Shown here: in pieces, positions 1 through 64,000 of the stretch | Layout of the letters: every line of letters begins with the position of its first letter | Numbering within the stretch: position 1 is the first letter of the stretch | Source of the DNA: Clostridiaceae bacterium | GTDB taxonomy: Bacteria; Bacillota; Clostridia; TANB77; CAG-508 | NCBI GenBank assembly: GCA_021771025.1 | Contig: JAETPW010000007.1 | Coordinates: 60,744-124,743 of the forward strand | Direction: 5' to 3' | Length of the DNA: 64,000 bases | The notes under the pieces: generated by a model | The model's database searches: none | The model's input: the letters and a program-made list of their open reading frames with translations, nothing else | Told to the model about the DNA's origin: nothing | Translations under genes and position numbers: made by a program

Positions 1-279
1 TTTAAACCAGAATTTGGAAGTAAAATGAGTTTTTATTTAACAGCATTAGATGAACAAGTAAAAGATGAAAATGATAATGCATCTATTGGAATTATATTAT
101 GCCAAAGCAAAAGCGATAAAATAGTAGATTACACCTTAAAATATATAAATAGACCAGTTGGAGTAAGTGAATATAAAATATTTAATAAATTGCCAGAAAA
201 CATATTAAAAGAACTACCCAAGAAAGAAGATATCATAATTCATTTAGAAGAGGGGGAAGAATACTATGGAAGAAAATAA
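1..279 (+). CDS. DUF1016 (YhcG-like) PD-(D/E)xK nuclease family protein, C-terminal fragment (5' end lies outside the window)
   Basis: The reading frame is open from position 1. Its C-terminus (SIGIILCQSKSDKIVDYTLKYINRPVGVSEYKIFNKLPENILKELP) aligns closely with the C-terminus of the DUF1016 protein at 46122-47174 (TIGLLLCEDKDKLTVEWSLKGVNAPIGVASYKVKNVIPKEIMEKLP). Confidence 0.6.
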   Translation, partial: FKPEFGSKMSFYLTALDEQVKDENDNASIGIILCQSKSDKIVDYTLKYINRPVGVSEYKIFNKLPENILKELPKKEDIIIHLEEGEEYYGRK

Positions 280-1189
280 AAATTATCACAAAACTTCAAT
301 CAACTGGTACCCCGGTCATATGGCAAAAACAAGAAGACAAATAACAGAAGACTTATCCCTAATCGACGTAGTCATCGAACTCTTAGACGCCAGAATTCCC
401 ATTTCAAGCCAAAACCCTGACATAGCCAAAATCACCCAAGGCAAAAAAAGAATTATCGTCTTAAATAAATGTGATCTAGCAGAAGAAAGAGAAAACCAAA
501 AATGGGTAGCCTATTTCCAAAAGCAAGGAATACCAGCCATTTTAACAGATGCCAGCTCAGGTAAAGGTATCGAAAATCTACTAAAAGAAATCGAAAAAGT
601 CATGGAATCAGAAACTGAAAAACAAAAGCAAAAAGGTAGAATCGGAAGAAAAATTCGTGCCATGATATTAGGAATCCCCAACGTAGGGAAATCCTCACTA
701 ATCAACCGAATCACCAAAAAATCCACAGCAGGTGTAGGAAACAAACCAGGAGTAACCAGACAAAAACAATGGATACACATCAATGACAAAATAGAACTAC
801 TAGACACCCCAGGAGTATTATGGCCAAAATTTCAAACTGACGAAATAGCCTATCATCTAGCATTTACCGGAACCATTAAAGAGGACATACTAGACAAACT
901 TGAAGTAGCCTATCAGTTAACCAAATTCTTGCTAGAAAACCAATGTGAAAAATTGCTCACCAGATATCAACTATCCATAGAGCAAATTAAAGAAATACAA
1001 GAAAAGCCCCAACCAGAAAACGAAAACATCTACGAAATCATGTTACTCATCGGAAAAAAACGAGGATGCGTAATCTCAGGAGGAAAAATAGACGAAGAAA
1101 AAACAGCCAGAATTCTATTAGATGAATTTAAAAATGGTGTATTAGGCAAAATAACCATAGAAACCCGAATTGGGGACGGGGTAAAATGA
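266..1189 (+). CDS. rbgA: ribosome biogenesis GTPase A (YlqF/RbgA)
   Basis: N-terminal INWYPGHMAKTRRQ motif; circularly permuted GTPase motifs (NKCDL before GIPNVGKSSLIN, then DTPG). Confidence 0.9.
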   Translation: MEENKNYHKTSINWYPGHMAKTRRQITEDLSLIDVVIELLDARIPISSQNPDIAKITQGKKRIIVLNKCDLAEERENQKWVAYFQKQGIPAILTDASSGKGIENLLKEIEKVMESETEKQKQKGRIGRKIRAMILGIPNVGKSSLINRITKKSTAGVGNKPGVTRQKQWIHINDKIELLDTPGVLWPKFQTDEIAYHLAFTGTIKEDILDKLEVAYQLTKFLLENQCEKLLTRYQLSIEQIKEIQEKPQPENENIYEIMLLIGKKRGCVISGGKIDEEKTARILLDEFKNGVLGKITIETRIGDGVK

Positions 1190-1228
1190 GGGAATTTTAC
1201 CCATTTTAGGGACAGGGTGAATACAAAT
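1170..1228. repeat. intergenic repeat family A (GGGGACGGGG - hairpin GGTAAAAT/ATTTTACC - AGGGACAGGG)
   Basis: Near-identical copies lie at 34584-34641 and 36686-36741, and in reverse orientation at 59928-59972. This copy supplies the last codons and the stop of rbgA. Confidence 0.7.
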
Positions 1229-1331
1229 AAGCCTAATAGCCAAAAAAGAAAAACATAAAGTGAGAAGAAGAGGAAACAAGAGCCAAAAGGTTCAGATCTG
1301 AATAAAGAAGGAGTTAGTATAGGAAAAAGAA

Positions 1332-1742
1332 ATGGAACAAGTATTAGAATTTAATCGAACCAAAGAAGAAGTTAATTTATTATCACCATTAACTTGGGCA
1401 TATGTGGGGGACTGTGTATATGAGTTATTCATTCGCACAAAATTGGTCGATGAAACTAATTTGAAACCCCATGCGTTACATAGAAAAGCGATTCAATGCG
1501 TCAAAGCAAAGGCTCAGGCAGATTTATTGCTTGCAATACATGAACAATTAACAGAGGAAGAAAAAAACATTGTTAGGCGTGGACGAAATGCTGAGAATCA
1601 TCACTTACCTAAAAATGCCAATGTCCAAGAATATATGTATTCAACAGCTTTTGAAGCATTAATTGGTTATTTATACATGACGAAACAAGAAGAAAGGCTA
1701 AAAGAAATTTTTGATTTATGTGTACGAAATTTATCCATATGA
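1332..1742 (+). CDS. mrnC: mini-ribonuclease 3 (Mini-III, MrnC)
   Basis: Roughly 135-aa RNase III-like protein with LSPLTWAYVGDCVYELFIR, typical of Mini-III. Confidence 0.85.
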   Translation: MEQVLEFNRTKEEVNLLSPLTWAYVGDCVYELFIRTKLVDETNLKPHALHRKAIQCVKAKAQADLLLAIHEQLTEEEKNIVRRGRNAENHHLPKNANVQEYMYSTAFEALIGYLYMTKQEERLKEIFDLCVRNLSI

Positions 1743-1789
1743 GTTGACGAATCGTAAAAAAAATGATAAACTGATGAAGTATCATTTTT

Positions 1790-1864
1790 GGCCCGTTGGT
1801 CAAGCGGTTAAGACGCCACCCTCTCAAGGTGGAATCATGGGTTCGATTCCCGTACGGGTCACCA
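1790..1864 (+). tRNA. tRNA-Glu (anticodon CUC)
   Basis: 75-nt cloverleaf: acceptor GGCCCGU/ACGGGUC, anticodon stem CCACC/GGUGG with loop CUCUCAA, T-arm GGTTCGATTCC, encoded CCA. It closely resembles Bacillus tRNA-Glu. Confidence 0.85.
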
Positions 1865-1949
1865 ATTAAAAGGGAGTAGCTTTCCATTACTAATCAACAA
1901 TCGCGTTGCTACAAAAGCATCTGGTTAGTAAGCTTAAATTAAGTAAGCG

Positions 1950-2005
1950 AGACTTTTAAAAGAAATATAGGAAACTGAATTTCTTTTAAAAGTCTTGTTT
2001 TTTTG
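1950..2005 (+). terminator. rho-independent terminator after tRNA-Glu
   Basis: Hairpin AGACTTTTAAAAGAAAT...ATTTCTTTTAAAAGTCT followed by a T8 run. Confidence 0.6.
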
Positions 2006-2063
2006 TTAAGAAAAAGAATGATTTTGAAGAAATTCGTTCACAATACTAAAAGGGAGGAATATC

Positions 2064-4793
2064 ATGGAAAAGAAAATTTGGTTTACCAAAAGCATCGAAG
2101 AAGTAAAACAAGAATTACAAACAGATGAGGCAAATGGATTATCCTCAGAGGAAGTCAAAAAACGTCAAGAACAGTATGGGCTAAACGAATTACAAGCAGC
2201 CAAAAAGAAAAAACTATGGCAACGATTTTTAGATCAATTCAAAGATTTTTCCATCATTGTCTTAATCATTGCTGCCATTGTTTCAGGGGTAGTAGGAGTA
2301 GCAGAAGGCGAAGGAATTACGGATACGATTATTATTTTAATTGTTGTTTTAGTCAATGCCATTATTGGTATAGCTCAAGAAAGTAAAGCCGAAAAATCAT
2401 TAGAGGCTCTTCAACAACTAAGTAATCACGCAGCAAAAGTGATTCGTAATGGAACAATGGAAGTCATCCCTGCTAAAGAACTTGTACCAGGAGATGTTAT
2501 CGTTTTAGATACAGGAGATTATATTCCAGCAGATTTACGTGTAATAGAAGCCATCAATTTAAAATCACAAGAAAGTTCACTAACCGGAGAATCTGTCCCA
2601 GTAGAAAAAACAACAGGCAAGATTGATGATGAAGAAGTAGGAATAGGCGATAGAACCAATCTATTATTTTCTTCTAGCCTAATTACTTATGGCAGAGGAA
2701 AAGGAATTGTTGTTTCTACCGGTATGGAAACCGAAGTAGGAAAAATAGCCGGAATGATCAATAACACCGAAAAGCAAGAAACACCCTTACAGCGAAAATT
2801 AAATCAGTTAGGAAAAACATTAGGAACAGCAGCTTTACTCATTTGCGTATTCATTTTTGTTTTAGGACTATTCCAAGGAAAAGAACCAATTCATATGTTT
2901 ATGACAGCGGTATCGTTAGCAGTAGCAGCTATTCCAGAAGGGTTAGTAGCGGTATCTACCATTGTTCTTGCTATAGGGGTACAAAAAATGGTAAAACGTC
3001 ATGCCATCGTGAAAAGGCTTCCAGCAGTAGAGACATTAGGTGGGGCAACTGTCATTTGTTCAGATAAAACAGGAACGTTAACACAAAACAAAATGACCGT
3101 AGAAAAAATCTTTTGGAACGATTCTTTAAGAGAGTTAAAAGATATTCAAGAATCAGAAATGGACCAAGAATTAAAACAACTAGTCTATGCCAATATGTTA
3201 TGCAATGACACCAAAATAGGCAAAGAAGGGACACTAACAGGAGACCCAACCGAAACCGCGTTAGTTGATATGGCATTTGCTTTAAATTTCGATCCAAGCA
3301 TTTATGACCGTACCCCAAGAATAGAAGAAGTACCTTTTGACTCAGATCGAAAATTAATGACAACCGTCAACAAGGTAGGAAATGAATATGTCGTTTATAC
3401 CAAAGGAGGAATAGACGAATTATTAAGAAGATGTAACTCCTATGTATTAAATGGGGAAATATATCCTCAGATAGACCAATATATGCCTAAAATCAGAAAA
3501 GAAAACGAGGCAATGGCAAAAGAAGCATTACGTGTATTAGGATGTGCTTACAAAAAAATAGACCATCAGCCAAGTAAAGAAGAAATGGAAAAGATAGAGC
3601 AAGACCTTACCTTTATTGGTATGGTAGGAATGATTGATCCTCCAAGAGAAGAGGCTAAAAAGGCAGTAGAAACGTGTAAAATGGCGGGAATCAAAACCGT
3701 AATGATTACCGGAGATCACAAAATTACTGCTATTGCTATTGCCAAAAAATTAGGCATTATTGAGCAAGAAGACGAAGCATTAACTGGATTAGAATTAGAA
3801 CAAATGTCAGATGAAGAGTTAACCAAAAACATTAGAAAATATGCAGTATATGCTCGAGTTTCACCAGAACACAAAGTTCGTATCGTTAAAGCTTGGCAAA
3901 AAAACGGTGAAATTGTAGCCATGACAGGGGACGGAGTAAACGATAGCCCAGCCTTAAAAACGTCTGATATTGGTTGTGCTATGGGAATTGTTGGTACAGA
4001 TGTAGCAAAAGAAGCGGCAGATGTTATCCTAACTGATGACAATTTTGCAACCATTGTATCAGCCGTAGAAGAAGGAAGAAGAATATACGATAATATCTTA
4101 AAAGTAATTCAATTCTTACTATCTAGCAATGTAGGAGAAATTTTTGTTTTATTATTTGCTACTTTACTTACTCCTTTATTTGCCCAGTGGTTCGGCATAA
4201 CCGACATTAATCATTTAGAAATATTATTACCAATTCATATTTTGTGGATTAATTTAGTCACTGATTCATTGCCAGCTTTAGCCTTAGCCTTTGATCCAGC
4301 AAACCGTGATATTATGAAACGAAAACCAGTAAAACCAAGCCAAGGAGTATTCACCAAAGGAATGATTTGGCGAGTGATTTACCAAGGAGTTATGATTGGT
4401 GGACTTACTTTAGCAGCCTTTATGATTGGCCTTGCGACGACAACAGAGCCAATTGGAAACTTAAGTTTAGATGCTTCTAAAATTGAAATAGGGCAAACGA
4501 TGGCATTTATGACATTAGCTTTATCTGAGTTAGTTCATGTATTTAATGTAAGAGATAATAAAAACTCACTAGTTAAAACAAAAGTATTTAATAATACTAA
4601 ATTGATCTGGGCGGTATTAGCTTCGGCAACGCTAATGTTTGTTATTGTAGGTGTGCCTGGATTAAGAGAGGTATTTAGTATACCACTTCTTCCAAAGGAA
4701 AATGTGATTGAATTGGTTGCTTTGATTTTAGCACCAGTTGTGATTGTTGAATTGTTTAAGTTGATTAAAATAAATACTACAAAGGATGAGTAA
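2064..4793 (+). CDS. P-type cation-translocating ATPase (Ca2+-ATPase, PMCA/SERCA-like, type IIA)
   Basis: DKTGTLT phosphorylation motif, TGDGVNDSPALK, a cation-ATPase N-terminus, and ten predicted transmembrane segments; 909 aa. Confidence 0.9.
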   Translation: MEKKIWFTKSIEEVKQELQTDEANGLSSEEVKKRQEQYGLNELQAAKKKKLWQRFLDQFKDFSIIVLIIAAIVSGVVGVAEGEGITDTIIILIVVLVNAIIGIAQESKAEKSLEALQQLSNHAAKVIRNGTMEVIPAKELVPGDVIVLDTGDYIPADLRVIEAINLKSQESSLTGESVPVEKTTGKIDDEEVGIGDRTNLLFSSSLITYGRGKGIVVSTGMETEVGKIAGMINNTEKQETPLQRKLNQLGKTLGTAALLICVFIFVLGLFQGKEPIHMFMTAVSLAVAAIPEGLVAVSTIVLAIGVQKMVKRHAIVKRLPAVETLGGATVICSDKTGTLTQNKMTVEKIFWNDSLRELKDIQESEMDQELKQLVYANMLCNDTKIGKEGTLTGDPTETALVDMAFALNFDPSIYDRTPRIEEVPFDSDRKLMTTVNKVGNEYVVYTKGGIDELLRRCNSYVLNGEIYPQIDQYMPKIRKENEAMAKEALRVLGCAYKKIDHQPSKEEMEKIEQDLTFIGMVGMIDPPREEAKKAVETCKMAGIKTVMITGDHKITAIAIAKKLGIIEQEDEALTGLELEQMSDEELTKNIRKYAVYARVSPEHKVRIVKAWQKNGEIVAMTGDGVNDSPALKTSDIGCAMGIVGTDVAKEAADVILTDDNFATIVSAVEEGRRIYDNILKVIQFLLSSNVGEIFVLLFATLLTPLFAQWFGITDINHLEILLPIHILWINLVTDSLPALALAFDPANRDIMKRKPVKPSQGVFTKGMIWRVIYQGVMIGGLTLAAFMIGLATTTEPIGNLSLDASKIEIGQTMAFMTLALSELVHVFNVRDNKNSLVKTKVFNNTKLIWAVLASATLMFVIVGVPGLREVFSIPLLPKENVIELVALILAPVVIVELFKLIKINTTKDE

Positions 4794-4961
4794 GGTTAAT
4801 TTATCCTCGAAAGATCACTTTCTTTTTATCTTACTTTAGCGTTGGAAATAGTTAGATTTAGTTAGTGAAAGAAAATAAGTAATGAATAAAACCAGTGAAT
4901 ACTATCTCTAAATATAGTATTCATTGGTTTTTGTCGTTACTAGATAATAGTTTTTACGAAT

Positions 4962-5160
4962 GAGTCCGCTCTGAACCCAAGGCATCTGTAGTATTTTTGG
5001 GATAAATTTAGTCTTCCATAGCAGGGGCATTTTAAAACCCTTAAGTCCCTAACGAAGAGGCCTGTAATCGGGTTTTAAGGCTGACGCGGGTCTTAGGGAA
5101 CTGTCAGACGTAAATTTATCCCAAAAATACTACAGATACCTTGGGTTCAGAGCTACTTTG
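4962..5160. repeat. MITE-like structured repeat, family S, copy 1 (about 199 bp with about 50-bp terminal inverted repeats)
   Basis: The left arm AGTCCGCTCTGAACCCAAGGCATCTGTAGTATTTTTGGGATAAATTTA is the reverse complement of the right arm. The conserved core TCCATAGCAGGGGCATTTTAAAACCCTTAAGTCCC...GGGTTTTAAGGC...TCTTAGGGAACTG is shared with copies at 55959-56156 and 58988-59106. Confidence 0.8.
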
Positions 5161-5265
5161 TTGGAAAAGATTATTCAGTAACTTTTTGTTCATAAATGAT
5201 CTCAATTTGTAGAAAAAAATAAAAAAATATGTTATAGTGTAAAAATAAAATAGGAGGAAAATAAC

Positions 5266-6135
5266 ATGGAATGGGATTTATTTGTTTCACATGCTTCAGA
5301 AGATAAAGATGACATTGTAAAACCGTTAGTCCAAGAATTAGAAAGCTATGGATTAAAAGTATGGTATGATGAATTTGAATTAAAGATAGGAGATAGTTTA
5401 TCAGAGTCAATAGATAAGGGAATTATTCACTCTAAAAATGGTTTACTGATAATCAGTAAAAGTTTTCTGAATAAAAATTGGACCGATTATGAATTAAAAA
5501 GTTTTATTATGAAAGAAACTGAACAAGGCGGAAATATTTTACCAATTTGGCACAATGTTACTAAAAAAGATATGATGAATAGAAGTTTATTTCTTGCCGA
5601 TAAATTTGCATTATCTTCTAGTATAGGAGTAAAAAAATTGGCCATAAAAATTTTACAAAAAATTAGACCAGATATATTAAGTAGTTATGCTTTAAAAAGT
5701 GCTGTTAGAAATGCTTATGCAGAAGAAAAGGGAAAATCAGAGAAAGTTAGCATTGAAGAGTTAAGAGATGGAAAAATAGTCCACAAATCACTTCCTAACT
5801 ATATTGTAGCTTCAAGCTTTTTGATTAGTCAAATATTTTCTGATGTATGGGATTCAGATTTTAATGACTTTATTGAAAACCTAGCAAGGGATTGGGATTA
5901 TGATAGAGAATTTTTTATCTGGAATGTCATTACCAGTTCCTATTTGATGTTTATCAGAAATAATAAAATTTCTTTTGATGATACGAAGAAGAAGAGAAAG
6001 GTCTTTGGTGATTTAGTTAATTTGTCATTTGGAATTGTAGAGCCAACTTTTCTTAGTAAAGATGAATTTAATATTTTAATACAGATTTATAAGTATAATT
6101 ATGATTTTATAGATCAATTTGGTCTGAAATCGTGA
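5266..6135 (+). CDS. TIR-domain protein (N-terminal Toll/interleukin-1 receptor domain, about 135 aa, plus an uncharacterised roughly 150-aa C-terminal domain)
   Basis: DLFVSHASEDKD box 1, VWYDEFELKIGDSL, and NWTDYELKSF, which matches the catalytic-glutamate motif WCLDEL of NADase TIRs. Strong SD site AGGAGG 8 nt upstream. Very AT-rich gene with no partner gene. Confidence 0.85.
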   Translation: MEWDLFVSHASEDKDDIVKPLVQELESYGLKVWYDEFELKIGDSLSESIDKGIIHSKNGLLIISKSFLNKNWTDYELKSFIMKETEQGGNILPIWHNVTKKDMMNRSLFLADKFALSSSIGVKKLAIKILQKIRPDILSSYALKSAVRNAYAEEKGKSEKVSIEELRDGKIVHKSLPNYIVASSFLISQIFSDVWDSDFNDFIENLARDWDYDREFFIWNVITSSYLMFIRNNKISFDDTKKKRKVFGDLVNLSFGIVEPTFLSKDEFNILIQIYKYNYDFIDQFGLKS

Positions 6136-6261
6136 TTAAAAGTATTTACACGTATTTTTGTATGGTCAATTATCCTAATCAAGGCTGAAAAGAAACATTC
6201 TGTTCACAGTTTTTGTCATTTAGTTCCCTCTACCTACTCTATAATTTATATGCTTGTCGAA

Positions 6262-6355
6262 GGTAACGAATAAACGTAACTACTCAGATGGTGCATAAAT
6301 CTAGTCCGCTCTCAAGGGGATATAGGAAGACCATCTGAGTAGTTACCGAATAAAC
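6262..6355. repeat. hairpin element with flanking 9-bp direct repeat (related to family S; contains the AGTCCGCTCT motif)
   Basis: 17-bp perfect inverted repeat GTAACTACTCAGATGGT/ACCATCTGAGTAGTTAC around a roughly 37-nt loop carrying TAGTCCGCTCTCAAGG, flanked by CGAATAAAC on both sides. Confidence 0.6.
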
Positions 6356-6383
6356 TAAAAAAGCAAAAAATACTCAAAAACGT

Positions 6384-6412
6384 TTGACAAAAAGATAATT
6401 TTAATAGATAAT
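6384..6412 (+). promoter_or_regulatory. sigma-A-type promoter for the alpha-glucan phosphorylase gene
   Basis: TTGACA, 17-nt spacer, GATAAT, about 60 nt upstream of the start. Confidence 0.5.
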
Positions 6413-6471
6413 AGAATTGTCAATCAACAATAGAAAAAAATAAAAAAAGATACTAAGGAGGATCAATAAAA

Positions 6472-9039
6472 ATGTACATTTTTAACCGCATTACTGTTAA
6501 TCCACAATTACCAAAACGAATCGAAAAATTAGCTGAAATTGCTAATAATTTATGGTGGGCGTGGAATTCAGAATTTTTAAGACTATTTAAAAAAATAGAT
6601 AAAGATCTATGGGAGGAATCTGGAAAAAATCCTGTCAAATTTCTCCGTCAAGTTTCTCAAGATCGTCTAGAAGAAGCATCAAAAGACATTCTTTTTTTGC
6701 GTGACTATGATCGCGTAGTAGAAAATTTTGAAGATTATATGAATAGCAAAAACACTTGGTTTGCTAATCGTTATCCAGAAAATAAAAATGACTTAATTGC
6801 TTATTTTTCAGCAGAATATGGCTTAGATGAAACCATTCCCATTTATTCAGGGGGCTTAGGTATTTTATCAGGAGACCATTTAAAATCAGCTAGTGATTTA
6901 GGAATTCCTCTAGTAGCGGTAGGATTATTATATAAAAATGGTTATTTTCATCAAAAAATTGATGGAAATGGTAAACAACAAACCGAATACCATGACATAG
7001 ATTTATACAATATGCCAATTCTTCCGGTAAAGGACGAAAAAGGCGAAGACTTAATGATCTACATCAAATTTCCCAAAAGAAGAATTTATCTAAAAGTATG
7101 GCAAATTAATGTAGGAAGAGTAAAATTATATTTACTTGACTCAGATATCGAAAAAAATAATCCAGAAGATCGTGATGTTACTTTGCGCCTATATGGTGGT
7201 GACCAAGAGATGAGAATCCGCCAAGAAATCGTTTTAGGTATGGGAGGAGTTAATCTACTTACTCGTGCTTTAAAACTAAAACCAACCGTTTATCACATGA
7301 ATGAAGGGCACTCTGCATTTTTAACGTTAGAATTAATCAAAAACATCATCAAAGAAAAAGAAGTTTCCTTTGATTTAGCAAAAGATATCGTTAGTTCAAA
7401 AACAGTATTTACTACTCACACACCAGTACCAGCAGGAAACGATATTTTTCCAATTTCTTTAGTAGAAAAATACTTCAAAGACTTCTGGCCAAGAATTGAC
7501 CTATCTCGTGAAGAATTTTTAAAGATGGGAATGAAACCATGCCAAGATTTAGAACCAGGATTTAATATGGGAATATTAGCCTTAAAAATTGCTGGAAAGA
7601 AAAATGGCGTAAGCAAACTTCATGGAGCAGTATCCAGAGAATTATTTGGAGAAGTTTGGCCAGAGATAGCCGCCAATGAATCACCAATCGGTCATGTTAC
7701 CAATGGAATTCATACTTGTTCATGGCTTGCTCCCAATTTAAAGGCTTTATACAATAAATATTTAATTCCTTATTGGCAAGATAATATTCAACACGATTAT
7801 GTTTGGGAAAAAATCAAAAACATTCCTGATGATAAATTATGGGATGCCCACCAAGATCGCAAAAATAAATTACTAAAAATCGTAAAAGACAACACAACCG
7901 AACGCCTAAGAAGATCAGGCTATCCTTATGAAGAAATAACCTCAATTGTTTCAAAATTAGATCCAAATGCACTAACCATTGGATTTGCCAGAAGATTTGC
8001 TACCTACAAAAGAGCAACCTTGATTTTTAAAGACTTAGAACGAATTACTCAAATCTTAAATAACAGTGATCGTCCAATTCAACTTATCTTTGCTGGAAAA
8101 GCCCATCCTGCTGACAAAGAAGGGCAAGACTTAATCAAATATATCCATGAAGTATCCATGATGCCACAATTTAAAGGCAAAATATTCTTATTGGAAAACT
8201 ACAATATTGCCATGTCACGTTACTTAATCAGTGGGGTAGACGTATGGCTTAACAACCCAAGAAGGCCAATGGAAGCATCAGGAACCAGCGGGCAAAAAGC
8301 ATCTGTCAATGGAGTGTTAAACTTCAGTGTATTAGACGGATGGTGGGCAGAAGGCTATAACCAAGAAAATGGTTGGACCATTGGAACAAACGCCGAATAC
8401 GATTCCTACGAAGCCCAAGACATGGCAGATAGCCAAAGTATGTATCGAACATTAGAAGAAAAAATTGTTCCTGCTTATTATGCCAAAGACAAAAATGGGG
8501 TCTCCCGAAAATGGATCAATTTAATGAAAAACTCAATTATCACCACAGGAGGAAAATACAGCACATCTCGTATGTTAGTTGACTACACAAGAGACCTATA
8601 TATACCTCTATGCAACCTAACCAATGAATACTACGAAAATGTAGACGATGTAGCATCTTATCACGCATGGAAACAAGAAATATACACCAATTGGAAAGAC
8701 ATTAAACTGCATCAAAAAAATAACTTAGACAACATCACCATTGATGCCGGAAATCAAATTGAGGTAAAATGTGAGGTAGAATTACCTAATATTGATCCAG
8801 AACACATCAGTGTGGAATGTTACTATGGAAAAATATTAGAAAATGGAGTAGTAGAAAACGTAACCATCATTCCAATGAATCTAGTAGAAATAAATGAAGA
8901 AACAAAAACGTATGGATACACAACCAAAATAGAACTAAAAACAGGAGGAAACTACGGTTATACCTTCCGCATTATGCCAAAACATGAGATGTTATTAGAA
9001 CCAGCCAATTTAAATTTAATTAAATGGATAACGAAATAG
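6472..9039 (+). CDS. glgP: alpha-glucan (glycogen/maltodextrin) phosphorylase, GT35 family
   Basis: 855 aa; DUF3417-type N-terminus, NEGHSAF motif, and a pyridoxal-phosphate lysine region (FARRFATYKR). Confidence 0.85.
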   Translation: MYIFNRITVNPQLPKRIEKLAEIANNLWWAWNSEFLRLFKKIDKDLWEESGKNPVKFLRQVSQDRLEEASKDILFLRDYDRVVENFEDYMNSKNTWFANRYPENKNDLIAYFSAEYGLDETIPIYSGGLGILSGDHLKSASDLGIPLVAVGLLYKNGYFHQKIDGNGKQQTEYHDIDLYNMPILPVKDEKGEDLMIYIKFPKRRIYLKVWQINVGRVKLYLLDSDIEKNNPEDRDVTLRLYGGDQEMRIRQEIVLGMGGVNLLTRALKLKPTVYHMNEGHSAFLTLELIKNIIKEKEVSFDLAKDIVSSKTVFTTHTPVPAGNDIFPISLVEKYFKDFWPRIDLSREEFLKMGMKPCQDLEPGFNMGILALKIAGKKNGVSKLHGAVSRELFGEVWPEIAANESPIGHVTNGIHTCSWLAPNLKALYNKYLIPYWQDNIQHDYVWEKIKNIPDDKLWDAHQDRKNKLLKIVKDNTTERLRRSGYPYEEITSIVSKLDPNALTIGFARRFATYKRATLIFKDLERITQILNNSDRPIQLIFAGKAHPADKEGQDLIKYIHEVSMMPQFKGKIFLLENYNIAMSRYLISGVDVWLNNPRRPMEASGTSGQKASVNGVLNFSVLDGWWAEGYNQENGWTIGTNAEYDSYEAQDMADSQSMYRTLEEKIVPAYYAKDKNGVSRKWINLMKNSIITTGGKYSTSRMLVDYTRDLYIPLCNLTNEYYENVDDVASYHAWKQEIYTNWKDIKLHQKNNLDNITIDAGNQIEVKCEVELPNIDPEHISVECYYGKILENGVVENVTIIPMNLVEINEETKTYGYTTKIELKTGGNYGYTFRIMPKHEMLLEPANLNLIKWITK

Positions 9040-9100
9040 GGAATAGGGAAAAATTAGCTAGGGAAAAAAGGGGACGCCCCAAACTTCCCTAGCTAAAAAT
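9040..9100. repeat. intergenic repeat family B (nested hairpin with a GGGGACGCCCC core)
   Basis: CTAGGGAAAAAAGGGGACGCCCCAAACTTCCCTAG. Similar copies at 20111-20160, 20701-20750 (reverse), 54842-54892 and 58859-58910, all immediately after stop codons. Confidence 0.7.
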
Positions 9101-9126
9101 TTGATAAAAAAAGAGCCACTAATTGT

Positions 9127-9155
9127 TTGACAAATCTAAAATAGTGTGTTATTAT
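9127..9155 (+). promoter_or_regulatory. near-consensus sigma-A promoter with no downstream ORF (candidate sRNA promoter)
   Basis: TTGACA, 17-nt spacer containing TGn, then TATTAT. Downstream are about 500 bp with no credible CDS, lying between convergent genes. Confidence 0.5.
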
Positions 9156-9662
9156 TGAGTTACAAAATGAATGTGTTTATCTAGTCGTTAGCATTCATAA
9201 AGTGAACGGGTGTGTATTGCAACTACACATCTTTTTATATGCAAAAAAATAGAGCAGAGTGCAACTCTCTACTCCATTCGACTATGTATTGCTACTTTTA
9301 GTCTTTGTTCACTTTTTCATCTTGCATTTGATTTTCTTGTTGTAGCAGAAAGTTTTTTTCCTTTTCTGCTATTACCATATCTATCAAATGAAGAATCACG
9401 TCGTTAGCATTCAATCTGTGAACCCCCTTTCCGCCCTTCAGAAAGGGCTACCTTTCTTAGCGTTAGGTTGGTAATATTTTACAATGTTTTGGTTGAAAAA
9501 TCAAGCGAACATTTATCATATTTTTACTTACATTTTTGTTGGACTTGATTTAAGTTTCTTAGCAAAATGTAATAAGTTAGAGATTATATGGACCTTTCAA
9601 AGAACAAAGTTATTTATTTTTTGGGGCTATATTCAAGAAAATGTGACCATGAATATGATGTA

Positions 9663-10910
9663 CTAGCAAAGGGAATTATCTAAAAATTCCAATTTATGCG
9701 TAAAATCCAAATTGCTCCACGAATCATATTCATATCCAATTGTATAAATATTAGTAGCATCAATATCTTTTTCCAGCAAAATTCTATTGTTTTTATTCAT
9801 ACTTTCATCAGCATATTTCTTCACAGAAGTAATAATTTCCAATTTTGGATTAGCTTTACTTATCTCAGAAATCAAATATTTCCCCTGTTCATTCCAACCT
9901 AAAACACGAGCATAAGGAGTAGTTTTTTTAGCAATTATCATATCCTTTTTATCAATCCCTAACAAAGCATACAATAAAATACGGGTAAGTCTAGTATTAG
10001 CATAACGTTTACTCTGAATAATCGTTAAAAACTCGGTAAGACTATTACAGCTATTAGCTGCATTTTTAATAGCATACTCTAAACCTTCTGAAACATCTGG
10101 CAATTCTGCTATTTCACTTAATGGCATCTTACGTAAAAGATAAATCATTTCCCTTTCGAAAGTAGAAAGGTCAGGAACAATATGACCAATTTTTAATTGA
10201 TCCATTAAAATAGAATAACTACTTTCAGGCATTAACTTAGGAAGAATACGAAATCCATTATTTTTCACAATATTGCGAATAGCGGTACTACTAGCCATAT
10301 TACCATTAACCCCTGTACTATGGTAATCAGCCTCGAAACGCTCTAAACAATAAGGTACAATACTACTCTTTCTTCGTTTTAATGCTTTTAAATATTCGAT
10401 TGCTAAGATATTATTAGGAGAAGAAAGAATGCCAGCATATTTTCGAATATCATTCAGATACATCATTAAAGCATTTTCACGTGCCTTAGGAAAAGAAAGG
10501 CCCTTTTTTAATTCATGAGACAAAATACTTCTATATTCTTTAGGTTCTTGCACTAAAACATCAGCAATTTTACTCAATAACTCCAAATGAGCTGTTTCTG
10601 CACCAAAAGAGAGGGTATCCACAATTTTCAGTGAATCTAAAATTTTAACTCCTCCCTCAGCAAAATTCTCTGCACTAGAAATAGCATATAAAACAGGAAG
10701 TTCAAGAACTAAATCAATGCCACTTGCCAAGGCCATTTTAGCTTTAGACCATTTATCCATCAAAGAAGTAGAACCTCGCTGAGTAAAATTACCACTAATC
10801 ACAGCGATACTATATTTTGAATTCGTTTCTTCCTTTGATTTTTGCAAATGATAATAGTGACCATTATGAAATGGATTATACTCAGCAATAATTCCTAATA
10901 CTTTACTCAT
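9663..10910 (-). CDS. tmcAL: tRNA(Met) cytidine acetate ligase TmcAL (YlbM/UPF0348 nucleotidyltransferase)
   Basis: N-terminal LGIIAEYNPFHNGHYYHLQ with the HxGH nucleotidyltransferase motif; 415 aa. Confidence 0.8.
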   Translation of the reverse strand: MSKVLGIIAEYNPFHNGHYYHLQKSKEETNSKYSIAVISGNFTQRGSTSLMDKWSKAKMALASGIDLVLELPVLYAISSAENFAEGGVKILDSLKIVDTLSFGAETAHLELLSKIADVLVQEPKEYRSILSHELKKGLSFPKARENALMMYLNDIRKYAGILSSPNNILAIEYLKALKRRKSSIVPYCLERFEADYHSTGVNGNMASSTAIRNIVKNNGFRILPKLMPESSYSILMDQLKIGHIVPDLSTFEREMIYLLRKMPLSEIAELPDVSEGLEYAIKNAANSCNSLTEFLTIIQSKRYANTRLTRILLYALLGIDKKDMIIAKKTTPYARVLGWNEQGKYLISEISKANPKLEIITSVKKYADESMNKNNRILLEKDIDATNIYTIGYEYDSWSNLDFTHKLEFLDNSLC

Positions 10911-10980
10911 GTCTACCTCCTTGTCAATTCCTAAATTTACTGTTATAATATCATAAAATTAAACAAGGGTCAAACTTTTT

Positions 10981-11040
10981 CGTTTTGGGGACGGTTCTCA
11001 AAACGAAAAAATCTTCCGTTTGAGAACCGTCCCCAAAACG
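10981..11040. repeat. palindromic repeat family R (GGGGACGGTTC core)
   Basis: A 25-bp near-perfect inverted repeat, CGTTTTGGGGACGGTTCTCAAAACG / CGTTTGAGAACCGTCCCCAAAACG. Relatives at 51049-51133, 54061-54127, 57651-57710 and 50243-50280. Confidence 0.7.
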
Positions 11041-11061
11041 AAAAAGAGAAAGGAAAAAAGA

Positions 11062-11496
11062 ATGGAAAAAGTAATGATTTATACCGATGGTGCATGCTCA
11101 GGAAACCCAGGACCAGGAGGGTGGGGAGCCATATTATTTTATGGAGATTACCAAAAAGAAATTTCAGGTGGGAAAAAGGATACTACGAATAATGTAATGG
11201 AATTAACTGCTGCCTTAGAGGCACTTAAGTTATTAAAATTTCCGTGTCAGGTGGATTTATATAGTGATAGTGCTTATTTAGTTAATGCCTTTGAAAAAAA
11301 ATGGATTGAAAGTTGGCAGAAAAACCAATGGAAAACAGCTAGTAAAGATCCGGTGAAAAATCAAGAAATATGGCAAGAATTGTATGGGCTTACTAAAACT
11401 CATCAAGTGAAATTTCATAAAGTAAAGGGACATAGTGATAATGAGTTTAATAATCGTTGTGATGAATTGGCTAGAAATGCTATTCAGAATTTATAG
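11062..11496 (+). CDS. rnhA: ribonuclease HI
   Basis: [20 protein letters not shown] and the DEDD catalytic pattern. The start is placed at [10 protein letters not shown]; the upstream in-frame stretch lies inside the palindromic repeat. Confidence 0.85.
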
Positions 11497-11600
11497 AGAA
11501 ATTTATATTGTGACATTTTCATGACAATCCACTGATTTTATTGCAATTTTCCCCGAATTCTTTTATAATAAAATTGTCAAGAATACTTAGGAGGAATAAA

Positions 11601-12380
11601 ATGGAGACATTTGCGGAATATATTTTAAACGAAAAAAACTTAGCTTCTAAAATGGAAATCATGTATTATCTAGCTAGAAAAAGCAAGATTTTTTTTGATA
11701 AATCAACGGTTTTTAAAACAGAGATAGCACGCCTATTTTTAGGGAGTGTACCATTAGAAATAGATCAAAATCAGGTGCTAACAGCTTGTCTTCTATGCAA
11801 TTGTAAAAAGGTAGAAATTTCTCAAAGTTTAGATGATTTAAAGTCATATGCTAAGCATGGGGCTGAATATCTTTTTTCCATTGGTTTTGATAAAAAATTT
11901 TGTAAAATTTGTGAAGAAGTGAATCGATATAGTGGTACTAATCCAAGAGAAAAAGAAGGCGATATTTTAGAACTAGTTGATCAGTTTGGAGGAATGCTCT
12001 TAGATAGACCAGAAAGAATTGGCTTATCAGTAGAGGAAGCCTTAGTGTTGTTAGAATACCGAAATTTAAAAGATAAATTCAATCGTTATTTACATCCGTT
12101 TATTGACTTTGTCCGTGAAATAGAATCCATTATTATTTCAGAACAGGGAGAAATAACGCCACTAAAAGAATTGGTTAACTTAGTTAAGGAAACACCAGAC
12201 GAAAAGCATTTTATTACGGCAGTAACGTATGAATATGAACCAAAGATAGATAAAATTTTACGTCAAAATGGTAGTGTAGATCCTACTAAAAATGAAGGAA
12301 TGTTAGAAGAAGGAAATCCCAATAGAGCCTTATTTAGTGAAGAGACAACCAAAAAGATTATTGGTCATTTAGTTCCTTAA
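11601..12380 (+). CDS. hypothetical protein, HD-domain-like with degenerate H-D motif
   Basis: AGGAGG RBS. Segment LTACLLCNCKK...AKHGAEYL resembles the HD phosphohydrolase core but carries C-N in place of H-D. Confidence 0.4.
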   Translation: METFAEYILNEKNLASKMEIMYYLARKSKIFFDKSTVFKTEIARLFLGSVPLEIDQNQVLTACLLCNCKKVEISQSLDDLKSYAKHGAEYLFSIGFDKKFCKICEEVNRYSGTNPREKEGDILELVDQFGGMLLDRPERIGLSVEEALVLLEYRNLKDKFNRYLHPFIDFVREIESIIISEQGEITPLKELVNLVKETPDEKHFITAVTYEYEPKIDKILRQNGSVDPTKNEGMLEEGNPNRALFSEETTKKIIGHLVP

Positions 12381-12421
12381 AAGACGTAGCTAAATGGTAG
12401 AGATAGAAAAGAGGATATAAT

Positions 12422-13609
12422 ATGTACGAAATATTTGCTGATTTACACGTTCACATCGGACGATCAGAAACAGGTAAACCCATTAAAATCACAGCAGCAA
12501 AATCACTTAATTTTGCCAATATTGCGAAGGAATGTGCTGAGCGAAAAGGAATTCAAGTAGTTGGCATTATTGATTGTGCCTCTCCCTATGTGATAGAAGA
12601 TATTGAGAAATTCTTACAAACAGGAGAAGCTTATGAATTAGAAGAAGGAGGAATCATATACCAAGATAAAGTATGTATTTTATTAGGAAGTGAAGTAGAA
12701 ACCTCAGAAGAAGGACGAAATGGAAAAAAAGGAGCTGCTCATAATATTTGTTTCTTTCCTCATTTGTCTGATATCAAACAATTTTCCCAGGAAATGAGTC
12801 ATCACATAAAAAATATCACATTAAGTACCCAAAGATCCGATTTATCTGGGTATGAATTAATCGACATTGTGGAAAAATACCAAGGGATTTTAATTCCTGC
12901 TCATATTTTTACGCCGTTCAAAAGTTATTATGGAAATTGTACAGACCGCATAAGATCTATTTTCAAAGAAAAATACGATAAAATCTGTGCTGTAGAATTG
13001 GGCTTAAGTTCAGACACGTATCTTGCTGATACCATTTCAGAACTGGAAAACAAAACGTTTCTAACCAATTCAGATGCTCATTCTTTGCCTAAAATTGCAA
13101 GAGAATACAATAAAATGTTAGTTGAAAAGATCTCTTTTACTGAAATTGTAAAGGCATTAAAAGGGCAAGAAGGAAGAAAAGTGTTAGCTAATTATGGATT
13201 AGACCCTAAATTAGGAAAATACCATAGAACCTATTGTGATGATTGTGAACAATCCATAGAAACCAAAGAACCAGTTCTAAGTTGTCCACATTGTGGAGGA
13301 AAAAATGTGACATTTGGTGTTTTCGATCGAATTGAACTCATTAAAGACAAAGAGCAAACCAAAAGTCCAGACATAAGACCTCCTTATATTTATCAAATTC
13401 CATTGGGATTTATCCCGGGAGTAGGAGGAAAAACGGTAGAGAAATTGTTAGCTCATTTTGAAACAGAAATGAACATTTTACATCGATTATCCAAAGATGA
13501 TTTAGAAGCTGTCGTAGGCGAAAAAATAGCAAGTCACATCGAAAAAGCAAGAACAGGAAATTGTGTAGTTCACGCCGGTGGTGGAGGAAACTACGGAAAA
13601 ATTGAATAA
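12422..13609 (+). CDS. PHP-domain protein of the TIGR00375/endonuclease Q-like family
   Basis: N-terminal ADLHVHIGRSETGKPIKITAA and a C-terminal Cys cluster (CDDC...CPHCGG) as in EndoQ-type enzymes. Confidence 0.6.
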   Translation: MYEIFADLHVHIGRSETGKPIKITAAKSLNFANIAKECAERKGIQVVGIIDCASPYVIEDIEKFLQTGEAYELEEGGIIYQDKVCILLGSEVETSEEGRNGKKGAAHNICFFPHLSDIKQFSQEMSHHIKNITLSTQRSDLSGYELIDIVEKYQGILIPAHIFTPFKSYYGNCTDRIRSIFKEKYDKICAVELGLSSDTYLADTISELENKTFLTNSDAHSLPKIAREYNKMLVEKISFTEIVKALKGQEGRKVLANYGLDPKLGKYHRTYCDDCEQSIETKEPVLSCPHCGGKNVTFGVFDRIELIKDKEQTKSPDIRPPYIYQIPLGFIPGVGGKTVEKLLAHFETEMNILHRLSKDDLEAVVGEKIASHIEKARTGNCVVHAGGGGNYGKIE

Positions 13610-13669
13610 GTAGAAGTTCTAAAAAACTCCTTATCGCATACACATTATGTAAGAAAACAAAGGAAAGCG

Positions 13670-14338
13670 ATGAGGAGTTTTACGATGAGAAAAAAGAAGT
13701 TAGGAAGATGGAGAGAAGTACTTCAAAATCATATTGGTAATAATCGAAAAGAATATATCATTGTGACATTATTTTTTATCATTGGCGTATTTTTAGGGGT
13801 ACTCTTTATTAATTATACGGGAGAAAGCCAGCATACTGAAATTTCTACGTATTTAAATCAGTTTTTAACAAAAGTGAATGAGAAACAAGAGATTGATCAA
13901 ATGGCAATGCTAAAGAATAGTCTCTGGGAAAACATTGTTTTGACGATTACCATTTGGTTTTTTGGCACTACCCTGATTGGTCTTCCTGTGGTGTTTGGTA
14001 TGTTGATTTATCGAGGATTTTGTTTGGGATATACGATTTCAGCTTGTATTCAAGTTTTGGGTTTTTCTAAAGGGATTGTTTTTGTTTTGTCTACGCTGGT
14101 TGTACAGAATTTGATTTTTATTCCGGTATTACTTGCTTTAGCAGTTAGTGGATTTAAGCTTTATCAGTCAATTGTTAGGGATAAGCGAAAGGAAAATATT
14201 AAACTAGAAATGATTAGGCATACGGTTTTTGGTTTGGTGATGATGGTATTTTTGTGTTTGGCTTCTGTACTGGAGGTTTTCATTTCGGGCAATTTGCTTA
14301 AGGTGATTGTTCCACTTTGGGGGCAGGGTGGTGGATAA
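13670..14338 (+). CDS. spoIIM: stage II sporulation protein M
   Basis: Polytopic membrane protein with a SpoIIM-like N-terminus; located beside xerD as in Bacillus. Confidence 0.7.
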   Translation: MRSFTMRKKKLGRWREVLQNHIGNNRKEYIIVTLFFIIGVFLGVLFINYTGESQHTEISTYLNQFLTKVNEKQEIDQMAMLKNSLWENIVLTITIWFFGTTLIGLPVVFGMLIYRGFCLGYTISACIQVLGFSKGIVFVLSTLVVQNLIFIPVLLALAVSGFKLYQSIVRDKRKENIKLEMIRHTVFGLVMMVFLCLASVLEVFISGNLLKVIVPLWGQGGG

Positions 14339-14532
14339 ATTAATATGATTATCATTAGCCAAGTTTCCCTTTTTACACGGCCTCCTTTTTAGCAAGCTGT
14401 GGGAGGTAACAAGGTAGTAGCAAAAAAATGAAAAAATATCGAAAAATGTATTTACATTTTCGAAATTGTTTGATATAACATATATAGTTTATGTAAATAA
14501 AATATTTCAAATATAGGGGTAGGGGAAAAAAC

Positions 14533-15414
14533 ATGGAAAAACAATTAAAACTTTTTTTTGCATTTCTTGAAAATGAAAAAAAATTATCAAGTAACACTTT
14601 GCAATCATACAAAAGAGACTTAAAACAATTTAAACAATACTTAGAATATCGTGAAATCCATTATAATCGAGTAGATGAAGATGTTATCAAAGACTATACA
14701 AAAGAGTTAGAAGATGAAGGGAAAAAAGCATCTACTATTTCGAGATGTATTGCCTCTATTCGTTCATTCTATCAATTTGTGGTAAAAAAAGGAAAAGTAA
14801 AGAAAGATCCAACTGAACACATTCAATCTCCTAAAATCGAGAAAAGAGTACCAAGTGTGTTAACGGCAAAAGAAGTAGAATTATTATTAGAACAACCAAA
14901 AGATGTTGACTTAAAAGGAATTCGTGATAAAGCCATGTTAGAATTTGCCTATGCTACTGGAATGAGAGTAACCGAAATCATTTCTCTAGATATAGATGAT
15001 GTTAATGTAAAAGAAGGTTTTGTTACTTGTCACCATGCGGGAAAACAAAGGAACATTCCATTAGGAAATATGGCTCTTAAAGCTTTGACTGAATATATCG
15101 AAGAAGCAAGAGATGTATTAATCAAATATGAACAAGAAAGAGCTTTATTTGTTAACATCAATGGAAGAAGATTAACCAGACAAGGATTTTGGAAAATCAT
15201 CAAATATTATAAAGAACAAGCCCATATAACCAAAGAAATTACACCACATGTTCTTAGACATTCATTTGCTACCCATTTATTACAAAATGGTGCAGATTTA
15301 AAAGCTATTCAAACTATGCTTGGTCATTCTGATATTTCTTCAACACAAGTGTATATGCAATTTCAAGATGAAGGATTAAAAAACGTTTATCGTAAAGCAC
15401 ATCCTAGAGCATAA
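14533..15414 (+). CDS. xerD: site-specific tyrosine recombinase XerD
   Basis: LSSNTLQSYKRDL N-terminal SAM-like region; catalytic HVLRHSFATHLL...GHSDISSTQVY with the RHRY active-site tyrosine. Confidence 0.85.
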   Translation: MEKQLKLFFAFLENEKKLSSNTLQSYKRDLKQFKQYLEYREIHYNRVDEDVIKDYTKELEDEGKKASTISRCIASIRSFYQFVVKKGKVKKDPTEHIQSPKIEKRVPSVLTAKEVELLLEQPKDVDLKGIRDKAMLEFAYATGMRVTEIISLDIDDVNVKEGFVTCHHAGKQRNIPLGNMALKALTEYIEEARDVLIKYEQERALFVNINGRRLTRQGFWKIIKYYKEQAHITKEITPHVLRHSFATHLLQNGADLKAIQTMLGHSDISSTQVYMQFQDEGLKNVYRKAHPRA

Positions 15415-15591
15415 AAGAAATTTAGCAAAATTATTGTTATTAAAAATAGATAGAAAATAAAAGGGAAAAAGTTGGCAATGACCTAGTATAAATAGGGTAA
15501 GTGCTGACTTTTTTGACCCTTTATGTATTTTTTCTTGCTTAATCAGGAAGAATATAGTAAAATAAACCCAATAAAAAAGAAAGGGAGGCAA

Positions 15592-17153
15592 ATGATGAGT
15601 GGAATAGGAATAGGAGAAAGTGATTTTAAAAGACTAAGAATAAGAGAAAATTATTATATTGATAAAACCATGTATATTAAGCACATTATAGACAATGAAA
15701 GTAGAGTGTTATTAGTTACTCGTCCAAGAAGATTTGGAAAAACATTAAATATGAGTACACTAAAATATTACTTTGACATTAAAGGAAAAGACACAAAAGA
15801 CTTATTTAAAGGGCTAAAAATCATGGAACAATCAGAAAAATATACTTCTAAAATGGCAAGTTATCCCTGTATTTATATGACGCTAAAAGATTTAGGGCAG
15901 GTAAATTATCAAAATATGTTGTTAGCCTTACAAACAGAATTAGTAGAAATATTTATTGAAAATGTATTCTTATTAGAAAGTAATAAATTAATTGCTATAG
16001 AAAAAGAAATGTTTAACAAAGTATTAAATATGAAAGCAAACGAAATAGAACTAAGTAATGCGCTAAATCTGTTAATTAAATTATTGTATAAACATTATGA
16101 AAGACCAGTTATGTTATTTTTAGATGAATATGATGTACCATTACAATCGGCTTATGTAGAAGGATATTACGACCAAGCTATAAAATTTTTTAAAACATTC
16201 TATGGAACTACATTTAAAGACAACCCTTATTTAGAAAAAACAGTAATCACAGGGGTATCCAGAGTAGCCAAAGAGAGTATCTTTAGTGGAGCAAATAATT
16301 TTAACGTTTATACAGTATTAGATGATGAATTCAATACTGATTTTGGAATTACTAATGATGAAATGGATCAAATTATCCAAGATTTTACGATACAAGACAA
16401 GAAAGAAGAAATAAAAGAATGGTATGATGGGTATGTAATAGGAAACTATGATGGGATTTATAATCCATGGAGTATATTAAACTATTTAACGAGAACAGAA
16501 TTAAAACCTTACTGGGTAAATACCAGTTCTAACGACTTAATCAAACTAACCCTAAAAAATAGCGTAACCGTAAAAGAAAAAATAGAAAGATTACTAAGAG
16601 GAGAAACCATACAAGTACCCGTAAATTTAGAAACTATCATCACCGGAATAGAAGAAAAAGAAGATAACATTTGGGGGCTAATGGTAGGAACTGGTTACCT
16701 AAAAGTGGTAGAAAAATCACAAGATCAAATGACAAACCTGTGTAAAGTAAAGCTACCAAATCTTGAAATAAAATATCTATTTATCCAAATTGTCACCAAT
16801 TGGTTTTCCGACAAAGTACCGGGAAATTCCTTAAGAGAAATCCTAAAAGACTTAGTAAACCTAAACTTAGATGAATTTCAAAAAAAGTTTCGTGTATTAG
16901 TAGAGGAAATGTTTAGCTATATGGATGTCGGAAAAAATACAGCCGAAAACTTTTATCATGCTTTTGTTTTAGGATTATTAGTAGGGTTCTAGAAGATGAC
17001 CGCGAAAAAACACTAGAAGACACCATCGAAAATGCGAAAAAACAAATAGAAGAAAGAAAATACGAAGAAGATTTACAAATGCGAGGGTTTACCAATATCA
17101 CTAAAATGGTATTTGCCTTTAGAGGAAAAGAAGCTAAAATGCAGGTGGTATAA
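15592..17153 (+). pseudogene. AAA-ATPase-like (PF09820) / PDDEXK_9 (PF08011) family protein with an internal deletion plus frameshift
   Basis: The N-terminus (GESDFKRLRIRENYYIDKT...RPRRFGKT) is intact. The ORF stops at 16992 after HAFVLGLLVGF. The typical C-terminus (LEDDREKTLED...KMVFAFRGKEAKMQVV) continues to 17153 in another frame, and the nuclease core between the two is missing. Confidence 0.55.
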
Positions 17154-17244
17154 AAATTAATATTTTCTTAAACGAACAGATTAAATTGACAAAACCAAAT
17201 AAATCTTCTAGAATAAGGAAAAGACAAAAAGGAGAAATCAAATC

Positions 17245-18132
17245 ATGAAATCAAAAGCCCTAAAAATAACCATAGGAATATTACTCATTTTAATTGCCAT
17301 CAGTTTACTCATTGTGGCTTATTTCATGTTTGTCGATATTCAAACCAAAGAGCCTGAAACCGTAAAGCAAAACTACCATCTATCAGTAGAAGAATTTAAA
17401 GGAAGAAAAATATTTACGATTTCTCCCAAAGAGGGAACTACCAATCCAAAAACGATACTGTATTTTCATGGAGGATCCTACGTAGCAGAAGCAACAGACC
17501 AGCATTGGGAATTTATCACTGATTTAGTCAATGATACAAAAGCAAAAGTGATTTTACCCGACTATCCATTAACTCCTAAATACGATTACCAAGACGTGAT
17601 GGACATGGTAATTCCGATGTATGAAAAATTAATTAAGGAAACTGATCCAAATTCTATCATCATGATGGGAGATTCAGCAGGAGGAGGATTAGCCATGGGG
17701 TTAGCAGAAAAATTAGGCGAAAAAGAAATTCCTGTTCCTGGGCAATTAGTCCTTATTTCTCCTTGGTTAGACGTTACCATGAAAAATCCTAATATAGAAG
17801 AAGTTCAAAGCTATGACCATGATTTAAACAAAGAGGCACTAAAAGTAGCAGGGATTGCTTATGCAGGAAAAGAAGGAATGGATGATTATTTTGTTAATCC
17901 CATTCAAGGTCCACTTATTCACTTAAAAAATGTTACTATATTTACGGGAACCTATGACATCTTAAATCCAGATGCAAAAAAATTAGTCAGTCGTGCAAAA
18001 GAGGAAGGAATATCCATCGAATTAAAAGAATACCAAACAGCACCACACATTTGGATCGTAAAAAAGAACAGTCACCCTACAGATCTTGCCAAACAAAGTT
18101 ATGAAGATTTACTAAAAGTGCTTGACAAATAG
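17245..18132 (+). CDS. alpha/beta hydrolase (esterase/lipase, HSL-like)
   Basis: HGGSY oxyanion motif, GDSAGG nucleophile elbow, N-terminal membrane anchor. Confidence 0.75.
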   Translation: MKSKALKITIGILLILIAISLLIVAYFMFVDIQTKEPETVKQNYHLSVEEFKGRKIFTISPKEGTTNPKTILYFHGGSYVAEATDQHWEFITDLVNDTKAKVILPDYPLTPKYDYQDVMDMVIPMYEKLIKETDPNSIIMMGDSAGGGLAMGLAEKLGEKEIPVPGQLVLISPWLDVTMKNPNIEEVQSYDHDLNKEALKVAGIAYAGKEGMDDYFVNPIQGPLIHLKNVTIFTGTYDILNPDAKKLVSRAKEEGISIELKEYQTAPHIWIVKKNSHPTDLAKQSYEDLLKVLDK

Positions 18133-18139
18133 AAAAAGT

Positions 18140-18296
18140 ATGATATAATAATAAACGTTACAAGAAGAAGGAATCAAACTTCTCACCTGATCGAATAGAG
18201 AAAGGTTAGAAATAAAAAAATCAGACTGACCTAAATCAAGTGGTTATGTCTATGGTTTTGATGAATTGACTTGTAACACAAAGTCAATTTTTTTTA
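18140..18296 (+). promoter_or_regulatory. putative L20 (rplT) autoregulatory leader with attenuator upstream of infC
   Basis: Structured leader ending in hairpin AATTGACTTGTAACACAAAGTCAATT plus a T9 run, immediately before the infC RBS, as in the Firmicutes infC-rpmI-rplT operon. Confidence 0.4.
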
Positions 18297-18311
18297 TGGA
18301 GGTGTTTTCCA

Positions 18312-18827
18312 ATTAAACAAGAATTACCGATTAATGGAAAAATCAGAGAAAAACAAGTCCAAGTCATTGGAGCAGAAGGAGAAAAGTTAGGAATTTTTGC
18401 TACAAGAGAAGCAATCGAAATGGCAGAAAAAGAAAGTTTAGATTTAGTTCAAGTAGCCCCATCAAATAATAATAATCCACCAGTATGTAAAATGATGAAC
18501 TATGGTAAATATAAATTTGAACAAGCCAAAAAAGAAAAAGAAGCTAAGAAAAAGCAAAAAACATTAGAATTAAAAGAATTACGTGTAACTCCTAATATTG
18601 AAGAACATGATTTTTCGTTCAAATCTAAAAATGCAAGAAAATTTTTAGAAGAAGGAAACAAAGTAAAAATCACAGTTCGTTTCCGTGGAAGAGAAGTCAA
18701 CAACGCAAAAGCGGGAGAAGCAGTATTAAACAAATTCATCGAAAATTTAGAAGATATTTCAGCCGTGGAAAAAAAGCCAAAACTAGAAGGCAGAAATATG
18801 TTCATTATATTAGCTAAAAAAGCGTAA
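18312..18827 (+). CDS. infC: translation initiation factor IF-3
   Basis: The N-terminus (INGKIREKQVQVIGAEGEKLGIFATREAIEMAEKESLDLVQV) begins upstream of the first ATG. An ATT start sits 6 nt after GGAGGTG, the typical non-AUG infC start. Confidence 0.8.
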   Translation: MKQELPINGKIREKQVQVIGAEGEKLGIFATREAIEMAEKESLDLVQVAPSNNNNPPVCKMMNYGKYKFEQAKKEKEAKKKQKTLELKELRVTPNIEEHDFSFKSKNARKFLEEGNKVKITVRFRGREVNNAKAGEAVLNKFIENLEDISAVEKKPKLEGRNMFIILAKKA

Positions 18828-18884
18828 ACGGAAACGATTATGCTTTCAGATAACATTATCACAAATAAGAAAGGAGATCTACTC

Positions 18885-19088
18885 ATGGGAAAATTAAAAA
18901 CAAACAAAGCTGCTAAAAAAAGATATGGAATAACAGCAACAGGAAAAGTAAAAAGAACCAAATCAAACAGAAAACATCTATTTGCTAACAAAACAAAAAG
19001 ACAAAAAAAATCTGGAAGAATTCAAGATGCTTATGCAGACAAATCTTGTGTAAAAACAATCAAAAAATTATTACCATATGGTAATTAA
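18885..19088 (+). CDS. rpmI: 50S ribosomal protein L35
   Basis: MGKLKTNKAAKKRY..., basic, 67 aa. Confidence 0.85.
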   Translation: MGKLKTNKAAKKRYGITATGKVKRTKSNRKHLFANKTKRQKKSGRIQDAYADKSCVKTIKKLLPYGN

Positions 19089-19128
19089 TCGAAAAAATGA
19101 AGAAAGAAAATAAGGAAGGTGAACAATA

Positions 19129-19479
19129 ATGGCAAGAGTAAAAACAGCAAGAACAACAAGAGCAAGACATAAAAAAGTATTAAAACAAGCAAAAGGATAT
19201 TATGGAGCAAAAAGTTATCGTTTCCGTAACGCCAATCAAGCAGTGATGAAATCATTAGCATATGCGTATGTAGGAAGAAAAGATAAAAAAAGTAATTTTA
19301 GAAAATTATGGATAGCCAGAATTAATGCAGCAGCAAGAATGAATGGTACTACTTACAGCAAAATGATCGCAGGATTAAAAAAAGCAAACATCAACATCAA
19401 CAGAAAAATGTTAGCTGAAATGGCAGTATCAGATCCAAAAGCATTTACCGAAGTTGCTGAAATGGCAAAAAATGCGTAA
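19129..19479 (+). CDS. rplT: 50S ribosomal protein L20
   Basis: [28 protein letters not shown]... a canonical L20 sequence. Confidence 0.9.
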
Positions 19480-19693
19480 TGAAAGTTAAAGATAGTAGAG
19501 AGGATAACTTATCTACTATTTTTTGTTTTTATTTGGAGCTACTATGATGCAAAAAGGATTATCAAGTAACTGTTATACTTTGGGCATTTTGTGAACCATT
19601 GACTTTTATGCAAATTTGCATCATCACCAAATCTATGTTATAATAAAACTACAAAATAATTGGCTAAATGCCTAAATAGAAAGGAGTATAGAT

Positions 19694-20074
19694 ATGAATA
19701 TTTATATCTATAACGATTATTTTGTACAAATGGATAAAATGCAGAACTTTTGCATTACATCTGAAGAAAATTTAAGAGCGATCCGGATAGAAAGTGCATA
19801 TCTTTATCAAAACTATGCTAACTATCCAAGTAATTTCTACGAAATAGCCATATTGATGGCAAGAGTAGAAATAGCTCGTATACAAAGGAAAAAAGCTAAT
19901 AGGGGAAGAAATTACCCTATTATTTACCAAAGAGAATTTACCATTTCATTGCAGAACTTTTTGCTGTTATATTCCATTGAACAACTAATTAGTGCAGTTG
20001 AGCAAATGAAATATAATGAGATGGAAAAGTGTTTCATGCAAGGAAATCTGAAAATTCTCGAAGAATACTTATAG
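19694..20074 (+). CDS. hypothetical protein
   Basis: 126-aa ORF with no recognisable motif. Confidence 0.4.
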   Translation: MNIYIYNDYFVQMDKMQNFCITSEENLRAIRIESAYLYQNYANYPSNFYEIAILMARVEIARIQRKKANRGRNYPIIYQREFTISLQNFLLLYSIEQLISAVEQMKYNEMEKCFMQGNLKILEEYL

Positions 20075-20110
20075 ATAAAAGAGGCTCCTTATGACAAGGA
20101 GCCTTTTACT

Positions 20111-20160
20111 ATAGGGATAGGGAAAATAGGGGGACGCCCTTTTTTTCCCTATTCCTATTC
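20111..20160. repeat. repeat family B copy
   Basis: AATAGGGGGACGCCCTTTTTTTCCCTATT. Confidence 0.6.
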
Positions 20161-20204
20161 TAGGACATCTTCTTATGATTTCTCTCTCTTTTCATGCTAA
20201 TCTT

Positions 20205-20606
20205 CTATTGTTTTTTCATTTTTGGTTTTGAAATTAATGAAGCTAAGTAACCAAAGAAAATGGCTGCTGCAATACCGCCGGCGGCTGCTTTTACTCCACC
20301 AGTAAAGGCACCAATGATACCCATTTCTTTTACTCCTTCAATAGCACCTTTGGCTAAGTTGTAGCCAAATCCGGTAAGGGGTACGGTTGCTCCTGCACCG
20401 GCAAAGTCAACTAAATATTGGTAAATACCAAGTCCACCTAAGATGGCACCAGTTGTGACGAAAATGACTAATATTCTTGCTGGCGTTAATTTTGTTTTGT
20501 CAATTAAAATTTGACCAACAATACAAATTAATCCACCAACGATAAAGCATTTAAGTAAAGGCATCCAACTAAACACTTGAGCCCAGTCTATATCCATATT
20601 GATCAT
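20205..20606 (-). CDS. spoVAEB: stage V sporulation protein AEb (SpoVAC/AEb family)
   Basis: Small polytopic membrane protein, paralogous to the SpoVAC-like ORF at 21853-22329; last gene of the spoVAC-AD-AEb arrangement. Confidence 0.7.
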   Translation of the reverse strand: MINMDIDWAQVFSWMPLLKCFIVGGLICIVGQILIDKTKLTPARILVIFVTTGAILGGLGIYQYLVDFAGAGATVPLTGFGYNLAKGAIEGVKEMGIIGAFTGGVKAAAGGIAAAIFFGYLASLISKPKMKKQ

Positions 20607-20700
20607 CCTTTCTTTTTTAGTTTAAATTTCATTGCTTTTTCACTTTCTTCTAAAGGTATACATAGGGATAAAGCAACTTCTTTTCTTTCCCGCTAATCTA

Positions 20701-20750
20701 ATAGGGAAATTTTAGATAGGGAAGAAAAGGGCGTCCCCTTTATTTCCCTT
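20701..20750. repeat. repeat family B copy (reverse orientation)
   Basis: AGGGAAGAAAAGGGCGTCCCCTTTATTTCCCT. Confidence 0.6.
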
Positions 20751-20756
20751 TTTTTC

Positions 20757-21767
20757 TTATAATTCAATGCTAATGGCGTGTGCGATTCCGGGAATGGTTT
20801 CTCCTTGTTGGGAACTGGTGGAGTTCATTAAGGCTCCAGTAGCAATTAACAACATTTTTTTGATTTTCTTTTCTTGTAATTGTTTGAAGAAATAACCAGA
20901 AAATACTGATCCACAACATCCACAACCACTACCTCCTGCGTGAGTATCTTGTTTGGCTTTATCAAAAATAAGTACTCCACAGTCATTATAGTTGGATTTG
21001 ATGTTATATCCTTGTGAAGCTAATATATCAATCACGATTTCTTTTCCGATGTAGCCTAAGTCTCCACTAATGATAGCATCATAGTAACTTGGATTTCGTC
21101 CGGTGTCTAAAAAGTGGGTGACTAAGGTGTCGGCAAATGCTGGCGCCATAGCGGCTCCCATGTTATTTCCATCTTTTATTCCCATATCAATAATTTTTCC
21201 TGGGGTAATGGTGGTGATGAATGGGCCTTGTCCAGATTTGGATAAAATACAACTACCGGCACCAGTAACGGTCCATTGAGAAGTAGGTGGTCTTTGGTTT
21301 CCTAATTCTAGGGGAAAACGAAATTGCTTTTCTGCGCTACAAAAATGACTTGAAGTAGCACATAATACGTGTTCTGCAAAACTTTCTGTGCAAATAGCAC
21401 CTAAACTCATGGATTCTACGAAAGTAGAACAAGCACCAAATACACCAAAGAAAGGAACGTTTAATTCACGTAGACCAAAGCTTGAAGAAATACATTGATT
21501 GAGAAGGTCACCGGCAAAACAACAGTCAATTTCATCAATGGCGATTCCTGATTTAGAAATGAGGGTATTTACTGTTTCTTTGATGATTTTGCTCTCTGCT
21601 TTTTCCCAGGTTTTTTCTCCCCAAAATTCATCATCTAGTGTTTGATCAAAATATTTAGCAAGAGGGCCTTGTGCTTCTTTTGGTCCAACAATACTAGCAC
21701 AATCTAATATCGTTGGAGGGGTATCAAACTGAATGGTTTGTTTTCCTATTTTTTTCACGATTTTCAC
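20757..21767 (-). CDS. spoVAD: stage V sporulation protein AD (thiolase-like fold)
   Basis: 336 aa; ketoacyl-synthase/thiolase-like SpoVAD pattern (CSTFVESMSLG, GGSGCGC). Confidence 0.8.
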   Translation of the reverse strand: MKIVKKIGKQTIQFDTPPTILDCASIVGPKEAQGPLAKYFDQTLDDEFWGEKTWEKAESKIIKETVNTLISKSGIAIDEIDCCFAGDLLNQCISSSFGLRELNVPFFGVFGACSTFVESMSLGAICTESFAEHVLCATSSHFCSAEKQFRFPLELGNQRPPTSQWTVTGAGSCILSKSGQGPFITTITPGKIIDMGIKDGNNMGAAMAPAFADTLVTHFLDTGRNPSYYDAIISGDLGYIGKEIVIDILASQGYNIKSNYNDCGVLIFDKAKQDTHAGGSGCGCCGSVFSGYFFKQLQEKKIKKMLLIATGALMNSTSSQQGETIPGIAHAISIEL

Positions 21768-21852
21768 TCCTTGTATTAAAAGTTATTTTTTTAGTTACAT
21801 TTTTAGCAATAGAAATCGTAATATTTTATCGATTCCTAAGCAGTAATTTTAT

Positions 21853-22329
21853 TTAGACTAAAGTAATGGATTGGGTATTAAATATCATATAAATAATACC
21901 AATCAAAATGGAAGCAGATATACCAAAAACAAGAACAGGTCCTGCTACGGTAAACATTTTTCCTCCTACTCCCATGACATATCCTTCTGATTTATACTCC
22001 ATAGCGGGGGAAACGATTGAGTTAGCAAATCCGGTAATAGGAACTAATGAACCAGCACCGGCGAATTTTCCGATTTTATTGAAGATATTTAATCCTGTTA
22101 AAAAGGCAGCAATACCAATTAAGATAATCGATACGATAGTTCCAGAAGTAGCTATATCAAAACCTCTTTGCTTACAAATGTTACTAATAATTTGTCCAAT
22201 AGTACAGATAAGACCTCCCACCCAGAAAGCATTAAAACAATTTTTCCAGATGGGTGAATTAGGCGATTTTTGATCTACATAATTTTGATAACCCTCTTTT
22301 GTTTCTAACGGATTTTTATTGGTCCCCAT
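21853..22329 (-). CDS. spoVAC: stage V sporulation protein AC
   Basis: 158-aa membrane protein, paralog of SpoVAEb. Confidence 0.75.
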   Translation of the reverse strand: MGTNKNPLETKEGYQNYVDQKSPNSPIWKNCFNAFWVGGLICTIGQIISNICKQRGFDIATSGTIVSIILIGIAAFLTGLNIFNKIGKFAGAGSLVPITGFANSIVSPAMEYKSEGYVMGVGGKMFTVAGPVLVFGISASILIGIIYMIFNTQSITLV

Positions 22330-22549
22330 CGTTTTGCTCCTTTCTATTTAGGTCTAAGGTGAAACTTAAATCTAAATCGACAAAATATTCGGCAATACGA
22401 TTTCCATCAACTCGGGCTCTTTGTTCTAAAATGGTTACATTGGTTAAATAATCAATGGTTTTAGAAGCCTCATTAATGGCTTTGACAATGGCATCTTTCC
22501 AAGAAACATCTGAGTTTCCGGTGATTTTTAAATGTTTTTCAATATTCAT
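22316..22549 (-). CDS. dodecin-family protein
   Basis: LKITGNSDVSWKDAIVKAINEASKTIDYLTNVTILEQRARVDGNRIAEYFVDLDLSFTL fits the dodecin (PF07311) consensus. Confidence 0.6.
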   Translation of the reverse strand: MNIEKHLKITGNSDVSWKDAIVKAINEASKTIDYLTNVTILEQRARVDGNRIAEYFVDLDLSFTLDLNRKEQNDGDQ

Positions 22550-22796
22550 GATTGATAAACCTCCTATAAACTTTTGTTAGTAGTTTTTCCCGGAAATGAA
22601 AAAATATACAAAAATTTTTTCATAGAGGATATATTGGGAAGGACCATGAAAAAAGAGAGTGTTTAGTATATGGAAGGTTAAATTTTACGTAGATAAGAGA
22701 TCTCTTCTGATGGCTAAAAGCAAACAATGCAAAATCCAATCTGTTTACAATCATCAAAATTCATGATAAAATCAAACAAAAAAAGGAGAAAAGCAA

Positions 22797-24142
22797 TGTT
22801 AGACAAACCCAGAGAACTAGCGCTAAAAGCATTAGTCAAATTAGACCAAGAAGAATCCTATACCAACTTAGTCATAGATGAAATAATCCATCAAAACAAA
22901 CAAAAGCTAACAGACAAAGACATAGGTTTTATCACTGAATTAATCTATGGAGTAACCACATGGAAATTAACCCTAGACGAAATTATCCGTTTCCATTCCA
23001 CCATTCGCCTGAAAAAAATTTCCATTTGGATTTTAAATGTATTAAGAATGGGAATTTACCAAATACTATATTTAGACAAAATTCCTACTTCTGCAGCTGT
23101 AAACGAAAGTGTCAACTTAGCTAAACGCTATGGTCATGCAGCAAGTAGCAAATTTGTTAATGCGATTTTACGAAAGGTTACACGAGAAGACAAAAAACGC
23201 TTAACTCAAATCACAGATCCCAAAGAAAGAATTGCCAAAACTACCTCAACACCACTATGGTTAGTCGAAAAATTAAGCGAAAATAGAAAGCTAGAACAAG
23301 TAGAAACCATTTGCCAAAGTTTTACGACAAAACCCAAAATAACCATACGTATCAATGAATTAAAGATAACACCAGCCGAATTTACACAAGAACTTACCCA
23401 AAGAAACATACCATTTGAAGTAGTTTCTCCCGATTGCCCTGAATTTATTCAAATTGAGCGAATCAAAGATTTAGAACACTTAGACTTATTTCAAAGAGGG
23501 TATTTCATAGTACAAGATTTATCAGCAGGCTTTACGGTACGTTTGCTTAACCCAAAAGCTGGACAACTTGTGTTAGATGCGTGTGCGGCACCAGGAGGAA
23601 AAACCACGTATCTAGCAGAGAAGATGAAAAATCAAGGTAAAATTATAGCATGGGATCTTCATCAGCATCGAACAGAATTAATCAAGCAAAATGCAAACCG
23701 TTTAGGAATTACGATCATCGAACCAGAAACGCAAGATGCCACTATACCTAATTCAAAATATCACGAAATATTTGATCAAATCTTATTAGATGTACCTTGT
23801 TTAGGAATAGGAGTCATTCGTAAAAAACCAGACATCAAGTGGCAGAAAAAAGAAGAAGACATTCCCGAAATCACTAACGTGCAAAAAAAGCTATTAGAGG
23901 TAGTGCAAAACTATTTAAAACCGGGAGGGCAATTAGTGTATTCCACATGTAGTATTCTCAAAGAAGAAAATCAAGATATTGTTAACGAATTTTTGGCAAA
24001 TCATCCAAATTTTGAAATATTTCATGAAAATGAAATATCCATGAAATATTTTCAAAAATACCAAGATAAACAAGGATTTTATCAGATAGATCCAAGCCCA
24101 GAAAATGACGGTTTTTTTATGGCAAAACTGCAAAAAAAATAA
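22797..24142 (+). CDS. rsmB: 16S rRNA (cytosine967-C5)-methyltransferase RsmB
   Basis: NusB-like N-terminus, SAM-binding DACAAPGGKT, catalytic PC...TCS motifs. Confidence 0.85.
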
Positions 24143-24328
24143 TTGTTACACCCATATTACATTTATATGACATTTACCCAAAACTTATTGACTTTTTCTT
24201 AAAAAACGATAAAATAAAAGAGAAATCGATAGCATAAAATTCATAAAAATGAAAATATAAGAAGTATGCTTTTTTTTATTTGGTCAATCCTAATAATAAA
24301 TCATAGAAAGAAATGTAAGGAGTAGAAA

Positions 24329-25948
24329 ATGACTAGTTGTCTAGGATTATATGTGGACAGTAACCTAATTAAATATGCAAAAGTGACCAAAGACCATGAC
24401 AATTATAAAGTGGAATCTTTTGGTGTGAAATTTTTTGAAAAAGTAGAAGATGCCATTAAACAAATCATAGAAGAAACGTATAGTTTTAAAACACCAATTG
24501 CCATTAATTTGTCTGAAGAAATGTACGAATATTTTAGTATGTATTCTTTACTTAATAAAAAAGATTTACAAAAAGCAATAAAAACAGAATTTGAAGCTTA
24601 TTGTACAGACAAAGGGTATAATCCAAACGTTTTCGAATCCAGATATGCAGTTGTGGATAATCGTCAGGACAAGGAAAAATTAAAAATTATTCATATTAGT
24701 GCCAATAAAATTGACTTAAATCGTCTTACACAACAATTGGAAGGGTATAAATTAACAGGCATTTTTCCCATAGCAATGGCGATTACTAATTTAAAAGAGC
24801 ATGAAGCTGAACAAAACAGCATAATCGTAAACATTGAAGATAAAACTACGATAACTACTATTATGGATCAAAAAGTATATGATATTCAAACACTAGAAAT
24901 AGGAGCTCAAGATTTTTTAGCTAAAATCAATGCAAAAGAAAATTCTTATGCTAAATCATATGAAATATGTAAGGAAACAACTATTTACACCTCTGAAGGA
25001 AAAGACTTAACAGATGAGCAAACAAGCCATTTAGAAGATATCATGCCAACATTATATGAAATTGTTGGTCAAGTAAAAAAGATTATCAATGAAAGTGACG
25101 ATAAAATTAATACAGTTTATATTAGTGGTACAGCTGCCCTAATTAACAATATTGATTTATATTTTGAAGAATATTTAGAAAATGTGAAATGTGAAATTTT
25201 AAAACCAGATTTCATCAAAGTAACACCTGATATTAATATCAAAGACTATATTGAAGTAAACTCGGCTATAGCTATTGGACTTATGGGCTTAGGCGCTGGT
25301 GTTGGAGGAATGAATTATAAATCTACTGATGCTTTAGAACAGTTAAAGAATTTATTGAAAGTAGATATCAATCCAGAAAAAAAGGGAAAAGAGAAAAAAT
25401 TAGCAGGCAATTTATTTACCAATGATTTAAAACAACCACTCGATAATACAGAAAAAATGTTATTGCGTATTGCCTCTACTATGTTTATTCTTTTCGTTGT
25501 ATATAGTTGCTTTTCTGGTCTATTGGCTAATCAGATGGATCGTAAAATGCAAGAAGCAAAAGAATCAGTATCATCCACAAATTCACAGATTAGTTTAGCT
25601 AATAGCGATAACGAAAAAATAAAATCTAAAACCAATGATTATGCAACTAGAATTAAGAATCTGCAAGAAATAAATGATAAATTAAGTGAAAGAAATAAAA
25701 CCAAAAAGGCTATTCCCAACTTATTAAGTGCATTAATGACAGGAATACCAGAAGGGGTACAAATCACTTCTATTCAAAACACTTCAAACAACCATGTTGA
25801 AATCATCGCACAAACAACACAATACGAACAATTAGGATTCTTTAAAGCAAAAATACAAAATGACAATATTTTAACCAATGTCGTATCTACGGCAGGACAA
25901 AAAGATAATAATGTGATTACAGTCAAGATAGAAGGTGATTTACCATGA
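24329..25948 (+). CDS. pilM: type IV pilus assembly protein, PilM-PilN fusion
   Basis: Actin-like PilM N-terminus (LGLYVDSNLIKYAKV) joined to a transmembrane plus coiled-coil PilN-like C-terminus. Confidence 0.65.
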   Translation: MTSCLGLYVDSNLIKYAKVTKDHDNYKVESFGVKFFEKVEDAIKQIIEETYSFKTPIAINLSEEMYEYFSMYSLLNKKDLQKAIKTEFEAYCTDKGYNPNVFESRYAVVDNRQDKEKLKIIHISANKIDLNRLTQQLEGYKLTGIFPIAMAITNLKEHEAEQNSIIVNIEDKTTITTIMDQKVYDIQTLEIGAQDFLAKINAKENSYAKSYEICKETTIYTSEGKDLTDEQTSHLEDIMPTLYEIVGQVKKIINESDDKINTVYISGTAALINNIDLYFEEYLENVKCEILKPDFIKVTPDINIKDYIEVNSAIAIGLMGLGAGVGGMNYKSTDALEQLKNLLKVDINPEKKGKEKKLAGNLFTNDLKQPLDNTEKMLLRIASTMFILFVVYSCFSGLLANQMDRKMQEAKESVSSTNSQISLANSDNEKIKSKTNDYATRIKNLQEINDKLSERNKTKKAIPNLLSALMTGIPEGVQITSIQNTSNNHVEIIAQTTQYEQLGFFKAKIQNDNILTNVVSTAGQKDNNVITVKIEGDLP

Positions 25949-26718
25949 AAAAATTATTAATTATTGTCATGATTACTTTAGTAACGATATTAACCATCAT
26001 AACGGTCATTAATGGATTACAAATTGGTGGATTAACTATTTTAGGAATTACTGGTATGAAAGATAAAAATGCTCAACTAGAAACCCAAGTAGAACAGGCG
26101 ACAAAATTAGCTAGTACAGATTTTCCCAATAAAGTAACCAGTGTTAATGAAAGTATAAAAAAATTACAAAAGCAAAGACAAGATTACGAAGATATGGTAA
26201 CGGTAAGTACAGATAGTCAGGTACAATCAGCTAATCAATTTGATGTCTATCCAATCGAATATTTATGGACACAAATAGGAAAACATGCCAAACGTGAAGG
26301 CGTAGTTATGAAAATGGATGTAGTAAAAGGAAGCACAAACACTAAAGATACGTACAATTTAAGTTTTACGGCAACAGGATCTTATATCGGAATTACTGAT
26401 TTCATCAGTGATATAGAAGATGATTCGTCACTTGGATTTAAAATTGAAGAATTTAAAATGGTACCAAGTGGAAATAATAATGAATTACAAGCTACTTTTA
26501 CTTGCAAAGAAATTACCATCAAGGGAATTTCAGCATCCACAGTGTCCACACCAGATGCTAATTCACAAAAAAATACTGCCGGTGAAAATGCAACAAACAA
26601 TACGACAAGTAATACCACAAACAGTACAAATACCAATACAAATACAACGAATACTAATACTGCGGGGGGTACAACTAATACAACCAATACAACCAACACA
26701 GCAACTACGACACAGTAG
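25945..26718 (+). CDS. PilO-like pilus assembly protein with Thr/Asn-rich low-complexity tail
   Basis: N-terminal TM, coiled coil, and a C-terminal NTTSNTTNSTNTNTNTT tail. Confidence 0.5.
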   Translation: MKKLLIIVMITLVTILTIITVINGLQIGGLTILGITGMKDKNAQLETQVEQATKLASTDFPNKVTSVNESIKKLQKQRQDYEDMVTVSTDSQVQSANQFDVYPIEYLWTQIGKHAKREGVVMKMDVVKGSTNTKDTYNLSFTATGSYIGITDFISDIEDDSSLGFKIEEFKMVPSGNNNELQATFTCKEITIKGISASTVSTPDANSQKNTAGENATNNTTSNTTNSTNTNTNTTNTNTAGGTTNTTNTTNTATTTQ

Positions 26719-26740
26719 TTAAGAAGAGAAGCGATGAAAA

Positions 26741-26830
26741 TGTTTCATCCATTCAATCTAGGTACACTTTCAAAGTTTACCACTATTATGAAAGGAGGAA
26801 TATGTTAGTTTTAAACACTAACATATGCTA
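26741..26830 (+). promoter_or_regulatory. conserved leader element family L, copy 1 (hairpin plus 9-codon uORF overlapping the downstream start)
   Basis: TTCAATCTAGGTACACTTTCAAAGTTTACCACTATTATGAAAGGAGGAATATGTTAGTTTTAAACACTAACATATGCTAAGG. Related copies at 38655-38735, 50437-50504 and 54971-55066. Confidence 0.6.
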
Positions 26831-27286
26831 AGGAAAATGGCCAAAAATATGATAAAAGAAATCATCATATTGTTATTACTTACATTAGCTATTATTTTAA
26901 TCCTTGGAGTGCTACTCTATGGCTACTCTCCTTCTAGTAAGGTGTTGCCAGAAGCAGTATCCTATACTACACCAGAAAGTGTAAGAGAAGAATTAGCAAG
27001 TAGTACACAAGATGATGAAGATCAAATGGTGATGACGTATGAAATTACAGCATCTGATTTAAAAAATTACCAAAGAGTCAATGAATATGTACAAGGAAAA
27101 CGAAATCCATTTGCTTCTACAGCAACTTCAGAAAACAATAATTCAGGAAATACTACTTCAGGGGGGCAATCATCGGGAAATACTAATGGAAATGCCAATA
27201 CAAATACTAACACGAATGAAGGTTCATCAACATCTGGAAATAATCAGAATAATACTAATTATTTTCCTGATCGAGGAACCAAATAA
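26825..27286 (+). CDS. membrane protein with Ser/Asn/Thr-rich tail (pilus-cluster associated)
   Basis: N-terminal TM segment; C-terminal low-complexity NNSGNTTSGGQSSGNTNGNANTNTNTN. Confidence 0.5.
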   Translation: MLRKMAKNMIKEIIILLLLTLAIILILGVLLYGYSPSSKVLPEAVSYTTPESVREELASSTQDDEDQMVMTYEITASDLKNYQRVNEYVQGKRNPFASTATSENNNSGNTTSGGQSSGNTNGNANTNTNTNEGSSTSGNNQNNTNYFPDRGTK

Positions 27287-27366
27287 AACAAGTTAATAAC
27301 ATTAGATTTATCTAAACATAAATCTATCAAAAGATAAAATTTCAAAAGAAAAGGAGGATGAGTTGA

Positions 27367-27801
27367 ATGATGAAAGAACAAAAAGGTATTACATTAGTAG
27401 CATTAGTCATTACCATTATCGTATTATTAATTTTAGCAGGAGTATCCATTGCTGCATTATCTGGACAAAATGGTATATTAACCAATGCGTCTGAGGCAAA
27501 ACAACAAGATGCAATTGGAGCTGCAAAGGATATAGTCGCTATGGCAATTAATGAATCCATTAATGCTTATTATGATGCTACTTATGCTGGTGGAGATGCT
27601 ACTAAAATTGTAGCAGGAAAACCAGGAGATACAGCAATCAAGTTTGTTAAAGCACAAGCTAGCAAAGCTAACGGAACTACTATTACTGTAGATAAAGATG
27701 TTGCACCTGCAACTGTTACGATAACAACAACAGATAAAAATCCAGCTACCGTAACAGCTACAATTGATGCAGATGGTGCTTTAAGTGCTTGGTCAAAATA
27801 G
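27367..27801 (+). CDS. pilin-like protein with non-canonical prepilin N-terminus
   Basis: KGITLVALVITIIVLLILAGVSIAAL class-III-like signal lacking Glu+5. Confidence 0.65.
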   Translation: MMKEQKGITLVALVITIIVLLILAGVSIAALSGQNGILTNASEAKQQDAIGAAKDIVAMAINESINAYYDATYAGGDATKIVAGKPGDTAIKFVKAQASKANGTTITVDKDVAPATVTITTTDKNPATVTATIDADGALSAWSK

Positions 27802-27831
27802 TCAAATTGAATTTTAATAGGAGGAAATAAA

Positions 27832-38654: not shown

Positions 38655-38735
38655 TATTCAATCTATGTAAGTTCTCAAAGTTTACCAATAGCAAGAAAGG
38701 GGGAATATGTTGGTTTTAAAAGCTAACATATGCTA
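38655..38735 (+). promoter_or_regulatory. leader element family L, copy 2
   Basis: TTCAATCTATGTAAGTTCTCAAAGTTTACCAATAGCAAGAAAGGGGGAATATGTTGGTTTTAAAAGCTAACATATGCTAG. The uORF MLVLKANIC stop overlaps the ATG of the M23 peptidase gene. Confidence 0.6.
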
Positions 38736-39977
38736 GAAACAATGCGTAAAATTTTATGTATCGTTTTCGCTTTTCTCATCTGTTTAGTCGCAACGTATGT
38801 ACAGGCAGAAGATATGAATACAACGAACACGAATCAAGGAGGAACAGATTTACAAACCAAGCAAAAAGAATTGCAAGATCAAATTAATCAGGCAAATGAT
38901 GAATTAAATCAAACGCAAAGTCAGCTTTCAGAAAATTTGCAACAAGTGCAAAAGTTAGATGAAAAAATTGCTGGATCTGAAACAGAACTGAGTGACTTAA
39001 CAGAAAAGATAGAAAACTTAAAAACGTCAATGAATAAGGTGCAGCAAGAATTAACGGAAGTAACAGAGCGTTATGAAAGGCAAAGACAAATTTTTGAACA
39101 ACGAATGGTAGCTATTTATGAGGCGGGAGATACTAATTATTTAGATATCCTTTTGCGTTCAAGAAGTGTTTCCGATTTTCTTTCTAGTTATTATGTTATT
39201 TCCGAAATAGCTGATTCAGATACAGAACTGTTAAATGATATAGCTGAAAAGAAAGACCAAATATCGCTTGCTAAACAAAAACTAGATAACGAAAAAACAG
39301 AGTTAGCACAAATGATTGAAACACAAAGTAGAACAGCTAAAATTTTGCAAAATACTAAGGTGATTCGTGAAAATTATATTGCTAAGTTATCAGAGGAAGA
39401 AAAAGCAAAACAGGCACAAATCGATGAATACAATCAAGCATTAGCACAAATCAATAGCCAAATTTTGCAATTAGCACAAGCAGGCATTGATACCCAATAC
39501 ATAGGAGGAGAATTAGCATGGCCAACACCAGGCTATACGAGAATTAGTTCTCCTTATGGAATGAGAGTACATCCGATTACTGGTGTTTATAAATTACATA
39601 CGGGAGTTGACATAGGAGCACCAATGGGAGCAAACTTTGTAGCTGCTAACGAGGGAATTGTTGTAAAATCAGAATATAATGTAGCTTACGGTAAAATGGT
39701 ACTGATTGACCATGGAGGAGGAATTTCCACCTTATATGCTCATGGATCTGAATTTTTAGTACAAGTAGGAGATTCAGTGACAAGAGGACAAGCCGTATTA
39801 AAGGTAGGATCTACTGGATATTCAACAGGTGCACATGCTCACTTTGAAGTAAGAAAAAATGGTTCACCAGTAAATCCAATGCCATACATTACGAATGGAA
39901 TAGTACCAAATTCAGAGCAAGATGCACAAGGAAATACTACTGCTACTAAAGAAGAAATACAAAATACAACCAATTAA
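38730..39977 (+). CDS. M23 family metallopeptidase with N-terminal coiled-coil domain (EnvC/FtsEX-partner-like)
   Basis: Long coiled coil followed by an M23 LytM domain (HTGVDIGAP...HAHFEV). Confidence 0.8.
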   Translation: MLETMRKILCIVFAFLICLVATYVQAEDMNTTNTNQGGTDLQTKQKELQDQINQANDELNQTQSQLSENLQQVQKLDEKIAGSETELSDLTEKIENLKTSMNKVQQELTEVTERYERQRQIFEQRMVAIYEAGDTNYLDILLRSRSVSDFLSSYYVISEIADSDTELLNDIAEKKDQISLAKQKLDNEKTELAQMIETQSRTAKILQNTKVIRENYIAKLSEEEKAKQAQIDEYNQALAQINSQILQLAQAGIDTQYIGGELAWPTPGYTRISSPYGMRVHPITGVYKLHTGVDIGAPMGANFVAANEGIVVKSEYNVAYGKMVLIDHGGGISTLYAHGSEFLVQVGDSVTRGQAVLKVGSTGYSTGAHAHFEVRKNGSPVNPMPYITNGIVPNSEQDAQGNTTATKEEIQNTTN

Positions 39978-40157
39978 CCAAAACAAAAGAAAAGCGAAAA
40001 ACGAAGAAAAAATTGGTATAATTTCTTATAGGATGTTTTTCTGCCATGCGGAGAAACATCCACTAAAAGAAAAAACGGGCGAAGAAAATTCGCCTATCAA
40101 AATACTAACTAAAATTACCAAAAAGTGGAGATTTTAGTAAAAAGTAGGAGGAAACTG

Positions 40158-41396
40158 ATGAAAAAGATAGGAATGAAATTAATCGGAATTGTATTAATGG
40201 GGATTATCTCTTTTCATGCAACTGGGGTATTGGCGATAACAGAAAATGAGTTAAATAGTCAAAAACAGCAAAATAATCAAAAGATGAACGAAGTAAAAGA
40301 AAAAGAAAAAGAAGTACAAAATATCAAAGATGAAACAGTAAGAGAAGTTGAAAAGTTGACTACGCAAATTGGTGAATATCAAAGTCAAATTAATGGATTA
40401 AATACACAAATAGAGGAAGCTAATCAAAAAATAGCCGATGCTACGGAAAAATTGACAAAAGCACAAGAAGACTATAAAAAACAAGAGGAAATTTTAAATG
40501 AGAGAATGGTTGCTTTGTATGAAGCAGGCGAAACTTCTTATTTAGATGTTTTATTATCTTCACAAAGTGTAACAGATTTCATTTCTAGTTATTATTTAAT
40601 TTCAGAAGTAGCAGAATGTGATTTAGCGTTATTAGAAAAAATAGACAAACAAAAACAGGAAATTGAAAAAGCTAAAAATGATTTGGAAAATAGCAAAAAC
40701 GAATTAACTAGTGCCAAAAATGAAAAGCAAAAAGTAGCTAATGATTTGCAAAGTGTTAAACAAGAAAAAGACTCTTATGTAGGTAAACTATCAGAAGAGC
40801 AAAAGAAATTACAACAACAAATTGATGAATTACAAAAAGACAATGTATCCATTGACCAAAAGATCAAACAAAAGCAAGCAGAGGCAAAAAAGAAATTAGA
40901 AGAAGAACAAAAAAAGCAAAATAGTCAATCTGGAAATAGTGGAGGTTCTTCTAACACTAGTGGAGGAGGAAGTTCATCTACTCAAAAAAATCCTTCAGGT
41001 TTTATTTATCCAGTGCCATCTGCTTATGCCAAAATAACGACAGGTTGGTATTATTCTGATGGAAGACTACACGGAGCATCAGACTTTGGAACTGGTGGAA
41101 TTGCCGGTCAACCAGTGTATGCAGTTGCTGATGGAGTAGTTGTTACTACAGAACGATTGACAACTAGTTATGGAAATTACATTATTATTATGCATAACAA
41201 TGGACTATATACGTTATATGCCCATGGACAAGCAGGATCTATTGCAGTTTCAGAAAATCAATACGTAAAACAGGGACAACAAATCATGAGGGTAGGAAAT
41301 ACAGGAAACTCTTTTGGAGCACATTTACATTTTGAAGTAAGAACTAGCCCCGGATTATATCAGAATCGTGTAAATCCAGTTAATTATTTACCATAG
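40158..41396 (+). CDS. M23 family metallopeptidase with coiled-coil domain (paralog)
   Basis: Same architecture; HGASDFGTGG...HLHFEVR. Confidence 0.8.
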   Translation: MKKIGMKLIGIVLMGIISFHATGVLAITENELNSQKQQNNQKMNEVKEKEKEVQNIKDETVREVEKLTTQIGEYQSQINGLNTQIEEANQKIADATEKLTKAQEDYKKQEEILNERMVALYEAGETSYLDVLLSSQSVTDFISSYYLISEVAECDLALLEKIDKQKQEIEKAKNDLENSKNELTSAKNEKQKVANDLQSVKQEKDSYVGKLSEEQKKLQQQIDELQKDNVSIDQKIKQKQAEAKKKLEEEQKKQNSQSGNSGGSSNTSGGGSSSTQKNPSGFIYPVPSAYAKITTGWYYSDGRLHGASDFGTGGIAGQPVYAVADGVVVTTERLTTSYGNYIIIMHNNGLYTLYAHGQAGSIAVSENQYVKQGQQIMRVGNTGNSFGAHLHFEVRTSPGLYQNRVNPVNYLP

Positions 41397-41627
41397 GTAT
41401 GAAACAAAAATAAATACATAAGATAGAAATAAGAGGGGCGGAAATGAAGAATATCCGCCCGAAATTTATGTAATCATTGCTAAACACGAGAAAAACGAAA
41501 AGAAAATGCACTAATCGATAAAAATGATAAGATATACAAGGAATTTATTGTTAATTGGTTTATAGGTTAATCCTTAGAAAAACCTAAATCTGTTTGACAA
41601 GGAGATCATAGGCTAAAAGAACTACCT

Positions 41628-42848
41628 ATGTTAGGAAATATGGAAAAAAAGAAAAGCTATCAATTGTATAAAACCATCATGATGATTGCCTTAACAGCAT
41701 TCATTACATTTATGTTAACAACGATTGCAGGCTATACCTACATCACTAAAGGGGAGGGGAAAATTGCCTTTCTTAATACAGAAGAATCTAGTGATATTGA
41801 TACGGCATTGAATAAATATAAGACCATCATTGATCAATATTATTTAGGAGAAATAGATGAAGAAAAGTTAAAAGAAGGAGCCATTAAAGGCTATATTGAA
41901 GGGCTTGATGATCCTTATACCCAATATATATCCAAGGAAGATATGGAACAATATATGCAAGATATCCTAGGAAATTATGTAGGAATTGGTATTTATATGG
42001 TAAAAGATGCTAAAACCGGAAAAATCAAAGTAGTATCACCCATAAAAGGATCGCCAGCTGCTAAAGCAGGAATTTTACCGGGAGACATCATTGTTTCTGT
42101 TGATGGAAATGACTATTCATCAGAAGAGGCTGATACTATTTCAAATAAAATAAAAGGTGAGGCAGGTACAACAGTAAAATTACAGTTATTAAGAGGCACG
42201 CAAACACTTGATTTAGAAGTAAAAAGAGAAAGTATTACGGTAAATCCAGTAGAAGGAAAAATGCTAGAAAACCAAATTGGTTATATCGAATTTTCATCCT
42301 TTGATGAAAATACAGCAGAAGATTTTAAGAAAGAATATGAACAATTAGCCAAACAAAACCTAAAATCATTAATTATCGATTTACGAAATAATGGAGGAGG
42401 TTTAGTTTCTCAAGCACTAAAAATTGCCGATTATATGACTGACAAAGGATCTGTATTATTATATGAAGTAGACAAAAATGGTAAAGAAGAAGTAAAAAAA
42501 GCAGAAAATAATCCAATCATTCAAATTCCTATTATTATCTTAACCAATGAAAATACAGCAAGTGCATCAGAAATTTTAGCTGGTAGCTTAAAAGATTTAG
42601 GAAAAGCGAAAATTGTAGGAACAAAATCATACGGAAAAGGGGTTATTCAAGAAGTTCTTACTCTAAAAGATGGAAGTGGACTAAAAATTACCACAGAGGA
42701 ATACCAAACGCCGAACCGTAATAAAATCAATAAAGTAGGAATAGAGCCAGATGAAATGGTAGAATTACCAGATACAGTTACCAATGTTTTAGATGTACCA
42801 CAAGACCAAGATACTCAGTTAAAAAAAGCAATAGAAATGCTCAAATAA
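41628..42848 (+). CDS. ctpA: carboxy-terminal processing protease (S41) with PDZ domain
   Basis: PDZ region (GSPAAKAGILPGDIIVSVDG) and the S41 catalytic region (NENTASASEILAG...GTKSYGKG). Confidence 0.85.
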   Translation: MLGNMEKKKSYQLYKTIMMIALTAFITFMLTTIAGYTYITKGEGKIAFLNTEESSDIDTALNKYKTIIDQYYLGEIDEEKLKEGAIKGYIEGLDDPYTQYISKEDMEQYMQDILGNYVGIGIYMVKDAKTGKIKVVSPIKGSPAAKAGILPGDIIVSVDGNDYSSEEADTISNKIKGEAGTTVKLQLLRGTQTLDLEVKRESITVNPVEGKMLENQIGYIEFSSFDENTAEDFKKEYEQLAKQNLKSLIIDLRNNGGGLVSQALKIADYMTDKGSVLLYEVDKNGKEEVKKAENNPIIQIPIIILTNENTASASEILAGSLKDLGKAKIVGTKSYGKGVIQEVLTLKDGSGLKITTEEYQTPNRNKINKVGIEPDEMVELPDTVTNVLDVPQDQDTQLKKAIEMLK

Positions 42849-42941
42849 CAGACTTTTCTACTATCTCTATAAATCGTTTAGCTAGCAAAAAAAGAAATAA
42901 AGAAAAATCCAGTTCAAAAATTCAAAAAAGAGGTGTAGCAA

Positions 42942-43532
42942 ATGAATTTACCCAATAAATTAACAATTATTCGTATTATTTTAGTACCCGTTATGGTAAT
43001 CATACCGTTTTTTGGGTTAACCAATCAAGCTTTCGGTATTCCCTTAACGTGGTTATTAGTCGATTTAGTCTTTTTATTGGCTTCTATAACGGATAAATTA
43101 GATGGCTACCTAGCCAGAAGTAGAAATCAAGTAACTACCTTTGGCAAATTTTTAGATCCATTAGCCGATAAAATATTAGTATTGGCTGCTATGCTTATGT
43201 TAGTAGAAGTAGGAAGATTACCAGCATGGATTCCCATTATTGTTTTAGCTAGAGAATTTATGGTATCTGGCTATCGACTTATTGCCGTAGAAAAAGGGGG
43301 AAAAGTAATAGCTGCTTCAAAATGGGGAAAACTAAAAACGGTAACCCAAATGATAGCTATCATTTTAGCCTTTTTAGATATTCATGCGTTTGGGGCATGT
43401 TTTAGCGGACAGTTAATGGGAGGAGACTTTGTACTCAATTTAATTGTTACTATTTTAATGATCATACAAGTAATTGCTACAATTTTTTCCGGGTATGATT
43501 ACTTAAAAGGAGGAAAAGATTTATTAAAATAG
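42942..43532 (+). CDS. pgsA: CDP-diacylglycerol--glycerol-3-phosphate 3-phosphatidyltransferase
   Basis: CDP-alcohol phosphatidyltransferase motif DKLDGYLAR...G...DPLADK. Confidence 0.85.
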   Translation: MNLPNKLTIIRIILVPVMVIIPFFGLTNQAFGIPLTWLLVDLVFLLASITDKLDGYLARSRNQVTTFGKFLDPLADKILVLAAMLMLVEVGRLPAWIPIIVLAREFMVSGYRLIAVEKGGKVIAASKWGKLKTVTQMIAIILAFLDIHAFGACFSGQLMGGDFVLNLIVTILMIIQVIATIFSGYDYLKGGKDLLK

Positions 43533-43617
43533 CTTGACAAATTTTTATTTCTGCCGTAATATAGTAGAAGTATTTTAAAGGCAAACAAAACAATGCCACA
43601 GGAAGGAAGAGATAAAT

Positions 43618-44094
43618 ATGGAAGAAAAAGACGTTATCCTTACCCAAGAAGGATATGAAAAGTTAGAAGAAGAATTAAATTTATTAAAAACAGATAAAAG
43701 AGCAGAGATTGCAGAAAGAATTAAAGTTGCTTTAGGGTTTGGAGATCTATCCGAAAACTCAGAATACGATGAAGCAAAAACAGCACAAGCAGAAAATGAA
43801 AACCGTATTGCTGAATTAGAAAACAAAGTAAGACACGCCAAAATTATTGATGAAAAAGACATTGATACAGACACTGTTCAAATTGGAAACATTGTTAAAG
43901 TATTAGACATGGAATTTGACGAAAAAATCGACTATACCATTGTTGGTTCAACAGAAGTAAATTTGGCTGAAAACAAAATTTCTAACGAATCACCTTTAGG
44001 ATCAGCTTTATTAGGAGCAAAGAAAAATCATGTAGTAGAAGTAAAAGCACCAGCAGGAGTCATGAAATATAAAATTTTGGACATTACCAAATAA
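43618..44094 (+). CDS. greA: transcription elongation factor GreA
   Basis: [18 protein letters not shown]... and acidic finger residues DLSENSEYD. Confidence 0.9.
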
Positions 44095-44250
44095 GAAAAA
44101 ATAAGGGAAAAAAATTATTTTATCTTTTGAAAAGAAGGATGATTTTTAACTAAAGATAAAATAATTTTTTTCCAAAAAGTATTGACAAACAAATGAAAAA
44201 GCTTTATAATAACTACTGTTACCGAGGAAACTTAGTAACCAACTAAATAT

Positions 44251-44565
44251 GGGTAGGTGGCCGAGTGGCTAAAGGCGGCAGACTGTGGTCTTTGGTAAAA
44301 ACAAAACCTAAACTTGCAGCTCTTGTCAGTAATGATAAGATGAACACCGGGCTAATTCGGGGAACTCTAAGGGTAGAAATACTGATGACAATCCCGAGCT
44401 AGGAAGAAAACTTCCGAGTGTAGAGACTTTATACCTGGTATCTTCTAAGCAGAAGATAAAGAGAAAGTCCAGACTACAAACATGGTAAAATGGTAGTGAA
44501 AACTATAGTAGTAAGAAATCTGTTCTCATTTGAGTACGATGGTTCGAATCCATCCCTGCCCACCA
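44251..44565 (+). tRNA. tRNA-Tyr (GUA) gene interrupted by a group I intron in the anticodon loop
   Basis: Exon 1 (44251-44286) gives acceptor GGGUAGG, D-arm GCC-GAGUGGCUAAA-GGC, and anticodon stem GCAGA plus CUGU. Exon 2 (44516-44565) gives AAA, UCUGU, a long variable arm, T-arm GAUGG-UUCGAAU-CCAUC, CCUGCCC-A-CCA. The spliced anticodon loop is CUGUAAA. The exon sequence is very close to Bacillus tRNA-Tyr. Confidence 0.7.
44287..44515 (+). ncRNA. group I self-splicing intron (229 nt) within tRNA-Tyr
   Basis: The upstream exon ends in U and the intron ends in G (omega-G). P-, Q-, R- and S-like elements are present (AATTCGGGGAAC, AATCCCGAGC, TCCAGACTACA, AAACTATAGTAG), and GCAG 30 nt inside the intron can pair with the exon end CUGU. 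Confidence 0.65.
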
Positions 44566-44595
44566 AAAATACAAGGAAACTTGTATTTTATTTTT
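44562..44595 (+). repeat. 34-bp direct repeat (att-like), left copy; also the tRNA terminator hairpin
   Basis: Identical to 49076-49109. Confidence 0.8.
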
Positions 44596-44638
44596 CTATT
44601 ACACACGAACAAAGGTTCTAAATAAAAAGGGGAAGAAT

Positions 44639-45019
44639 ATGAATTTTGCTACTAATAAAGAAAAGGGAAATTCAGGATTAGGCATAGCCATTGCCTATTT
44701 TTCGACGAATGGATATACTGTTTCCATACCGTTAAACGACACTCAAGATTATGATTTGATTGTAGAGAAAGACGGGAAATTGAAAACGATACAAATAAAA
44801 GCAACTGGATGTAAAACTAAATGGGGAAATTATCAAGTAGCTTTAAAAAGTTGTGGTGGAACAAAGGGGAAAAGTTATAAGACAGTCATTGAGACGAGAG
44901 TAGATGAATTATTTATCGTAAATGATAGGCAAGAGATGTACCTAATTCCCATTAATGATATTAAGAATAAATCAACTTTAACCTTATGTTCAAAGTATGA
45001 TAAATATAGAGTTTACTAA
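44639..45019 (+). CDS. small PD-(D/E)xK-fold nuclease-like protein (YraN/Hjc-like pattern)
   Basis: GNSGLGIAIAYFSTNGYTVSIPLNDTQDYDLIVEKDGKLKTIQIKAT follows the G-GE-A--L---GY-I....GEIDLI....L-FVEVK template of UPF0102-type nucleases. Confidence 0.4.
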   Translation: MNFATNKEKGNSGLGIAIAYFSTNGYTVSIPLNDTQDYDLIVEKDGKLKTIQIKATGCKTKWGNYQVALKSCGGTKGKSYKTVIETRVDELFIVNDRQEMYLIPINDIKNKSTLTLCSKYDKYRVY

Positions 45020-45183
45020 TATTTCTGTGCTTTAAATTTTGTAGTAAATTTAAAATTGGTTTAAATAAGTCTCTAATAGAAAAATGCAAGATATGCAGTT
45101 ACTCATTTCTGTAAGTAATTGTTTTTTTTGTAATTTTGTGATATAAAATTGGTAAAATAAAAATTTATACGAGGAGAAAAGTA

Positions 45184-45733
45184 AATGGATAATTATTTTA
45201 TAATACATGGAAGCTTTGGAAGCCCGTTGTAAATTGGTTTAGTTGGTTACAAGATTTTATATCATGTGATGGAAAACAAGTATATGTACCACAATTTCCA
45301 ATAGGAGTAGGTTATCAAAATTATGGAAATTGGAGTAAACTACTTAAATACTATTTAGATTTAGGTTTAATCAATAAAAATACAACAATAATCGGTCATA
45401 GTATTGCACCAGTATTTATATCAAGATTTTTAATTGAAAATGAAGTAAAGGTCAAAAAATTAATATTTGTATGTGGATTTAACAATTATTTAGGAATAGA
45501 CGAAGAATATGATACAGTAAATAAAACAATGTATTTTGATAATTTGAAAGATGTAAAGAAATATGCAAATGAAATTATTTGTTTCTATTCAGAAATGATC
45601 CATATGTAAAATACGAAGTAGAAAGAGAATTTGCAGACAAGATTCGGGGCAGAGCAAGTTCTATTACCTAATGCAGGACACATAAATAGCGAAAGTGGAT
45701 ATGACACATTTGAAGACATAGCAAATTATATTT
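45184..45733 (+). pseudogene. YdeN/RBBP9-like serine hydrolase, disrupted by frameshifts
   Basis: MDNYFIIHGSFGSP, then stop. Other frames give NWFSWLQDFISCDGKQVYVPQFP...IIGHSIAPVFISRF...ICFYSE and then a frameshifted C-terminus. The ORF track shows nothing of 60 aa or more here. Confidence 0.5.
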
Positions 45734-45746
45734 AAAGAGGTAAAAA

Positions 45747-46095
45747 ATGAAAATAGTAAAATTTAGTGATGCACAAACAGTAAAAAATAGTCATACAAGT
45801 AAATTATTAGAATATTCGATAGATTTAAATGATAAAGATATTGATTTTTGTATAAATACAATTAGTGGTCAATATCCAGAAAAAGGATATTGCACTAATG
45901 AAAGATGCAAAGAAATCTGTTATATACTAGAGGGAAAGGGAACTCTTAATAAAAGAGATGAAAGTATTAATTTTGAAAAAGGTGTGTATTTTAATAGAAA
46001 AAGAAGAAATTTACTATTGGAATGGAAATTGCGAAATAATTATGATATGCACTCCTGCTTGGTATAAAGAACAATGTAAGTTATTAGATTTATAG
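45747..46095 (+). pseudogene. cupin-domain protein with probable C-terminal frameshift
   Basis: The ORF ends with FNRKRRNLLLEWKLRNNYDMHSCLV, whereas the +1 frame reads the cupin-typical EKEEIYYWNGNCEIIMICTPAWYKEQ. Confidence 0.4.
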
Positions 46096-46121
46096 AAAAA
46101 ATTTTAAAGGAGATAAATAAT

Positions 46122-47174
46122 ATGTCAAATCAATTTCAACTATTAGATGATCACTTTATAAAAATTGTAAAAGATATTGAAAAGGATATTTTAGATACAA
46201 GATATAATATCATTTCAAGGGCAAATAAAGAGGTGGTAAATTTTTATTTAAGACTTGGAAAAATAATTAGTGATAATGCTAAATATGGGAATAATTTTAT
46301 TAATAGATTATCAGTAGCATTAAAATTAGATTTTCCAGATGAGCAGGGATTTTCGGCTCGTAATCTAGCAAGAATGAGAAAAGTATATGAAGCATATAAA
46401 GATTTATCTAGTATTCCAAAAGAATTAGAAATAATATCATGGTCACAAAATTGTGTTTTAGTAGATAAAATTGAAGATATTGATAAAAGAGTTTGGTATG
46501 CTAAGCAAATTATTGAAAATGGTTGGTCTAAAACTGTATTAAGCCATCAAATTGATTTAGAATTATATGAAAGACAAGCATTACCAGATAAAATGACCAA
46601 TTTTAATGATAAGCTACCTATTGCACAAAGCGAATTTGCTAGAGATATGATAAAAGATCCATATATTTTTGAATTAGCTAACATAGGAAAAAGAGCAAAA
46701 GAAAGAGATATTGAAAAGGCAATGTTAGAAAGAATAAAGAATGTGTTGCTTGAATTAGGCAAAGGTTTTAGTTTTGTTGGAAATCAATATAAAATTTCAA
46801 CCAATGATAATGATTATTATATAGATTTATTATTTTATCACTTGGATTTAAGATGTTTTGTAGTTGTAGAATTAAAAAATACAGAGTTTAAACCTGAATA
46901 TGTTGGACAATTAGGATTTTATGTAACAGCAGTTGATGAAACTTTGAAAAAAGAAACAGACAATGAAACGATAGGATTATTACTTTGTGAAGATAAGGAT
47001 AAACTAACAGTTGAATGGTCTTTAAAAGGTGTAAATGCACCAATAGGAGTAGCTTCATATAAAGTGAAAAATGTTATTCCAAAAGAAATAATGGAGAAAT
47101 TACCAACGGAAGAAGAATTAAATTTATATATAAAAAAATTACCAAATGAGGAAATTGAAGGAGAAAGTGATTAG
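46122..47174 (+). CDS. DUF1016 (YhcG-like) protein with C-terminal PD-(D/E)xK nuclease domain
   Basis: YhcG-type N-terminal domain; C-terminal nuclease motif D-LLFYH...VVVELK. Paralog of the fragment at 1-279. Confidence 0.75.
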   Translation: MSNQFQLLDDHFIKIVKDIEKDILDTRYNIISRANKEVVNFYLRLGKIISDNAKYGNNFINRLSVALKLDFPDEQGFSARNLARMRKVYEAYKDLSSIPKELEIISWSQNCVLVDKIEDIDKRVWYAKQIIENGWSKTVLSHQIDLELYERQALPDKMTNFNDKLPIAQSEFARDMIKDPYIFELANIGKRAKERDIEKAMLERIKNVLLELGKGFSFVGNQYKISTNDNDYYIDLLFYHLDLRCFVVVELKNTEFKPEYVGQLGFYVTAVDETLKKETDNETIGLLLCEDKDKLTVEWSLKGVNAPIGVASYKVKNVIPKEIMEKLPTEEELNLYIKKLPNEEIEGESD

Positions 47175-47180
47175 TATTTT

Positions 47181-47206
47181 GAAATTTGCCACTGGTGGCA
47201 AATTTC
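47181..47206 (+). other. palindromic hairpin between the DUF1016 gene and the downstream gene
   Basis: GAAATTTGCCACTGGTGGCAAATTTC. A variant, GAAATTTGCCGCCAGTGGCAAAATTT, follows the next gene at 49042-49067. Confidence 0.6.
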
Positions 47207-47230
47207 ATATATAGATTGTATGAGGAAAAA

Positions 47231-49036
47231 ATGAAAGAATTAGATAATAAAATAAATTTAGGAAAAGTAACGGAAAATCACTTTAAAGAAAGTAAATCAA
47301 TAACAATTTTAAGAGAAATTGTAGAGAAAAATAATAGAATTAAGGTAAGAGCAACTGAAGCAGATAAAATAGCAAATTTAGATGGTAAAGTAGTAATAAT
47401 AGATAAAAATAGTTTCGAAAGGATTCATATTGAAATACAAGTAAAAACATTACCAGAAAAATATAATTTGAGGAAACAGTATTCATATAGTTGCGATACA
47501 AAAGCTTTCAATGTTGTTTTAGAACATATTACATTTAATTCAGTTGTATTATTTTTGGTTGATGAGCAAACAAATAGAGTATTTTGGAAATTAATTTCAA
47601 ATGAATATGCAAAAAGTTTGAATATCGGAAATCAAGAAAAAAAGACAATATATTTTAATGATCAAGATTTATATAGTGAAAATAATTTTATAGAAAAGAT
47701 AAGCGATTATTGTGATTCACTTTGTGAAATAATAGATAAAAAAGATGCTAATAAAAGTTTAATTTCATCAAATATAGATGAATATAGTACAGAATATATA
47801 GAGATACAAATGCAAGTTGACAGATTAAAAAATATATTCGATAATGAATTAAAACATATTAAAGATGTATTTTTTAAATATGTATGGAAATTTGGAATAT
47901 CATATAATAAGTTTCAAAAGCAAACTGCAATGGGCATTTATTTTATTACATATGGAAAGAATGATACTTTAATAAAAAGATTTGACCCTAGACTAAATTA
48001 TATACATATGTCTATTAATTTTCAAAAAAATATTACATTAGAAGCATATATTAATGAATGGTTAGAAGAAGTAAAAAAACAATATTATTTAAAAGAACCA
48101 ATTCTTGTGAAAAATTTATCAGATGATATATTGAATGAAATTGTATTTAGTTTTTTAGATAAACTAACAATGAATATTAAAGTATTAGAAGATAAAAATA
48201 GACCATACACATACTATAAAGATGAGGAAAAAGTCAATAATATAGTTAATCTTATAAATGCTTTAGAATTATTTTATGAAGAAATAATAAAAACGAAAGA
48301 TTTGTCAAATGTAAGTAGTGCTGTTGCTTTTCTTACACCTACATATAATTTGACTGGCAAATTCTTACTCTTTAACCCTCTTATACAATTTAATGCTGAT
48401 GAAATAAAATTGTTAAACCAATATTTTAATCAAACTAATCCCAATGTCCCTCTAAAATTTTTGGATAATGGAGAAGATAAAAAAATACAATTAAGTTTTT
48501 TAGCAATACAAGAATTACAGAAACGTACAAGGGACAGTATAAAAAGAATATGGAATAAGAAAAATATAGTAAAATGTAAAGAAGATTTTGCAAAAGAAGT
48601 TCAATGTATTAGAACAGGGTATTCTAAAGAAGATTTAATAATAAATTCAAAGCACTTTTTTGATATTATTGCCGAAAATTATAATTTTGTGTTTAATAAG
48701 TCTAGTTATTCAGATAAATATTATTTAGATGATTTACATTTAATAGTGTTAGATGAAAACGAAATACAAACATATAATGATTATATTACCCAAAATAATG
48801 TTTTCGAAGTGAAAAGGATTTGTAATGATATAAAAATTGATGAAGAGAATATTATTTCTATAATTGAATCTAATTTAGAATGCTTATTTTTGCTAGATAC
48901 TCCACTATATGAAACTGTTAGAATATTGTTATATATTGGTATTATGAAAAATAATGACTATAAAGTAAAAGATGAAAATGTAAACTATAGTGTTAAATTT
49001 GAAGAATTACCTATCATTAATTATTATATAGATTAA
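47231..49036 (+). CDS. 601-aa protein with N-terminal DUF4365/Mrr-like PD-(D/E)xK-type domain and a large uncharacterised C-terminal region
   Basis: ATG at 47231 with a GAGGA RBS. N-terminus LDGKVVIIDKNSFERIHIEIQVKT...FWKLIS fits the D...E.QVK signature of the DUF4365 restriction-endonuclease-like fold. The remaining roughly 430 aa have no recognisable motif. About 24% GC. Confidence 0.55.
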   Translation: MKELDNKINLGKVTENHFKESKSITILREIVEKNNRIKVRATEADKIANLDGKVVIIDKNSFERIHIEIQVKTLPEKYNLRKQYSYSCDTKAFNVVLEHITFNSVVLFLVDEQTNRVFWKLISNEYAKSLNIGNQEKKTIYFNDQDLYSENNFIEKISDYCDSLCEIIDKKDANKSLISSNIDEYSTEYIEIQMQVDRLKNIFDNELKHIKDVFFKYVWKFGISYNKFQKQTAMGIYFITYGKNDTLIKRFDPRLNYIHMSINFQKNITLEAYINEWLEEVKKQYYLKEPILVKNLSDDILNEIVFSFLDKLTMNIKVLEDKNRPYTYYKDEEKVNNIVNLINALELFYEEIIKTKDLSNVSSAVAFLTPTYNLTGKFLLFNPLIQFNADEIKLLNQYFNQTNPNVPLKFLDNGEDKKIQLSFLAIQELQKRTRDSIKRIWNKKNIVKCKEDFAKEVQCIRTGYSKEDLIINSKHFFDIIAENYNFVFNKSSYSDKYYLDDLHLIVLDENEIQTYNDYITQNNVFEVKRICNDIKIDEENIISIIESNLECLFLLDTPLYETVRILLYIGIMKNNDYKVKDENVNYSVKFEELPIINYYID

Positions 49037-49075
49037 AATGTGAAATTTGCCGCCAGTGGCAAAATTTATTTTCAA

Positions 49076-49109
49076 ACCAAAAATACAAGGAAACTTGTAT
49101 TTTATTTTT
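49076..49109 (+). repeat. 34-bp direct repeat (att-like), right copy
   Basis: Identical to 44562-44595. Confidence 0.8.
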
Positions 49110-49238
49110 ATTTTTTATTATCGAATAAAAAATAACCCTCAATCCCAAAAAAAGTAAATAAATCACCAAACTCCATTGAAATTATCCCCAAAATGTGATA
49201 AAAATATAGTCAGCATAAATGAAGGAGGAAAAGCCAAA

Positions 49239-50234
49239 ATGTTTAATCGAGCAGAAGAAACAAATAAAGGACCAAAAATAAAAGTAATCGGAGTAGGGGG
49301 AGCAGGAAACAATGCTGTCAACCGAATGATAGAAGATGGAGTAAAAGGAGTAGGATTTTACCTAATCAACACCGAAACAGGAACCCTAAAAAGAGCAACC
49401 ACCAAAAATATATTACAGATCGGAATAGAAACAACCAAAGGACTAGGAGCAGGAGCAAACGAAAATGTAGGCGAAAAAGCAGCAAGAGAAAACAAAGAAC
49501 AAATCAAGCAAATCTTACAAGGTGCAGATATGGTCTTTATTACTGCAGGAATGGGAGGCGGAACGGGAACAGGAGCAGCACCAGTAGTAGCCGAAATTGC
49601 CAAAGAAATGGGAATCCTAACCGTAGGAGTAGTAACCAAACCATTCCTATTTGAAGGAAAAGCAAGAAAAGTAAGAGCCGAATATGGAATCAAAAAACTA
49701 AGAGAACACGTAGATGACCTAATTGTCATTTTAAACGACAATTTATTAAAAATTACTGACGAAAAAGTAACCTTAAATTCAGCCTTCTTTTTAGCCGATC
49801 AAGTTTTAGAACAAGGGATCACCAGCGTAACAGACTTACTTACCTCAGTAGGAGAAGTCAACATCGACTTTGCCGACATACGAACAACCCTAAAATATCA
49901 AGGAAAAGCCTATATGGGAATAGGAAGAGCATCAGGAGAAAAGAAAATAGAAGAAGCAGTCAAACAAGCCATCAGCAGTCCATTAACAGAAAACAAAATT
50001 AATGGAGCACAAGGAGTTATCTTCAACGTAAAAGGAGACGAAAGCCTAAGCCTAATGGAAATCAATAGTGCCATTACCCTAATCAACGACCAAATTAGGG
50101 AAGATGCCAACGTTATTTTTGGAACAGTCATTGATCCAAAAATGAACGGAGAAGTAGCGGTAACCGTTATAGCAACCGGAGTAGACGAACAAAATAAAAA
50201 CGTAAATCCTATGGCAAAACAACTAACAAAATAA
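49239..50234 (+). CDS. ftsZ: cell division protein FtsZ
   Basis: GVGGAGNNAVNRM, tubulin signature GGGTGTGAAPVVA; no ftsA upstream. Confidence 0.85.
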   Translation: MFNRAEETNKGPKIKVIGVGGAGNNAVNRMIEDGVKGVGFYLINTETGTLKRATTKNILQIGIETTKGLGAGANENVGEKAARENKEQIKQILQGADMVFITAGMGGGTGTGAAPVVAEIAKEMGILTVGVVTKPFLFEGKARKVRAEYGIKKLREHVDDLIVILNDNLLKITDEKVTLNSAFFLADQVLEQGITSVTDLLTSVGEVNIDFADIRTTLKYQGKAYMGIGRASGEKKIEEAVKQAISSPLTENKINGAQGVIFNVKGDESLSLMEINSAITLINDQIREDANVIFGTVIDPKMNGEVAVTVIATGVDEQNKNVNPMAKQLTK

Positions 50235-50285
50235 AAAATGTCCAATTGGGGACAGGTACGTTTGGGACATATTGTCCAACAAAAG

Positions 50286-50332
50286 GCGTTTCTTTTCCGG
50301 ATCTATTTGTCCGATGAGAAACGTTTTTTCTA
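50286..50332 (+). terminator. rho-independent terminator after ftsZ
   Basis: GGCGTTTCT...AGAAACGTTTTTTCT. Confidence 0.55.
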
Positions 50333-50436
50333 TTCATTTAATCTGCTGGAAATGTTCCCTTATTCCAAATAAAATCATAAACTATCATGAGGTGAAAGCT
50401 AAAAAATAATGTTTACTAGTTAATAATAAGTAAACA

Positions 50437-50504
50437 TTCAACGTTTACTAAAAGCAAGAAGGGAGGAAAAGGTTCGTTTTTAAACTAACATAACCTAACC
50501 AAAC
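50437..50504 (+). promoter_or_regulatory. leader element family L, copy 3 (degenerate)
   Basis: CAACGTTTACTAAAAGCAAGAAGGGAGGAAAAGGTTCGTTTTTAAACTAACATAACCTAACC. Confidence 0.45.
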
Positions 50505-51005
50505 ATGATAGAAATACCCTATAATAGGCAAGAAGCCTATAACTATGCTAAAAAGTGGGCCTATCAAAGAAATCCTAACTATTATAATTTTGACCAATTA
50601 GGAGGCGACTGTACAAACTTCATTTCGCAATGTGTATACCAAGGAAGCAAAGTCATGAACTATGCAAAAGACACAGGTTGGTATTATCTAACAGCTAACA
50701 ATAAAGCACCTGGATGGACAGGAGTTGAATTTTTTTATCGTTTTCTAACCAAAAATCAAGGAGTAGGCCCATATGCCAAAGAAGTCCTTATGACAGATCC
50801 TAGCCTCCAAGTAGGTGATATTGCCCAATTAGCCTTTGAAAAAGGAAAATTTGCTCATACTGTACTCATTGTCAAAATAGAAAATCAAAACGATATTCAC
50901 CAGATTTATACTGCTTCACATACCTACGATACATTTGAAAAATCATTAGGTACCTATACCATCAGCCAAATTCGTTTTCTTCATATCCAAGGAATTCGAA
51001 AGTAA
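50505..51005 (+). CDS. putative amidase-domain protein (Amidase_6/PF12671-like)
   Basis: YNRQEAYNYAKKWAYQRNPNYYNFDQLGGDCTNFISQCVYQGS matches the putative-amidase-domain consensus. Confidence 0.6.
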   Translation: MIEIPYNRQEAYNYAKKWAYQRNPNYYNFDQLGGDCTNFISQCVYQGSKVMNYAKDTGWYYLTANNKAPGWTGVEFFYRFLTKNQGVGPYAKEVLMTDPSLQVGDIAQLAFEKGKFAHTVLIVKIENQNDIHQIYTASHTYDTFEKSLGTYTISQIRFLHIQGIRK

Positions 51006-51048
51006 CAATCTAACTCCTTAATAAAGAGCGAACATTAAAACCAATAAC

Positions 51049-51133
51049 CTGTCCCTAAAACGAAAAAATCTTCCTTTTGAGAACCGTCCCCAAAAAGAAA
51101 AAAACTTCTTTTTGGGGACGGTTCTTAAAAAGA
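51049..51133. repeat. repeat family R copy (18-bp perfect palindrome AGAACCGTCCCCAAAAAG / CTTTTTGGGGACGGTTCT)
   Basis: Read directly from the sequence. Confidence 0.7.
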
Positions 51134-51206
51134 AAAAATTAAGATTTTCTCTATTTGTTCTTAAGGTTTTTTGTGGTATACTATTGATAATAAGAGGAGG
51201 AGAGTT

Positions 51207-51908
51207 ATGGTTCAAATATTAGTTGTTGATGATGATAAAGAAATTGTAAATGCCATTGAAATTTACCTAAAAAAAGAAGGATACCAAATTTTGAAAGCCT
51301 ATGATGGAAAGCAGGCTTTAGAAATGATTAAAAATCATGAGGTTCATTTAGTTATTTTAGATGTAATGATGCCAAACCAAGATGGTTTTGAAACATTACA
51401 AGAAATTCGTAAAGAGAAAACAATTCCTGTAATTATGCTGTCGGCTAAATCAGAGGATTACGATAAAATAGAGGGCTTAAATACAGGAGCAGATGATTAT
51501 ATTACTAAACCATTTAATCCATTAGAACTTATTGCTAGGGTAAATTCTAATGTAAGAAGATATGTTGATTTTGGTTCAATGGAAACGACTAAAGGGGAAA
51601 AGATTTATCAAACTGGCGGGCTAAAAATGAATGATGAGACAAAACAAGTAACGGTTGATGGAGAAGAAATTAAACTAACTGCTACTGAATATCATATTTT
51701 ACGCTTTTTACTTCAAAATAAGGGAAAGGTGTATTCTATTCCACAAATTTATGAAAATGTGTGGAATGAGGAGAGTTATGGAGCAGAAAATATTATCGCT
51801 GTTCATATTAGGCATATTCGCGAAAAAATTGAGATTAACCCGAAAGAACCAATCTATTTAAAAGTAATATGGGGAATAGGTTATAAAATTGAAGATATTA
51901 GCCATTAA
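51207..51908 (+). CDS. OmpR-family response regulator
   Basis: Receiver domain (VVDDD...D56-like ILDVMMP...K) and a winged-helix C-terminus. Confidence 0.85.
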   Translation: MVQILVVDDDKEIVNAIEIYLKKEGYQILKAYDGKQALEMIKNHEVHLVILDVMMPNQDGFETLQEIRKEKTIPVIMLSAKSEDYDKIEGLNTGADDYITKPFNPLELIARVNSNVRRYVDFGSMETTKGEKIYQTGGLKMNDETKQVTVDGEEIKLTATEYHILRFLLQNKGKVYSIPQIYENVWNEESYGAENIIAVHIRHIREKIEINPKEPIYLKVIWGIGYKIEDISH

Positions 51909-51999
51909 CCAAAAAAAGGTTATCAAAATGGTACAAATCAAGTGGTTAATGATTAAAAATGGAGAGAGGATGTCTCCTAAGTAAGGAGGAAATAATACG

Positions 52000-54012
52000 A
52001 TGGAAAAATTAAAAAGTTCAAGTTTACTACGAGCGATATGCTATGTAGCTATTCCTTTATTGGTGCTCATCTTAATCGTAAGTATAGCTCATGTTAGTTT
52101 AGTTTCAAAATATGGTGAGGTTAGCGAAAGAAAAGATTATTTGCAGACGGAAAATTTTGCTCATTTATATTATAATACTATTTTATCTAACGTATTAAAT
52201 GTCAATAGTTATCGTAATAATGCTAATCGTCGTTATTCACCCTATAGGGAAATACAAAATGATGATAACCACCAAGCAATTTATTACGAAGATAATTCAC
52301 GTTATAATAGTGTAACTTCCAAATGTATGGATTATATTATTTTAGACAAAGAAAACGGCACAATTTATACCAATATGAAAAGTAATGACTATCAAAAAGA
52401 GATGCAATCCATGAAAGATAAAAAAACGTATTGGAATTATACACAAGGACAAATTCAAACCAACATGGAATCAATTAACCAAGACAACATAAAGTTTTTA
52501 TATTCTTCATCTAGTTCTCTGGAAGAATTTGAAGAAATTGAAGTATATTCAAGCTTTAATACTAAATTGATGGCCACATCAGCCTCTTTTTCGATGCAAC
52601 AAAAAATTTATGACATTTTCAAAGATAACCGAAATGCAACTGCATATTTAATTCCCATGACGGTTATCGCCTTAGCTGTTATTTTTCTTTATTTGTGTTT
52701 TTCCATTGGTCATCAAAAAGGAAAAGAAGGAATTGAATTAAGCTCAATTGATCGCTTCCCATATGAAATATTAGTAACTATTTCGTTTACGATTATTGGT
52801 ATTTTATGTAGTATCATGTTGGCATCATTTGAATCTAGTGCAATGGGAAATCTAATTTATTCCATTTGGCTATTATGCTACTTAGGAAGTTATGTGAGTT
52901 TAGCAGTACTTGGGATTACCACCATCAAAAGAATAAAAGCCAAAGAATTTTGGCATTCCTTTTTAGTGTATCGCATCTTCCGCTGGGTCAAAAGGCAAAT
53001 AGCAAAAGTAGTTACTAAAGCAATTGATGGTTCTCATATGAGTAAAAGAATAACCTTCTTTTATCTAGGATTTGTCTTACTATCTATCTTTTTAGGACTT
53101 ATGCTAGGGTCAGGGATAGCCATCATTCTTCTCCTTGTTTTTTGGATATGGGTTTACTATCAATTACTACAATATGGGAAAAAGATGGAAACCATTCAAA
53201 ATGCCTTAAAAGATATCTATGAAGGGAAAAAGGAAGTATACTTAAACGAAGAAGAACTAGCTGGAATGTTAAAACGTATGGCAAGATACATCAATGACAT
53301 CGCAGGAGGATTTTCTAATGCGATAGAAGAAAGCCTAAAATCAGAAAGGTTAAAAACAGAATTAATTACCAATGTATCTCATGACATCAAAACACCATTA
53401 ACCTCCATCATTAACTATGTTGATTTATTAAAAGAAGAAGAACTAGAAAATCCAAAAACCAAAGAATATTTAGTCGTGTTAGACAAAAAATCCCAACAAC
53501 TAAAAAAACTAATCGAAGACCTAGTAGAAGCATCCAAAGTATCATCAGGCAATGTTAAGCTAAAAATGGAAACCATAGACCTAAAAGAATTATTAAATCA
53601 AATTAGAGGGGAATTTGAAGACCGTTTCGAACAAAGGCACTTATCCATCGATATGAATCTGCCAAAAGAAGACGTCAAAATACAAGCAGATGACCGTTAT
53701 TTTTACCGCATCATTGAAAACTTATTTAGTAATGTCACCAAATATGCCATGGAACATACAAGAGTCTATATAGAACTCGTGAATACTGGATATGAAATAC
53801 ATCTCATCATGAAAAACATCTCAAAAGAAAAACTAAACATATCGGCAGACGAACTTATGCAACGATTTGTCAGAGGAGATCGCTCTCGCTACACCGAAGG
53901 AAGTGGACTAGGACTATCCATAGCCCAAAGTTTAACCGAACTACAAGGAGGAAAATTTCAGATTTCCATTGATGGAGACTTGTTCAAAGCAGAGATAATA
54001 TGGAAAAAATAG
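52000..54012 (+). CDS. sensor histidine kinase with large polytopic N-terminal sensor region
   Basis: H-box NVSHDIKTPLTSI, N/G boxes, HATPase_c; several TM segments. Confidence 0.85.
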   Translation: MEKLKSSSLLRAICYVAIPLLVLILIVSIAHVSLVSKYGEVSERKDYLQTENFAHLYYNTILSNVLNVNSYRNNANRRYSPYREIQNDDNHQAIYYEDNSRYNSVTSKCMDYIILDKENGTIYTNMKSNDYQKEMQSMKDKKTYWNYTQGQIQTNMESINQDNIKFLYSSSSSLEEFEEIEVYSSFNTKLMATSASFSMQQKIYDIFKDNRNATAYLIPMTVIALAVIFLYLCFSIGHQKGKEGIELSSIDRFPYEILVTISFTIIGILCSIMLASFESSAMGNLIYSIWLLCYLGSYVSLAVLGITTIKRIKAKEFWHSFLVYRIFRWVKRQIAKVVTKAIDGSHMSKRITFFYLGFVLLSIFLGLMLGSGIAIILLLVFWIWVYYQLLQYGKKMETIQNALKDIYEGKKEVYLNEEELAGMLKRMARYINDIAGGFSNAIEESLKSERLKTELITNVSHDIKTPLTSIINYVDLLKEEELENPKTKEYLVVLDKKSQQLKKLIEDLVEASKVSSGNVKLKMETIDLKELLNQIRGEFEDRFEQRHLSIDMNLPKEDVKIQADDRYFYRIIENLFSNVTKYAMEHTRVYIELVNTGYEIHLIMKNISKEKLNISADELMQRFVRGDRSRYTEGSGLGLSIAQSLTELQGGKFQISIDGDLFKAEIIWKK

Positions 54013-54060
54013 ACTTTTTTCAAAATTTCTTGAACAAGCTTATCAATTGTGATAAAATAA

Positions 54061-54127
54061 AGAAAATCTTCTTTTTGGGGACGGTTCCGAAAACGAAAAA
54101 ATTTTCTTTTTAGGGACAGGTTTCAAG
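54061..54127. repeat. repeat family R copy
   Basis: TTTTTGGGGACGGTTCCGAAAACGAAAAAATTTTCTTTTTAGGGACAGG. Confidence 0.65.
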
Positions 54128-54169
54128 TGAAGAAAACAAAGGATAAGGTAAACTTAAGGAGGCTTCTTC

Positions 54170-54844
54170 ATGAAAAAAATGGTTGCTCTCATTTGTGTAT
54201 TGTTGGTTATTTTTGTTGGTATGTTTGTCAAACAAAATTATGACCGTAATCAAAAAAACATCACAGCAGATGAAGTTCAAAAAATAGAATCGTTTATTGC
54301 CAGTGTATATGCGTGGAAAGAAATAACCGGTGAAGCATTACCAAGCTTTCAACAAATTAATGAGGCTCCTGAACGTTGGATTTGGGAAGTCGTGAAAAAA
54401 AATTTAGAAGAGTATAGTTTAACTTATGCTCAATTACAAGATAAAGCAAAAGAGATCTTTGGCCCAGACTTTACCAAACAGTTTCCTGAGCAAGGAAACG
54501 AAGCATTTACTTGGCAAGAAGAAACAGGAACTTATCTGCCTACTGAAATTCAAATTGATGAGCAAGATGATTTATTTTTAATTCACCAGATTAGTAAAAG
54601 TAAAGAAGGGTATGAAGTTGAACTAATAGAATATGTAGAAGATTATTCTTCTTATGAAAATCACCAGATTCGTATTCAAAACTTACAAGGAGAGACAATT
54701 TCTTTATTGGATTCATCAAAAAGTGAAACCGAAGTGATTGAATTAGTTAAACAAAATGCAGATAAGTTTTCCAAAAAGAAAATTAGCTTAAAAAAAGACG
54801 GAAAAGATAAATTTATCATAACGAAAGTAGAAGAAAAAAAGTAG
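54170..54844 (+). CDS. hypothetical membrane-anchored protein
   Basis: N-terminal TM/signal anchor; no recognisable domain. Confidence 0.45.
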   Translation: MKKMVALICVLLVIFVGMFVKQNYDRNQKNITADEVQKIESFIASVYAWKEITGEALPSFQQINEAPERWIWEVVKKNLEEYSLTYAQLQDKAKEIFGPDFTKQFPEQGNEAFTWQEETGTYLPTEIQIDEQDDLFLIHQISKSKEGYEVELIEYVEDYSSYENHQIRIQNLQGETISLLDSSKSETEVIELVKQNADKFSKKKISLKKDGKDKFIITKVEEKK

Positions 54845-54892
54845 GGAAAAGAAGGGGACGCCCTTTTTTTCCCTATTAAAAATTTCCCTACG
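54842..54892. repeat. repeat family B copy
   Basis: GTAGGGAAAAGAAGGGGACGCCCTTTTTTTCCCTAT. Confidence 0.6.
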
Positions 54893-54970
54893 AAAAGAAA
54901 AGGAAAAAGACAAAATAAAGGGAAAAGTGTTGCTGCCAAGAGTTAACTTAAAGGAAAAAGGTTGAAAAAT

Positions 54971-55066
54971 TATGTTTACCCATCCACTCTAGGTAAGTTT
55001 TTAAAACCTGATTTATACGAAGAAAGGAGGAAGGGCTAGCTTCCAAAGCTAACCTATGCTAAAAAT
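54971..55066 (+). promoter_or_regulatory. leader element family L, copy 4 (rearranged, uORF lost)
   Basis: ...CTAGGTAAGTTTTT...GAAAGGAGGAAGGGCTAGCTTCCAAAGCTAACCTATGCTAAAAATATGG aligns position by position with copies 1 and 2 and keeps the hairpin via TAGCTT/AAGCTA. Confidence 0.5.
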
Positions 55067-55960
55067 ATGGAAGATTTATCACAATTAGAAATGTGTACAA
55101 TTTGTCCACATACTTGCCAAGTTAATCGTTTGCAAAAGCAAAAGGGGAGATGTGGAGCAGAGGATACAGTGCGTATAGCCTTAGCATCGGTCTATCACTT
55201 TGAAGAGCCATGCCTAAGTGGAAAAAGAGGGTCAGGTACTGTATTTTTTTCTCACTGTACGATGAGGTGTGAGTATTGTCAAAATTATGAAATTAGTAGT
55301 TTAGGCAAAGGAAAAGAAATAACAGTAGAAGAATTAGCAGAAATTTTCTTAAAGCAACAAGAAAAGCAGGTTCATAATATTAATTTGGTAACCCCGACGA
55401 GTTATGTGCCACAAATCAAAAAAGCAATTGAGTTAGCTAGAAATCAGGGACTACAACTGCCAATTGTCTATAATACGAATGGCTATGAAACAGTAGAAAC
55501 GATAAAGGAATTAGATGGCTATGTAGATATTTATTTACCGGATTTCAAATATGCAGAAGATGAATTGGCAAAGCGTTTATCTCATGTAGATCATTATTTT
55601 TCGACAGTGGCACAGGCCATTTTAGCCATGCAAAAACAAGTAGGAGATGCGGTTTTTGATGACGAAGGCATGATGCAAAAAGGATTGATCATTAGGCATT
55701 TGATTTTACCGAATCATATCATTAATACAAGAAAAGTACTCAAGTGGATTAATGATTATTTGCCAAATGTGTATGTAAGCATTATGGCTCAATATTTTCC
55801 TACTTACCGAGCAAAGCAAATAGAAGAGATTAATCGAAAGATAACTGATGAGGAATATCAAAAAGTGGTGCGTTATTTAGATCGTTTAGTACTAACGAAT
55901 GGGTATTTACAGGAATTAGGAGAACATGAGGAGGAATATGTGCCAAAGTGGGAGGGATAA
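55067..55960 (+). CDS. radical SAM activating-enzyme-like protein (PflA/AmmeMemoRadiSam-type)
   Basis: N-terminal CTICPHTCQV...GRCG cluster plus CTMRCEYCQN radical-SAM CxxxCxxC. Confidence 0.65.
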   Translation: MEDLSQLEMCTICPHTCQVNRLQKQKGRCGAEDTVRIALASVYHFEEPCLSGKRGSGTVFFSHCTMRCEYCQNYEISSLGKGKEITVEELAEIFLKQQEKQVHNINLVTPTSYVPQIKKAIELARNQGLQLPIVYNTNGYETVETIKELDGYVDIYLPDFKYAEDELAKRLSHVDHYFSTVAQAILAMQKQVGDAVFDDEGMMQKGLIIRHLILPNHIINTRKVLKWINDYLPNVYVSIMAQYFPTYRAKQIEEINRKITDEEYQKVVRYLDRLVLTNGYLQELGEHEEEYVPKWEG

Positions 55961-56156
55961 GTCCGCTCTGAACCTGAGGTATCTGTAATATTTTTTAGAT
56001 AAATTTAGTCCTCTATAGCAGGGGCATTTTAAAACCCTTAAGTCCCTCACAAAGAAGCTTGTTATCGGGTTTTAAGCCTAACGTGAGTCTTAGGGAACTG
56101 TTAGACGTAAATTTATCTAAAAAATATTACAGATACCTCAGGTTCAGAGCTACTTT
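55959..56156. repeat. MITE-like structured repeat, family S, copy 2
   Basis: AAGTCCGCTCTGAACCTGAGGTATCTGTAATATTTTTTAGATAAATTTA...core...TAAATTTATCTAAAAAATATTACAGATACCTCAGGTTCAGAGCTACTTT. The terminal-repeat differences from copy 1 are compensated in both arms. It overlaps the radical SAM stop codon. Confidence 0.8.
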
Positions 56157-56274
56157 AGTGTAAAAGTATTATTAGCCAGTAACTCAAATTTTAGAAAAAT
56201 ACCCGAAAAATGTAGAAAAAAGAAATGCGGTATGGTATACTCATATTGAGTAAGAAAACAAGGAGGAAAATAAA

Positions 56275-57132
56275 ATGACAGAAGCAGATAAGCATTTCAT
56301 AGAAACATGTAGGGAGATATTAGCTCATGGTTATTCTTCAGAAGGTACGGGAGTACGTACACGTTGGGAAGATGGAGCTGAAGCAAATTATATTTCCATA
56401 GTAGGGGTGCAAAATAAATATGATGTAGGAAAAGAATTTCCTATGATTACCTTACGTAATAATAGTAAAACGGTAAAAAACGCTATTGATGAAATATTAT
56501 GGATTTGGCAAAAAAAATCAAATCAAGTAAGTGAACTAAATTCTCACATTTGGGATCAATGGGCAGGGGAAGATGGAACAATTGGTAAAGCCTATGGGTA
56601 TCAAATGGGAAAGAAATATGAATTTAAAACCAAAACAGGAATGCAAACTATGGATCAGGTGGATTATGTACTATATCTACTAAATAACGATCCATCAAGT
56701 CGTAGAATAATGACCAATTTATTTAATCATGAAGAATTAAAAGATATGAACCTTGAACCATGTGTATATGGCACGCAATGGCTAGTAAAAGGAGGAAAAC
56801 TGCATTTAATCCTAAGCCAACGTTCTCAAGATATGTTAGCAGCAAACGGATGGAATGTTATGCAATATGCTGCTTTGCAATGTATGTTTGCCCAAGTAGC
56901 AGGACTAGAAGTAGGAACCCTAACTCATAATATCGGAGATTGTCATATCTATGACCGCCATGTTCCGTTAATAGAAAAATTAATTCAAGCAAAATCAATG
57001 GAAGTACAACCTAAATTAATCATCAAAAATCCAACGAAAGACTTTTATCAATTTAAAGTAGAAGATTTTGAAATAGAAGGGTATGAATATAATCCTGAAA
57101 TAAAATTAGGAAAGATTCCAGTAGCAATTTAA
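56275..57132 (+). CDS. thyA: thymidylate synthase
   Basis: Catalytic Cys in LEPCVYGTQW, QRSQD, and C-terminal GDCHIYDRH. Confidence 0.8.
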   Translation: MTEADKHFIETCREILAHGYSSEGTGVRTRWEDGAEANYISIVGVQNKYDVGKEFPMITLRNNSKTVKNAIDEILWIWQKKSNQVSELNSHIWDQWAGEDGTIGKAYGYQMGKKYEFKTKTGMQTMDQVDYVLYLLNNDPSSRRIMTNLFNHEELKDMNLEPCVYGTQWLVKGGKLHLILSQRSQDMLAANGWNVMQYAALQCMFAQVAGLEVGTLTHNIGDCHIYDRHVPLIEKLIQAKSMEVQPKLIIKNPTKDFYQFKVEDFEIEGYEYNPEIKLGKIPVAI

Positions 57133-57154
57133 AAGAAAAAAGGAGTTAACCAAA

Positions 57155-57649
57155 ATGTTAAGTATCATAGTTGCGAAAGCAAAAAACAATATCATCGGAA
57201 AAGACAATCAATTATTATGGAAATTACCAGATGACTTACGAAGATTTCAAGCCTTAACCACAGGTCATACCATTATCATGGGAAGAAAAACATTTGAATC
57301 AATAGGTAGAGTATTGCCAAACCGCAAACACATCATTTTAAGCCAAAATCCAGATTTTAAAGTAGAAGCTGAGAACGTAGAAGTAGTACATTCTATGTTT
57401 CAAATTCAAGAATACATAGAAAGTAACGAAGAATGTTTTGTCATAGGAGGAGCAATGATTTACAATTTGCTTATGCCATACGTAACCAAAATGTACGTAA
57501 CCGAAATAGACAAAGAATTTGAAGGAGATGCGTTCTTTCCCAAAATTAATCTTGATGTATGGCAAGAAGTAGCAAGAGAAAAAGGACCAGAAGATGAAGG
57601 CGTGCATTTTGATTATGACTATGTGACATATGAAAAAGTGTCTAATTAG
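57155..57649 (+). CDS. folA: dihydrofolate reductase
   Basis: LSIIVAKAKNNIIGKDNQLLWKLPDDLRRFQALTTGHTIIMGRKTFESIG. Confidence 0.9.
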   Translation: MLSIIVAKAKNNIIGKDNQLLWKLPDDLRRFQALTTGHTIIMGRKTFESIGRVLPNRKHIILSQNPDFKVEAENVEVVHSMFQIQEYIESNEECFVIGGAMIYNLLMPYVTKMYVTEIDKEFEGDAFFPKINLDVWQEVAREKGPEDEGVHFDYDYVTYEKVSN

Positions 57650-57650
57650 G

Positions 57651-57710
57651 CATGTCCAATTGGGGACATTTTTGTCCAATTAGGGACGGTTCTTTTTTGG
57701 ACATTTTTCA
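57651..57710. repeat. repeat family R-related copy (GTCCAATTGGGGACA / TTAGGGACGGTTC)
   Basis: Read directly from the sequence; a related short form lies at 50243-50280. Confidence 0.55.
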
Positions 57711-57732
57711 CAAAGATAAATTAACTTTAGCT

Positions 57733-57768
57733 AAAAAAACCACGAGCATAAATACGTGGTTTTTTTTG
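57733..57768 (+). terminator. rho-independent terminator
   Basis: ACCACGAGCATAAATACGTGGT followed by a T8 run. Confidence 0.6.
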
Positions 57769-57824
57769 TGTGTGATAAATTCTGCATTTTTGGGCAAACT
57801 AAACAAAAAGCAAGGAGGAAAAAG

Positions 57825-58823
57825 ATGTTTAAACCACAAGCTATCTATTATGAAAAAGATATTTTAACCTATCCACTAGGAAAAGAGTTAATGCAAAAAT
57901 ATGAAGAAGTACCTAAATTTGAAATAGAAAATCACAATAATATAGAAGAAATGAGAAAAAAAGAAAATGCAGAATTTCCCTTTTTAAAACGCAACCTAAT
58001 CATCGGAACGCGAAAAACACATAAATACGTAGAAAATCATAAAGTATCGGATTACCTAGTACCCTATACTTCATCAGGTTGTACAGCATCCTGTCTATAT
58101 TGCTACTTAGTCTGCAATTATAACAAATGTGCGTACTTACGCCTGTTTGTCAATCGTGAACAAATGCTAGAAAAAATCATCAAAACAGCCGAAAAAGCAG
58201 ACAAAGAATTAACGTTTGAAATAGGAAGTAATAGTGATCTAATCCTAGAAAATACAATAACCGGAAATCTAGTCTGGACGATTGAAAATTTTAGTCATAC
58301 GACTCAAGGAAAATTAACCTTTCCCACTAAATTCGATATGGTAGATGACCTTCTTCCTTTAGATCATCAAGGGAAAGTAATTGTAAGAATGAGTGTAAAT
58401 CCACAAGAAATAATCCAAAAAGTAGAATTTGGAACGTCTCGTTTAGCAGGAAGAATACAAGCCATCAATAAGCTAAAACAAGCAGGTTATCCACTAGGAA
58501 TCTTAATTGCTCCTGTCATCTTCGTAGACAATTGGAAAGAACTGTATGGTGAGTTAATCCAAACATTAGCTGAAAAATTATCCGAGGAAGTGAAAAAAGA
58601 CGTATTTTTCGAAATCATCTTTATGACCTATAGTTACATTCATACCAAAATAAATGAAGAAGCATTTCCCAATGCCATTTCCTTATACGACAAAGAAAAA
58701 ATGACAGGAAGAGGTAGAGGAAAATATTGGTATAAAGAACAGTTAAGAAAAGAAGGAGAAATCTTTTTCCGTGAGAAAATGAAACAATACTTTCCAGAAA
58801 ATCAGATTTTATATATTGTGTAA
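57825..58823 (+). CDS. splB: spore photoproduct lyase (radical SAM)
   Basis: MFKPQAIYYEKDILTYPLGKEL N-terminus and the CTASCLYC radical-SAM cluster; about 333 aa. Confidence 0.8.
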   Translation: MFKPQAIYYEKDILTYPLGKELMQKYEEVPKFEIENHNNIEEMRKKENAEFPFLKRNLIIGTRKTHKYVENHKVSDYLVPYTSSGCTASCLYCYLVCNYNKCAYLRLFVNREQMLEKIIKTAEKADKELTFEIGSNSDLILENTITGNLVWTIENFSHTTQGKLTFPTKFDMVDDLLPLDHQGKVIVRMSVNPQEIIQKVEFGTSRLAGRIQAINKLKQAGYPLGILIAPVIFVDNWKELYGELIQTLAEKLSEEVKKDVFFEIIFMTYSYIHTKINEEAFPNAISLYDKEKMTGRGRGKYWYKEQLRKEGEIFFREKMKQYFPENQILYIV

Positions 58824-58858
58824 TACAAAGAAAAAAGGAAAAAAGAAAAAAGAAAAAG

Positions 58859-58910
58859 AGGGAAGAAGGGGGACGCCCCTTTTTTCCCTATACAATTTTC
58901 CCTATTTTTC
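58859..58910. repeat. repeat family B copy
   Basis: GGGAAGAAGGGGGACGCCCCTTTTTTCCCTAT. Confidence 0.6.
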
Positions 58911-58987
58911 AATCCATTGGTTATTATTCACAGCTTGCTGAAATTGGTAACCGTGTAAAAAAGGAAGCCTAGCTAATGGTGATCATA

Positions 58988-59106
58988 TTAATTTAACCTT
59001 CCATAGCAGGGTCAATTTAAAACCCTTAGGTCCCTCACATGGAAGCCTGTTATCGGGTTTTAAGCCTAACGTGGGTCTTAGGGAACTGTCAGGTATAAAT
59101 TATAAC
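58988..59106. repeat. family S copy 3 (core only, lacks the long terminal inverted repeats)
   Basis: AATTTAACCTTCCATAGCAGGGTCAATTTAAAACCCTTAGGTCCCTCACATGGAAGCCTGTTATCGGGTTTTAAGCCTAACGTGGGTCTTAGGGAACTGTCAGG. Confidence 0.7.
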
Positions 59107-59199
59107 AACTATTAATCAAAGCCAAAAATCTTACTCATAGACATCTTGCTAATCCCTACCGAATATGATAAAATAAACCCAAACAAAGGAGGGATATTT

Positions 59200-59902
59200 A
59201 TGCCCTATATCGAATTTAACCATGTACATAAAGAGTATCAGATGGGAGAAATCGTCATCAATGCCCTTAAAGACACTAACTTTCAAATAGAAAAAGGAGA
59301 ACTAGTCGTTATTGTTCGGCCCAAGTGGAGCAGGAAAAACCACCACATTAAACATATTAGGGGGAATGGACACAGCAACATCAGGAGAAGTCTGGGTAGA
59401 TGGGAAAGAAGTAACCAAACTAAAAAATAAAGAATTAATTCAATATCGTAGAGAAGATATTGGGTTTGTTTTTCAATTCTATAACTTAGTCCAAAACTTA
59501 ACAGCAATTGAAAATGTAGAATTGGCCACACAAATTTGTAAAGACTCACTAGATCCCAAAGAAGTAATGAAAAAAGTAGGTCTAGAGGATCGTATGAAAA
59601 ATTTTCCCTCTCAATTATCAGGAGGAGAACAGCAAAGAGTTGCCATAGCAAGGGCAATCGCGAAACATCCCAAATTGTTACTATGCGACGAACCAACGGG
59701 AGCTCTAGATTATAAAACAGGTAAACAAATTTTACAATTATTGCAAGATATGGCACGAAAAGAAAACATGACAGTCTTAATTATTACCCATAATGGAGCG
59801 TTAGCCCCAATGGCAGACAAAGTCATTCACTTCAAAAATGGTACGGCCCAAGACATTCAAAAAAATGAACACCCAATTCCTATTCAAGAAATCGAATGGT
59901 AA
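59200..59902 (+). pseudogene. ABC transporter ATP-binding protein (MacB/LolD-like), +1 frameshift in the P-loop region near 59310-59316
   Basis: The ORF from 59200 reads ...GELVVIVRPKWSRKNHH and then stops. ORF 59312-59902 begins FGPSGAGKTTTLN. Deleting one C in GTTCGGCCCAAGT restores the VGPSGAGKTTT frame. Signature [14 protein letters not shown]. Confidence 0.7.
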
Positions 59903-59927
59903 TAAAATGAAATTCGATAGCCACCCT

Positions 59928-59972
59928 GTCCCTAAAATGACAAAATGACCAAAATTTACCCCGTCCCCAATC
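59928..59972. repeat. repeat family A copy, reverse orientation
   Basis: The reverse complement reads ATTGGGGACGGGGTAAATTTTGGTCATTTTGTCATTTTAGGGACAGGGTGG. Confidence 0.7.
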
Positions 59973-59992
59973 TGGCAAAAGGAGGAGATACC

Positions 59993-62900
59993 ATGAAAAA
60001 GGCATTAAGAAAAGATACCGTTAAGGAAATTAAAAATACGTTTAAGCGTTTTTTATCCATTTTGTTAATGGCTTTTTTAGGTGTTGGTTTTTTTGCAGGA
60101 ATTAAAGCGACTTCTCCTGATATGGTGGAAACGATTGATGCTTTTTATCGTGAGCAAAGGGTCAATGATTTACAAGTAATTTCTACTTTAGGATTAACGA
60201 ATGAAGATCTAGAAGAACTAAAGAGTATTGATGAGGTAGAAGAGGTTCAGGGGAATTTTTCAGCTGATGCTAAGATTGAGTTAGAAAATAAAGAGATTAT
60301 TGCTAAAGTAATGACTTACCTACCGATGAATAAACCAATTTTATTAGAGGGAAAATACCCTGAAACAGAGAATGAGTGTGTGGTAGAAAAGAGTTTTTTG
60401 ACTCATTTGCAGAAACAAATGGGAGATAGTTTGGTTATTGAAATAGAAGATACTAAAAATGACAAAGGAGAAGCGGTACCTTTTTTACAACAAAAAGAAG
60501 TGACTATTGTTGGTATAGTAAGTAGTCCAATGTATATTTCACGTGATCGTGGTACGAGTAAACTGGGAAATGGAAAGGTAGATTATTATCTTTATGTTTC
60601 TCCTCAAAATATTAGTGCATCTGAAATTTATACAGAAATGAATATTAAAATACAAGGAACAGAAGGACTCATTACTTCTGAGCAAGCTTATGAGAATCGT
60701 GTAGAGGATGTTAAGCAAAACATAGAAGCCATTAAACAGAGGCGTGAACAAGCAAGATATGAGGCTTTAGTGGGAATGGCAACAAAACAAGTAGAAGAAG
60801 CGGAAAATGAGTTTCTTAAGAAAAAGCAAGAGGCAGAAAATAAGATAGCAGAGGCTAAACAAGAGATTGAATCAGCTAAACAAGAGTTATTGCAAGGTAA
60901 ACAAGAATTAGAAATACAAAAAAATAAAGCAGAGACTAGTTTTCAGCAAGCAGATAAGCAGTTAAAACAAGCAGAATTTGATTTAGCTAAAAAAGAAAAA
61001 GAACTAACGAAAAAAGAACAAGAGGCGAATTCTAGTTTTACTTCGTTAGAACAACAAAAACAAAGTTTACGAGAACAAGAGAGTGAGATTCAAACTGGGC
61101 TAGCCCAAGTAAAACAAGGAATAGCAGGTTATGAACAAGCTTTGCAGGATTCTTCTTTATCTGAGGCACAGAAACAAATAATCGAGCAGCAGAAAAAGAA
61201 ATTAGAAGAACAAAAAGAACAGTTAGAGCAAAATAAATTACAGGTAACGCAGGGAATTGCCCAAATAGAAAACGGAATTACCCAAGGAAGACAAGAATTA
61301 TCTCAAGGAAAAAGGCAACTAAATGAGGCAAAAAAACAATTACAAACGAAGAAACAAGAACTAACCCAAACCAAACAAAACACAAATGCTAAGTTAACTA
61401 AAGGAGAAAATGACTTAACCACGGCTAACCAAAAAATTGAGCAAGGAGAACAAGAATTAACGAAACAAGAAGAAGAGGCAAATACTGAACTAGCAAGTGC
61501 TGAGCAAAAATTGATGGAAGCTAGAGATGAAATTAGCCAGATAGAACATCCTAAATGGTACATATTAGATCGCTATGGTAATGCGGGTTACACTAGTTTT
61601 ATCCAAGATACAGAAAGTGTAGCCAATATTGGAAAAGTATTTCCTGTGGTGTTTTTTGTGGTAGCTACTTTAATTTCCCTTACTTCTATGACTAGAATGG
61701 TAGAAGAACAAAGAACGCAAATAGGAACCTTAAAGGCGTTAGGGTATAATAAAATACAAATTGCAGGAAAGTATTTGTTATATGCGTCACTTGCTTGCTT
61801 AATTGGTGGATTTTTGGGCATGAGTGTTGGCTTTGTTTTATTACCTAAAATTATTTGGATGATGTATGGCATGATGTATCAAATTTCCGAAATTCACTTA
61901 AACTTTAATTGGGTATATGGAGGAACTGGTTTATTACTGATTAGCCTTTGTATTGTAGGAGCGACATTATATGCAGTGATGATGGAACTTATTCATACGC
62001 CAGCCACGCTCATGAGGCCAAAGGCTCCTAAAATGGGAAAACGAGTTTTGCTAGAGAAAATCCCGTTTATTTGGAAACATTTGCGTTTTTCCCAAAAAGT
62101 AACGGTACGCAATCTATTTCGCTATAAAAAACGATTTCTCATGACAATTATAGGAATTTTAGGTTGTACCTCTCTTATTCTAGCCGGATTTGGTTTACGT
62201 GATTCCATTCGCTCTATTTTGCCTAGTCAATACCAAAAAGTCTTTCATTATGATGAACAAATTAATTTAAAAAATAATTTACAGCAGGGGCAAAAAGAAG
62301 AATTAATTCGCTCTCTAGCAAACCTTGAGCCTGATGAAAAATCTCAAGAAAAAACTAAGGAAGAACTAAACAATCAATCACGCATGGAGGTTAAAAACGA
62401 AAAAGATAAATCAACTATCGTAGAAACACATATGACATCAGGAAAAGCAATTTCCGCTAAGGGGGAAGAAGAAGTTCAATTTATTGTTCCTAGCCAAGCA
62501 CAGGAAATTGATCAAGTCATTAAATTAAATGATATCAAAACAAAAGAAACTTTAACCTTAGGCCCAAATGATGTATTCTTAAGTGATAAAGCAGCGAAAT
62601 TGCTAGGTGTTAAAGAAGGAGATACCCTTACCATAGAAGACAGCAATGAAGTAAAAAAAGAAGTAAAAATCACCCATATTGTGGAAAATTACATTTATCA
62701 CTTTGTTTATATGGCAAAAGATTTATACGAAACCATGTATGAAGAACCTTATGAGACCAATGTTTTATTAACAAAGGAAATCAATTTATCAGCAGAAGAA
62801 ATCATGCAAATGCCACAGGTAGCCTCAGTAAGTCAAGTTTCCTCTATGGTAGAAATGATACAAGATACCATGGATTCTCTTAACTATGTAGTCATTGTAT

Positions 62901-63280
62901 TAATTGTATCAGCCGGACTATTAGCCTTTGTGGTATTATATAATTTATCCAATGTCAATATTAGCGAAAGAATTCGTGAATTAGCTACCATTAAAGTATT
63001 AGGATTTTACGATAAAGAAGTATACTCCTATGTAACTCGAGAAACCGTTATCTTAAGCCTAATAGGAATCCTCTTTGGCTTAGTTGCAGGATATTTTTTA
63101 AATGCGTTTATCATCGGAACTTGTGAAATCAATATGTTACGATTTAGCCGAACTATACAGCCAATGAGTTATGTATATTCAGCTCTTATCACCATAGGAT
63201 TTACCTTAATCGTTAACCTAGTAACCTATTTTTCGCTAAAGAAAATCGACATGATAGAAAGCCTAAAAACTGTAGAATAA
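59993..63280 (+). CDS. ABC transporter permease, FtsX/MacB-like, with a huge coiled-coil extracytoplasmic domain (YhgE/Pip-like)
   Basis: Start placed at MKKALRKD with a GGAGGAG RBS; the upstream in-frame codons lie in repeat A. Two FtsX-like 4-TM blocks flank a roughly 350-aa Gln/Glu/Lys-rich coiled coil. Confidence 0.8.
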   Translation: MKKALRKDTVKEIKNTFKRFLSILLMAFLGVGFFAGIKATSPDMVETIDAFYREQRVNDLQVISTLGLTNEDLEELKSIDEVEEVQGNFSADAKIELENKEIIAKVMTYLPMNKPILLEGKYPETENECVVEKSFLTHLQKQMGDSLVIEIEDTKNDKGEAVPFLQQKEVTIVGIVSSPMYISRDRGTSKLGNGKVDYYLYVSPQNISASEIYTEMNIKIQGTEGLITSEQAYENRVEDVKQNIEAIKQRREQARYEALVGMATKQVEEAENEFLKKKQEAENKIAEAKQEIESAKQELLQGKQELEIQKNKAETSFQQADKQLKQAEFDLAKKEKELTKKEQEANSSFTSLEQQKQSLREQESEIQTGLAQVKQGIAGYEQALQDSSLSEAQKQIIEQQKKKLEEQKEQLEQNKLQVTQGIAQIENGITQGRQELSQGKRQLNEAKKQLQTKKQELTQTKQNTNAKLTKGENDLTTANQKIEQGEQELTKQEEEANTELASAEQKLMEARDEISQIEHPKWYILDRYGNAGYTSFIQDTESVANIGKVFPVVFFVVATLISLTSMTRMVEEQRTQIGTLKALGYNKIQIAGKYLLYASLACLIGGFLGMSVGFVLLPKIIWMMYGMMYQISEIHLNFNWVYGGTGLLLISLCIVGATLYAVMMELIHTPATLMRPKAPKMGKRVLLEKIPFIWKHLRFSQKVTVRNLFRYKKRFLMTIIGILGCTSLILAGFGLRDSIRSILPSQYQKVFHYDEQINLKNNLQQGQKEELIRSLANLEPDEKSQEKTKEELNNQSRMEVKNEKDKSTIVETHMTSGKAISAKGEEEVQFIVPSQAQEIDQVIKLNDIKTKETLTLGPNDVFLSDKAAKLLGVKEGDTLTIEDSNEVKKEVKITHIVENYIYHFVYMAKDLYETMYEEPYETNVLLTKEINLSAEEIMQMPQVASVSQVSSMVEMIQDTMDSLNYVVIVLIVSAGLLAFVVLYNLSNVNISERIRELATIKVLGFYDKEVYSYVTRETVILSLIGILFGLVAGYFLNAFIIGTCEINMLRFSRTIQPMSYVYSALITIGFTLIVNLVTYFSLKKIDMIESLKTVE

Positions 63281-63372
63281 ATTTATACAAAACCAAGTAT
63301 ATACCTCATAAAAGAGGAATATCACTTAATTTAGTTTGATCAATATACCAATAAATGAAGGAGTGAAAGAAA

Positions 63373-63885
63373 ATGAGTGGAGAAAAACGAAAAGACTATT
63401 TATCATGGGATGAATATTTTATGGCGATTGCTAAATTATCTGCCATGAGAAGTAAAGATCCATCAACACAAGTAGGAGCCTGCATAGTTAGTGATGACAA
63501 TCGAATTTTATCCATAGGTTACAATGGAGCACCAAATGGATTTAGTGACGATAAATTTCCTTGGGCAAGAGAAGGGAATCATCTAGAGACTAAATATCCA
63601 TACGTATGCCATGCAGAAATGAATGCTATTTTGAATTTTAGAGGAACGAAAAGAGACCTAGACAAAGCTAAAATATATGTTGATTTATTTCCTTGTAATG
63701 AATGTGCTAAAATCATCATCCAATCTGGAATAAAAGAAGTCATCTATCGATCAGACAAATATTATGACACAGAAGAAAACAAGGCATCTCGCAGATTATT
63801 AGATGAATGTAAAGTAGCCTACCACAAAATTAAACTAAAAGAAAATCGAGAAATACAAATCAACTTATTAGAAACAGAAACTTAA
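63373..63885 (+). CDS. deoxycytidylate (dCMP) deaminase, ComEB family
   Basis: CDA zinc motifs HAEMNAI and PCNECAKII. Confidence 0.85.
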
Positions 63886-63930
63886 CATTTGTCTCAATAA
63901 CTTTTACAGAATAATAGTTTTGAGGAATAA

Positions 63931-64000
63931 GTCCGCTCCAAAGTGAGATGTTTGCTACTTCTTTTTTGATTCATTTAGTATTTCATAGCGTGGTCTTTTT
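63931..64000. repeat. family S-related element, truncated by the window end
   Basis: AAGTCCGCTCCAAAGTGAGATG...TTTCATAGCGTGGTC parallels the left end and core start of family S. Confidence 0.45.

Follow-up and report, generated by a model that had tools for sequence, protein, structure and literature searches.

The window, by which we mean the whole 64,000-nt stretch of DNA analysed, comes from an uncultured, spore-forming, low-GC clade of gut Clostridia. Fourteen repeat loci with about 17 intergenic cores lie in its 64 kb (Table 1). Copies abut or overlap stop codons, as a sequence-only reading of the stretch had noted, here those of rbgA, pilC, the transketolase gene, glgP and a 224-aa gene, and the genes downstream of copies encode a ROK kinase, SplB, RnhA, a response regulator and the 224-aa protein. 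In a Pfam scan of the window proteins, the genes flanking copies had nothing in common. The GC content of the window is 32.5%, which corrects the earlier figure of 30%.

Table 1. Repeat elements of the window, by family
Element	Position	Strand	Sequence and context
A1	1168..1222	+	TTGGGGACGGGG, hairpin GGGTAAAAT/ATTTTACCC, then TTTTAGGGACAGGG
A2	34584..34638	+	immediately 3' of the stop of a pilC-like gene
A3	36684..36738	+	immediately 3' of the stop of the transketolase C-terminal subunit gene
A4	59919..59972	-	reverse copy, ~20 nt upstream of the start of an FtsX-family 1111-aa gene
B1	9036..9096	+	TAGGGA repeats, hairpin TTAGCTAGGGAA..GGGGACGCCCC..TTCCCTAGCTAA; begins on the glgP stop codon
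B2	20110..20160	+	hairpin dG -32 kcal/mol, z = -8.2; between convergent genes
B3	20700..20749	-	minus-strand hairpin downstream of minus-strand spoVAD
B4	54841..54890	+	TAG stop codon of the 224-aa gene inside the hairpin 5' arm
B5	58858..58904	+	hairpin 35 nt 3' of the spore photoproduct lyase gene
R1	10975..11046	.	inverted doublet; 33-nt arms 94% complementary, 6 nt apart; dG -48.8 kcal/mol, z = -13
R2	51047..51137	.	reverse A-like pair (CCTGTCCCT .. GAACCGTCCCC) joined to inverted GGGGACGGTTC
R3	54066..54125	+	direct pair TTGGGGACGGTTCC..(36 nt)..TTTAGGGACAGGTTTC, histidine kinase gene to 224-aa gene; family A layout
E1	50238..50279	+	ATGTCCAATTGGGGACAGG..GGGACATATTGTCCAA; immediately 3' of the ftsZ stop; missing from the sequence-only reading
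E2	57652..57704	+	two units, ATGTCCAATTGGGGACAT then TGTCCAATTAGGGACGGTTCTTTTTTGGACAT; 3' of folA

Abundance and placement of the core motif

We compared motif counts in the window with those in shuffled sequence and found the proposed over-representation of the heptamer borne out. GGGGACG occurs 15 times against 0.86 ± 0.93 expected, a count reached in none of 100 shuffles, and AGGGACAG occurs 7 times against 0.79 expected. GGGACRG sites are strongly concentrated outside genes: 17 of 20 are intergenic, while non-coding DNA makes up 15% of the window (binomial test, P-value = 1e-11). An equal density in coding DNA, which the earlier reading had named as grounds for giving up its proposal, was not seen, since only 3 of the 20 sites fall in coding DNA, which makes up ~85% of the window. 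The stronger claim that the motif never lies inside a coding sequence does not hold strictly, the exceptions being GGGGACG at 3927, in the TGDGVND motif of a P-type ATPase, AGGGACAG at 48530, and GGGACAG at 2593 on the minus strand. All three look like chance or codon-constrained matches.

GGGGACG is split 11:4 between plus and minus strands of the window. This bias is inseparable from gene orientation, because the plus strand carries 55 of the 59 retained genes. By our own tally over the window and its relatives, the G-rich strand is the sense strand of the upstream gene at ~16 of ~20 orientable loci, a bias that fits an RNA-level role. Density along related DNA is uneven: against ~17 intergenic cores per 64 kb in the window, a single core was found in the related contig L130, and none in 21 kb of L131 or in the 10 kb that adjoin the window on its right.

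The common module and its families

Families A, B and R and an additional 'E' type, overlooked in the sequence-only reading, share one module of 31-37 nt, in which the heptamer (A/T)TGGGGACG lies inside or beside a short hairpin (for example TGTCCAATTGGGGACGGTTCTTTTTTGGACA); with its next base the core extends to (A/T)TGGGGACG(G/C/T). The heptamer is near-invariant, while the hairpin stem varies in sequence among subfamilies and species, the types being TGTCC/GGACA, TTTCC/GGAAA, TTTTTCGTTTT/AAAACGAAAAA, TTCTTTTT/AAAAAGAA, TTGTCAA/TTGACAA, AGGGAA/TTCCCT and GTCCC/GGGAC. The longest Watson-Crick stem around the 17 intergenic cores averages 7.3 bp, versus 4.4 bp around 2000 random intergenic positions (Mann-Whitney test, P-value = 1.8e-6), and stems of at least 6 bp surround 65% of cores versus 15% of the random positions. 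Homology extends past the heptamer, to 55 nt in family A and to 34-68 nt in families B and R. The grouping of A, B and R as one GGGGACG-core superfamily was upheld, the same heptamer on unrelated stems being found in all subfamilies and in relatives with 70-75% RbgA identity. Modules occur singly, as head-to-tail arrays with a 31-37-nt period that finish in the variant core GGGACA, as near-perfect palindromes of 64-72 bp (inverted doublets), or as A/U-extended terminator-like hairpins (family B).

Four family A copies, 75-89% identical, do lie where they had been reported, and A2 and A3 have an upstream CCTATAAT in common. The hairpin proposed for the family fared less well. In consensus folding of the A copies the central hairpin has an energy of only -1.8 kcal/mol and 0 compensatory pairs, and does not by itself support a structure for family A; neither a convincing enclosing stem around the window's family A copies nor terminal inverted repeats in the family were found. 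That the copy near 1170 supplies the last codons of rbgA proved correct: A1 encodes the final six codons (IGDGVK) and the stop codon.

Family B had been described as nested hairpins, and all five copies do fold into hairpins with stems of 14-16 bp (z = -3.4 to -8.2). All five also lie downstream of a gene in sense orientation, and the orientation of B3 tracks transcription, as its minus-strand hairpin follows a minus-strand gene. From sequence, termination is a plausible candidate role for family B only. The T-run of these hairpins lies inside the 3' arm and not after the stem, and a simple terminator scan of the sense strand called none of them. B2 sits just past a canonical terminator hairpin. 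Family B is tied to the other families mainly via the heptamer; in the orthologue of B1 in L122, a close strain, the hairpin is kept and its loop reads GGGGAAACCCC.

Family R does not stand as one class. R1 and R2 are long palindromes, R2 having 29-nt arms at 51071-51134 that are 93% complementary and 6 nt apart, but R3 is a direct pair, and the copy at 57652-57704 (E2) belongs with E1 to a single TGTCCAATTGGGGACA type. R1 separates the rnhA ribosome-binding site from a conserved TTGTCA-17-TATAAT promoter-like site.

Copies in related genomes

In related metagenomic contigs the elements turn over fast, and unit number varies between strains at fixed loci. The A2 locus has 2.2 tandem 36-nt units in strain L132 (99.4% identical) versus one in the window, and the folA (E2) locus in L155 holds an array of at least 3.5 units of 37 nt, with a 100% match between units, versus two in the window. 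A further relative, L129, carries three 31-nt units that join GGGAAA/TTTCC arms to an E-type loop.

In sister species (87-91% RbgA identity), at least four window copies are absent at orthologous spacers and one more is decayed. A1 is absent in L124 and L125 and shifted in L122; R1 is absent in the sister species L125. The sister species L155 lacks B4, its orthologous spacer being just 28 nt long, and E1, which falls within a ~200-nt stretch missing there. R3 is decayed in the L155 orthologue (AAGGATGG / AAGGACAGG), and at orthologous sites in L155 cores have changed from GGGGACGG to AAGGATGG and from GGGGACGG to GGAGACGG. The R2 palindrome is kept in L155 through a matched change in both arms, which suggests selection on structure or conversion between arms.

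The core persists much deeper. About 25 of 119 RbgA orthologues (70-75% identity) terminate in ..C(P/A)(I/V)GD(V/G).., matching TGTCCAATTGGGGACG, while others of that set terminate in ..ITIEK(C/R); we checked the DNA itself in L126 and L130. In these more distant relatives (RbgA 70-75%) the core recurs, frequently placed on the stop codon of rbgA, and one of them carries AGGGACGCCCCC within a different stem, TTGTCAA/TTGACAA. Conservation across family-level divergence is deeper than usual for selfish repeats and is a hint of selection, for example by a conserved binding partner.

We looked for an enzyme that might mobilise the repeat. No transposase or Y1/HUH enzyme was found among the 40 window proteins scanned against Pfam, nor (PF01797 included) in the Pfam gene tables of ~190 kb of related contigs, and the window contains no IS. 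In alignments of filled versus empty sites, no target-site duplication or clean insertion boundary was recognisable, the flanks being too diverged. No Rfam family matched over the elements at gathering and E-value thresholds; sub-threshold matches were mostly to eukaryotic miRNA-precursor models, all far below gathering scores. Neither R1, compared by BLAST with plasmids, nor A1, compared with phages, gave a match. Viral contigs with TGTCCAATTGGGGACG and TTGGGGACGGTTCTYWWW were all judged chance matches; they are phage contigs of 38-55% GC, and several of the matches are apparently coding. Genome contigs with GGGGACGGN{27,29}GGGACAGG gave single matches among those listed, almost all in high-GC or unrelated genomes, and were likewise taken as chance. 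The pattern TGGGGACGGN{23,27}TTTAGGGACAGG had one match among metagenome contigs, to an unrelated contig of 60% GC (L128), and gave no further copies. In the full-text literature the motif strings occur only in unrelated primer or guide sequences.

Several known kinds of site were also considered and set aside. Resemblance to the Spo0A, SinR, LexA, CtsR and RacA boxes is partial, and the positions are wrong for operators. Chi/KOPS sites do not agree with copies that are intergenic only. Avoidance of a restriction-modification site does not apply either: GGGAC occurs 43 times against ~30 expected by our base-composition estimate, and hence is not avoided.

Interpretation and likeness to known repeat systems

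We suggest that the copies probably belong to one lineage-amplified superfamily of short interspersed intergenic repeats, REP/BIME-like and closest to STAR. In its best reading the superfamily is new and belongs to a known kind of bacterial repeat (REP/STAR-like). Of the roles offered earlier, 'REP-like' fits best, as the copies are intergenic, hairpin-forming, lineage-amplified, present or absent in close relatives and strain-variable in unit number. Arrays would lengthen and shorten via slippage or recombination, and new loci might arise through a trans-acting activity that recognises the conserved core. Because they are located in 3' and 5' UTRs, the copies are presumably transcribed, and their hairpins may happen to terminate or shield transcripts in the case of family B, or to fold the leader in that of R1. 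We saw no sign of a dedicated regulatory function for each copy, and any influence on termination or UTR structure is probably a by-product.

Alternatively, the copies could be functional recognition hairpins kept by the host, whose conserved loop (A/U)UUGGGGACG(N)UUCU, on any stem, binds a conserved trans-acting protein or RNA; the partner might be a regulator that binds RNA, an RNase, or a HUH/Y1 nuclease domesticated in the manner of REPIN-RAYT systems. Constancy of the loop across seven stem types and several species argues for this, as do the core at the rbgA stop in many species with RbgA just 70-75% identical, the matched two-arm change in R2 and the sense-orientation bias. However, orthologous cores have decayed in a sister species (GGGGACGG to AAGGATGG or GGAGACGG), many copies are absent in close relatives, the neighbouring genes share no common theme, we saw no gene that might encode a partner, and the window's family A copies have no convincing enclosing stem. 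Overall, we consider host-kept hairpins of this sort possible but unlikely. Similarly doubtful is that the invariant loop (A/U)UUGGGGACG, carried on swappable stems throughout a family-level Clostridia clade, is what a dedicated trans-acting protein, passed on vertically, recognises (a domesticated nuclease/transposase or an RNA-binding protein). A protein-binding site is nevertheless the most interesting of the candidate readings, since stems of differing sequence surround a conserved loop motif.

Family B taken alone could consist of ordinary intrinsic terminators that converged on a G4-ACG-C4 clamp and are unrelated to A, R and E, which would make the superfamily partly an artefact of a short G-rich word. 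Consistent with this, the hairpins are strong, all five follow a gene in sense (the minus-strand case included), GGGG pairs with CCCC in B, unlike in the other families, and a close strain tolerates GGGGAAACCCC at B1. Yet five or six hairpins share AGGGAA-N4-5-GGGGACGCCC-N5-TTCCCT, which goes far beyond what a terminator needs, B4 represents an insertion, specific to this lineage, in a spacer of 28 nt, and the T-run position and terminator scan noted above do not favour ordinary terminators. The core is also not confined to the B stem: AGGGACGCCCCC lies in the TTGTCAA/TTGACAA stem of a distant relative, and the L129 units combine GGGAAA/TTTCC arms with an E-type loop. We find such convergence improbable.

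An uptake signal of the DUS/USS kind for the type IV pilus/competence machinery, or a strand-polar motif of the Chi/KOPS type, would agree with the PilB/PilC-type pilus genes encoded in the window, with a density of ~1 site per 3-4 kb, with inverted pairs like the DUS terminator pairs of Neisseria and with the 11:4 strand split of GGGGACG. The near absence of sites from the 85% of the window that is coding, the long homologous flanks, the tandem arrays with strain-variable unit number, the sharply different abundance between close relatives, and a strand bias tied to the orientation of 55 of 59 genes all speak against it, and make it very improbable. The uptake signal suggested earlier is not upheld: the homology between copies takes in 30-70 nt of flank, and the copies are arrayed and avoid coding sequence, as uptake sequences are not known to do.

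Regulation of transcription or translation by G-quadruplexes on the G-rich strand is just as hard to credit. Family A does have four G-tracts (GGGG-AC-GGGG ... GGG-ACA-GGG) and B1 four GGG tracts, but R, E and the relatives' units have only one or two tracts of three or more Gs, because GGTTC, GTTTC or GCTTC follows the core; the four tracts are not conserved family-wide, and the central loop would be ~27 nt. Least probable is that the 36-37-nt arrays are antitoxin RNA repeats of a type III toxin-antitoxin system, or degenerate CRISPR-like arrays: units of 31-37 nt in 2-3.5 copies resemble ToxI-type arrays, but copies occur at more than 14 loci, the genes that follow them (ROK kinase, splB, rnhA, response regulator) have unrelated housekeeping roles, none with a ToxN-like or other toxin domain, and this gene context effectively refutes the reading. 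A CRISPR-like array was rejected since a repeat and its spacer would not fit into so short a period and we saw no cas genes.

Hairpin repeats of this short, interspersed kind have been described in a few well-studied bacteria (REP/BIME, STAR, BOX), and the source clade of the present superfamily is an abundant but uncultured group of gut Clostridia. A short invariant core that survives family-level divergence, swappable stems and all assembly modes within 64 kb together make it a clean comparative system for repeat recognition. The copies also have practical consequences. Metagenomic assemblies break at them (both L155 and L160 stop within a repeat), they change the ends of genes, supplying the last codons of RbgA in many species, and they reshape UTRs and operon spacing between sister species; unit number could give strain-typing loci. 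If a dedicated partner protein exists, the system would be a REPIN-RAYT-like partnership of repeat and protein in Gram-positive anaerobes, with possible mechanistic kinship to Staphylococcus STAR (common TTGGGG motif, GGGACAG signature). If no partner or function exists, it would be a further example of tolerated selfish DNA.

Among known systems, the uptake sequences DUS (Neisseria) and USS (Pasteurellaceae) resemble the repeat in that a short word is over-represented and commonly sits, inverted and paired, in terminator-like hairpins after genes. DUS/USS occur frequently within genes as well, in flanks that lack homology. The repeat here differs, as it avoids coding sequence, shares 30-70 nt of homology and forms tandem arrays; we did not find the spread over coding and non-coding DNA, with only a short word conserved, that characterises DUS/USS. 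The BOX, RUP and SPRITE elements of Streptococcus are, like our repeat, small non-coding intergenic modular repeats capable of forming hairpins, and stem-loop repeat families in Firmicutes reach tens to hundreds of copies per genome (PMC2267715). Terminal inverted repeats, target-site duplications and a cognate IS mark the RUP-type MITEs; here we recognised none of the three. The repeat is not known to be alike in sequence to BOX, RUP, SPRITE or the other families of this kind.

REPs of E. coli act as 3' mRNA stabilisers or terminators. Like REP/BIME/REPIN elements of enterobacteria and Pseudomonas, the repeat consists of imperfect palindromes of 30-40 nt that are GC-richer than their surroundings, is strictly extragenic and often near stop codons, occurs as singletons, tandem mosaics and inverted doublets (R1 and R2 resemble REPINs), and combines vertical inheritance with lineage-specific amplification (PMC3116915, PMC3337134). 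The window shows the short extragenic multi-copy palindromes typical of REPs (17 of 20 sites intergenic, stems longer than random, 14 loci in 64 kb), and the inverted doublets of REPINs in R1 and R2, most loci being singletons or direct arrays. The 5' GTAG foot of REPs is missing, as AATT, TATT or TTTT precedes the cores. Moreover, the conserved part is the loop or flank here, with the stem varying, whereas in REPs it is the stem itself, and head-to-tail arrays of identical units are atypical of REPs. REP systems have a single-copy RAYT gene (Y1 transposase), as a rule with REPs on its flanks; none was found among the window proteins scanned or in the gene tables of related contigs, and REPIN-RAYT is mainly described in Proteobacteria, in contrast to a repeat of Clostridia.

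STAR belongs to a different host, Staphylococcus, and differs in sequence and period. Its motif is TNTGTTGNGGCCCN, against (A/T)TGGGGACG here, and its consensus T(G/A/T)TGTTG(G/T)GGCCC(C/A) is not present, only TTGGGG being common with our core. Its period is ~55 nt (14-nt motif plus 40-44-nt spacer), against 31-37 nt here; the GGGACA signature closes our arrays and opens those of STAR; and long inverted doublets and a terminator-like variant are found here, unlike in STAR. The 'start signature' of STAR, GTGGGACAGAAATGAT, has GGGACAG in common with the terminal core here, which we regard as a lead, not as evidence of homology. In architecture and behaviour the two are alike. Both place a short GC-rich motif in intergenic direct repeats of an AT-rich Bacillota genome, with a stem-loop spacer that varies in sequence while pairing is kept; in both, repeat number changes from strain to strain, many copies lie in 3' or 5' UTRs, and abundance differs sharply among related species (PMC3532100; bioRxiv 10.1101/2023.05.16.541063). 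Direct repeats with a variable stem-loop spacer are seen here in the 36-, 37- and 31-nt arrays, the spacer hairpin of the window's family A being weak, and variation of unit number at a fixed locus is seen at the A2 and folA loci.

Core enrichment and hairpin context

We found that GGGGACG is strongly overrepresented in the window, as the sequence-only reading had proposed: both strands of the 64 kb carry 15 matches versus 0.86 ± 0.93 in dinucleotide-preserving shuffles of the window (at most 3 in any shuffle). AGGGACAG occurs 7 times versus 0.79 expected, and the degenerate word GGGACRG 20 times. Seventeen of the 20 GGGACRG matches are intergenic (binomial test, P = 1e-11), the coding share of the window being 84.7% by a conservative gene list. 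The intergenic preference stands, but the core is not confined to intergenic DNA: three matches are coding, one at 3927 (codons of the TGDGVND motif in a P-type ATPase) and two isolated ones at 2593 (minus strand) and 48530. All three look incidental. GC content of the window is 32.5% rather than the 30% stated earlier.

We measured the longest uninterrupted Watson-Crick stem around each intergenic core and, as control, around 2000 intergenic positions drawn at random from the window. Stems average 7.3 bp at cores versus 4.4 bp at random positions (Mann-Whitney test, P = 1.8e-6), and stems of at least 6 bp are found at 65% of cores versus 15% of random positions. Enclosing stems share no sequence relationship among subfamilies or relatives: TGTCC/GGACA in E2 and in relatives L130, L155 and L126, TTTCC/GGAAA in L129, TTGTCAA/TTGACAA in L157, TTTTTCGTTTT/AAAACGAAAAA in R1, TTCTTTTT/AAAAAGAA in R2, AGGGAA/TTCCCT in family B and GTCCC/GGGAC in the family A copy of L122. 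Therefore, the common feature is a hairpin of arbitrary stem that presents (A/T)TT-GGGGACG-N-TTCT. A 3' 'second core', GGGACA, is often the 3' arm, paired with an upstream TGTCC. A convincing outer stem is no longer present in the window's family A copies, and their central hairpin is weak (consensus -1.8 kcal/mol, zero compensatory pairs). In family B, GGGG pairs with CCCC at the apex, and the hairpins have folding energies of -20 to -32 kcal/mol (z = -3.4 to -8.2).

The coordinates first assigned to families A and B were correct. Members of family R exist as well but do not form a single class of palindromes, comprising two long palindromes, a direct pair and the E type (Table). One layout is common to family A, R3 and the reverse part of R2: TTGGGGACGG, then TTTAGGGACAGG 36-37 nt on. 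At the A2 locus, after the pilC-like gene, a 99.4%-identical strain (L132) carries TTGGGGACGGGGTAAAAAGAGGTAAAATTACCCAAT twice and then the same terminal TTTAGGGACAGG; family A is therefore built of 36-nt units repeated head to tail, with a variant core at the end of the array. Sister species L155 has a 37 nt x 3.5 array (100% matches) downstream of folA, reaching the contig end, and a 27% GC relative (L129) has a 31 nt x 3 array whose last unit reads GGGGACA, not GGGGACG. Separately, an unrelated 60% GC metagenome contig (L128 1-90, minus strand) carries GGGGAC(A/G)GGCT three times at 34-35-nt spacing, adjoining tRNA-like sequence in a locus cut at its end; the period matches that of the GGGGACG arrays, probably by chance.

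Table. Window coordinates of R and E copies and of other loci
Feature	Position	Type	Detail
R1	10975-11046	long palindrome	arms 33 nt, 94% complementary
R2 palindrome	51071-51134	long palindrome	arms 29 nt, 93% complementary
R3	54066-54125	direct pair	family A-like build
E1	50238-50279	type E, TGTCCAATTGGGGACA type	absent from the sequence-only list
E2	57652-57704	type E, TGTCCAATTGGGGACA type	
Second repeat	4960-5169, 55957-56166, 58945-59154	~210 nt	
Second repeat, partial copies	about 36800-36900, 63940-64000		
Split tRNA gene	44250-44565		not called by ARAGORN
Group I intron match	44299-44488	tRNA insert	34.9 bits (gathering 50), E = 2.6e-7
Direct repeat	44562-44600, 49076-49114	39 nt	95% identical, ACCAAAAATACAAGGAAACTTGTATTTTATTTTT
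rbgA-upstream slot	25-279	variable hotspot	
TIR-domain gene	5266-6135	289 aa	PF13676, E = 6.5e-19
Paralogous stretches	27366-27665, 27831-28130	pilus cluster	80% identical
Leader-like segment	26718-26846, 38623-38751	129 nt	74% identical

Variation between relatives and gene context

Copies differ among sister species (RbgA identity 87-91%). The rbgA-mrnC spacer measures 54 nt without the element in L124 and L125, and in L122 the element is displaced 45 nt downstream. L125 has unrelated sequence in place of R1. In L155, which comes from the sample that also gave L125, a ~200-nt stretch containing E1 is missing, B4 is absent (spacer 28 nt versus 222 nt in the window), and R3 is retained with decayed cores (AAGGATGG, AAGGACAGG). 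The R2 palindrome is kept there, both arms having changed in a matching way, CCGTCCCC/GGGGACGG to CCGTCTC/GGAGACGG. Core abundance is likewise uneven: ~17 intergenic cores in the 64-kb window, ~6 in 21 kb of L126, one in L130, and none in L131 or in the 10 kb right of the window. Of 119 RbgA orthologues that are 70-75% identical, about 25 have the C-terminal sequence ..EC(P/A)(I/V)GD(V/G)S.., the translation of GAATGTCCAATTGGGGACG, and their neighbours end in ..ITIEK(C/R); the core at the rbgA end was confirmed at the DNA level in L126 and L130. Despite its uneven abundance, the core is old.

Copies abut or overlap stop codons (A1, A2, A3, B1, B4), as noticed before. A1 indeed encodes the RbgA C-terminus (last six codons IGDGVK plus stop), B1 and B4 each contain a TAG stop codon, and A2 and A3 begin at the stop codon of the preceding gene. 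R1 lies between a conserved promoter-like TTGTCA-17-TATAAT and the rnhA ribosome-binding site. The G-rich strand is sense to the upstream gene at 11 of 12 orientable window loci, where transcription and replication bias are inseparable because the plus strand carries 55 of the 59 genes kept from the ORF list. B3 matches the orientation of its minus-strand gene, A4 runs antisense, and relatives are antisense at 3 of 8 loci.

The host is an uncultured spore-former. Window genes include SpoIIM, SpoVAC/D/E, spore photoproduct lyase and type IV pilus genes; exact window proteins were found in one 157-kb NCBI contig and many Logan gut-type assemblies, and RbgA homologues bearing a source name are 'MAG: Clostridia bacterium'.

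Other repeats and loci in the window

The second repeat is unrelated to the GGGGACG family. It has long terminal inverted arms (GTCCGCTCTGAACC..ATCTGTA..TTTAGATAAATTTA / TAAATTTATCTAAA..TACAGAT..GGTTCAGAGC) and a conserved G/C-rich centre (CCATAGCAGGGGC..AAAACCC..GGGTTTTAAG), with copies 60-87% identical to the reference copy. It is missing from the orthologous rSAM-thyA spacer of L155, contig L160 begins within a copy, and Rfam gave no real match; it looks like a foldback MITE or structured RNA element. Directly downstream of one copy, a gene encoding an N-terminal TIR domain may be of defence type.

The split tRNA gene (5' half GGGTAGGTGGCCGAGTGGCTAAAGGCGGCAGACTG, 3' half GGTTCGAATCCATCCCTGCCCACCA, ~270 nt between, with a sub-threshold intron match) is probably a class II tRNA with a group I intron in the anticodon loop. 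The 39-nt direct repeat starts at its 3' end and recurs 4.5 kb downstream, flanking a PD-(D/E)XK endonuclease, a YhcG/DUF1016 nuclease, a DUF4365 protein and a disrupted alpha/beta-hydrolase-like ORF. The arrangement suggests a small island that inserted at the tRNA gene and is bounded by att-like repeats. The slot directly upstream of rbgA is variable across the window, L001, L122, L124, L126, L129 and L131, holding a YhcG/DUF1016 nuclease, KilA-N, RhuM, an acetyltransferase with HD domain or a TniB-like AAA/FtsH-type gene, depending on the relative. The paralogous stretches span two adjacent ~145-aa genes, presumably pilin-like, and the leader-like segment precedes the first pilus-cluster gene and the first PcsB-like M23 peptidase gene.

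Nature of the repeats and known systems

Intergenic location, homology beyond the heptamer and modular hairpin units, together with strain-level gain and loss of units, gain, loss and decay between sister species and uneven abundance, are the signature of non-autonomous repeats of the REP/BIME or STAR kind. Of the roles suggested earlier, REP-like fits best, and we consider it fairly likely that the GGGGACG elements are a selfish or near-neutral STAR/REP-like family. Such repeats would be dispersed by a trans-acting activity recognising the conserved core. At the RNA level, family B hairpins might terminate transcripts or stabilise their 3' ends, and R1 might form a hairpin in a 5' UTR. Rfam returned no family at gathering or permissive thresholds, related sequences were not found in plasmid, phage and viral collections, and genes neighbouring the copies, as annotated in the window and related contigs, include neither transposases or Y1/HUH enzymes nor ToxN-like toxins or cas genes. 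Retention of the conserved loop for a dedicated binding partner, to which its presentation on unrelated stems might point, seems rather unlikely; minor rivals share the remaining probability. The proposed DNA-uptake signal fails because the copies are scarce in coding sequence, occur in arrays and are homologous over long flanks; a G-quadruplex fails because four G-tracts are present only in family A and B1.

The closest anatomical match is provided by STAR elements, in which a 14-nt GC-rich motif alternates with a ~40-nt spacer whose stem-loop varies in sequence with pairing preserved; repeat number differs from strain to strain, about half of the copies lie in UTRs or sRNAs, and neither their function nor how they spread is known (PMC3532100; bioRxiv 10.1101/2023.05.16.541063). 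The GGGGACG repeats are not STAR, since their motif differs. R1 and R2, as long inverted doublets, are reminiscent of REPINs (PMC3116915). The repeats are nevertheless not REP/RAYT members in the strict sense, as they lack the GTAG foot. Overall, the GGGGACG repeats are best classed, on present sequence comparisons, as a new family alongside STAR and REP, which they would resemble in how they work.

Follow-up and report, generated by a model that had tools for sequence, protein, structure and literature searches.

Does an inverted repeat whose two arms change in step report selection on a folded RNA, or the copying of one arm from the other at the level of the DNA? The question is raised by a short repeat in a 64-kb stretch of DNA (the window; positions refer to it unless a locus with an L label is named). 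A first-pass annotation had described this repeat, Family S, as MITE-like and had read the mirrored differences between its arms as covariation consistent with selection on an RNA structure or a DNA cruciform. The host is an uncultured, low-GC, spore-forming mouse-gut Firmicute and its relatives, a poorly sampled lineage; the window has 32.5% G+C, and its + strand is the leading strand. Family S is a previously undescribed MITE family, ordinary in kind and unusual in detail, and no specific description of such an element was found in the literature.

Results

Copies and Anatomy of Family S

The window holds four copies of Family S, a foldback remnant (36800-36897) and a solo arm (14333-14410) (Table 1). 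Three copies from two other contigs (L001 and L049) bring the family to seven full copies in three genomes. The elements are 223-290 bp long and are without coding capacity; some copies have stops in all frames. Each copy has the same layout: from the outside inward, GTTAC...GTAAC tips are followed by imperfect outer arms, an inner stem of 34-43 bp and a core of ~95 nt. There are two types of arm, A and B, which can hardly be aligned to each other. Stem length is constant within a type, with 43 bp in type A and 30-35 nt of variable arm in type B. The copies have the inner junction AATTTA...TAAATT in common, which in copy 4 is an inverted, not a direct, repeat. All seven full copies carry CTAC, read as GTAG from the opposite strand, at the stem's 3′ base; it abuts the stem in type A and lies 6 nt off in L049b and 7 nt off in the other type B copies.

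The repeat had been given an extent of about 200 bp, 4962-5160. It is real but longer, and with its outer arms and tips copy 1 runs from 4936 to 5182. Over 4960-5169 and 55957-56166, respectively, copies 1 and 2 are 87% identical, and in both the inner arms are 43 nt each and 100 nt apart. Copy 3 can be aligned to them over the core. It had been taken for a core alone; in fact it has a left arm of ~80 nt of another type, and its right arm is kept in other strains (L016 1-62 and L018 1-75, both of which start with its reverse complement). The motif AGTCCGCTC occurs four times in the window (4963, 6303, 55960 and 63930) against 0.07 expected. It had been placed at or near all copies, but among them it is confined to type A and is absent from copy 3 and from the hairpin at 36837. 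Its occurrence reported near 63934 lies at 63930 and marks a fourth copy, which is cut by the window end. Full copy 4 was recovered from same-species contigs (L016 4856-5110; 245 bp, 4858-5102) and is identical in 10 of the 10 contigs shown.

The hairpin noted at 36837-36897 was confirmed, with arms of 29 nt that are 93% complementary. It is a snap-back duplication within the foldback remnant, and the symmetry centre of this duplication is the core's own TTTTAAAA, a short palindrome. The solo arm is fixed in all strains seen.

Table 1. Positions of Family S copies, their parts and related elements in the window
Feature	Position	Strand	Remarks
Copy 1, full type A, 247 bp	4936-5182	+	tips GTTAC...GTAAC
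Copy 1, outer imperfect arms	4936-4967, 5154-5182	+	sequence
Copy 1, inner stem	4968-5010 / 5111-5153	+	42/43 Watson-Crick
Copy 1, core	~5011-5110	+	between inner arms
Copy 1, left target-site duplication TTTTTGTC, 8 bp	4928-4935	+	doubles as T-tract of upstream terminator hairpin
Copy 1, right target-site duplication	5183-5190	+	TTTTTGTT in window
71-bp hairpin MITE, GTAAC...GTTAC, 17-bp perfect arms	6276-6346		loop with AGTCCGCTCT
Solo type B right arm, GTAAC tip	14333-14410	+	overlaps TAA stop of spoIIM
Remnant	36800-36897		type B left arm plus inverted duplication of arm end and first ~33 nt of core
Copy 2, type A, left outer arm missing	55961-56183	+	right outer arm to GTAAC at 56183
Copy 2, inner stem	55965-56007 / 56108-56150	+	43/43 complementary
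Copy 2, core	56008-56107	+	between inner arms
Copy 3, type B	58920-59106	+	~80-nt left arm 58920-58998 (tip GTTAT), core and inner junction to 59102
Copy 3, right end	59103-59106	+	TAAC tip alone left after 74-nt deletion of right arm
Copy 4, type A, third arm sequence	63903-64000	+	cut by window end

Copies outside the Window

A scan of genome contigs with a pattern of the core gave one match, L001, a Lachnospiraceae MAG contig that starts with a copy. Core pattern scans of JGI metagenomes and IMG/VR had no match, and neither did blastn of copy 1 against phages and plasmids. When the core was translated as a pseudo-peptide and searched, a single called ORF (P0121) was retrieved that led to L049, where two further full copies (L049a and L049b) lie 260 nt apart in opposite orientation; the pseudo-peptide search in the other frame had no match. 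In all 49 fetched loci, blastn found no additional copies. The window's proteins recur in mouse-gut metagenome contigs, and those short-read contigs end at the element. Family S breaks short-read assemblies of this gut lineage, and this accounts for its near-invisibility in public databases. Just downstream of the element in L001 (230-420) is a tandem array of 14-16-nt units (GGAGCAATCAAAAC / GGAAAGCAATCAAAAC).

Arm Pairs Change Together and the Core Is Conserved

The inner stems are paired at 43/43, 42/43, 40/43, 36/36, 42/42 and at least 34/34 positions, the value of 40/43 Watson-Crick pairs belonging to copy 4 as read in L016. Type A arms align without gaps among copies 1, 2 and 4. Between copies 1 and 2, six stem pairs differ. 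Five have changed on both sides with Watson-Crick pairing kept, and one has changed on a single side, giving C.A in copy 1, so that the earlier claim that every difference is mirrored holds for five of the six. The mirroring itself is far stronger than had been claimed: between copies 1 and 4, 19 of the 43 stem pairs are changed on both sides, and 18 of these 19 are Watson-Crick in both copies. Copies 2 and 4 also differ at 19 stem pairs, all of which keep Watson-Crick pairing. Only four of 241 inner-stem pairs are not Watson-Crick (one G.T and three A.C), and all four are of the transition type.

Core identity between copies is 76%-96%, compared with only 45%-60% for arms of different types; one set of comparisons gave 45%-71% between arm types and 76%-89% for the cores. 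The ratio of arm to core divergence is ~1 for copies 1 and 2, rises to ~2.3 both in the comparison of copies 1 and 4 and in that of copy 3 with L001, and exceeds 10 for the adjacent pair L049a and L049b, in which the cores are 96% identical and the arms unalignable. At a guess, these like cores with unlike arms reflect local gene conversion. Among the window cores, the signs of gene conversion are mixed: ACGTG is common to copies 2 and 3, but most differences are private to copy 1. If templated correction acted alone, the arms should change at a neutral rate and no faster. The excess of arm over core divergence, about 2-fold or more, therefore calls for a constrained core, for conversion among the cores, or for the two together. 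The fastest-changing parts of the element are its long arms, yet these remain exact complements, and the centre is conserved.

Could the core be a separate mobile or converting module, which entered, or was gene-converted into, the apex of palindromic MITEs that already existed, so that the diversity of the arms is older? Such a module would fit the presence of the same core on two unrelated backbones, the type A and type B outer flanks, and the near-identical cores between unrelated arms in L049. Core-less hairpins and foldbacks with GTTAC tips also exist (L011 6920, L013 1420-1905 and window 6276-6346). However, searches turned up no empty type A or type B palindrome closed by a small loop, each type has its own fixed stem length, and the inverted AATTTA...TAAATT of copy 4 leaves the core without an insertion footprint of its own. 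This origin of the core is regarded as improbable.

Hypervariable segments of ~22-35 nt between conserved motifs also bring to mind acquired or programmable guides, spacer-like and directed against phage or host targets, which are displayed as a hairpin; the TIR-domain gene beside copy 1 would be in keeping with such a role. Eight arms had no phage match, however, four 22-mers were absent from IMG/VR, and the arms are unlike the elements' own flanks. Moreover, related arms differ by the substitutions and small indels of ordinary descent (copies 1 and 2; copy 3, the solo arm and L001; L049a and the 36800 remnant). A guide function is very improbable. The copying of arms from flanking DNA was considered separately and rejected, as there is no similarity.

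Inverted repeats around an intergenic segment of ~100 bp in a gut bacterium may likewise suggest a phase-variation switch, with the core turned back and forth between its inverted arms by a site-specific invertase. The orientation of the core relative to the asymmetric outer flanks is nevertheless constant in all seven copies, and copy 4 does not vary among the ten contigs. No promoter was predicted in the core, no invertase gene is adjacent, and both orientations at one locus were not seen in assembled contigs. A switch of this kind is barely credible.

A further reading makes the core a functional module, either an RNA that is cut free of a long double-stranded stalk or a site on folded single-stranded DNA, with the hypervariable, perfectly paired arms as specificity determinants instead of neutral spacers. 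Family S would then be a domesticated multi-copy RNA or single-stranded DNA system, borne on hairpins, of a kind undescribed in bacteria, which we consider decidedly improbable.

RNA Folding, Covariation and the Origin of Arm Complementarity

The first-pass annotation had suggested selection on structure. In the form of a structured RNA, the arms would be a processing stalk, a long double-stranded RNA cut, for example, by RNase III as in rRNA precursors, and the core a functional, 3′-UTR regulatory or terminator module. Several features agree with this reading. The unpaired regions are conserved and the paired regions variable, a U-rich run (CUACUUU) follows the stem, and copy 4 stands in place of an ancestral terminator hairpin. 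Six of the seven full copies lie 3′ of genes and are co-oriented with the flanking genes. The predicted folding energy is very low, with z scores for copy 1 of -11.6 on the + strand and -12.4 on the - strand. These energies, however, have no consistent strand preference, the better-folding strand being + in three copies and - in three; L049b is in the opposite orientation; and truncated and deleted copies persist.

The base pairs themselves also argue against an RNA. A fast-evolving RNA stem is expected to carry many G.U pairs on one strand, but a single G.T was found among all the stem pairs, and A.C mismatches are at least as frequent. In the core, no covariation was detected on either strand, and candidate core helices had no double change. 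The covarying internal stem reported earlier (GCCT/AGGC versus GCTT/AAGC) did not survive comparison of the copies: it needs a one-base register shift, has no double-sided change in the seven copies and is fully paired only in copy 1. A core pseudoknot (TTAAAACCC/GGGTTTTAA with GTCCCT/AGGGAAC) was considered and rejected, as its helices are invariant and the few changes present break pairs.

Prediction of promoters and of canonical terminators gave none within the element or at it. Rfam, to which the annotation had pointed, placed no family above threshold on the element. Across the whole window, the sole match in Rfam 15 was a tRNA, and with E values up to 10, full copy 1 and the cores of copies 3 and 4 gave nothing near a gathering threshold. 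The sub-threshold matches of the elements were of microRNA-like long-hairpin, snoRNA and CRISPR-repeat kinds only, all of them scoring far below the gathering scores. A structured RNA is therefore quite unlikely, and the earlier proposal of selection on RNA structure is not upheld.

Stems made almost purely of Watson-Crick pairs, the mixed strand preference and the lack of covariation in the core together point to a strand-symmetric process at the level of DNA instead of selection on RNA. Correction of quasi-palindromes by template switching is an established mutational route (PMC7202029), and compensatory changes that preserve hairpins have been reported in REPINs (PMC3116915). In Family S, one arm may be recopied from the other at the DNA level, which would keep the complementarity exact. 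Candidate routes are template switching at quasi-palindromes during replication and mismatch repair within an extruded hairpin. Restoration of arm complementarity by one of these two routes is most likely, judging from the pattern of paired changes. Indeed, the snap-back remnant at 36837 is the type of product expected of template switching.

Target Sites, Mobility and Decay

A clear target duplication is present at copy 1 alone among the Family S copies. The right flank of this copy in strains L041 and L046 is an exact TTTTTGTC, which gives a match of 8/8 with the left flank. No target duplication was found at the assigned tips of copy 3 (with the right end from L016), copy 4 or L049a, and the left end of copy 2 is deleted. 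An 8-bp target duplication suggests a DDE-type transposase. L013, from a human-gut relative, carries an almost fully palindromic foldback element of 485 bp (1420-1905), whose tips, GTTACAGTTCACAG, are common to type B outer arms and whose flanks, GGGTAACC and GGGCAACC, match at 7/8 positions. A solo end of this element forms a hairpin in the spacer between the radical-SAM gene and thyA (L011/L013 6920-6963). The 71-bp hairpin in the window is flanked by a 9-bp direct repeat, CGAATAAAC, at 6267-6275 and 6347-6355 (9/9), and is linked to Family S by motifs alone. Directly after this hairpin L040 diverges: the end of a type B element is inserted there, and the genes beyond it are not those of the window.

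Comparison of orthologous loci reveals empty sites in related species. At the copy 2 locus, L015 (radical-SAM protein 80% identical) is empty, and the stop of the gene runs into the thyA promoter; in the window, host sequence resumes exactly after GTAAC. The same site in L014 (protein 88% identical) carries a type B arm. The left outer arm of copy 2 and the left duplication appear to have been lost by a microhomology deletion of ~36 nt, which would also have created the TAA stop. Between the dCMP deaminase gene and mutS2, the spacer is 31 nt with a plain terminator hairpin in L011 and 273 nt with copy 4. In L041, copy 1 has an internal deletion between TTGGG repeats. The strains sampled all carry the insertion at these loci, and thus no recent transposition was caught.

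Pfam searches of ten window ORFs, including all five substantial minus-strand ORFs, revealed no transposase. A parent IS was sought through the L013 terminal repeat and in plasmid and phage collections, with chance matches only. The description of the repeat as MITE-like is nonetheless well founded: it is short and non-coding, has inverted termini and several copies, is absent from some orthologous sites, shows a target duplication at copy 1 and has no transposase among the nearby ORFs searched. Since the tips of its element are all that a DDE transposase requires, such an enzyme does not explain the perfect internal stem of 43 bp.

Alternatively, a folded single strand might be moved by a single-copy Y1 (HUH) transposase of the RAYT, IS200-like kind that recognises GTAG and a hairpin, with the arms perfected by repair of the hairpin intermediate. 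GTAG is found on the - strand at or near the stem base in every full copy, and REPs are palindromes preceded by GTAG (PMC8266576). REPINs, furthermore, have conserved ends, a variable hairpin spacer and frequent compensatory changes (PMC3116915), and the orientation bias of six in seven copies would also be consistent. Against this, a DDE enzyme, not an HUH one, would be expected from the inverted GTTAC/GTAAC tips and from the 8-bp repeats that flank copy 1 and the element in L013. Such a REP-type system would make no target duplications, and copy 1 has an exact one of 8 bp, though this is a single clear case. A 43-bp stem with a 100-nt loop far exceeds any REP, and GTAG lies on the template of the leading strand, where the analogy of IS608 would lead one to expect the other strand. 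Movement by an HUH enzyme is unlikely.

The inverted tips also invite comparison with integron attC sites (RYYYAAC...GTTRRRY). These were rejected: the tips of Family S are in the reverse order (GTTAC left, GTAAC right), the neighbours are housekeeping genes, and the only nearby tyrosine recombinase gene, beside the solo arm, looks Xer-type.

Gene Ends and Genomic Context

All Family S contexts are chromosomal housekeeping genes. Copies had been described as sitting immediately after stop codons, and this is true of copy 2 only, from which the radical-SAM gene takes its TAA stop. The distance from the stop codon is 143 nt for copy 1, with a terminator hairpin in between, and 97 nt for copy 3. 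Family S rewrites gene ends, with stops supplied to the radical-SAM gene and spoIIM and with terminators replaced.

Several neighbouring features were recorded. Directly downstream of copy 1, 5266-6135 encodes a TIR-domain protein (Pfam TIR_2, TIR); this gene sits between the P-type ATPase and glycogen phosphorylase genes and may represent a small defence insert. At 14533-15414, 120 nt downstream of the solo arm, is a gene for a tyrosine recombinase (Phage_integrase plus an N-terminal SAM-like domain), probably of the chromosomal Xer type and unrelated to the element. The region 44000-49100 is low in GC (27% G+C), has a strong GC skew and is bracketed by near-identical 39-nt repeats at 44562 and 49076. 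With genes for PD-(D/E)XK, YhcG/DUF1016 and DUF4365 proteins, it resembles an island of defence or mobile genes. Between copies 3 and 4, 59312-63280 encodes an ABC transporter pair (an ATPase and an FtsX-type permease of 1111 aa). In human-gut relatives, the dCMP deaminase gene directly follows the lyase gene. L027 and L028 (in their last 30 nt) diverge from the window right after the spore-photoproduct-lyase terminator (GTGCGACAGGCATG...), which indicates that the copy 3 region is structurally polymorphic in this species.

Other repeats are present in the window. Hairpins with arms of 29-33 nt (TTTTGGGGACGGTTCTCAAAACGAAAAA and its complement) follow genes at 10975-11046, 51071-51134 and 54069-54122, and this family looks like a repeated terminator-type palindrome. 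A second hairpin family, AGGGAAAA..GGGGACGCCCC..TTTTCCCT, is found at 9036-9103, 20096-20163, 20702-20758, 54820-54890 and 58835-58902, and the terminator immediately before copy 3 belongs to it. Yet another repeat, TGGGGACGGGGT...AGGGACAGGGT, occurs at 1168-1222, 34584-34638, 36684-36738 and 59922-59969; one of its copies lies ~100 nt upstream of the 36800 remnant.

Discussion

With moderate confidence, Family S is regarded as a non-autonomous foldback transposon, a MITE of REPIN-like architecture that is moved by a DDE-type enzyme and whose arms are recopied at the level of DNA. The mobile unit would be ~245-290 bp. An enzyme encoded elsewhere would move it and leave an 8-bp target duplication, as the flanks of copy 1 suggest. 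Copies settle in spacers at the 3′ ends of genes, where they can take the place of a native terminator hairpin or provide a gene with its stop codon. Deletions between short repeats would then reduce them to solo arms and foldback stubs. The slower core may be a cis-acting site for mobilisation or host tolerance, or it may be homogenised by gene conversion between copies.

These observations carry a caution for covariation-based RNA discovery, as repeats with long palindromes can pass naive covariation screens. If DNA-level recopying of the arms holds, Family S would be a case from nature in which mobile DNA evolves under templated correction of quasi-palindromes, and a tractable system in which to measure that process.

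Template switching at quasi-palindromes resembles what is seen in Family S in that imperfect inverted repeats become perfect by copying from arm to arm. It predicts strand-symmetric, Watson-Crick-only "covariation" and snap-back palindromes such as 36837-36897. In contrast to Family S, the process is familiar from laboratory reporters, as a mechanism behind mutational hotspots, and we know of no description of it as a force that maintains a natural repeat family.

In the REPIN/REP-RAYT system, as in Family S, non-autonomous intergenic hairpin repeats decay to solo halves and have GTAG at or near the hairpin base. REPINs share with Family S conserved ends around a segment in which only length and pairing are kept, with compensatory changes (PMC3116915, PMC8266576). 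They differ in size, at ~100 bp compared with ~250 bp for Family S. The perfect 43-bp stem of Family S bears a conserved apical core of 95 nt, whereas in REPINs the spacer is the least conserved part. Family S also has inverted GTTAC tips, an 8-bp target duplication at copy 1 and a Firmicute host, unlike REPINs.

Members of the IS6 family (IS26, IS257, IS1216) make 8-bp target duplications, like that of copy 1. Their end, GGTTCTGTTGCAAAG, resembles the GTTACAGTTCACAG of the type B and L013 tips at ~11/13 positions, with gaps needed for the match. Correia/NEMIS, ERIC, bcr1, RUP and BOX elements are non-coding MITEs of 100-300 bp with terminal inverted repeats and a target duplication. They are intergenic at gene ends and co-transcribed with their neighbours, and compensatory changes have been reported in them. 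In these classical MITEs, conservation is centred on the terminal repeats, which usually pair imperfectly. Family S differs in that its long inner arms are the fastest-changing part, yet perfectly complementary, and its centre is conserved.

What the first reader, a model, noticed from the sequence alone, without database searches (positions are those of the whole stretch)
9127..9662. Near-consensus sigma-A promoter (TTGACA-17-TGnTATTAT) driving about 500 nt with no ORF, between convergent genes: a candidate sRNA
This is the best promoter match in the window, yet nothing of 60 aa or more with an RBS follows. The downstream DNA contains two copies of GTCGTTAGCATTCA(T/A)...GTGAAC, at 9184 and 9404, about 220 nt apart, and a stem CCCTTTC...GAAAGGG at 9424-9447. 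That suggests a structured noncoding transcript of roughly 270-300 nt.
Basis: seen in the sequence. Interest (0 to 1): 0.5.

Follow-up and report, generated by a model that had tools for sequence, protein, structure and literature searches.

The report
Antisense sRNA plus hidden small-protein gene
The "empty" promoter most likely makes a short (about 76 nt) antisense RNA that blocks translation of an unannotated 38-residue protein gene on the opposite strand; the ~410-bp two-gene cassette is laid out like the par/Fst toxin-antitoxin locus but encodes a new, non-membrane small-protein family found in uncultured gut Clostridia.

Summary

- **Plus strand:** the promoter at 9127-9155 is followed about 50 nt later by an intrinsic terminator (9208-9232 plus U-tail). 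This predicts an sRNA of about 76 nt.
- **Minus strand:** a weaker promoter (9504-9476), a structured 5' UTR, a Shine-Dalgarno sequence and a TTG start give a 38-aa ORF (9414-9298) with its own terminator (9279-9247).
- **The "direct repeat":** copy 2 is the ORF's translation-initiation region and copy 1 lies inside the sRNA, so the sRNA is complementary to the start site.

I recovered five divergent lineages of this cassette. All keep the same architecture, but each has its own repeat sequence. Cognate sRNA/start-site duplexes are -29 to -38 kcal/mol, against -9 to -20 for non-cognate pairs.

The ORF shows coding-type substitutions and in-frame indels. It belongs to an unannotated family of more than 120 small proteins, predicted to be a single soluble helix. 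The cassette has no conserved neighbours, often sits in or beside mobile elements, and is absent from the closest relative.

Best reading: a par-like type I toxin-antitoxin-type cassette with a non-hydrophobic protein. Toxicity is inferred, not shown. No expression data were available.

The parts
9100..9512 (.). Whole cassette (about 410 bp): the unit conserved between strains and between genomic contexts.
   Evidence: 98-99% identical among strain variants, while the adjacent spacer 9508-9660 is 72-87% identical and the flanking genes are 87-100% per 100-nt bin, mostly 93-100%. Homology with L099/L100, which sit in a different context, starts exactly at the -35 box near 9512. L090/L091 diverge to the left of about 9098. 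An nhmmer profile of the family matches window 9514-9119.
9127..9155 (+). sRNA promoter: TTGACA, 17-nt spacer, TGtTATTAT (extended -10).
   Evidence: 11/12, with TG. The same TTGACA-17-TAT(T/C)AT plus TG is found at the equivalent place, on the strand opposite the ORF, in L101, L102, L105 and L114.
9162..9237 (+). Predicted antisense sRNA, about 76 nt. The ends are inferred from the promoter and terminator, not measured.
   Evidence: The start is placed 7 nt after the -10 box and the end in the U-run after the terminator. Fold is -19 kcal/mol, z -2.6. Family members give 74-79 nt.
9179..9207 (+). Direct-repeat copy 1: the target-recognition region of the sRNA, complementary to the ORF's start region.
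   Evidence: Predicted duplex with the mRNA start region is -37.6 kcal/mol. Full-length cofold is -104.0 kcal/mol, against -83.4 for the two RNAs folded separately.
9208..9237 (+). sRNA intrinsic terminator (9-bp stem, 7-nt loop, U-run).
   Evidence: RNAalifold gives 13 pairs; the nine pairs of the terminator stem are kept in all 6 sequences (the four outer pairs are each broken in one sequence), 2 pairs carry compensatory changes, and G-U pairs are present on this strand.
9240..9279 (-). mRNA intrinsic terminator (13-bp stem plus U7 tail).
   Evidence: Compensatory changes at several pairs across lineages, and a U-G to U-A change in strains L095-L097. Always more stable on the minus strand: -13.4 to -15.9 kcal/mol against -5.9 to -12.6.
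9298..9414 (-). Small ORF with a TTG start, 38 aa: MNANDVILHLIDMVIAEKEKNFLLQQENQMQDEKVNKD.
   Evidence: The family was found. Differences by codon position are 103/76/159, with synonymous changes at invariant residues and in-frame indels. N2 and D5, upstream of the alternative GTG start, are conserved. AlphaFold2 predicts a single helix, residues 3-37, pLDDT 88.8.
9395..9423 (-). Direct-repeat copy 2: the translation-initiation region (spacer, TTG start, codons 2-6) bound by the sRNA.
9423..9432 (-). Shine-Dalgarno sequence GGAAAGGGGG, 8 nt upstream of the TTG start.
   Evidence: Read directly from the sequence. It becomes AAGGAGG in L099 and L101, and the spacing is 6-8 nt in all lineages.
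9433..9448 (-). 5'-UTR hairpin (GCCCUU/AAGGGC) immediately upstream of the SD.
   Evidence: Three of its six pairs switch C-G to U-A in other lineages, and none is broken when the sequences printed are read by eye. In the automatic RNAalifold alignment, a misplaced gap scores a few pairs as broken. The SD-sequestering alternative is the MFE structure in the window.
9450..9468 (-). 5'-proximal hairpin of the mRNA. In other lineages its CCUUUC arm is the predicted anti-SD sequence.
9476..9504 (-). mRNA promoter: TTGATT, 17-nt spacer, TAAAAT (9/12). It is weaker than the sRNA promoter.
   Evidence: The -35 and -10 boxes are conserved while the spacer varies between strains and lineages.
9241..9469 (-). 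Predicted small-protein mRNA, about 229 nt. The ends are inferred.
   Evidence: Fold is -64.4 kcal/mol, z -5.0, with 0 of 200 shuffles as stable. The consensus structure has 34 pairs, 10 of them with compensatory changes.

Best explanation
Window 9100-9512 is an autonomous two-gene cassette.

**The two transcripts**
- The minus strand makes an mRNA of about 229 nt for a 38-residue, all-helical, non-membrane protein. Its Shine-Dalgarno sequence tends to be buried in 5'-UTR structure.
- The plus-strand near-consensus promoter makes a convergent sRNA of about 76 nt that ends at its own terminator, back-to-back with the mRNA terminator.

**How they interact**
- About 25 nt around the start codon is repeated, in direct orientation, inside the sRNA gene.
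- The sRNA is therefore complementary to the stretch from just after the SD, through the start codon, to about codon 6.
- Pairing there blocks ribosome loading and possibly also triggers decay.

**What kind of system it is**
- This is the operating principle of the par/Fst type I toxin-antitoxin locus: convergent promoters and direct repeats transcribed in opposite directions.
- I therefore think the cassette is a selfish, addiction-type module in which the small protein is growth-inhibitory when derepressed.

**Shown by sequence and comparison:** the gene structure, the coding status of the ORF, and co-variation of the sRNA with its target.

**Inferred:** the transcript ends, the repression itself, and above all the toxicity of the protein.
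For: **Anatomy in the window.** Promoters and two facing terminators are found where shuffles predict 0.3 terminators. The repeat is unique in the 64 kb. The mRNA fold has z -5.0. Cofolding favours the dimer by about 20 kcal/mol.

**Selection within the species.** The cassette is 98-99% identical between strains. The adjacent spacer is 72-87% identical, and the neighbouring genes are mostly 93-100% per 100-nt bin, dipping to 87-88% in a few phosphorylase bins.

**Coding status of the ORF.**
- L099 differs by 5 synonymous and 3 non-synonymous changes plus an in-frame 9-nt insertion.
- Differences by codon position are 103/76/159.
- 9 representative proteins match at E < 1e-3 in an exhaustive search, and 151 match the family profile.

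**Architecture conserved in five divergent lineages** (window, L101, L102, L105, L114). Each has the sRNA promoter at 11/12 plus TG, both terminators, the SD and the ORF.

**Co-variation of sRNA and target.** Each lineage has a different repeat sequence, but it always matches that lineage's own start region. Cognate duplexes are -28.9 to -37.6 kcal/mol and non-cognate ones -9.1 to -19.9, with no overlap between the two sets.

**Compensatory base changes** occur in the hairpins.

**TA-like ecology.**
- There are no conserved neighbours.
- Cassettes lie next to a serine recombinase, T4SS genes, or a tRNA with an att-like repeat.
- The cassette is absent from the 89%-identical relative L088 and from 80 syntenic loci.
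- L100 is a natural deletion between the two repeats.
- The antisense promoter is consistently stronger than the mRNA promoter, and the start codon is weak (TTG) in several lineages.
Against: - There are no expression data, so the transcript ends and the interaction are predictions.
- The protein is not hydrophobic. Its best 19-residue Kyte-Doolittle window is 0.98, against 2.24 for Fst. It is acidic and strongly conserved in sequence, unlike typical type I toxins as defined in PMC6563280 and PMC7472228.
- No family, defence or phage profile matches it.
- No relative is found in the phage, plasmid or viral collections.
- SD sequestration is only a thermodynamic prediction, and it fails in one of five lineages.
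- Only five independent lineages could be fetched.
Confidence: 0.6

Rival explanations
1. The RNA mechanism is the same (a dedicated antisense sRNA blocks translation of the small ORF), but the protein is not a toxin. It would be a soluble coiled-coil-type regulator or inhibitor that binds a conserved host or mobile-element factor, with the sRNA setting its expression threshold.
For: - The protein is hydrophilic and acidic, and is predicted to be a single long helix.
- It has an unusually conserved core, (I/L)AEKEKNF, with invariant or near-invariant residues spaced in heptads (I7, L10, V/L14, N21, L24). This suggests a specific binding interface rather than membrane insertion.
Against: - There is no conserved partner gene or neighbourhood.
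- Distribution is patchy, even between 89%-identical relatives.
- The layered repression (strong antisense promoter, weak mRNA promoter, TTG start, buried SD) is what is seen for harmful products.
- Nothing positively indicates a regulatory role.
Confidence: 0.3
2. One reading: the promoter at 9127 drives one structured noncoding RNA of 270-300 nt (9160-9470) that contains both repeat copies and the 9424-9447 stem.
For: - The promoter is strong.
- No credible plus-strand ORF follows.
- Some read-through of a 9-bp terminator is possible and would give an RNA fully antisense to the ORF.
Against: - A terminator with a U-run lies 50 nt downstream and is conserved in all lineages.
- 9298-9414 evolves as minus-strand coding sequence.
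- The second hairpin (9247-9279) is much weaker on the plus strand: -6.5 against -15.6 kcal/mol.
- In one RNA, two direct-repeat copies cannot pair with each other.
- There is no Rfam match.
Confidence: 0.05
3. The repeats are DNA-level relics (a duplication or recombination scar) with no RNA function, and the plus-strand promoter is fortuitous or orphaned.
For: Recombination between the repeats does occur in nature: L100.
Against: - The repeat, the promoter and the terminator are all retained in five lineages whose repeat sequences have diverged, yet each stays matched within its own locus.
- The cassette is more conserved than the neighbouring coding genes.
Confidence: 0.03

Closest known systems
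par locus of Enterococcus faecalis pAD1 and its homologues (Fst toxin mRNA RNA I with antitoxin RNA II; Fst/Ldr type I TA family), as described in PMC7472228
   Same: - Convergent promoters give a toxin-type mRNA of about 230 nt and a short sRNA.
[quoted passage not shown]
- A 5' structure is predicted to hide the SD.
- The ORF is about 33-45 codons and often has a non-ATG start.
- It is found both on mobile elements and in core intergenic regions.
   Different: - There is no shared bidirectional terminator. Two separate, unrelated hairpins stand back-to-back and the transcripts barely overlap, if at all, so there is no complementary terminator loop to start the interaction.
- There is one long interrupted repeat rather than DRa and DRb.
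- The protein has no transmembrane helix, no PXXXG motif, no conserved Trp and no Fst Pfam match. It is a hydrophilic, acidic helix with its own conserved motif.
Clostridioides difficile type I TA modules (CD2517.1-RCd8, CD2907.1-RCd9, CD0956.2-RCd10 and others), PMC6563280
   Same: - Clostridial host.
- Previously unannotated small ORFs with convergent antisense RNAs.
- Association with prophages and mobile elements.
   Different: - In the C. difficile systems the genes overlap and share long perfect complementarity, which suggests degradation. Their toxins have a hydrophobic N-terminus and a Lys-rich tail.
- Here the genes do not overlap, pairing is created by a repeat at the start site, and the protein is not hydrophobic.
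Non-membrane type I toxins SymE and RalR of E. coli (from my own knowledge, not checked here)
   Same: They are precedent that an antisense-RNA-repressed 'type I' toxin need not be a membrane peptide.
   Different: They are larger proteins with nuclease-type activity and unrelated gene organisation. No sequence similarity was tested or expected.
Staphylococcus aureus SprA1/SprA1AS (PepA1) (from my own knowledge, not checked here)
   Same: The antitoxin RNA acts on the toxin's translation-initiation region through a part that does not overlap it.
   Different: That pair overlaps at the 3' ends, and the toxin is a membrane peptide of the Fst family.

Membership tests
par/Fst-like type I TA loci (features listed in PMC7472228) | Toxin mRNA and sRNA transcribed from convergent promoters. 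| tested here: met
   Promoters at 9127-9155 (+) and 9504-9476 (-). The plus-strand-type promoter is present in all five lineages.
par/Fst-like type I TA loci (features listed in PMC7472228) | DNA direct repeats crossed in opposite directions, giving sRNA complementarity to the translation-initiation site. | tested here: met
   Repeat at 9179-9207 and 9395-9423. Cognate-specific duplexes in five lineages.
par/Fst-like type I TA loci (features listed in PMC7472228) | Shared bidirectional intrinsic terminator that gives complementary terminator stem-loops. | tested here: not met
   There are two distinct hairpins of unrelated sequence (9208-9232 and 9247-9279), separated by an A/T run, in all lineages.
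par/Fst-like type I TA loci (features listed in PMC7472228) | Intramolecular 5' stem-loop that sequesters the SD (and an upstream helix at the 5' end). | tested here: inconclusive
   The SD is paired in the MFE structure of 4 of 5 lineages, with P(unpaired) 0.11-0.24, against 0.63 in L101. Co-variation supports the neighbouring hairpin at 9433-9448, not the SD helix itself.
par/Fst-like type I TA loci (features listed in PMC7472228) | Toxin with a hydrophobic transmembrane helix, a PXXXG motif or conserved Trp, and a charged C-terminus. | tested here: not met
   The best 19-residue hydropathy window is 0.98, 0.49 and 0.23 in three family members, against 2.24 for Fst. The window protein has no Pro, Gly or Trp. 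No Pfam match was found at E <= 1.
[quoted passage not shown] | Small protein (<60 aa) whose mRNA is base-paired by a dedicated antisense RNA that affects translation or stability. | tested here: met
   Met at the level of sequence prediction and co-variation only. No expression or interaction experiment was possible.
[quoted passage not shown] | The protein is toxic when overproduced, and the RNA neutralises it. | not testable with these tools
   This needs inducible expression with and without the sRNA.
Known RNA families (Rfam 15) | A match to a curated covariance model. | tested here: not met
   The only hit at gathering threshold in the window is a tRNA at 1790-1861. Permissive scans of 8950-9750 gave only chance-level hits.
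Known protein families (Pfam, NCBIfam, PHROGs, PADLOC, PDB sequences) | A significant profile match for the 38-aa protein or its relatives. | tested here: not met
   The only recurring hit is sub-threshold (about 15 bits against a cut-off of 24.8), to the N-terminal 38 positions of GTA_holin_3TM, in 8 of 60 members.

The most novel reading that the evidence does not exclude
This would be the founding example of a type I toxin-antitoxin class whose toxin is a soluble, acidic helix of about 40 residues (probably a coiled coil) that acts on a conserved cytosolic target rather than on the membrane. It would be controlled by a non-overlapping convergent sRNA whose specificity is written in a co-evolving direct repeat, and it would be spread on mobile elements of uncultured gut Clostridia.
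Probability: 0.35. Interest if true: 0.75.

Novelty: new variant of a known kind. Interest (0 to 1): 0.6.

Why it matters
- **Annotation.** It turns an apparently empty intergenic region into two unannotated genes. It also defines a family of more than 120 small proteins that databases list only as hypothetical, often with wrong N-terminal extensions that translate the 5' UTR.
- **RNA biology.** It gives a clean natural example of sRNA-target co-evolution: five lineages, five different recognition sequences, each matching only its own target. That would make a convenient set of orthogonal RNA repressors for Clostridia.
- **If the protein is toxic.** It would extend type I TA systems to a non-membrane helical effector and point to an unknown conserved cellular target.
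- **If the protein is not toxic.** It is still a widespread mobile-element-associated small protein under unusually tight antisense control in gut bacteria.

Tried and rejected
- **Rfam:** gathering and permissive scans of the window and of L088 found nothing relevant.
- **Synteny approach:** 80 loci from GTDB species carrying the neighbouring TmcAL gene (at most 73% identical) hold no trace of the cassette by blastn, tblastn or nhmmer. The 89%-identical relative L088 has an unrelated inverted-repeat element in the same slot.
- **Exact look-up of the 38-aa product:** not on record. Gene callers had only called a 33-aa GTG-start version in one JGI contig. Family conservation of N2 and D5 argues for the TTG start.
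- **Other collections:** IMG/VR, INPHARED phages and PLSDB plasmids gave no relatives.
- **Protein libraries:** Pfam, NCBIfam, PHROGs, PADLOC and PDB sequences gave no significant match.
- **A second direct repeat** (9213-9224 and 9285-9296), considered as a possible extra interaction site, was rejected as chance. A strain substitution at 9217 weakens it, and it is not kept in other lineages.
- **The plus-strand ORFs** of 65 and 60 aa were rejected as non-coding.
- **Literature:** a full-text search for the motif AEKEKNF found nothing.
- **Fold search:** not run on the AlphaFold model, because a single helix gives meaningless structural matches.

Full report
**1. The observation**

The interval lies between two convergent genes:
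- an 855-aa alpha-glucan phosphorylase (6472-9039, +; Pfam DUF3417 plus Phosphorylase);
- a 415-aa HIGH_NTase1/TmcAL-type gene (10910-9663, -).

The consensus scan finds TTGACA-17-TATTAT with an upstream TG at 9127-9155, scoring 11/12. A scan of the whole window shows it is not the best match.
- 12/12 sites lie at 18122 and 44182.
- Sites scoring >=11/12 with TG are rare by chance: 0.29 expected and 3 observed.

The 14-mer GTCGTTAGCATTCA occurs exactly twice in the 64 kb, at 9184 and 9400.
- Chance expectation is 0.22, and no shuffle gave two matches.
- With flanks, the repeat is 29 nt at 79% identity, with 216-nt spacing.

The stem CCCTTTC/GAAAGGG is at 9425-9431 and 9441-9447. Rfam has nothing here.

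**2.

The same scan reports three terminator-like sites where shuffles predict 0.3.
- One lies on the plus strand at 9208-9232, followed by TTTTT, directly after repeat copy 1. The plus-strand transcript is therefore expected to be about 76 nt (9162 to about 9237).
- One lies on the minus strand at 9279-9247 (13 pairs, U7 tail). It faces the first across an A/T run.

Read on the minus strand, the rest of the interval is a gene:
- promoter TTGATT-17-TAAAAT (9504-9476);
- a 5' UTR with two hairpins;
- GGAAAGGGGG (9432-9423);
- 8 nt of spacer, then TTG at 9414;
- a 38-codon ORF ending at 9298;
- the terminator.

Repeat copy 2 (9395-9423) is the spacer, the start codon and codons 2-6 of that ORF. 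An RNA containing copy 1 on the other strand is therefore antisense to the start site: 14 perfect base pairs, a 4-nt internal loop, then 6 more base pairs.

Energetics:
- The 231-nt minus-strand RNA folds with z = -5.0, and the sRNA with z = -2.6.
- The best intermolecular duplex is -41.8 kcal/mol, against -28.6 +/- 3.3 for shuffled sRNAs.
- Cofolding gains about 20 kcal/mol over the separate folds.

**3. Who carries it**

- *Same sequence.* Contigs 100% identical to the window exist in many public runs.
- *Strain variants.* Nine loci (L090-L098), from strains whose TmcAL differs at 5-8 residues, show that the cassette 9100-9507 is 98-99% identical. The spacer between TmcAL and the cassette (9508-9660) is only 72-87% identical and carries non-triplet indels. 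The flanking genes are 87-100% per 100-nt bin, mostly 93-100%.
- *The few changes inside the cassette are informative*:
  - a synonymous AAG to AAA;
  - L23Q and M13I;
  - a G to A that turns a U-G pair of the mRNA terminator into U-A;
  - a change in the sRNA terminator loop.
- *Closest different relative.* L088 (TmcAL 89% identical) keeps the synteny and the phosphorylase terminator, but has an unrelated inverted-repeat element in place of the cassette.
- *More distant relatives.* None of 80 syntenic loci from GTDB species (at most 73% identity) has it.

So the cassette is accessory, and under strong constraint where it is present.

**4. The ORF is a real gene of an unannotated family**

A padded 40-aa query found two proteins: the JGI 33-aa GTG-start call, and a 41-aa protein at 78% identity. 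The locus of the 41-aa protein, L099, lies next to tRNA-Leu, not TmcAL. Homology with the window begins exactly at the -35 box.

Relative to the window, L099 has:
- 5 synonymous and 3 non-synonymous changes;
- an in-frame 9-nt insertion;
- an SD improved to AAGGAGG;
- a C-G to U-A double change in the 5'-UTR hairpin.

Wider searches:
- An exhaustive HMMER search of 1.84 billion representatives gave 9 hits at E < 1e-3.
- A profile search of the 5.8-billion-protein collection gave 151 hits. All are hypothetical and none has a Pfam domain.

The family core is (M/L)(N/T)xxD.I(L/I)xLVDxLIAEKEKNFxLQ, followed by a Q/E/K-rich tail of variable length. Many database entries carry N-terminal extensions that merely translate the 5' UTR, so that the SD reads as 'KGG'.

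Across six lineages:
- differences fall 103/76/159 on codon positions 1/2/3;
- invariant residues show synonymous codon changes;
- all length changes are in-frame.

The protein itself:
- It is hydrophilic (GRAVY -0.66), with net charge -4.
- Its best 19-residue hydropathy window is 0.98, against 2.24 for Fst. The Fst sequence was taken from memory.
- AlphaFold2 gives one helix, residues 3-37, at pLDDT 88.8.
- Conserved I7, L10, V/L14, N21 and L24 fall on a heptad a/d pattern. This is my reading of the alignment and has not been tested.
- There are no significant matches in Pfam, NCBIfam, PHROGs, PADLOC or PDB.

**5. The decisive comparative test**

I fetched DNA for four further family members: L101 (64% identity), L102 (61%), L105-L113 (52%) and L114-L121 (45%). 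All have the same layout:
- -35 box, 5' hairpins and SD;
- TTG or ATG start, ORF, and a conserved GACUA/UAGUC helix;
- the mRNA terminator, an A/T run, and the sRNA terminator;
- a direct repeat of that locus's own start region;
- a conserved short segment;
- the reverse complement of TTGACA-17-TGTTATTAT.

The independent scan finds the 11/12 plus TG promoter and a 9-bp terminator with a U8 tail, on the strand opposite the ORF, in every lineage. In three of the four other lineages the mRNA promoter at the aligned position falls below the scan's threshold, and in L101 only weak offset 9/12 matches lie nearby. The mRNA promoter is thus consistently the weaker of the two.

The repeat sequences differ between lineages:

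| Lineage | Repeat around the start codon |
|---|---|
| window | UUCAC..UGAAUGCUAACGAC |
| L101 | UUUUCGUUGAAUUUAGGCGAC |
| L102 | GGUUAU..CUUGAACAUCGGA |
| L105 | UUA..AAUGACUGUCGG |
| L114 | CUUAG.AUGAC.GCUCAAGA |

Each sRNA matches only its own target. Cognate duplexes are -28.9 to -37.6 kcal/mol (mean -33.3). The 20 non-cognate combinations are -9.1 to -19.9 (mean -14.9), with no overlap between the two sets.

RNAalifold results:
- The sRNA terminator has 13 pairs, 2 of them compensatory.
- The mRNA has 34 pairs, 10 of them with compensatory changes. These cover both 5' hairpins, a short helix within the coding region (codons 6-11), the 3'-UTR helix and the terminator.

The mRNA terminator is always more stable on its assigned strand. 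The SD is predicted to be paired in 4 of 5 lineages. In the other lineages the partner is the 5'-proximal CCUUUC.

**6. Natural deletion and context**

The single metagenome hit, L100, carries the mRNA promoter, the 5' UTR and the start region fused directly to the sRNA's 5' region and promoter. The profile matches positions 7-121 and 348-408, abutting at one point. This is a deletion of the ORF and both terminators by recombination between the two repeat copies.

Neighbourhoods differ in every lineage:
- a serine recombinase;
- T4SS coupling-protein genes;
- HTH and GIY-YIG genes;
- GroEL;
- tRNA-Leu with an att-like partial tRNA repeat.

No relatives occur in IMG/VR, INPHARED or PLSDB.

**7. 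Interpretation**

*Shown:* the gene structure, the coding status of the ORF, the conservation, and the co-variation of the sRNA recognition region with the translation-initiation region.

*Inferred:* the transcript ends, and repression by occlusion of the ribosome-binding region.

The organisation matches the published description of par/Fst loci in three respects (PMC7472228): convergent promoters, direct repeats crossed in opposite directions, and a 5' structure over the SD.

It fails two defining features. There is no shared bidirectional terminator, and the protein is not a hydrophobic Fst-type peptide. It is also unlike the overlapping C. difficile modules (PMC6563280). It therefore works like par but is not a member of the Fst family.

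Several features are the usual signature of a type I TA or addiction cassette:
- the strong antisense promoter paired with a weak mRNA promoter;
- the weak start codon;
- the buried SD;
- the autonomy of the 410-bp unit;
- the patchy distribution;
- the association with mobile elements.

Toxicity of a soluble acidic helix would be unusual and remains an inference. The main rival keeps the RNA mechanism but makes the protein a non-toxic regulator.

**8. Verdict**

I rate this a new variant of a known kind, with interest 0.6.

Noticed in passing
L088:5296-5472 (the same intergenic slot in the closest relative that lacks the cassette): An element of about 180 nt with a near-perfect terminal inverted repeat of about 45 bp. 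Its fold has z -11 on one strand and -16 on the other. It has no Rfam match, promoter or terminator. It could be a MITE-like insertion or a long-hairpin RNA.
   Followed up: partly
L100:3868-4041 (metagenome contig OGFF01009569.1): A collapsed cassette. Recombination between the two direct repeats removed the ORF and both terminators, leaving the two promoters facing each other about 110 nt apart.
   Followed up: yes
L099:150-236 and downstream; L100:4090-4330: In this lineage the cassette sits just downstream of tRNA-Leu(CAA). Between them is a stretch of about 150 nt that ends in a partial copy of a tRNA 3' end (..GTCCCACTTTGGGCAC..). This looks like an attachment-site repeat at the border of an integrated element.
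   Followed up: no
window 9508-9662: The spacer between the TmcAL stop codon and the cassette is hypervariable between strains: 72-87% identity, with 2-nt and 7-nt indels. Everything around it is mostly 93-100% identical per 100-nt bin. No terminator for TmcAL is seen here, so TmcAL transcription may read into the small-protein mRNA.
   Followed up: partly
window 9054-9096: The phosphorylase terminator is a nested palindrome (TTAGCTAGGGAA...TTCCCTAGCTAA around GGGGACGCCCC) with T-runs on both strands, so it could act bidirectionally. All Logan contigs of this species break inside it at 9063, which is probably an assembler artefact.
   Followed up: no
window 18122 (+) and 44182 (+): Two perfect 12/12 sigma-70-type promoter matches, the first with an extended -10 TG. 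Both are better than the flagged promoter. What they drive was not examined.
   Followed up: no
family proteins P0239, P0228, P0226, P0248 and others: 8 of 60 family members give a sub-threshold match (about 15 bits, E about 0.04, cut-off 24.8) to the first 38 positions of Pfam GTA_holin_3TM, which is the part of that profile before the transmembrane segments. One PHROG 'holin' hit has E 0.07. This is too weak to count as evidence but is a possible lead.
   Followed up: partly
L090:4860-4942 and L091 (window equivalent: left of about 9098): In two strain variants the sequence beyond the sRNA promoter is unrelated to the window, so the phosphorylase terminator is not adjacent. This indicates a rearrangement or insertion whose breakpoint coincides with the cassette boundary.
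   Followed up: no

Follow-up and report, generated by a model that had tools for sequence, protein, structure and literature searches.

Within a 64,000-nucleotide stretch of a clostridial genome (hereafter the window), four unrelated genes are preceded by versions of a single leader, which raises the question of what such a leader contributes to these genes and how it came to lie ahead of each of them. An original prediction had described it as a unit of about 80 nt comprising a hairpin and a short upstream ORF (uORF) that overlaps the main start codon, and had read it as a shared post-transcriptional control of sporulation or cell-envelope genes. We propose that, in one lineage of spore-forming, low-GC Clostridia from the gut, it is probably a dispersed cassette that gives rise to a split translation initiation region of the type known from genes 25 and 38 of phage T4. 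The organism, an uncultured gut Clostridium, has been met in the mouse gut sequencing runs SRR13008602, SRR13008591 and SRR13008589 and in ERZ941365.

All four leaders are present in the sequence, and the motif CTAACATATGCTA, with up to two mismatches, has seven matches in the window against 2.2 expected, the four copies among them. The conserved unit is longer than had been supposed: re-checked coordinates give 99-101 nt for every copy (c1 to c4; Table 1), and c1 and c2 are 74% identical across 129 nt (repeat family D5). Each copy carries a strong Shine-Dalgarno (SD) sequence (GAAAGGAGG, GAAAGGGGG, GAAGGGAGG and GAAAGGAGG in c1 to c4, respectively), which in c1 and c2 precedes the hairpin ATGTTAG-loop-CTAACAT. 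The proposal that compensatory changes preserve this hairpin in the other two copies holds for c4, which retains it through one compensatory pair and one wobble pair, but not for c3, where two uncompensated mismatches weaken it (MFE -4.5 kcal/mol). Upstream hairpins equivalent to P1 of c1, though different in sequence, occur in c2, c3, c4 and L002 (L numbers denote related loci). We think it likely that the long cassette is a dispersed element of about 100 nt, without coding capacity of its own, that occupies the SD-ATG spacers of several genes. At least four further families of small repeats are also found in the window.

Table 1. Features of the long cassettes (c1 to c4) and short modules (copies 5 to 7) in the window
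Feature	Position	Strand	Details
c1, long cassette, 100 nt	26730-26829	+	Upstream of pilus-operon membrane protein gene, ATG 26837
c1, old SD remnant	26721-26731	+	AAGAAGAGAAG; c1 sits between remnant and ATG 26837
c1, candidate anti-SD	26746-26754	+	Pyrimidine-rich CATCCATTC, complementary to cassette SD (predicted)
c1, upstream hairpin P1	26761-26781	+	GGTACACTTT-C-AAAGTTTACC, read from the sequence
c1, cassette SD	26790-26798	+	GAAAGGAGG, 38 nt from start codon
c1, hairpin P2	26800-26826	+	ATATGTTAGT / ACTAACATAT, loop of 7, then 10-nt tail and ATG 26837; family covariation
c2, long cassette, 100 nt	38635-38734	+	Between ftsX and PcsB-like M23 peptidase gene, ATG 38742
c2, old SD	38627-38634	+	Mutated to ATGAGAAA
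c2, cassette SD	38695-38703	+	
c2, hairpin	38705-38731	+	
c2, flanks	38630-38634 and 38735-38739	+	AGAAA
c3, long cassette, 99 nt	50398-50496	+	Upstream of Amidase_6 gene, ATG 50505
c3, old SD	50389-50395	+	GAGGTGA
c3, left hairpin	50409-50437	+	
c3, cassette SD	50458-50466	+	
c3, hairpin	50472-50489	+	Degraded
c4, long cassette, 101 nt	54960-55060	+	Upstream of radical SAM gene, ATG 55067
c4, old SD-like sequence	54950-54961	+	AAAGGAAAAAGG
c4, cassette SD	55022-55030	+	
c4, hairpin	55033-55055	+	
c4, flanks		+	AAAAA on both sides
Copy 5, short module	29722-29777	+	Pseudopilin gene; SD GAAAGGAGA; hairpin 29732-29766 (TGTATGTTAACA / TGTTAACATACA); 8-nt tail; ATG 29775
Copy 6, short module	34768-34816	+	ROK kinase gene; SD AGAAAGGAG; hairpin 34778-34802 (GAAGGTAG / CTATCTTC); 11-nt tail; ATG 34814
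Copy 7, short module	41599-41642	+	CtpB-like S41 protease gene; SD AAGGAG; hairpin 41607-41630 (CATAGG / CCTATG); 9-nt tail; ATG 41640

The main start codons of the first two genes, which had been placed at 26825 and 38730, are positioned differently by the N-termini of their orthologs (62-92% identity): those of the c1 gene begin MAKN(I/M)IKEII and those of the c2 gene MRK(I/Y/N)LC, corresponding to starts at 26837 and 38742. Hence, the stop codon of the uORF does not overlap the start codon and lies 6 nt upstream of it. The public gene calls of the closest relatives begin at a spurious ATG inside the tail of the element (MLETMRK...). The peptides MLVLNTNIC* in c1 and MLVLKANIC* in c2 do read as claimed, and could be taken to indicate translational coupling, with initiation at an AUG in the 5' arm, AUG(1), melting of the hairpin, termination at a UAA or UAG just upstream of the gene and reinitiation at the real AUG. 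AUG(1) is found in most canonical members, and in c1, c2 and nine related loci (L001, L004, L005, L007, L009, L031, L056, L058 and L070) the frame that it opens ends 3-14 nt ahead of the real start. Nevertheless, we judge such coupling very improbable: AUG(1) lies only 1-4 nt from GGAGG, a spacing below the functional range, as opposed to 5-11 nt in ordinary genes here; AUG(1), and the uORF with it, is missing from c3, c4 and copies 6 and 7; and elsewhere the uORF varies in length and frame, ending inside the hairpin in L003, L006 and L069 and being fused in frame in L002. The ATG itself is explained as the complement of a CAT within the 3' arm. The peptide lacks conservation and the hairpin pairing is kept, which agrees with the earlier view that the hairpin is the constrained feature. 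As for the shared post-transcriptional control, the layout does point to the level of translation initiation, but not to uORF coupling or attenuation.

What remains constant among the members is their geometry. In all 18 of the 18 family members, 9-14 nt separate the hairpin from the ATG of the long ORF downstream, and the gap between the SD and the hairpin is 1-4 nt, neither distance being imposed by the search patterns; in the primary sequence the SD is 31-40 nt from the ATG. The motif makes up the 3' portion of a dispersed repeat, a situation that the original prediction had seen as damaging if the repeat bore no relation to start codons; in every real member, however, the ATG stands at the distance given above. 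All nine genome matches (9 of 9) contained the 5' arm, although the search pattern had left it free, and a chance control in viral contigs, with a hairpin + ANNCTA pattern that made no SD requirement, gave nine matches, all within unrelated sequence, without SD and without ATG. Both patterns that retrieved relatives from public collections demanded an SD, so that the SD association outside the window is partly imposed.

The c1 SD forms a duplex of -15.0 kcal/mol with the 16S 3' tail, and the split-site SDs range from -12.6 to -15.0 kcal/mol, whereas the median of 89 ordinary genes is -10.2 (Mann-Whitney p = 1e-5). At the split sites, proximal 16S pairing is weak, with energies of about -5 to +2.5 kcal/mol that do not reach the cut-off of -7, and 7 of the approximately 10 window genes without a proximal SD have the distal SD and hairpin. 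Of about 102 genes counted in the window and its close relatives, 13 have the layout; among relatives at 65-72% identity it is found in 0 of 77 genes (Fisher p = 7e-4). When the 7-bp core hairpin is removed, the residual SD-AUG spacing is 11-18 nt, or about 9-12 nt where the stem extends, the core-hairpin value being longer than the spacing of ordinary genes here.

Three of the window genes with this layout, which the original prediction had not included, have hairpins of different sequence (copies 5, 6 and 7) and represent a short form, which consists of the hairpin alone or the hairpin with AnnCTA, shows the same geometry as the long form and is also found in other species. Copy 5 scores 41 bits with the covariance model; its orthologs in L083, L085 and L082 retain the hairpin, in which a T-A pair has become C-G by compensatory change, and L084 has a normal SD. 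The orthologs of copy 6 in L083 and L085 have identical arms and another loop, the one in L082 has different yet complementary arms between identical flanks, and the corresponding site in L076, L077 and L084 has a normal SD. At the site of copy 7, L074 has a related hairpin, and a proximal SD of normal type occurs in L085 and L075-L077. In other gut Clostridia the module precedes genes for a class-V aminotransferase, a class A PBP, DnaJ (dnaJ), a glycosyltransferase, iPGM (gpmI), an ABC ATPase and NusB (nusB), an assortment that speaks against a sporulation or envelope regulon. Run over 308 kb comprising the window and loci related to it, the covariance model recovered only known copies, apart from weak matches in L009 (6396-6439), L074 (4552-4596) and L007 (5135-5179), and a hairpin-only regex found no additional unselected canonical copy in 610 kb, with or without an SD. 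L031 and L036 have a hairpin in common and diverge in sequence directly after it; L036 is a single contig with 1.6x coverage.

The pairing of the hairpin is itself maintained in the family. In the family alignment 81% of the cells are paired, against 27-41% with the partners slid, and 8 of 12 pairs have changed on both sides; the observed values were reached by 0 of 500 shuffles. The MFE values of the hairpins lie between -4.5 and -14.8 kcal/mol (z scores -2.9 to -6.5), and in copies 5 and 6 both arms are altered complementarily relative to their orthologs between identical flanks. As judged from these alignments, the hairpin is shown to be kept by compensatory substitutions once it has been inserted. 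Across species the arm sequences are more conserved than pairing alone demands, and could be recognized by a protein. Identical ATGTTAG and CTAACAT arms across unrelated genes and several species with loops free to vary, invariant arms over five different loops in the gpmI orthologs, and an upstream box, TATGTAAGT, that resembles the 5' arm would all suit an operator, in which the hairpin, perhaps along with the upstream hairpin, is bound by a trans-acting factor such as an RNA-binding regulator, an sRNA or a DNA-binding protein. However, the spacing between the arms varies from 5 to 10 nt in family members, a variability not usually seen in dimeric DNA operators, and the older copies (5, 6 and 7) retain pairing and not sequence. 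Moreover, the downstream genes have no function in common, and no candidate regulator was identified. Even though the REP2 (CREN) repeats of Neisseria, with an RBS and two stem-loops, give coordinate regulation (PMC3184786), we regard a co-regulated set of this kind as unlikely here.

The related loci also allow the arrival of the cassette to be reconstructed. The c1 site is empty in L082 and L083 (93-94% identity) and in L084, where the stop codon is followed by 18-19 nt with a normal SD and then ATGGCAAAAAAT; at the c2 site no cassette is present in L074 (92% aa identity), where the sequence reads GTGTAAAGGAGAAACCATGCGT, or in L075-L077, all of them with 10 nt and an ordinary SD between the ftsX stop and the ATG. 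The filled c2 ortholog in L085 can be aligned base for base, with AGAAA on both sides of the cassette and once in the empty site. Since the close relatives (92-94% protein identity) have 10-18 nt and an ordinary SD at these two sites, the comparison shows the c1 and c2 leaders to be recent insertions, relative to those relatives, into the SD-ATG spacer. At the c4 site the relative L078 (88% identity) has the short module only, and L079, L080 and L081 have a normal SD. The displaced original SDs, now about 100 nt upstream, are shown by the same comparisons to be decaying after insertion: that of c1 has changed from GGAAAGGAG to TAAGAAGAG, and that of c2 from AAGGAG to AATGAG, the AAGGAG of the c2 site being still intact in L085. 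Between the window and L085 the 3' half of the cassette, with the SD and the hairpin, is much better conserved than the 5' half; the latter, in c2, differs by about 33% from the L085 ortholog yet resembles the other copies, which suggests concerted evolution among them.

Recent gains, and a presence or absence that varies between close relatives, would also be expected of selfish or neutral DNA, the hairpins of which serve mobility through transposase recognition in the style of REP or IS200/IS605 elements; translation would then proceed through the A/G-rich tail, by reinitiation or from the old SD, and the SD within the cassette would be either left over from the target site or incidental. 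The left and right subterminal hairpins are indeed alike and in the same orientation (TATGTAAGT...ACTTACA and TATGTTAGT...ACTAACATA), some tails contain weak AGGA motifs (c1, L006, copy 5 and copy 7), and both the apparent homogenization of the c2 5' half and the other repeat families of the window fit such a reading. It leaves unaccounted, however, the significantly stronger SDs at the split sites, the decay of the old SDs, the better conservation of the half bearing the SD and hairpin, and the covariation of the arms in orthologous copies that have not moved; furthermore, most tails contain nothing that resembles an SD, their proximal energies being -2 to +2 kcal/mol. We hence consider it improbable that the cassette is selfish or neutral DNA and nothing else.

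The cassette nevertheless resembles MITE, REP and IS200/IS605 elements in being small, non-coding, multi-copy, hairpin-forming and variably present in close relatives, and in having two similar hairpins of the same orientation near its ends. Two of its copies are flanked by 5-bp duplications, a clean AGAAA at c2 and AAAAA at c4, the flanks of c1 and c3 being ambiguous; the apparent target duplication at c2 argues against IS200/IS605 mechanics. There are no terminal inverted repeats, as the left end GGCTCAAAATAAT and the reverse-complemented right end AGCATATGTTAGC illustrate, and no transposase, Y1 included, was found among the annotated genes of the related loci or the window ORFs scanned. 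Strict SD-ATG placement and a built-in SD are not known to be features of the MITE, REP or IS200/IS605 families. A 2024 review of MITE functions makes no mention of the ribosome, Shine-Dalgarno or the start codon (PMC10969869).

A transcriptional role for the 3' end of the cassette is scarcely credible. In such a scheme the CATAnnCTA box would be a promoter -10 element, sigma-K-like or of a TAnnCT sigma-A-like kind, firing 4-8 nt downstream to give leaderless mRNAs. CATAnnnTA does fit the sigma-K -10 consensus in 3 of the 4 window copies, and TAnnCT lies 4-8 nt (mode 6) from the ATG in members with the box. However, neither AC nor any other conserved -35 element stands at the proper distance, the position being occupied by GT or TG, and the box with its AnnCTA tail is missing in L034, L056, L058, L070 and copies 5-7, in which the hairpin-to-ATG distance is still kept. 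The target genes are housekeeping genes, and the strong SD and co-varying arms would be left unexplained. Sigma-70 promoter and terminator scans of the four leaders found no conserved promoter, the sole candidate lying upstream of the c3 element, and a by-eye comparison with the sigma-K, E, G, F and H consensus found no -35 match; the sigma-E, K and G promoters, for which the original prediction had recommended a scan, are thus not supported. Rfam 15 at gathering thresholds yields only a tRNA in the window, and nothing meaningful around c1 at E up to 10. Among other identities, weighed by sequence only, integron attC sites have their core sites in another order, the arms of the CIRCE/HrcA operator differ, and parS, cre and LacI-type operators gave no match. 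Similarly, pairing of the arms with 16S rRNA found no support, a resemblance to the spliceosomal 5'SS and branch point is coincidental and absent from the short forms, and bypassing of the T4 gene-60 type from AUG(1) to AUG(2) was rejected, AUG(1) being missing from several copies.

The closest functional parallel to the proposed split initiation region is offered by T4 genes 38 and 25, in which a hairpin lying within the spacer shortens it, to 5 nt instead of 22 in gene 38 and to 11 nt instead of 27 in gene 25, and enhances initiation (PMC3014915; Nivinskas et al. 1999; Malys and Nivinskas 2009). As in those genes, the SD is more than 20 nt from the AUG with a hairpin between the two, no usable proximal SD is present, and the hairpin is stable, conserved among relatives and maintained in evolution; here it would reduce 31-40 nt to about 10-15 nt. 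In T4 each case is a lone phage gene and the hairpins are unrelated, whereas here one family of hairpin sequences recurs upstream of many cellular genes and in many species, the cassette arrives as an insertion whose long form has its own SD, and the function is read from sequence. As to the repeats themselves, Neisseria REP2 (CREN) and Borrelia IR-A are dispersed repeats of about 100-150 nt directly upstream of unrelated ORFs, with an RBS and two internal stem-loops (PMC3184786). The cassette shares with REP2 its position upstream of ORFs, the RBS and the two stem-loops, but REP2 carries a promoter and an ATG, whereas the cassette has no detected promoter and the ATG is that of the host gene, outside the inserted segment at c2; the organisms are unrelated, there is no sequence similarity, and a hairpin between SD and AUG has not been described for REP2. 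Mycobacterial MIRUs, reportedly described by Supply and colleagues in 1997, are said to be intercistronic operon repeats thought to preserve downstream expression via small ORFs that overlap the flanking genes; in the cassette, by contrast, the small ORF is dispensable and the hairpin constant.

Returning to the split initiation region, we posit the following course of events. A cassette of about 100 nt would be copied into the short spacer between an SD and a start codon, bringing its own very strong SD, followed after 1-4 nt by a hairpin of 7-12 bp and then, after 9-14 nt, by the ATG. In the mRNA the hairpin would loop out about 20-35 nt, placing the distal SD about 10-14 nt from the AUG, such that translation probably uses the distal SD. 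As this looping would shorten the SD-AUG distance, the insertion would be tolerated, and the gene would thereafter depend on the hairpin. The 5' half of the long form has an anti-SD-like CATCC, a second hairpin and a segment apparently able to pair with the 3' arm in place of the 5' arm. In predicted MFE folds, CATCCATTC of c1 pairs with UGAAAGGAGG, as do the equivalent segments in c2 and c4, and the SD of these three copies is partly paired with the 5' half; the folds of L006 and L008 have an alternative long helix in place of the hairpin. Speculatively, the 5' half of the long form may modulate access to the SD.

More tentatively, the cassette might be a non-autonomous mobile element of a previously undescribed kind, for which the SD-ATG spacer is the niche. 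It would be self-neutralized by its hairpin and, in the long form, by a stronger replacement SD, with the host gene becoming dependent on it; its copies would be gained, lost and homogenized, rewiring initiation across a clade of gut Clostridia. If these proposals are true, the hairpin-bridged split ribosome-binding site would be no phage curiosity and would operate at over a tenth of the genes sampled in a bacterial lineage. Start codons would be misplaced by gene callers at such sites, and start prediction and expression models based on SD spacing would fail in these organisms. The cassette could also serve as a compact natural part, combining a strong SD with an insulating hairpin, for expression design in Clostridia. 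Above all, it would mean that small repeats are able to enter the most sensitive bases of a gene without being lethal, hidden by the folding of RNA.

The four leaders of the original prediction are present where it placed them and can be aligned over about 100 nt; a repeat finder run on the window also pairs c1 with c2, over 129 nt at 74% identity. Comparison with relatives fixed the boundaries of the four units, here termed family L. Each opens with an A-rich 5' end, RGCTnAAAAATnATGTTTAC, and carries in its 5' half a pyrimidine stretch, which is CATCCAnTC in c1 and c4. This is accompanied by a box, CTAkGTAAGT, forming a local hairpin with a partner further downstream, and an A-rich linker separates the box hairpin from a near-perfect cassette Shine-Dalgarno (SD) sequence, GAAAGGAGG. 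A second hairpin, ATGTTAG-loop-CTAACAT in c1 and c2, starts 1-4 nt after this SD, and the unit ends in the tail ATGCT. The leaders match no family in Rfam.

Coordinates of the family L units and of other repeats and loci in the window
Feature	Window coordinates	Length	Position or content
c1	26730-26829	99-101 nt	before the pilus-operon membrane protein gene
c2	38635-38734	99-101 nt	before the M23 peptidase gene
c3	50398-50496	99-101 nt	before the Amidase_6 gene
c4	54960-55060	99-101 nt	before the radical SAM gene
MITE-like repeat	4960-5169, 55957-56166, 58945-59154; partial copies near 36827 and 63959	~210 nt	downstream of genes
Small intergenic repeat family	10965-11045, 51057-51137, 54055-54135		palindromic
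Small intergenic repeat family	1168-1222, 34584-34638, 36684-36738		palindromic
Small intergenic repeat family	9036, 20096, 54820, 58835		palindromic
Low-GC island	44000-49100		27% GC against ~32%
Direct repeat bordering the island	44562-44600, 49076-49114	39 nt	95% identical
TIR-domain protein gene	5266-6135	289 aa	adjoins one MITE-like copy

Comparison with contigs from other genomes and metagenomes (L-numbers, with protein identity to the window) shows that the leader is an insertion. The c2 site is empty in four related contigs, where 10 nt separate the ftsX stop from the peptidase ATG and the SD is ordinary (GTGTAAAGGAGAAACCATGCGT in L074, 92% identity), as against 115 nt in the window; L085 (95%) has the orthologous element. 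In a three-way alignment, the left flank equals the empty site up to and including GAGAAA and the right flank from AGAAAC onwards; AGAAA, single in the empty site, flanks the element on both sides. The c1 site is likewise empty in L082 and L083 (93-94%) and L084 (69%), with 18-19 nt including GGAAAGGAG between the stop and ATGGCAAAAAAT. At the c4 site, L078 (88%) has a short SD-hairpin module alone, and a plain SD is all that relatives at 80% and 72% show. A purine-rich SD-like remnant lies directly to the left of all four window copies. This old SD is mutated at c1 (GGAAAGGAG to TAAGAAGAG) and at c2 (AAGGAG to AATGAG in the window, intact in L085), which fits relaxed selection once the element took over.

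The module geometry has the hairpin 1-4 nt from the SD, a hairpin core of 19-24 nt (up to 35) and 9-14 nt from the hairpin to the ATG. We infer from this anatomy that the cassette makes a split ribosome-binding site: formation of the hairpin would leave an unpaired SD-ATG spacer of ~10-15 nt, at the long end of the range known to work. The extra RNA would thus fold away, making the insertion tolerable, and the cassette SD would stand in for the displaced one, the gene thereafter depending on the hairpin. The proposed mechanism resembles the split initiation regions of phage T4 genes 38 and 25, where intervening structure shortens the spacing from 22 to 5 nt and from 27 to 11 nt, respectively, and mutations opening the structure lower initiation (PMC3014915).

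Such dependence would explain compensatory evolution of the arms. Pairing in the 12-pair stem reaches 81% over 23 family members, as against 27-41% when the partners are slid by 1-3 columns, with both-sided changes in 8 of the 12 pairs; none of 500 shuffles attains the observed values. When the c2 element of L085 is set against that of the window, the SD-hairpin half is nearly identical except for the loop, and about a third of the positions differ in the 5' half. Pairing energies between the distal SDs and the 16S 3' tail range from -12.6 to -15.0 kcal/mol, against a median of -10.2 kcal/mol for 89 ordinary genes of the lineage (Mann-Whitney p = 1e-5, one value per independent site).

The original prediction had also proposed a uORF whose stop overlaps the main start codon. 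The uORFs are indeed present in c1 and c2; the main starts had been mis-assigned. For the M23 (PcsB-like) peptidase, over 20 orthologs with 62-92% identity start with MRK(I/Y/N)LC, and an extra MLET/MLGT N-terminus is called only in the two nearest relatives (95-99%), both element-bearing; orthologs of the c1 gene begin with MAKN(I/M)IKEII. Hence, the true starts are 38742 and 26837, the ATG within ATATGCTAA belongs to the element tail, and the uORF stop precedes the start by 6 nt. Moreover, the putative uORF start, the first triplet of the 5' arm, is 1-4 nt past GGAGG, as against 5-11 nt in ordinary window genes, and is absent from c3 and c4. The overlap idea finds no support, and neither does a sporulation regulon, also suggested originally.

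A screen of window genes for SD strength returned about ten real genes without a proximal SD, seven of which have a strong distal SD, an immediate hairpin and 8-15 nt to the ATG: the four cassette-bearing genes and those for a pseudopilin (29775; copy 5), a ROK kinase (34814; copy 6) and a CtpB-like protease (41640; copy 7). L082, L083 and L085 retain copy 5, where one pair has switched from T-A to C-G by compensation and there are two wobble changes. At copy 6, L083 and L085 share the arms of the window and not its loop; in L082 the arms differ yet remain mutually complementary, with identical SD and tail. Copy 7 is present in L074 and absent from L085, which reads GAAGGAGTGAACCATG at ~12770-12816. 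The distribution of its hairpin (window 41599-41642, L074 4552-4596) departs from the relatedness suggested by the neighboring M23 gene. At each of the three sites, more distant relatives have a plain proximal SD. A uniform census counted six sites in the window (seven with copy 7) and seven in 58 kb of close relatives, against none in relatives with 65-72% identity, of which 106 kb with 77 genes were covered (Fisher p = 7e-4).

Beyond these relatives, scanning a single genome for each species with AAAGGRGGAA-N14-20-CTAACMTANNCTA, which imposes the SD and neither the 5' arm nor the ATG, gave nine matches, one per genome, all in uncultured gut Clostridia or Clostridium MAGs. All nine nevertheless have the 5' arm ATGTTAG and a long-ORF ATG 3-7 nt past CTA. 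The downstream genes are functionally unrelated (class-V aminotransferase, class A PBP, DnaJ, glycosyltransferase, iPGM, ABC ATPase, NusB and WG-repeat protein). A metagenome scan with the SD and both arms fixed and downstream sequence free gave 46 matches, 14 of them unique, mostly on low-GC (26-33%) gut contigs; L040 and L044 (41-44% GC) look fortuitous. Nearly all matches have an ORF starting 9-14 nt past the hairpin, an exception being L036 (18 nt), and some lack the AnnCTA tail. In a control scan for the hairpin and ANNCTA that did not demand the SD, none of nine viral-contig matches had an SD or start codon nearby. L002, L006 and L008 also carry the 5' half, indicating that other species, too, have the long form; the remaining matches are the short form of ~20-35 nt. 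Two human-gut contigs, L031 (905-960) and L036 (3214-3290), share the upstream region, SD and hairpin, and differ in sequence and genes directly after the 3' arm; as L036 is a single low-coverage contig, this may reflect an assembly chimera or a real rearrangement at the hairpin. L009 has, besides a canonical module, a second, weaker one at 6396-6439 (GAAGGGAGA, GTTAGC-loop-GCTAAC, 11 nt, ATG; covariance model 20.9 bits).

The 5' half admits two readings. In the predicted folds of c1, c2 and c4, CATCC-type segments pair with the cassette SD. The box (TATGTAAGT) is almost equal to the 5' arm (TATGTTAGT) and able to pair with the 3' arm instead (GG against CC in c4, TG and CA in c2), the alternative long helix being the predicted minimum-energy fold in L006 and L008. 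These features could constitute a switch gating the SD or, just as well, the pair of similar hairpins at the ends of a mobile element. Flanking 5-bp repeats are clear at c2 (checked against the empty site) and c4, and not at c1 or c3; the units lack terminal inverted repeats, and no transposase was found among the window ORFs scanned or in the gene tables of related loci. The 5' half of the L085 c2 element (9897-10012) is closer to c4 and L006 than to its window ortholog (38627-38741), which itself resembles c1, suggesting gene conversion among copies within a genome.

The window holds other repeats. The ~210-nt repeat, with ~45-nt terminal inverted repeats (CTCTGAACCTGAGGTATCTGTAATATTTTTTAGATAAATTTA and its reverse complement), looks like a classical MITE; all public contigs with the radical SAM gene (L010-L018) break ~34 nt past its stop, where a copy starts. 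Three small families are built on GGGGACGG or GGGGACGCCC palindromes, some resembling shared terminator hairpins. The MITE and the several GGGGACGG-type families point to a genome generally permissive to small repeats. The low-GC island may serve defence or be mobile; it codes for PDDEXK_5 and YhcG/DUF1016 nucleases and for a DUF4365 protein of 600 aa. A perfect 12-bp hairpin at 47100-47260 (GAAATTTGCCAC-TG-GTGGCAAATTTC), between an SD-like GAAGGAG and the likely DUF4365 start, was rejected as a split site on its distances (14 nt before, at least 24 nt after) and may be a terminator without a T-run. At 19685-19740, an 11-bp hairpin (TATAGATATGA/TTATATCTATA) encloses an ATG (19694) that has a normal SD; the gene may instead start behind this hairpin, at 19730.

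In multi-copy, presence/absence behavior, the cassette is like MITEs and REPs, but without their defining ends. Neisseria REP2 and Borrelia IR sequences are similar as dispersed repeats that bring a ribosome-binding site and two stem-loops directly before unrelated ORFs, and also carry a promoter and the ATG (PMC3184786). No role as a ribosome-binding site is named in a 2024 review on the functions of MITEs (PMC10969869), and we found no description in the open-access literature of hairpin elements colonizing SD-ATG spacers across many genes. Family L is a lineage-specific family of insertion cassettes, which would provide their target genes with hairpin-split ribosome-binding sites.

Follow-up and report, generated by a model that had tools for sequence, protein, structure and literature searches.

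Background

The classical IC3 introns of bacterial tRNA genes, represented by Leu.3Ug (cyanobacteria), fMet.2Ug, Arg.5Ug and Ile2.5Ug (Azoarcus), interrupt the anticodon loop after a U and end in a G. They are ~200-250 nt long, carry neither an ORF nor a P5abc extension, and have a GNRA loop on P2 and an S element ending in AGUCC; the Clostridia intron described here shares all of these features. Introns in tRNA-Tyr have also been catalogued. Williams 2020 (bioRxiv 10.1101/2020.01.27.920355) recognizes a type designated Tyr.4Ug at the same site as ours, with Mba143.Tyr.4Ug as its seed, and states that none of the RF00028 seed sequences is bacterial and that cut-offs of 18-20 bits were used. 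A 2026 survey (PMC13011429) reports a tRNA-Tyr(GUA) gene split between positions 35 and 36 in one Patescibacteria genome and one 35/36 case in Bacillota_A, and it assigns nearly all Patescibacteria tRNA introns to subgroup IA, as it does 25 of the 28 introns at 35/36. These two sources have overtaken the remark in a first-pass annotation of our locus that finding such an intron in tRNA-Tyr would be unusual. According to PMC13011429, surveys have found bacterial tRNA introns to be mostly without homing endonucleases, and hence nearly immobile, with only the intron interiors having been examined; endonucleases of the PF11645 family are recorded there inside introns of tRNA-fMet and tRNA-Arg.

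A characterized endonuclease of this family, I-Ssp6803I (PDB 2OST), is encoded within the tRNA-fMet intron of Synechocystis. In phages, the intron and the endonuclease can be separate: in collaborative homing (PMC3984707), an ORF-less intron is accompanied by a free-standing endonuclease gene, as with mobE and the nrdB intron of T4, or F-CphI and the psbA intron of cyanophage S-PM2 (PMC3984707, PMC2790892).

Here we present an analysis of a locus within a 64,000-nt stretch of the genome of a gut Clostridiaceae bacterium (the window), where a tRNA-Tyr(GUA) gene is interrupted by a short intron and followed by a small nuclease-like ORF (Table 1). We consider it likely, with a probability of roughly 0.7, that this tRNA-Tyr(GUA) gene is functional and read from a promoter of its own, that a 229-nt group I intron would be removed from its transcript, and that the downstream ORF mobilizes the intron in trans. 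The intron type itself is already catalogued; the new part is its link to a small stand-alone nuclease gene, and we found no description in the literature of a 126-aa ORF located 73 nt downstream of an intron-bearing tRNA-Tyr gene.

Results

Anatomy of the interrupted tRNA-Tyr gene

ARAGORN run with intron detection calls a tRNA-Tyr(gta) with a mature length of 86 nt, an intron of 229 nt and the junction actgt/aaatc. Precisely the 229 nt that the first-pass annotation had placed as an insert in the anticodon loop are thus removed, and an intron-aware tRNA check of the kind that it had proposed bears out its reading of the gene. The insert starts with GG, ends in ...GTAAG, and, as had been noticed earlier, follows a U (44286) and closes with a G (44515), as does every homologue at its 3' end. 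When the joined exons alone are submitted to ARAGORN, they too are called as tRNA-Tyr. The acceptor stem then has 7 bp (one U.G) and the anticodon stem 5 bp, and the long variable arm and T arm are also recovered, in agreement with the D arm, anticodon stem, long variable arm and T arm initially read by eye. Exon 1 is identical between the intron-bearing and intronless alleles of relatives, and its last four nucleotides, CUGU, constitute the 5' strand of P1. Under default settings, ARAGORN calls no gene at 44251-44565.

The gene lies downstream of greA behind a promoter of its own, of which the TTGACA and TATAAT boxes are kept in the same-species contigs L004 and L005, whereas most relatives have a tRNA-Met-tRNA-Tyr arrangement. 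The hairpin that follows the gene was missed by the terminator scan because its stem has too few G-C pairs. A 34-nt direct repeat has its left copy here, made up of the last 4 nt of the tRNA (from 44562) and this hairpin.

Table 1. Features of the tRNA-Tyr locus, in coordinates of the window
Feature	Position	Strand	Basis or content
Sigma-70-type promoter, TTGACA-17 nt-TATAAT	44182-44210	+	12/12 consensus match, ~40 nt 5' of the tRNA
Interrupted tRNA-Tyr(GUA) gene	44251-44565	+	229-nt insert splits U35 from A36
tRNA-Tyr exon 1, GGGTAGGTGGCCGAGTGGCTAAAGGCGGCAGACTGT	44251-44286	+	ARAGORN with intron detection; acceptor 5' strand, D arm, anticodon stem 5' strand, loop C32 U33 G34 U35
Group I intron, ORF-less, 229 nt	44287-44515	+	RF00028, homologues, covariation
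Internal guide sequence UUGCAG	44314-44319	+	Invariant in 32/32
P2 hairpin, 8 bp, GNRA loop L2 (GUAA in the window)	44321-44340	+	8/8 pairs changed on both sides
P3 5' strand	44346-44351	+	Pairs with 44434-44439; Rfam alignment agrees
P4-P5-P6 domain	44357-44419	+	P4 UCGGGG/UCCCGA; P5; P6/P6a
R element GUGUAGAGACU, holds P7 5' strand	44418-44428	+	G137, G139-U142; A138 bulged
P3 3' strand	44434-44439	+	Covariation
P8 hairpin, AUCUUCU-AAGC-AGAAGAU	44440-44457	+	Compensatory changes in 3/5 counted pairs
S element AAGAGAAAGUCC: J8/7 and P7 3' strand, AAGAGAA-AGUCC	44459-44470	+	AGUCC invariant in 32/32
P9 three-way junction: outer P9 ACUAC/GUAGU, P9a, P9b with GAAA loop	44473-44512	+	Covariation
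Intron terminal G (omega G)	44515	+	Just before the 3' splice site; 32/32 introns end in G
tRNA-Tyr exon 2, AAATCTGT...CCCTGCCCACCA	44516-44565	+	ARAGORN with intron detection, alignment of relatives; A36 A37 A38, anticodon stem 3' strand, long variable arm, T arm, acceptor 3' strand, encoded CCA
Terminator-like hairpin AAAAUACAAG-GAAA-CUUGUAUUUU, then U run	44566-44595	+	Read from the sequence
126-aa ORF, I-Ssp6803I family, PD-(D/E)XK, Pfam PDDEXK_5	44639-45019	+	Candidate free-standing homing endonuclease
Right copy of the 34-nt direct repeat (ACCA and terminator hairpin)	49076-49109	+	Repeat search

The insert as a group I intron

A search with the Rfam model Intron_gpI (RF00028), the check suggested by the first-pass annotation, gave a divided answer: positions 44299-44488 match with E = 2.6e-7 in a 501-nt search, at a score of 34.9 bits that falls below the gathering score of 50 bits. 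There is no RF00028 match at the gathering threshold, nor in E-value searches of 60-64 kb, in which the filters drop the intron and none of its relatives is reported either. The alignment to the model positions P3, P4, P6, P8 and the R and S elements. We built a P1-P9 structure by hand and counted covariation over 32 species-level sequences: 98.3% of the cells are paired, compared to 34-44% when the partners are slid, 30 pairs are changed on both sides, and the observed pairing values were reached by 0/500 shuffles. The MFE z-score of the intron is -2.5. The core junctions, the guide sequence, the GNRA loop L2 and the GAAA loop L9b do not vary among the 32 sequences.

In P1, the guide GCAG pairs with exon CUGU, with a U36.G wobble at the 5' splice site, in 32/32 sequences, and the UU of the guide has two alternative partners, intron nucleotides 1-2 and the A residues at the start of exon 2 (P10). 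The guide, as read by eye, also tracks the exon in related introns, with GAGU facing exon ACUU in L001 and GGA facing exon CUCU in L009; these matches concern tRNA-Leu and tRNA(CUA) hosts. P2 has 100% of its cells paired and a GNRA loop in 32/32, and P3 has both-side changes in 4/6 pairs. Compensatory pairs number one each in P4, P5 and P9, two in P9a and three in P9b, the loop of which is GAAA in 32/32. P4, P5 and P5a are recovered by MFE folding, and P8 is present in both the MFE and the centroid folds. The internal loop of P5, UCUAAG/CUGAUGA, resembles a tetraloop receptor, and the distal hairpin is GGUA-GAAA-UACU; in the L004 variant, the P5a loop is changed from GAAA to GUAA.

Intron positions i133-142 (UGUAGAGACU) are invariant in 32/32, G132 is invariant in alignment A2, and J8/7 is nearly invariant among the 32 sequences. 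P7 is formed by GAGACU/AGUCC, with the A bulged and a G.GACU pairing, and makes a pseudoknot with P3; since P7 and the base of P6 never vary in the 32 sequences, covariation is silent for or against them. The CUAC/GUAG pairing that had originally been named P7 is really the outer P9 helix, so that the earlier assignments of P, Q and P4 (UCGGG/CCCGA) stand and those of R, S and P7 had to be replaced.

The marks of the bacterial tRNA-intron class are present, namely the anticodon-loop site, the lack of P5abc, the GNRA L2, the GAAA L9 and the R element GUGUAGAGACU. Its sequence and predicted fold place the insert among the group I introns, in the IC3-like class found in bacterial tRNA genes. This identity, and with it the earlier claim of a tRNA-Tyr(GUA) gene split at 35/36 by a group I intron, follows from the sub-threshold covariance-model match, the homologues at the same site and the P1-P9 covariation taken together. 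In the Williams alignment, the R element is identical in Azoarcus Ile2 and other tRNA-intron seeds, and the P9 junction with its GAAA hairpin is that of the Leu, fMet, Thr and Arg seed introns; both R element and P9 architecture match known self-splicing tRNA introns.

Unlike the classical IC3 introns, however, the Clostridia intron has a tRNA-Tyr host and the 35/36 site, carries a long hairpin (P1a) within the P1 loop, begins P6 with GCU rather than GCC, and is scored below threshold by Rfam. When the intron was compared with ten catalogued seed introns and two phage introns, global identity was 50-61% throughout, so that none of the classical types stands out as its parent. Motifs shared with a Lak megaphage tRNA-Leu intron had hinted at specific descent from the intron of tRNA-Leu(UAA), an idea that was set aside because of this uniformity. 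With Tyr.4Ug and the Patescibacteria Tyr(GUA) 35/36 case, the Clostridia intron shares the host tRNA, the site between CUGU and AAA, and the P1 guide GCAG, and it has the Tyr.4Ug setting of a tRNA-Tyr gene interrupted after the fourth anticodon-loop nucleotide, with U at -1 and a terminal G. The Mba143 seed differs in P4 (AACGGUG/UACCGU), P6 (GG...CC) and a single P9 hairpin, in contrast to the IC3-type P4 and three-way P9 of the Clostridia intron, and the pairwise identity of 58% to Mba143 is no higher than that to introns of other tRNAs and does not discriminate. The differences in P4, P6 and P9, along with the IA classing of the Patescibacteria introns in PMC13011429, suggest that the tRNA-Tyr 35/36 site may have been colonized independently by a second intron lineage.

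Distribution of the intron among relatives

The genome set consists of 120 matches listed among species-representative Clostridia genomes, each sharing exon 1 and each from a different assembly. Among these matches, 31/120 genomes carry a homologous insert of 198-248 nt at the identical site, and 89 have intronless tRNA-Tyr alleles with identical exons. Mature tRNA haplotypes that are identical with and without the intron occur among relatives. All of the introns, across the whole size range, are ORF-free, and no second copy with this exon 1 was present in any intron-bearing genome among the 120 matches listed. The same interrupted gene was found in three independent same-species metagenome contigs, and 53 of the ORF homologues sampled from metagenome contigs likewise have an interrupted tRNA-Tyr gene upstream. 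The plasmid collection searched gave no match, and in the phage collection searched every match was partial and to some other group I intron.

A candidate homing endonuclease gene downstream

Between the tRNA 3' end and the start of the ORF lie 73 nt, which include the terminator hairpin. The ORF matches Pfam PF11645 with 64.5 bits (cut-off 26.1), and the domain is present in all 120 listed ORF homologues. 2OST is its sole significant relative in the PDB (E 8.7e-4 with the single sequence, 1.2e-5 with a profile). Foldseek, starting from a protein model that is only moderately confident (pLDDT 71), returns 2OST chains as its top four matches (TM 0.67, E 1.4e-5), ~1000-fold ahead of the next match. 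D39, Q52 and K54 line up with the YDL and QVK motifs of I-Ssp6803I, which we take to be the catalytic positions of that enzyme, and are invariant in 65/65 copies. PADLOC labels the ORF 'HEase', and its dN/dS is ~0.2-0.27.

The ORF thus resembles I-Ssp6803I in its PF11645 domain, its D...QxK motif, its small size (126 aa, with about 150 aa in I-Ssp6803I) and its tie to a tRNA gene with an anticodon-loop group I intron. The two differ in sequence (~23% identity), in host (Clostridia and cyanobacteria, respectively) and in position, I-Ssp6803I being encoded within its intron and the ORF outside, with a terminator between it and the tRNA.

Linkage of the ORF to the intron

To the linkage table we admitted those genome loci from the matches listed that had enough downstream sequence, 27 intron-bearing and 75 intronless. 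The ORF accompanies the intron at 14 loci and is lacking beside it at 13; intronless loci have the ORF in two cases, both degraded remnants, and neither feature in 73 (Fisher p = 3e-8, with kinship among the loci ignored). Sampling from the ORF side gave a similar picture, in that the tRNA-Tyr genes directly upstream were intron-bearing in 53 cases and intronless in 4 (53/57), with no tRNA upstream in 10/67 ORF copies. The intron is therefore found in 93% of ORF-adjoining tRNA-Tyr genes, as compared to 26% overall among the matches listed.

Within conserved synteny, the ORF behaves as a discrete insertion or deletion (L101 versus L099, L114 versus L038, L019 versus L016), and its simplest module comprises ~480 nt without cargo. 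Decayed copies are seen in L038, L051 and L123, the only convincing cases from a DNA-level search for remnants in ORF-less loci that is noisy in this AT-rich DNA. The both-feature and neither-feature states alternate among close relatives, across at least five exon haplotypes. An intact ORF next to an intronless gene occurs at five loci, with four distinct ORF sequences (L201 and L203 being the same); the anticodon stem is altered in L180 and L184, and the site is standard in L076, L201 and L203, which indicates that the intron is not strictly needed for immunity. Overall, the ORF is strongly linked to the intron, both adjacent to it and co-distributed with it, as in collaborative (trans) homing.

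A repeat-flanked cassette and other elements at the site

In the window, the 34-nt repeats bound a 4.5-kb cassette that contains the ORF, orf106, a YhcG/PDC-S02 nuclease gene and a DUF4365 gene. A DUF4365-repeat-ORF junction, circle-like or tandem-like, is seen in L007, and ORF copies without a tRNA retain 4-13 nt of the tRNA 3' end. The repeat-flanked cassette was considered as the general form of the ORF module and rejected, as it was found at 0/13 other genome loci and 0/40 metagenome loci. The same site is occupied by a serine recombinase island in L004 and by a repeat-flanked insertion at the intronless locus L120.

Discussion

A model for splicing and homing

The splicing steps are inferred from the established group I pathway. 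Pairing of the guide GCAG with exon CUGU would form P1, with the U.G wobble at the splice site, and an exogenous guanosine, bound at the G-C pair of P7, would attack after U35. The terminal G of the intron would then take the guanosine site in P7, and the freed exon 1 would attack before A36, restoring the anticodon loop CUGUAAA. The exons would be held throughout by the anticodon stem and a short P10, and the ligated junction would consist of GGCAGACUGU joined to AAAUCUGUUC (...GACUGU followed by AAAUCUG...).

The most likely route by which this ORF-less intron moves is mobilization in trans by a free-standing homing endonuclease, and the 126-aa I-Ssp6803I-family gene downstream offers the best explanation of the intron's patchy distribution. 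The ORF protein would cut ORF-free tRNA-Tyr loci, in the anticodon region or the 3' flank, and transfer would run from the intron-plus-ORF donor, from which repair would copy both parts (collaborative or trans homing). Afterwards, the ORF would decay, and the ORF, sometimes also the intron, would be lost. The locus resembles the phage systems in pairing an ORF-less intron with a free-standing endonuclease gene, and in that the ORF is an independent insertion/deletion module with decayed copies. It differs in residing on a bacterial chromosome and in a tRNA gene rather than a protein-coding one, and in its candidate enzyme, which is of the PD-(D/E)XK class and not HNH or Endo VII. Against the homing model, an intact ORF is wanting in 13/27 intron-bearing loci, about half of them. 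Also, the ORF of the window lies inside a cassette with defence-like genes, so a different mobility mechanism may have acted there. We would only tentatively regard the locus as a collaborative homing system with no described precedent either outside phages or in any tRNA gene. In some strains, that of the window among them, the cassette would then also bring defence-type cargo into the 3' flank of tRNA-Tyr, and the duplicated tRNA end and terminator would serve as a portable homology arm.

Alternative readings of the locus

An alternative that seems rather unlikely is that the intron is real and splices while the PDDEXK_5 ORF has no part in its mobility, being instead a passenger or lead gene of islands that integrate at the tRNA-Tyr 3' end, or a nuclease with another function, for instance in defence. 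In that case, common ancestry within a sub-lineage and physical proximity would account for the statistical link. The window itself offers grounds for this, with its ORF in the repeat-flanked cassette beside PDC-S02 and DUF4365 genes, and so do the circle-like or tandem-like junction in L007, the tRNA 3' ends on tRNA-less ORF copies and the sharing of the site with other elements, among them those of L004 and L120; yet the repeat flanks are missing at 13/13 other ORF-bearing genome loci and 40/40 metagenome loci, and the simplest module is cargo-free. Intact ORFs do stand beside intronless standard tRNA-Tyr genes, but the frequency of the intron next to the ORF far exceeds that among the matches listed, and common descent is hard to reconcile with the alternation of both and neither states in close relatives of several exon haplotypes. 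As for a defence role, PF11645-like domains occur in defence nucleases such as SPARDA among the weaker Foldseek matches, whereas the closest characterized relative of the ORF is specifically a homing endonuclease, with the anticodon region of a tRNA as its target.

That the insert is a decayed relic unable to splice, leaving this tRNA-Tyr copy a pseudogene and its function to an uninterrupted gene elsewhere, we regard as very improbable. The sub-threshold Rfam score would fit such decay, but the 32 species-level sequences show no variation in the catalytic core, and compensatory changes maintain their helices. The position downstream of greA, unlike that of the relatives, could mark an extra copy; against this, the exons are identical to those of functional intronless alleles, the promoter is a perfect consensus, and the listed matches all come from different assemblies, with no second exon 1 copy in the intron-bearing ones. 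The chance that the locus encodes a tmRNA or another structured RNA with tRNA-like ends is close to nil. The tRNA-like termini with a long segment between them and a weak RF00023 match (8 bits, E 0.43) might suggest a tmRNA, but ARAGORN calls none, the canonical D arm, anticodon stem and variable arm rebuild a full tRNA-Tyr, the internal segment folds into a group I core, and the identical-exon intronless alleles of 89 genomes among the matches listed refute it, in accordance with the initial argument against a tmRNA. A match to the SpF41 sRNA (28.6 bits, cut-off 52), located in the 3' exon and terminator, spans only the T arm and the terminator, and an sRNA identity was rejected.

Implications

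If the locus is, as we favour, a working tRNA-Tyr gene with an intron mobilized in trans, the supply of tRNA-Tyr in intron-carrying genomes probably depends on self-splicing by the ribozyme. An endonuclease gene located outside the intron and tightly linked to it also suggests that the conclusion of near-immobility, as stated in PMC13011429, may understate the mobility of these introns. Close relatives provide a natural series of loci with both features, the intron only, the ORF only, decayed ORFs and empty sites, and thus a bacterial setting in which it is practical to test how free-standing endonucleases and introns unite, a union that has been proposed as a route to mobile introns.

There are consequences for annotation as well. 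Default ARAGORN and Rfam at its gathering threshold both miss the gene, so that genomes carrying it would seem to be without tRNA-Tyr. Conversely, among the fetched loci, ARAGORN called Arg(TCT) intron-containing tRNAs, of which the two inspected were ghost exons joined to an intronless tRNA-Tyr; the remaining intron-containing tRNA calls (Gln, Trp and others) are probably the same artefact.

The interrupted tRNA-Tyr gene

We put at about 0.7 the probability that the window holds a functional tRNA-Tyr gene with a splicing group I intron, and that a free-standing endonuclease explains the patchy distribution of that intron. The interrupted tRNA-Tyr that the first-pass annotation had read from this low-GC (~32%) bacterial chromosome is there as described. 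Run with intron detection, ARAGORN finds a tRNA-Tyr(gta) of 86 nt when mature, the insertion lies between U35 and A36 in standard numbering, and joining the exons without the intron gives a canonical long-arm tRNA-Tyr that includes its own CCA, directly 3' of which the sequence reads as a hairpin and then a T run. Default ARAGORN and an Rfam gathering-threshold scan of the window yielded a tRNA-Glu(CTC) only and did not call this locus (Table).

In a 501-nt search, Rfam Intron_gpI matched the insert with 34.9 bits (E = 2.6e-7; gathering score 50), and its alignment located the P3, P4, P6, P8, R and S elements. A tmRNA identity, which scored only 8 bits in the 501-nt search, was rejected. In searches of 60-64 kb the Intron_gpI match is lost to filters for the window intron and seven homologues, which is why the gene is unannotated.

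The gene order is two pcsB-like genes, a ctpA-like gene, a CDP-alcohol phosphatidyltransferase gene, greA, tRNA-Tyr, a small island and ftsZ. The PcsB-like paralogues, of 415 and 423 aa, stand side by side and have coiled-coil and M23 peptidase domains. The position of the tRNA-Tyr is unusual, after greA and not after tRNA-Met; in no other genome among the matches listed does greA lie upstream of tRNA-Tyr. Three metagenome contigs have the same interrupted gene after greA (96-100% identity), and the intron of L004, from the same species, has five differences, all in loops or peripheral, one of which turns a GAAA loop into GUAA.

Features of the tRNA-Tyr locus and its surroundings, in window coordinates
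Feature	Position	Strand	Description
tRNA-Glu(CTC)	1790
PcsB-like paralogues	38730-41396
Promoter	44182-44210	+	TTGACA-17 nt-TATAAT; 12/12 consensus; ~40 nt upstream of tRNA
tRNA-Tyr(GUA)	44251-44565	+	exons 44251-44286 and 44516-44565
Intron	44287-44515	+	229 nt; junction between actgt and aaatc
Intron_gpI match	44299-44488
SpF41_sRNA match	44493-44595		tRNA 3' exon and terminator
Cassette	44562-49109		4.5 kb; GC 25-29%; ORF at head; no integrase
Direct repeats	44562-44595, 49076-49109		perfect, 34 nt; terminal ACCA of the tRNA and terminator hairpin
PDDEXK_5 ORF	44639-45019	+	126 aa; 73 nt after CCA; Pfam 64.5 bits, cut-off 26.1

Distribution and structure of the intron

A 24-nt exon-1 pattern scanned against 185,579 species-representative genomes matched at least 120 loci, with no second hit within any one of the at least 120 genomes listed. 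The hosts are almost all uncultured gut Clostridia (human, ruminant, rabbit, chicken), including Clostridium sp. CAG:567. Among the matches listed, 89 were uninterrupted and 31 had an insert of 198-248 nt at exactly the same site; ARAGORN with intron detection called all 31 as tRNA-Tyr plus intron, and none of these introns exceeded 89% identity to that of the window.

We aligned 32 pre-tRNAs and wrote the full secondary structure by hand. It consists of P1 (exon CUGU with guide GCAG, a U.G pair at the splice site and a P1a hairpin inside the loop), a P2 hairpin with a GNRA loop, helices P3, P4, P5, P6 and P8, the P7 pseudoknot (G137,G139-U142 with A180-C184), a P9/P9a/P9b junction with a GAAA loop on P9b, and a terminal G as the last intron nucleotide. 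Standard pairs fill 98.3% of the alignment cells of the 32 sequences, a share that drops to 34-44% if the 3' partners are shifted by 1-3 columns. Double-sided changes occur in 30 pairs, and 0/500 shuffles attain the observed values. Covarying pairs number 8/8 in P2, 4/6 in P3, and three each in P8 and P9b; P7 and the P6 base do not vary among the 32 sequences. Across the 32 sequences no change occurs in the guide UUGCAG, R element, AGUCC, J7/9 joiner, L9b GAAA or terminal G, L2 is GNRA in 32/32, and MFE folding regains most helices (z = -2.5). It is very probable that the intron is a genuine, selected group I fold, and we expect it to splice. The P/Q elements and P4 proposed by the first-pass annotation agree with this structure and alignment; what it assigned as R/S elements and 'P7' (CUAC/GUAG) is in fact the outer helix of P9. 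The P7 of our structure is identical in sequence to that of Azoarcus and other tRNA-intron seeds.

Intron class and relatives

In the Williams seed alignment, the classical IC3 tRNA introns resemble the window intron in the R element, GNRA L2, absence of P5abc and a GAAA hairpin in a three-way P9. Compared globally with ten seed introns from the catalogue and two from phages, the window intron is uniformly 50-61% identical, and for this reason we claim no specific parent intron.

A tRNA-Tyr host, initially thought unusual for a Firmicute, had already been catalogued (Williams 2020, Tyr.4Ug; PMC13011429, Tyr(GUA) 35/36). Williams (bioRxiv 10.1101/2020.01.27.920355) enlarges the four classical tRNA intron types to 21. 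PMC13011429 places a Tyr(GUA) 35/36 intron in one genome of Patescibacteria; across 4,934 complete genomes its count of introns at 35/36 is 28, of which Bacillota_A has one. In his seed alignment, Mba143.Tyr.4Ug, from Williams, shares site and guide with the window intron and differs in having only one P9 hairpin and another P4 and P6, so that the Clostridia intron looks like a second lineage at the same site or a new member of this catalogued tRNA-Tyr type.

Partial matches in the phage collection were other group I introns, one in tRNA-Leu(UAA) of a Lak-type megaphage and others, with GIY-YIG, in helicase genes of crAss-like phages. In a 735-kb uncultured megaphage (LR756501.1; L001:421-711, +), tRNA-Leu(UAA) is interrupted at the classical 34/35 position by a group I intron of 205 nt that has GTGTAGAGACT, AAGTCCAGACTACAAAC and TATAGTAGTAAG in common with the window intron. 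Descent from a tRNA-Leu intron, first suggested by shared motifs, was dropped in view of the uniform identities. Unannotated stretches in two crAss-like phages (OQ198718.1, L002:601-671; MT774387.1, L003:601-658), ~81% identical to P8-P7-P9 of the window intron, lie between a GIY-YIG endonuclease ORF and a downstream replicative helicase exon; here group I introns interrupt the helicase gene. A 217-kb viral contig (IMGVR_UViG_3300032038_009890; L009:7423-7707, +) has an amber suppressor tRNA (anticodon CUA; 'Pyl' in the ARAGORN output) clustered with Asp, Pro and Ser genes. A group I intron of the same kind, 197 nt long, interrupts this tRNA between CUCU and AAA, at the site equivalent to that of the window intron. 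A 2014 review stated that every phage intron known at that time was in a protein-coding gene (PMC3984707).

A linked ORF of a homing-endonuclease family

The sole significant PDB relative of the downstream PDDEXK_5 ORF is 2OST (E 8.7e-4 with the single sequence, 1.2e-5 with a 43-sequence profile), the structure of I-Ssp6803I, the homing endonuclease that belongs to the tRNA-fMet intron of cyanobacteria. With an AlphaFold model (pLDDT 71, pTM 0.68), Foldseek placed four 2OST chains on top (E 1.4e-5, TM 0.67), the next match being ~1000-fold weaker, and the only PADLOC match was the 'HEase' model. The YDL and QVK motifs of I-Ssp6803I align with D39 and Q52-x-K54, which are invariant in 65/65 tRNA-linked copies. 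The family comprises at least 2004 clusters, all of ~126 aa, and dN/dS is about 0.2-0.27.

Among the matches listed, counting genome loci in which 520 nt or more follow the tRNA, those with the intron had the ORF in 14 cases and lacked it in 13; of those without the intron, 73 lacked it and 2 had remnants only, of 18 and 24 aa (Fisher p = 3e-8, in a test that ignores phylogeny). The distance from the CCA to the start of the ORF is always 68-110 nt. An independent sample comprised 80 metagenome loci picked solely for encoding an ORF homologue; in 67 of them the upstream sequence was 420 nt or longer, and directly upstream of the ORF these had an intron-bearing tRNA-Tyr in 53 cases, an intronless one in 4 and no tRNA in 10. 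Thus 93% of ORF-adjacent tRNA-Tyr genes have the intron, versus 26% of the listed genes that were sampled through their exon.

General synteny does not explain this link. Between conserved flanks, the ORF behaves as a separate module: L101 and L099 differ by a clean ~480-nt gap, and L038, with flanks 93-97% identical to those of L114, keeps only the first 26 nt and last ~60 nt of the ORF. The upstream flanks of L019 (intron and ORF) and L016 (neither) are 91% identical, the same mature tRNA haplotypes occur with/without the intron (5/18, 5/16, 6/10, 2/3, 1/4), and degraded ORF remnants lie beside intronless genes in L051 and L123. Such a pattern of invasion, decay and loss is the expectation for homing elements. 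Several observations count against simple collaborative homing. An intact ORF is missing from about half of the intron-bearing genome loci (13/27 listed), and one stands beside an intronless tRNA-Tyr in L076, L201/L203, L180 and L184. The anticodon stems of L180 and L184 are altered (TCTAT, TCCAG), which could confer target-site immunity, whereas L076 and L201/L203 keep the standard site. Most of the ORF modules without an upstream tRNA start with 4-13 nt of tRNA 3' end and a terminator, and the window cassette with its repeats likewise belongs on this side. On balance we lean slightly towards the ORF being, or once having been, the mobility factor of the intron. Our literature search found no description of an intron linked to a free-standing I-Ssp6803I-family ORF, and as far as we found this linkage is undescribed.

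The tRNA 3' end as an insertion site

The repeat-flanked cassette encodes the PDDEXK_5 ORF, orf106 (106 aa), a YhcG/DUF1016 nuclease, which matches candidate defence system PDC-S02 in PADLOC (E 3e-122), and a DUF4365 protein (616 aa). L007, a contig from another sample, has a permuted DUF4365-repeat-ORF junction, as a circle or tandem copy would give. The repeat-flanked architecture is absent from the other 13 ORF-bearing genome loci and from 40 metagenome loci and is therefore a local event in the window. L004 and L005, of the same species, have different DNA in place of the cassette from exactly after the CCA; the 3' end of the tRNA-Tyr is thus a general hotspot at which elements of several kinds insert.

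On the L004 contig (JGI 3300044856; L004:3951-6477), homology to the window stops exactly after the CCA of the tRNA, and a gene for a 564-aa large serine recombinase with Resolvase and Recombinase domains (4651-6345) lies ~700 nt downstream of it. In the intronless locus L120, an insertion of 4.2 kb between repeats lies at the end of the tRNA. Metagenome contig ERZ824473.840 has two PDDEXK_5 ORF copies 4.8 kb apart (L182 and L195), the first after an intron-bearing tRNA-Tyr and the second after CACCA and a terminator hairpin only, an arrangement suggestive of cassettes in tandem at the 3' end of the tRNA. The Rfam model of a Streptococcus sRNA, SpF41_sRNA, matches the 3' exon of the window tRNA and its terminator with 28.6 bits (cut-off 52), and the consensus of that family itself resembles a tRNA T arm and terminator.
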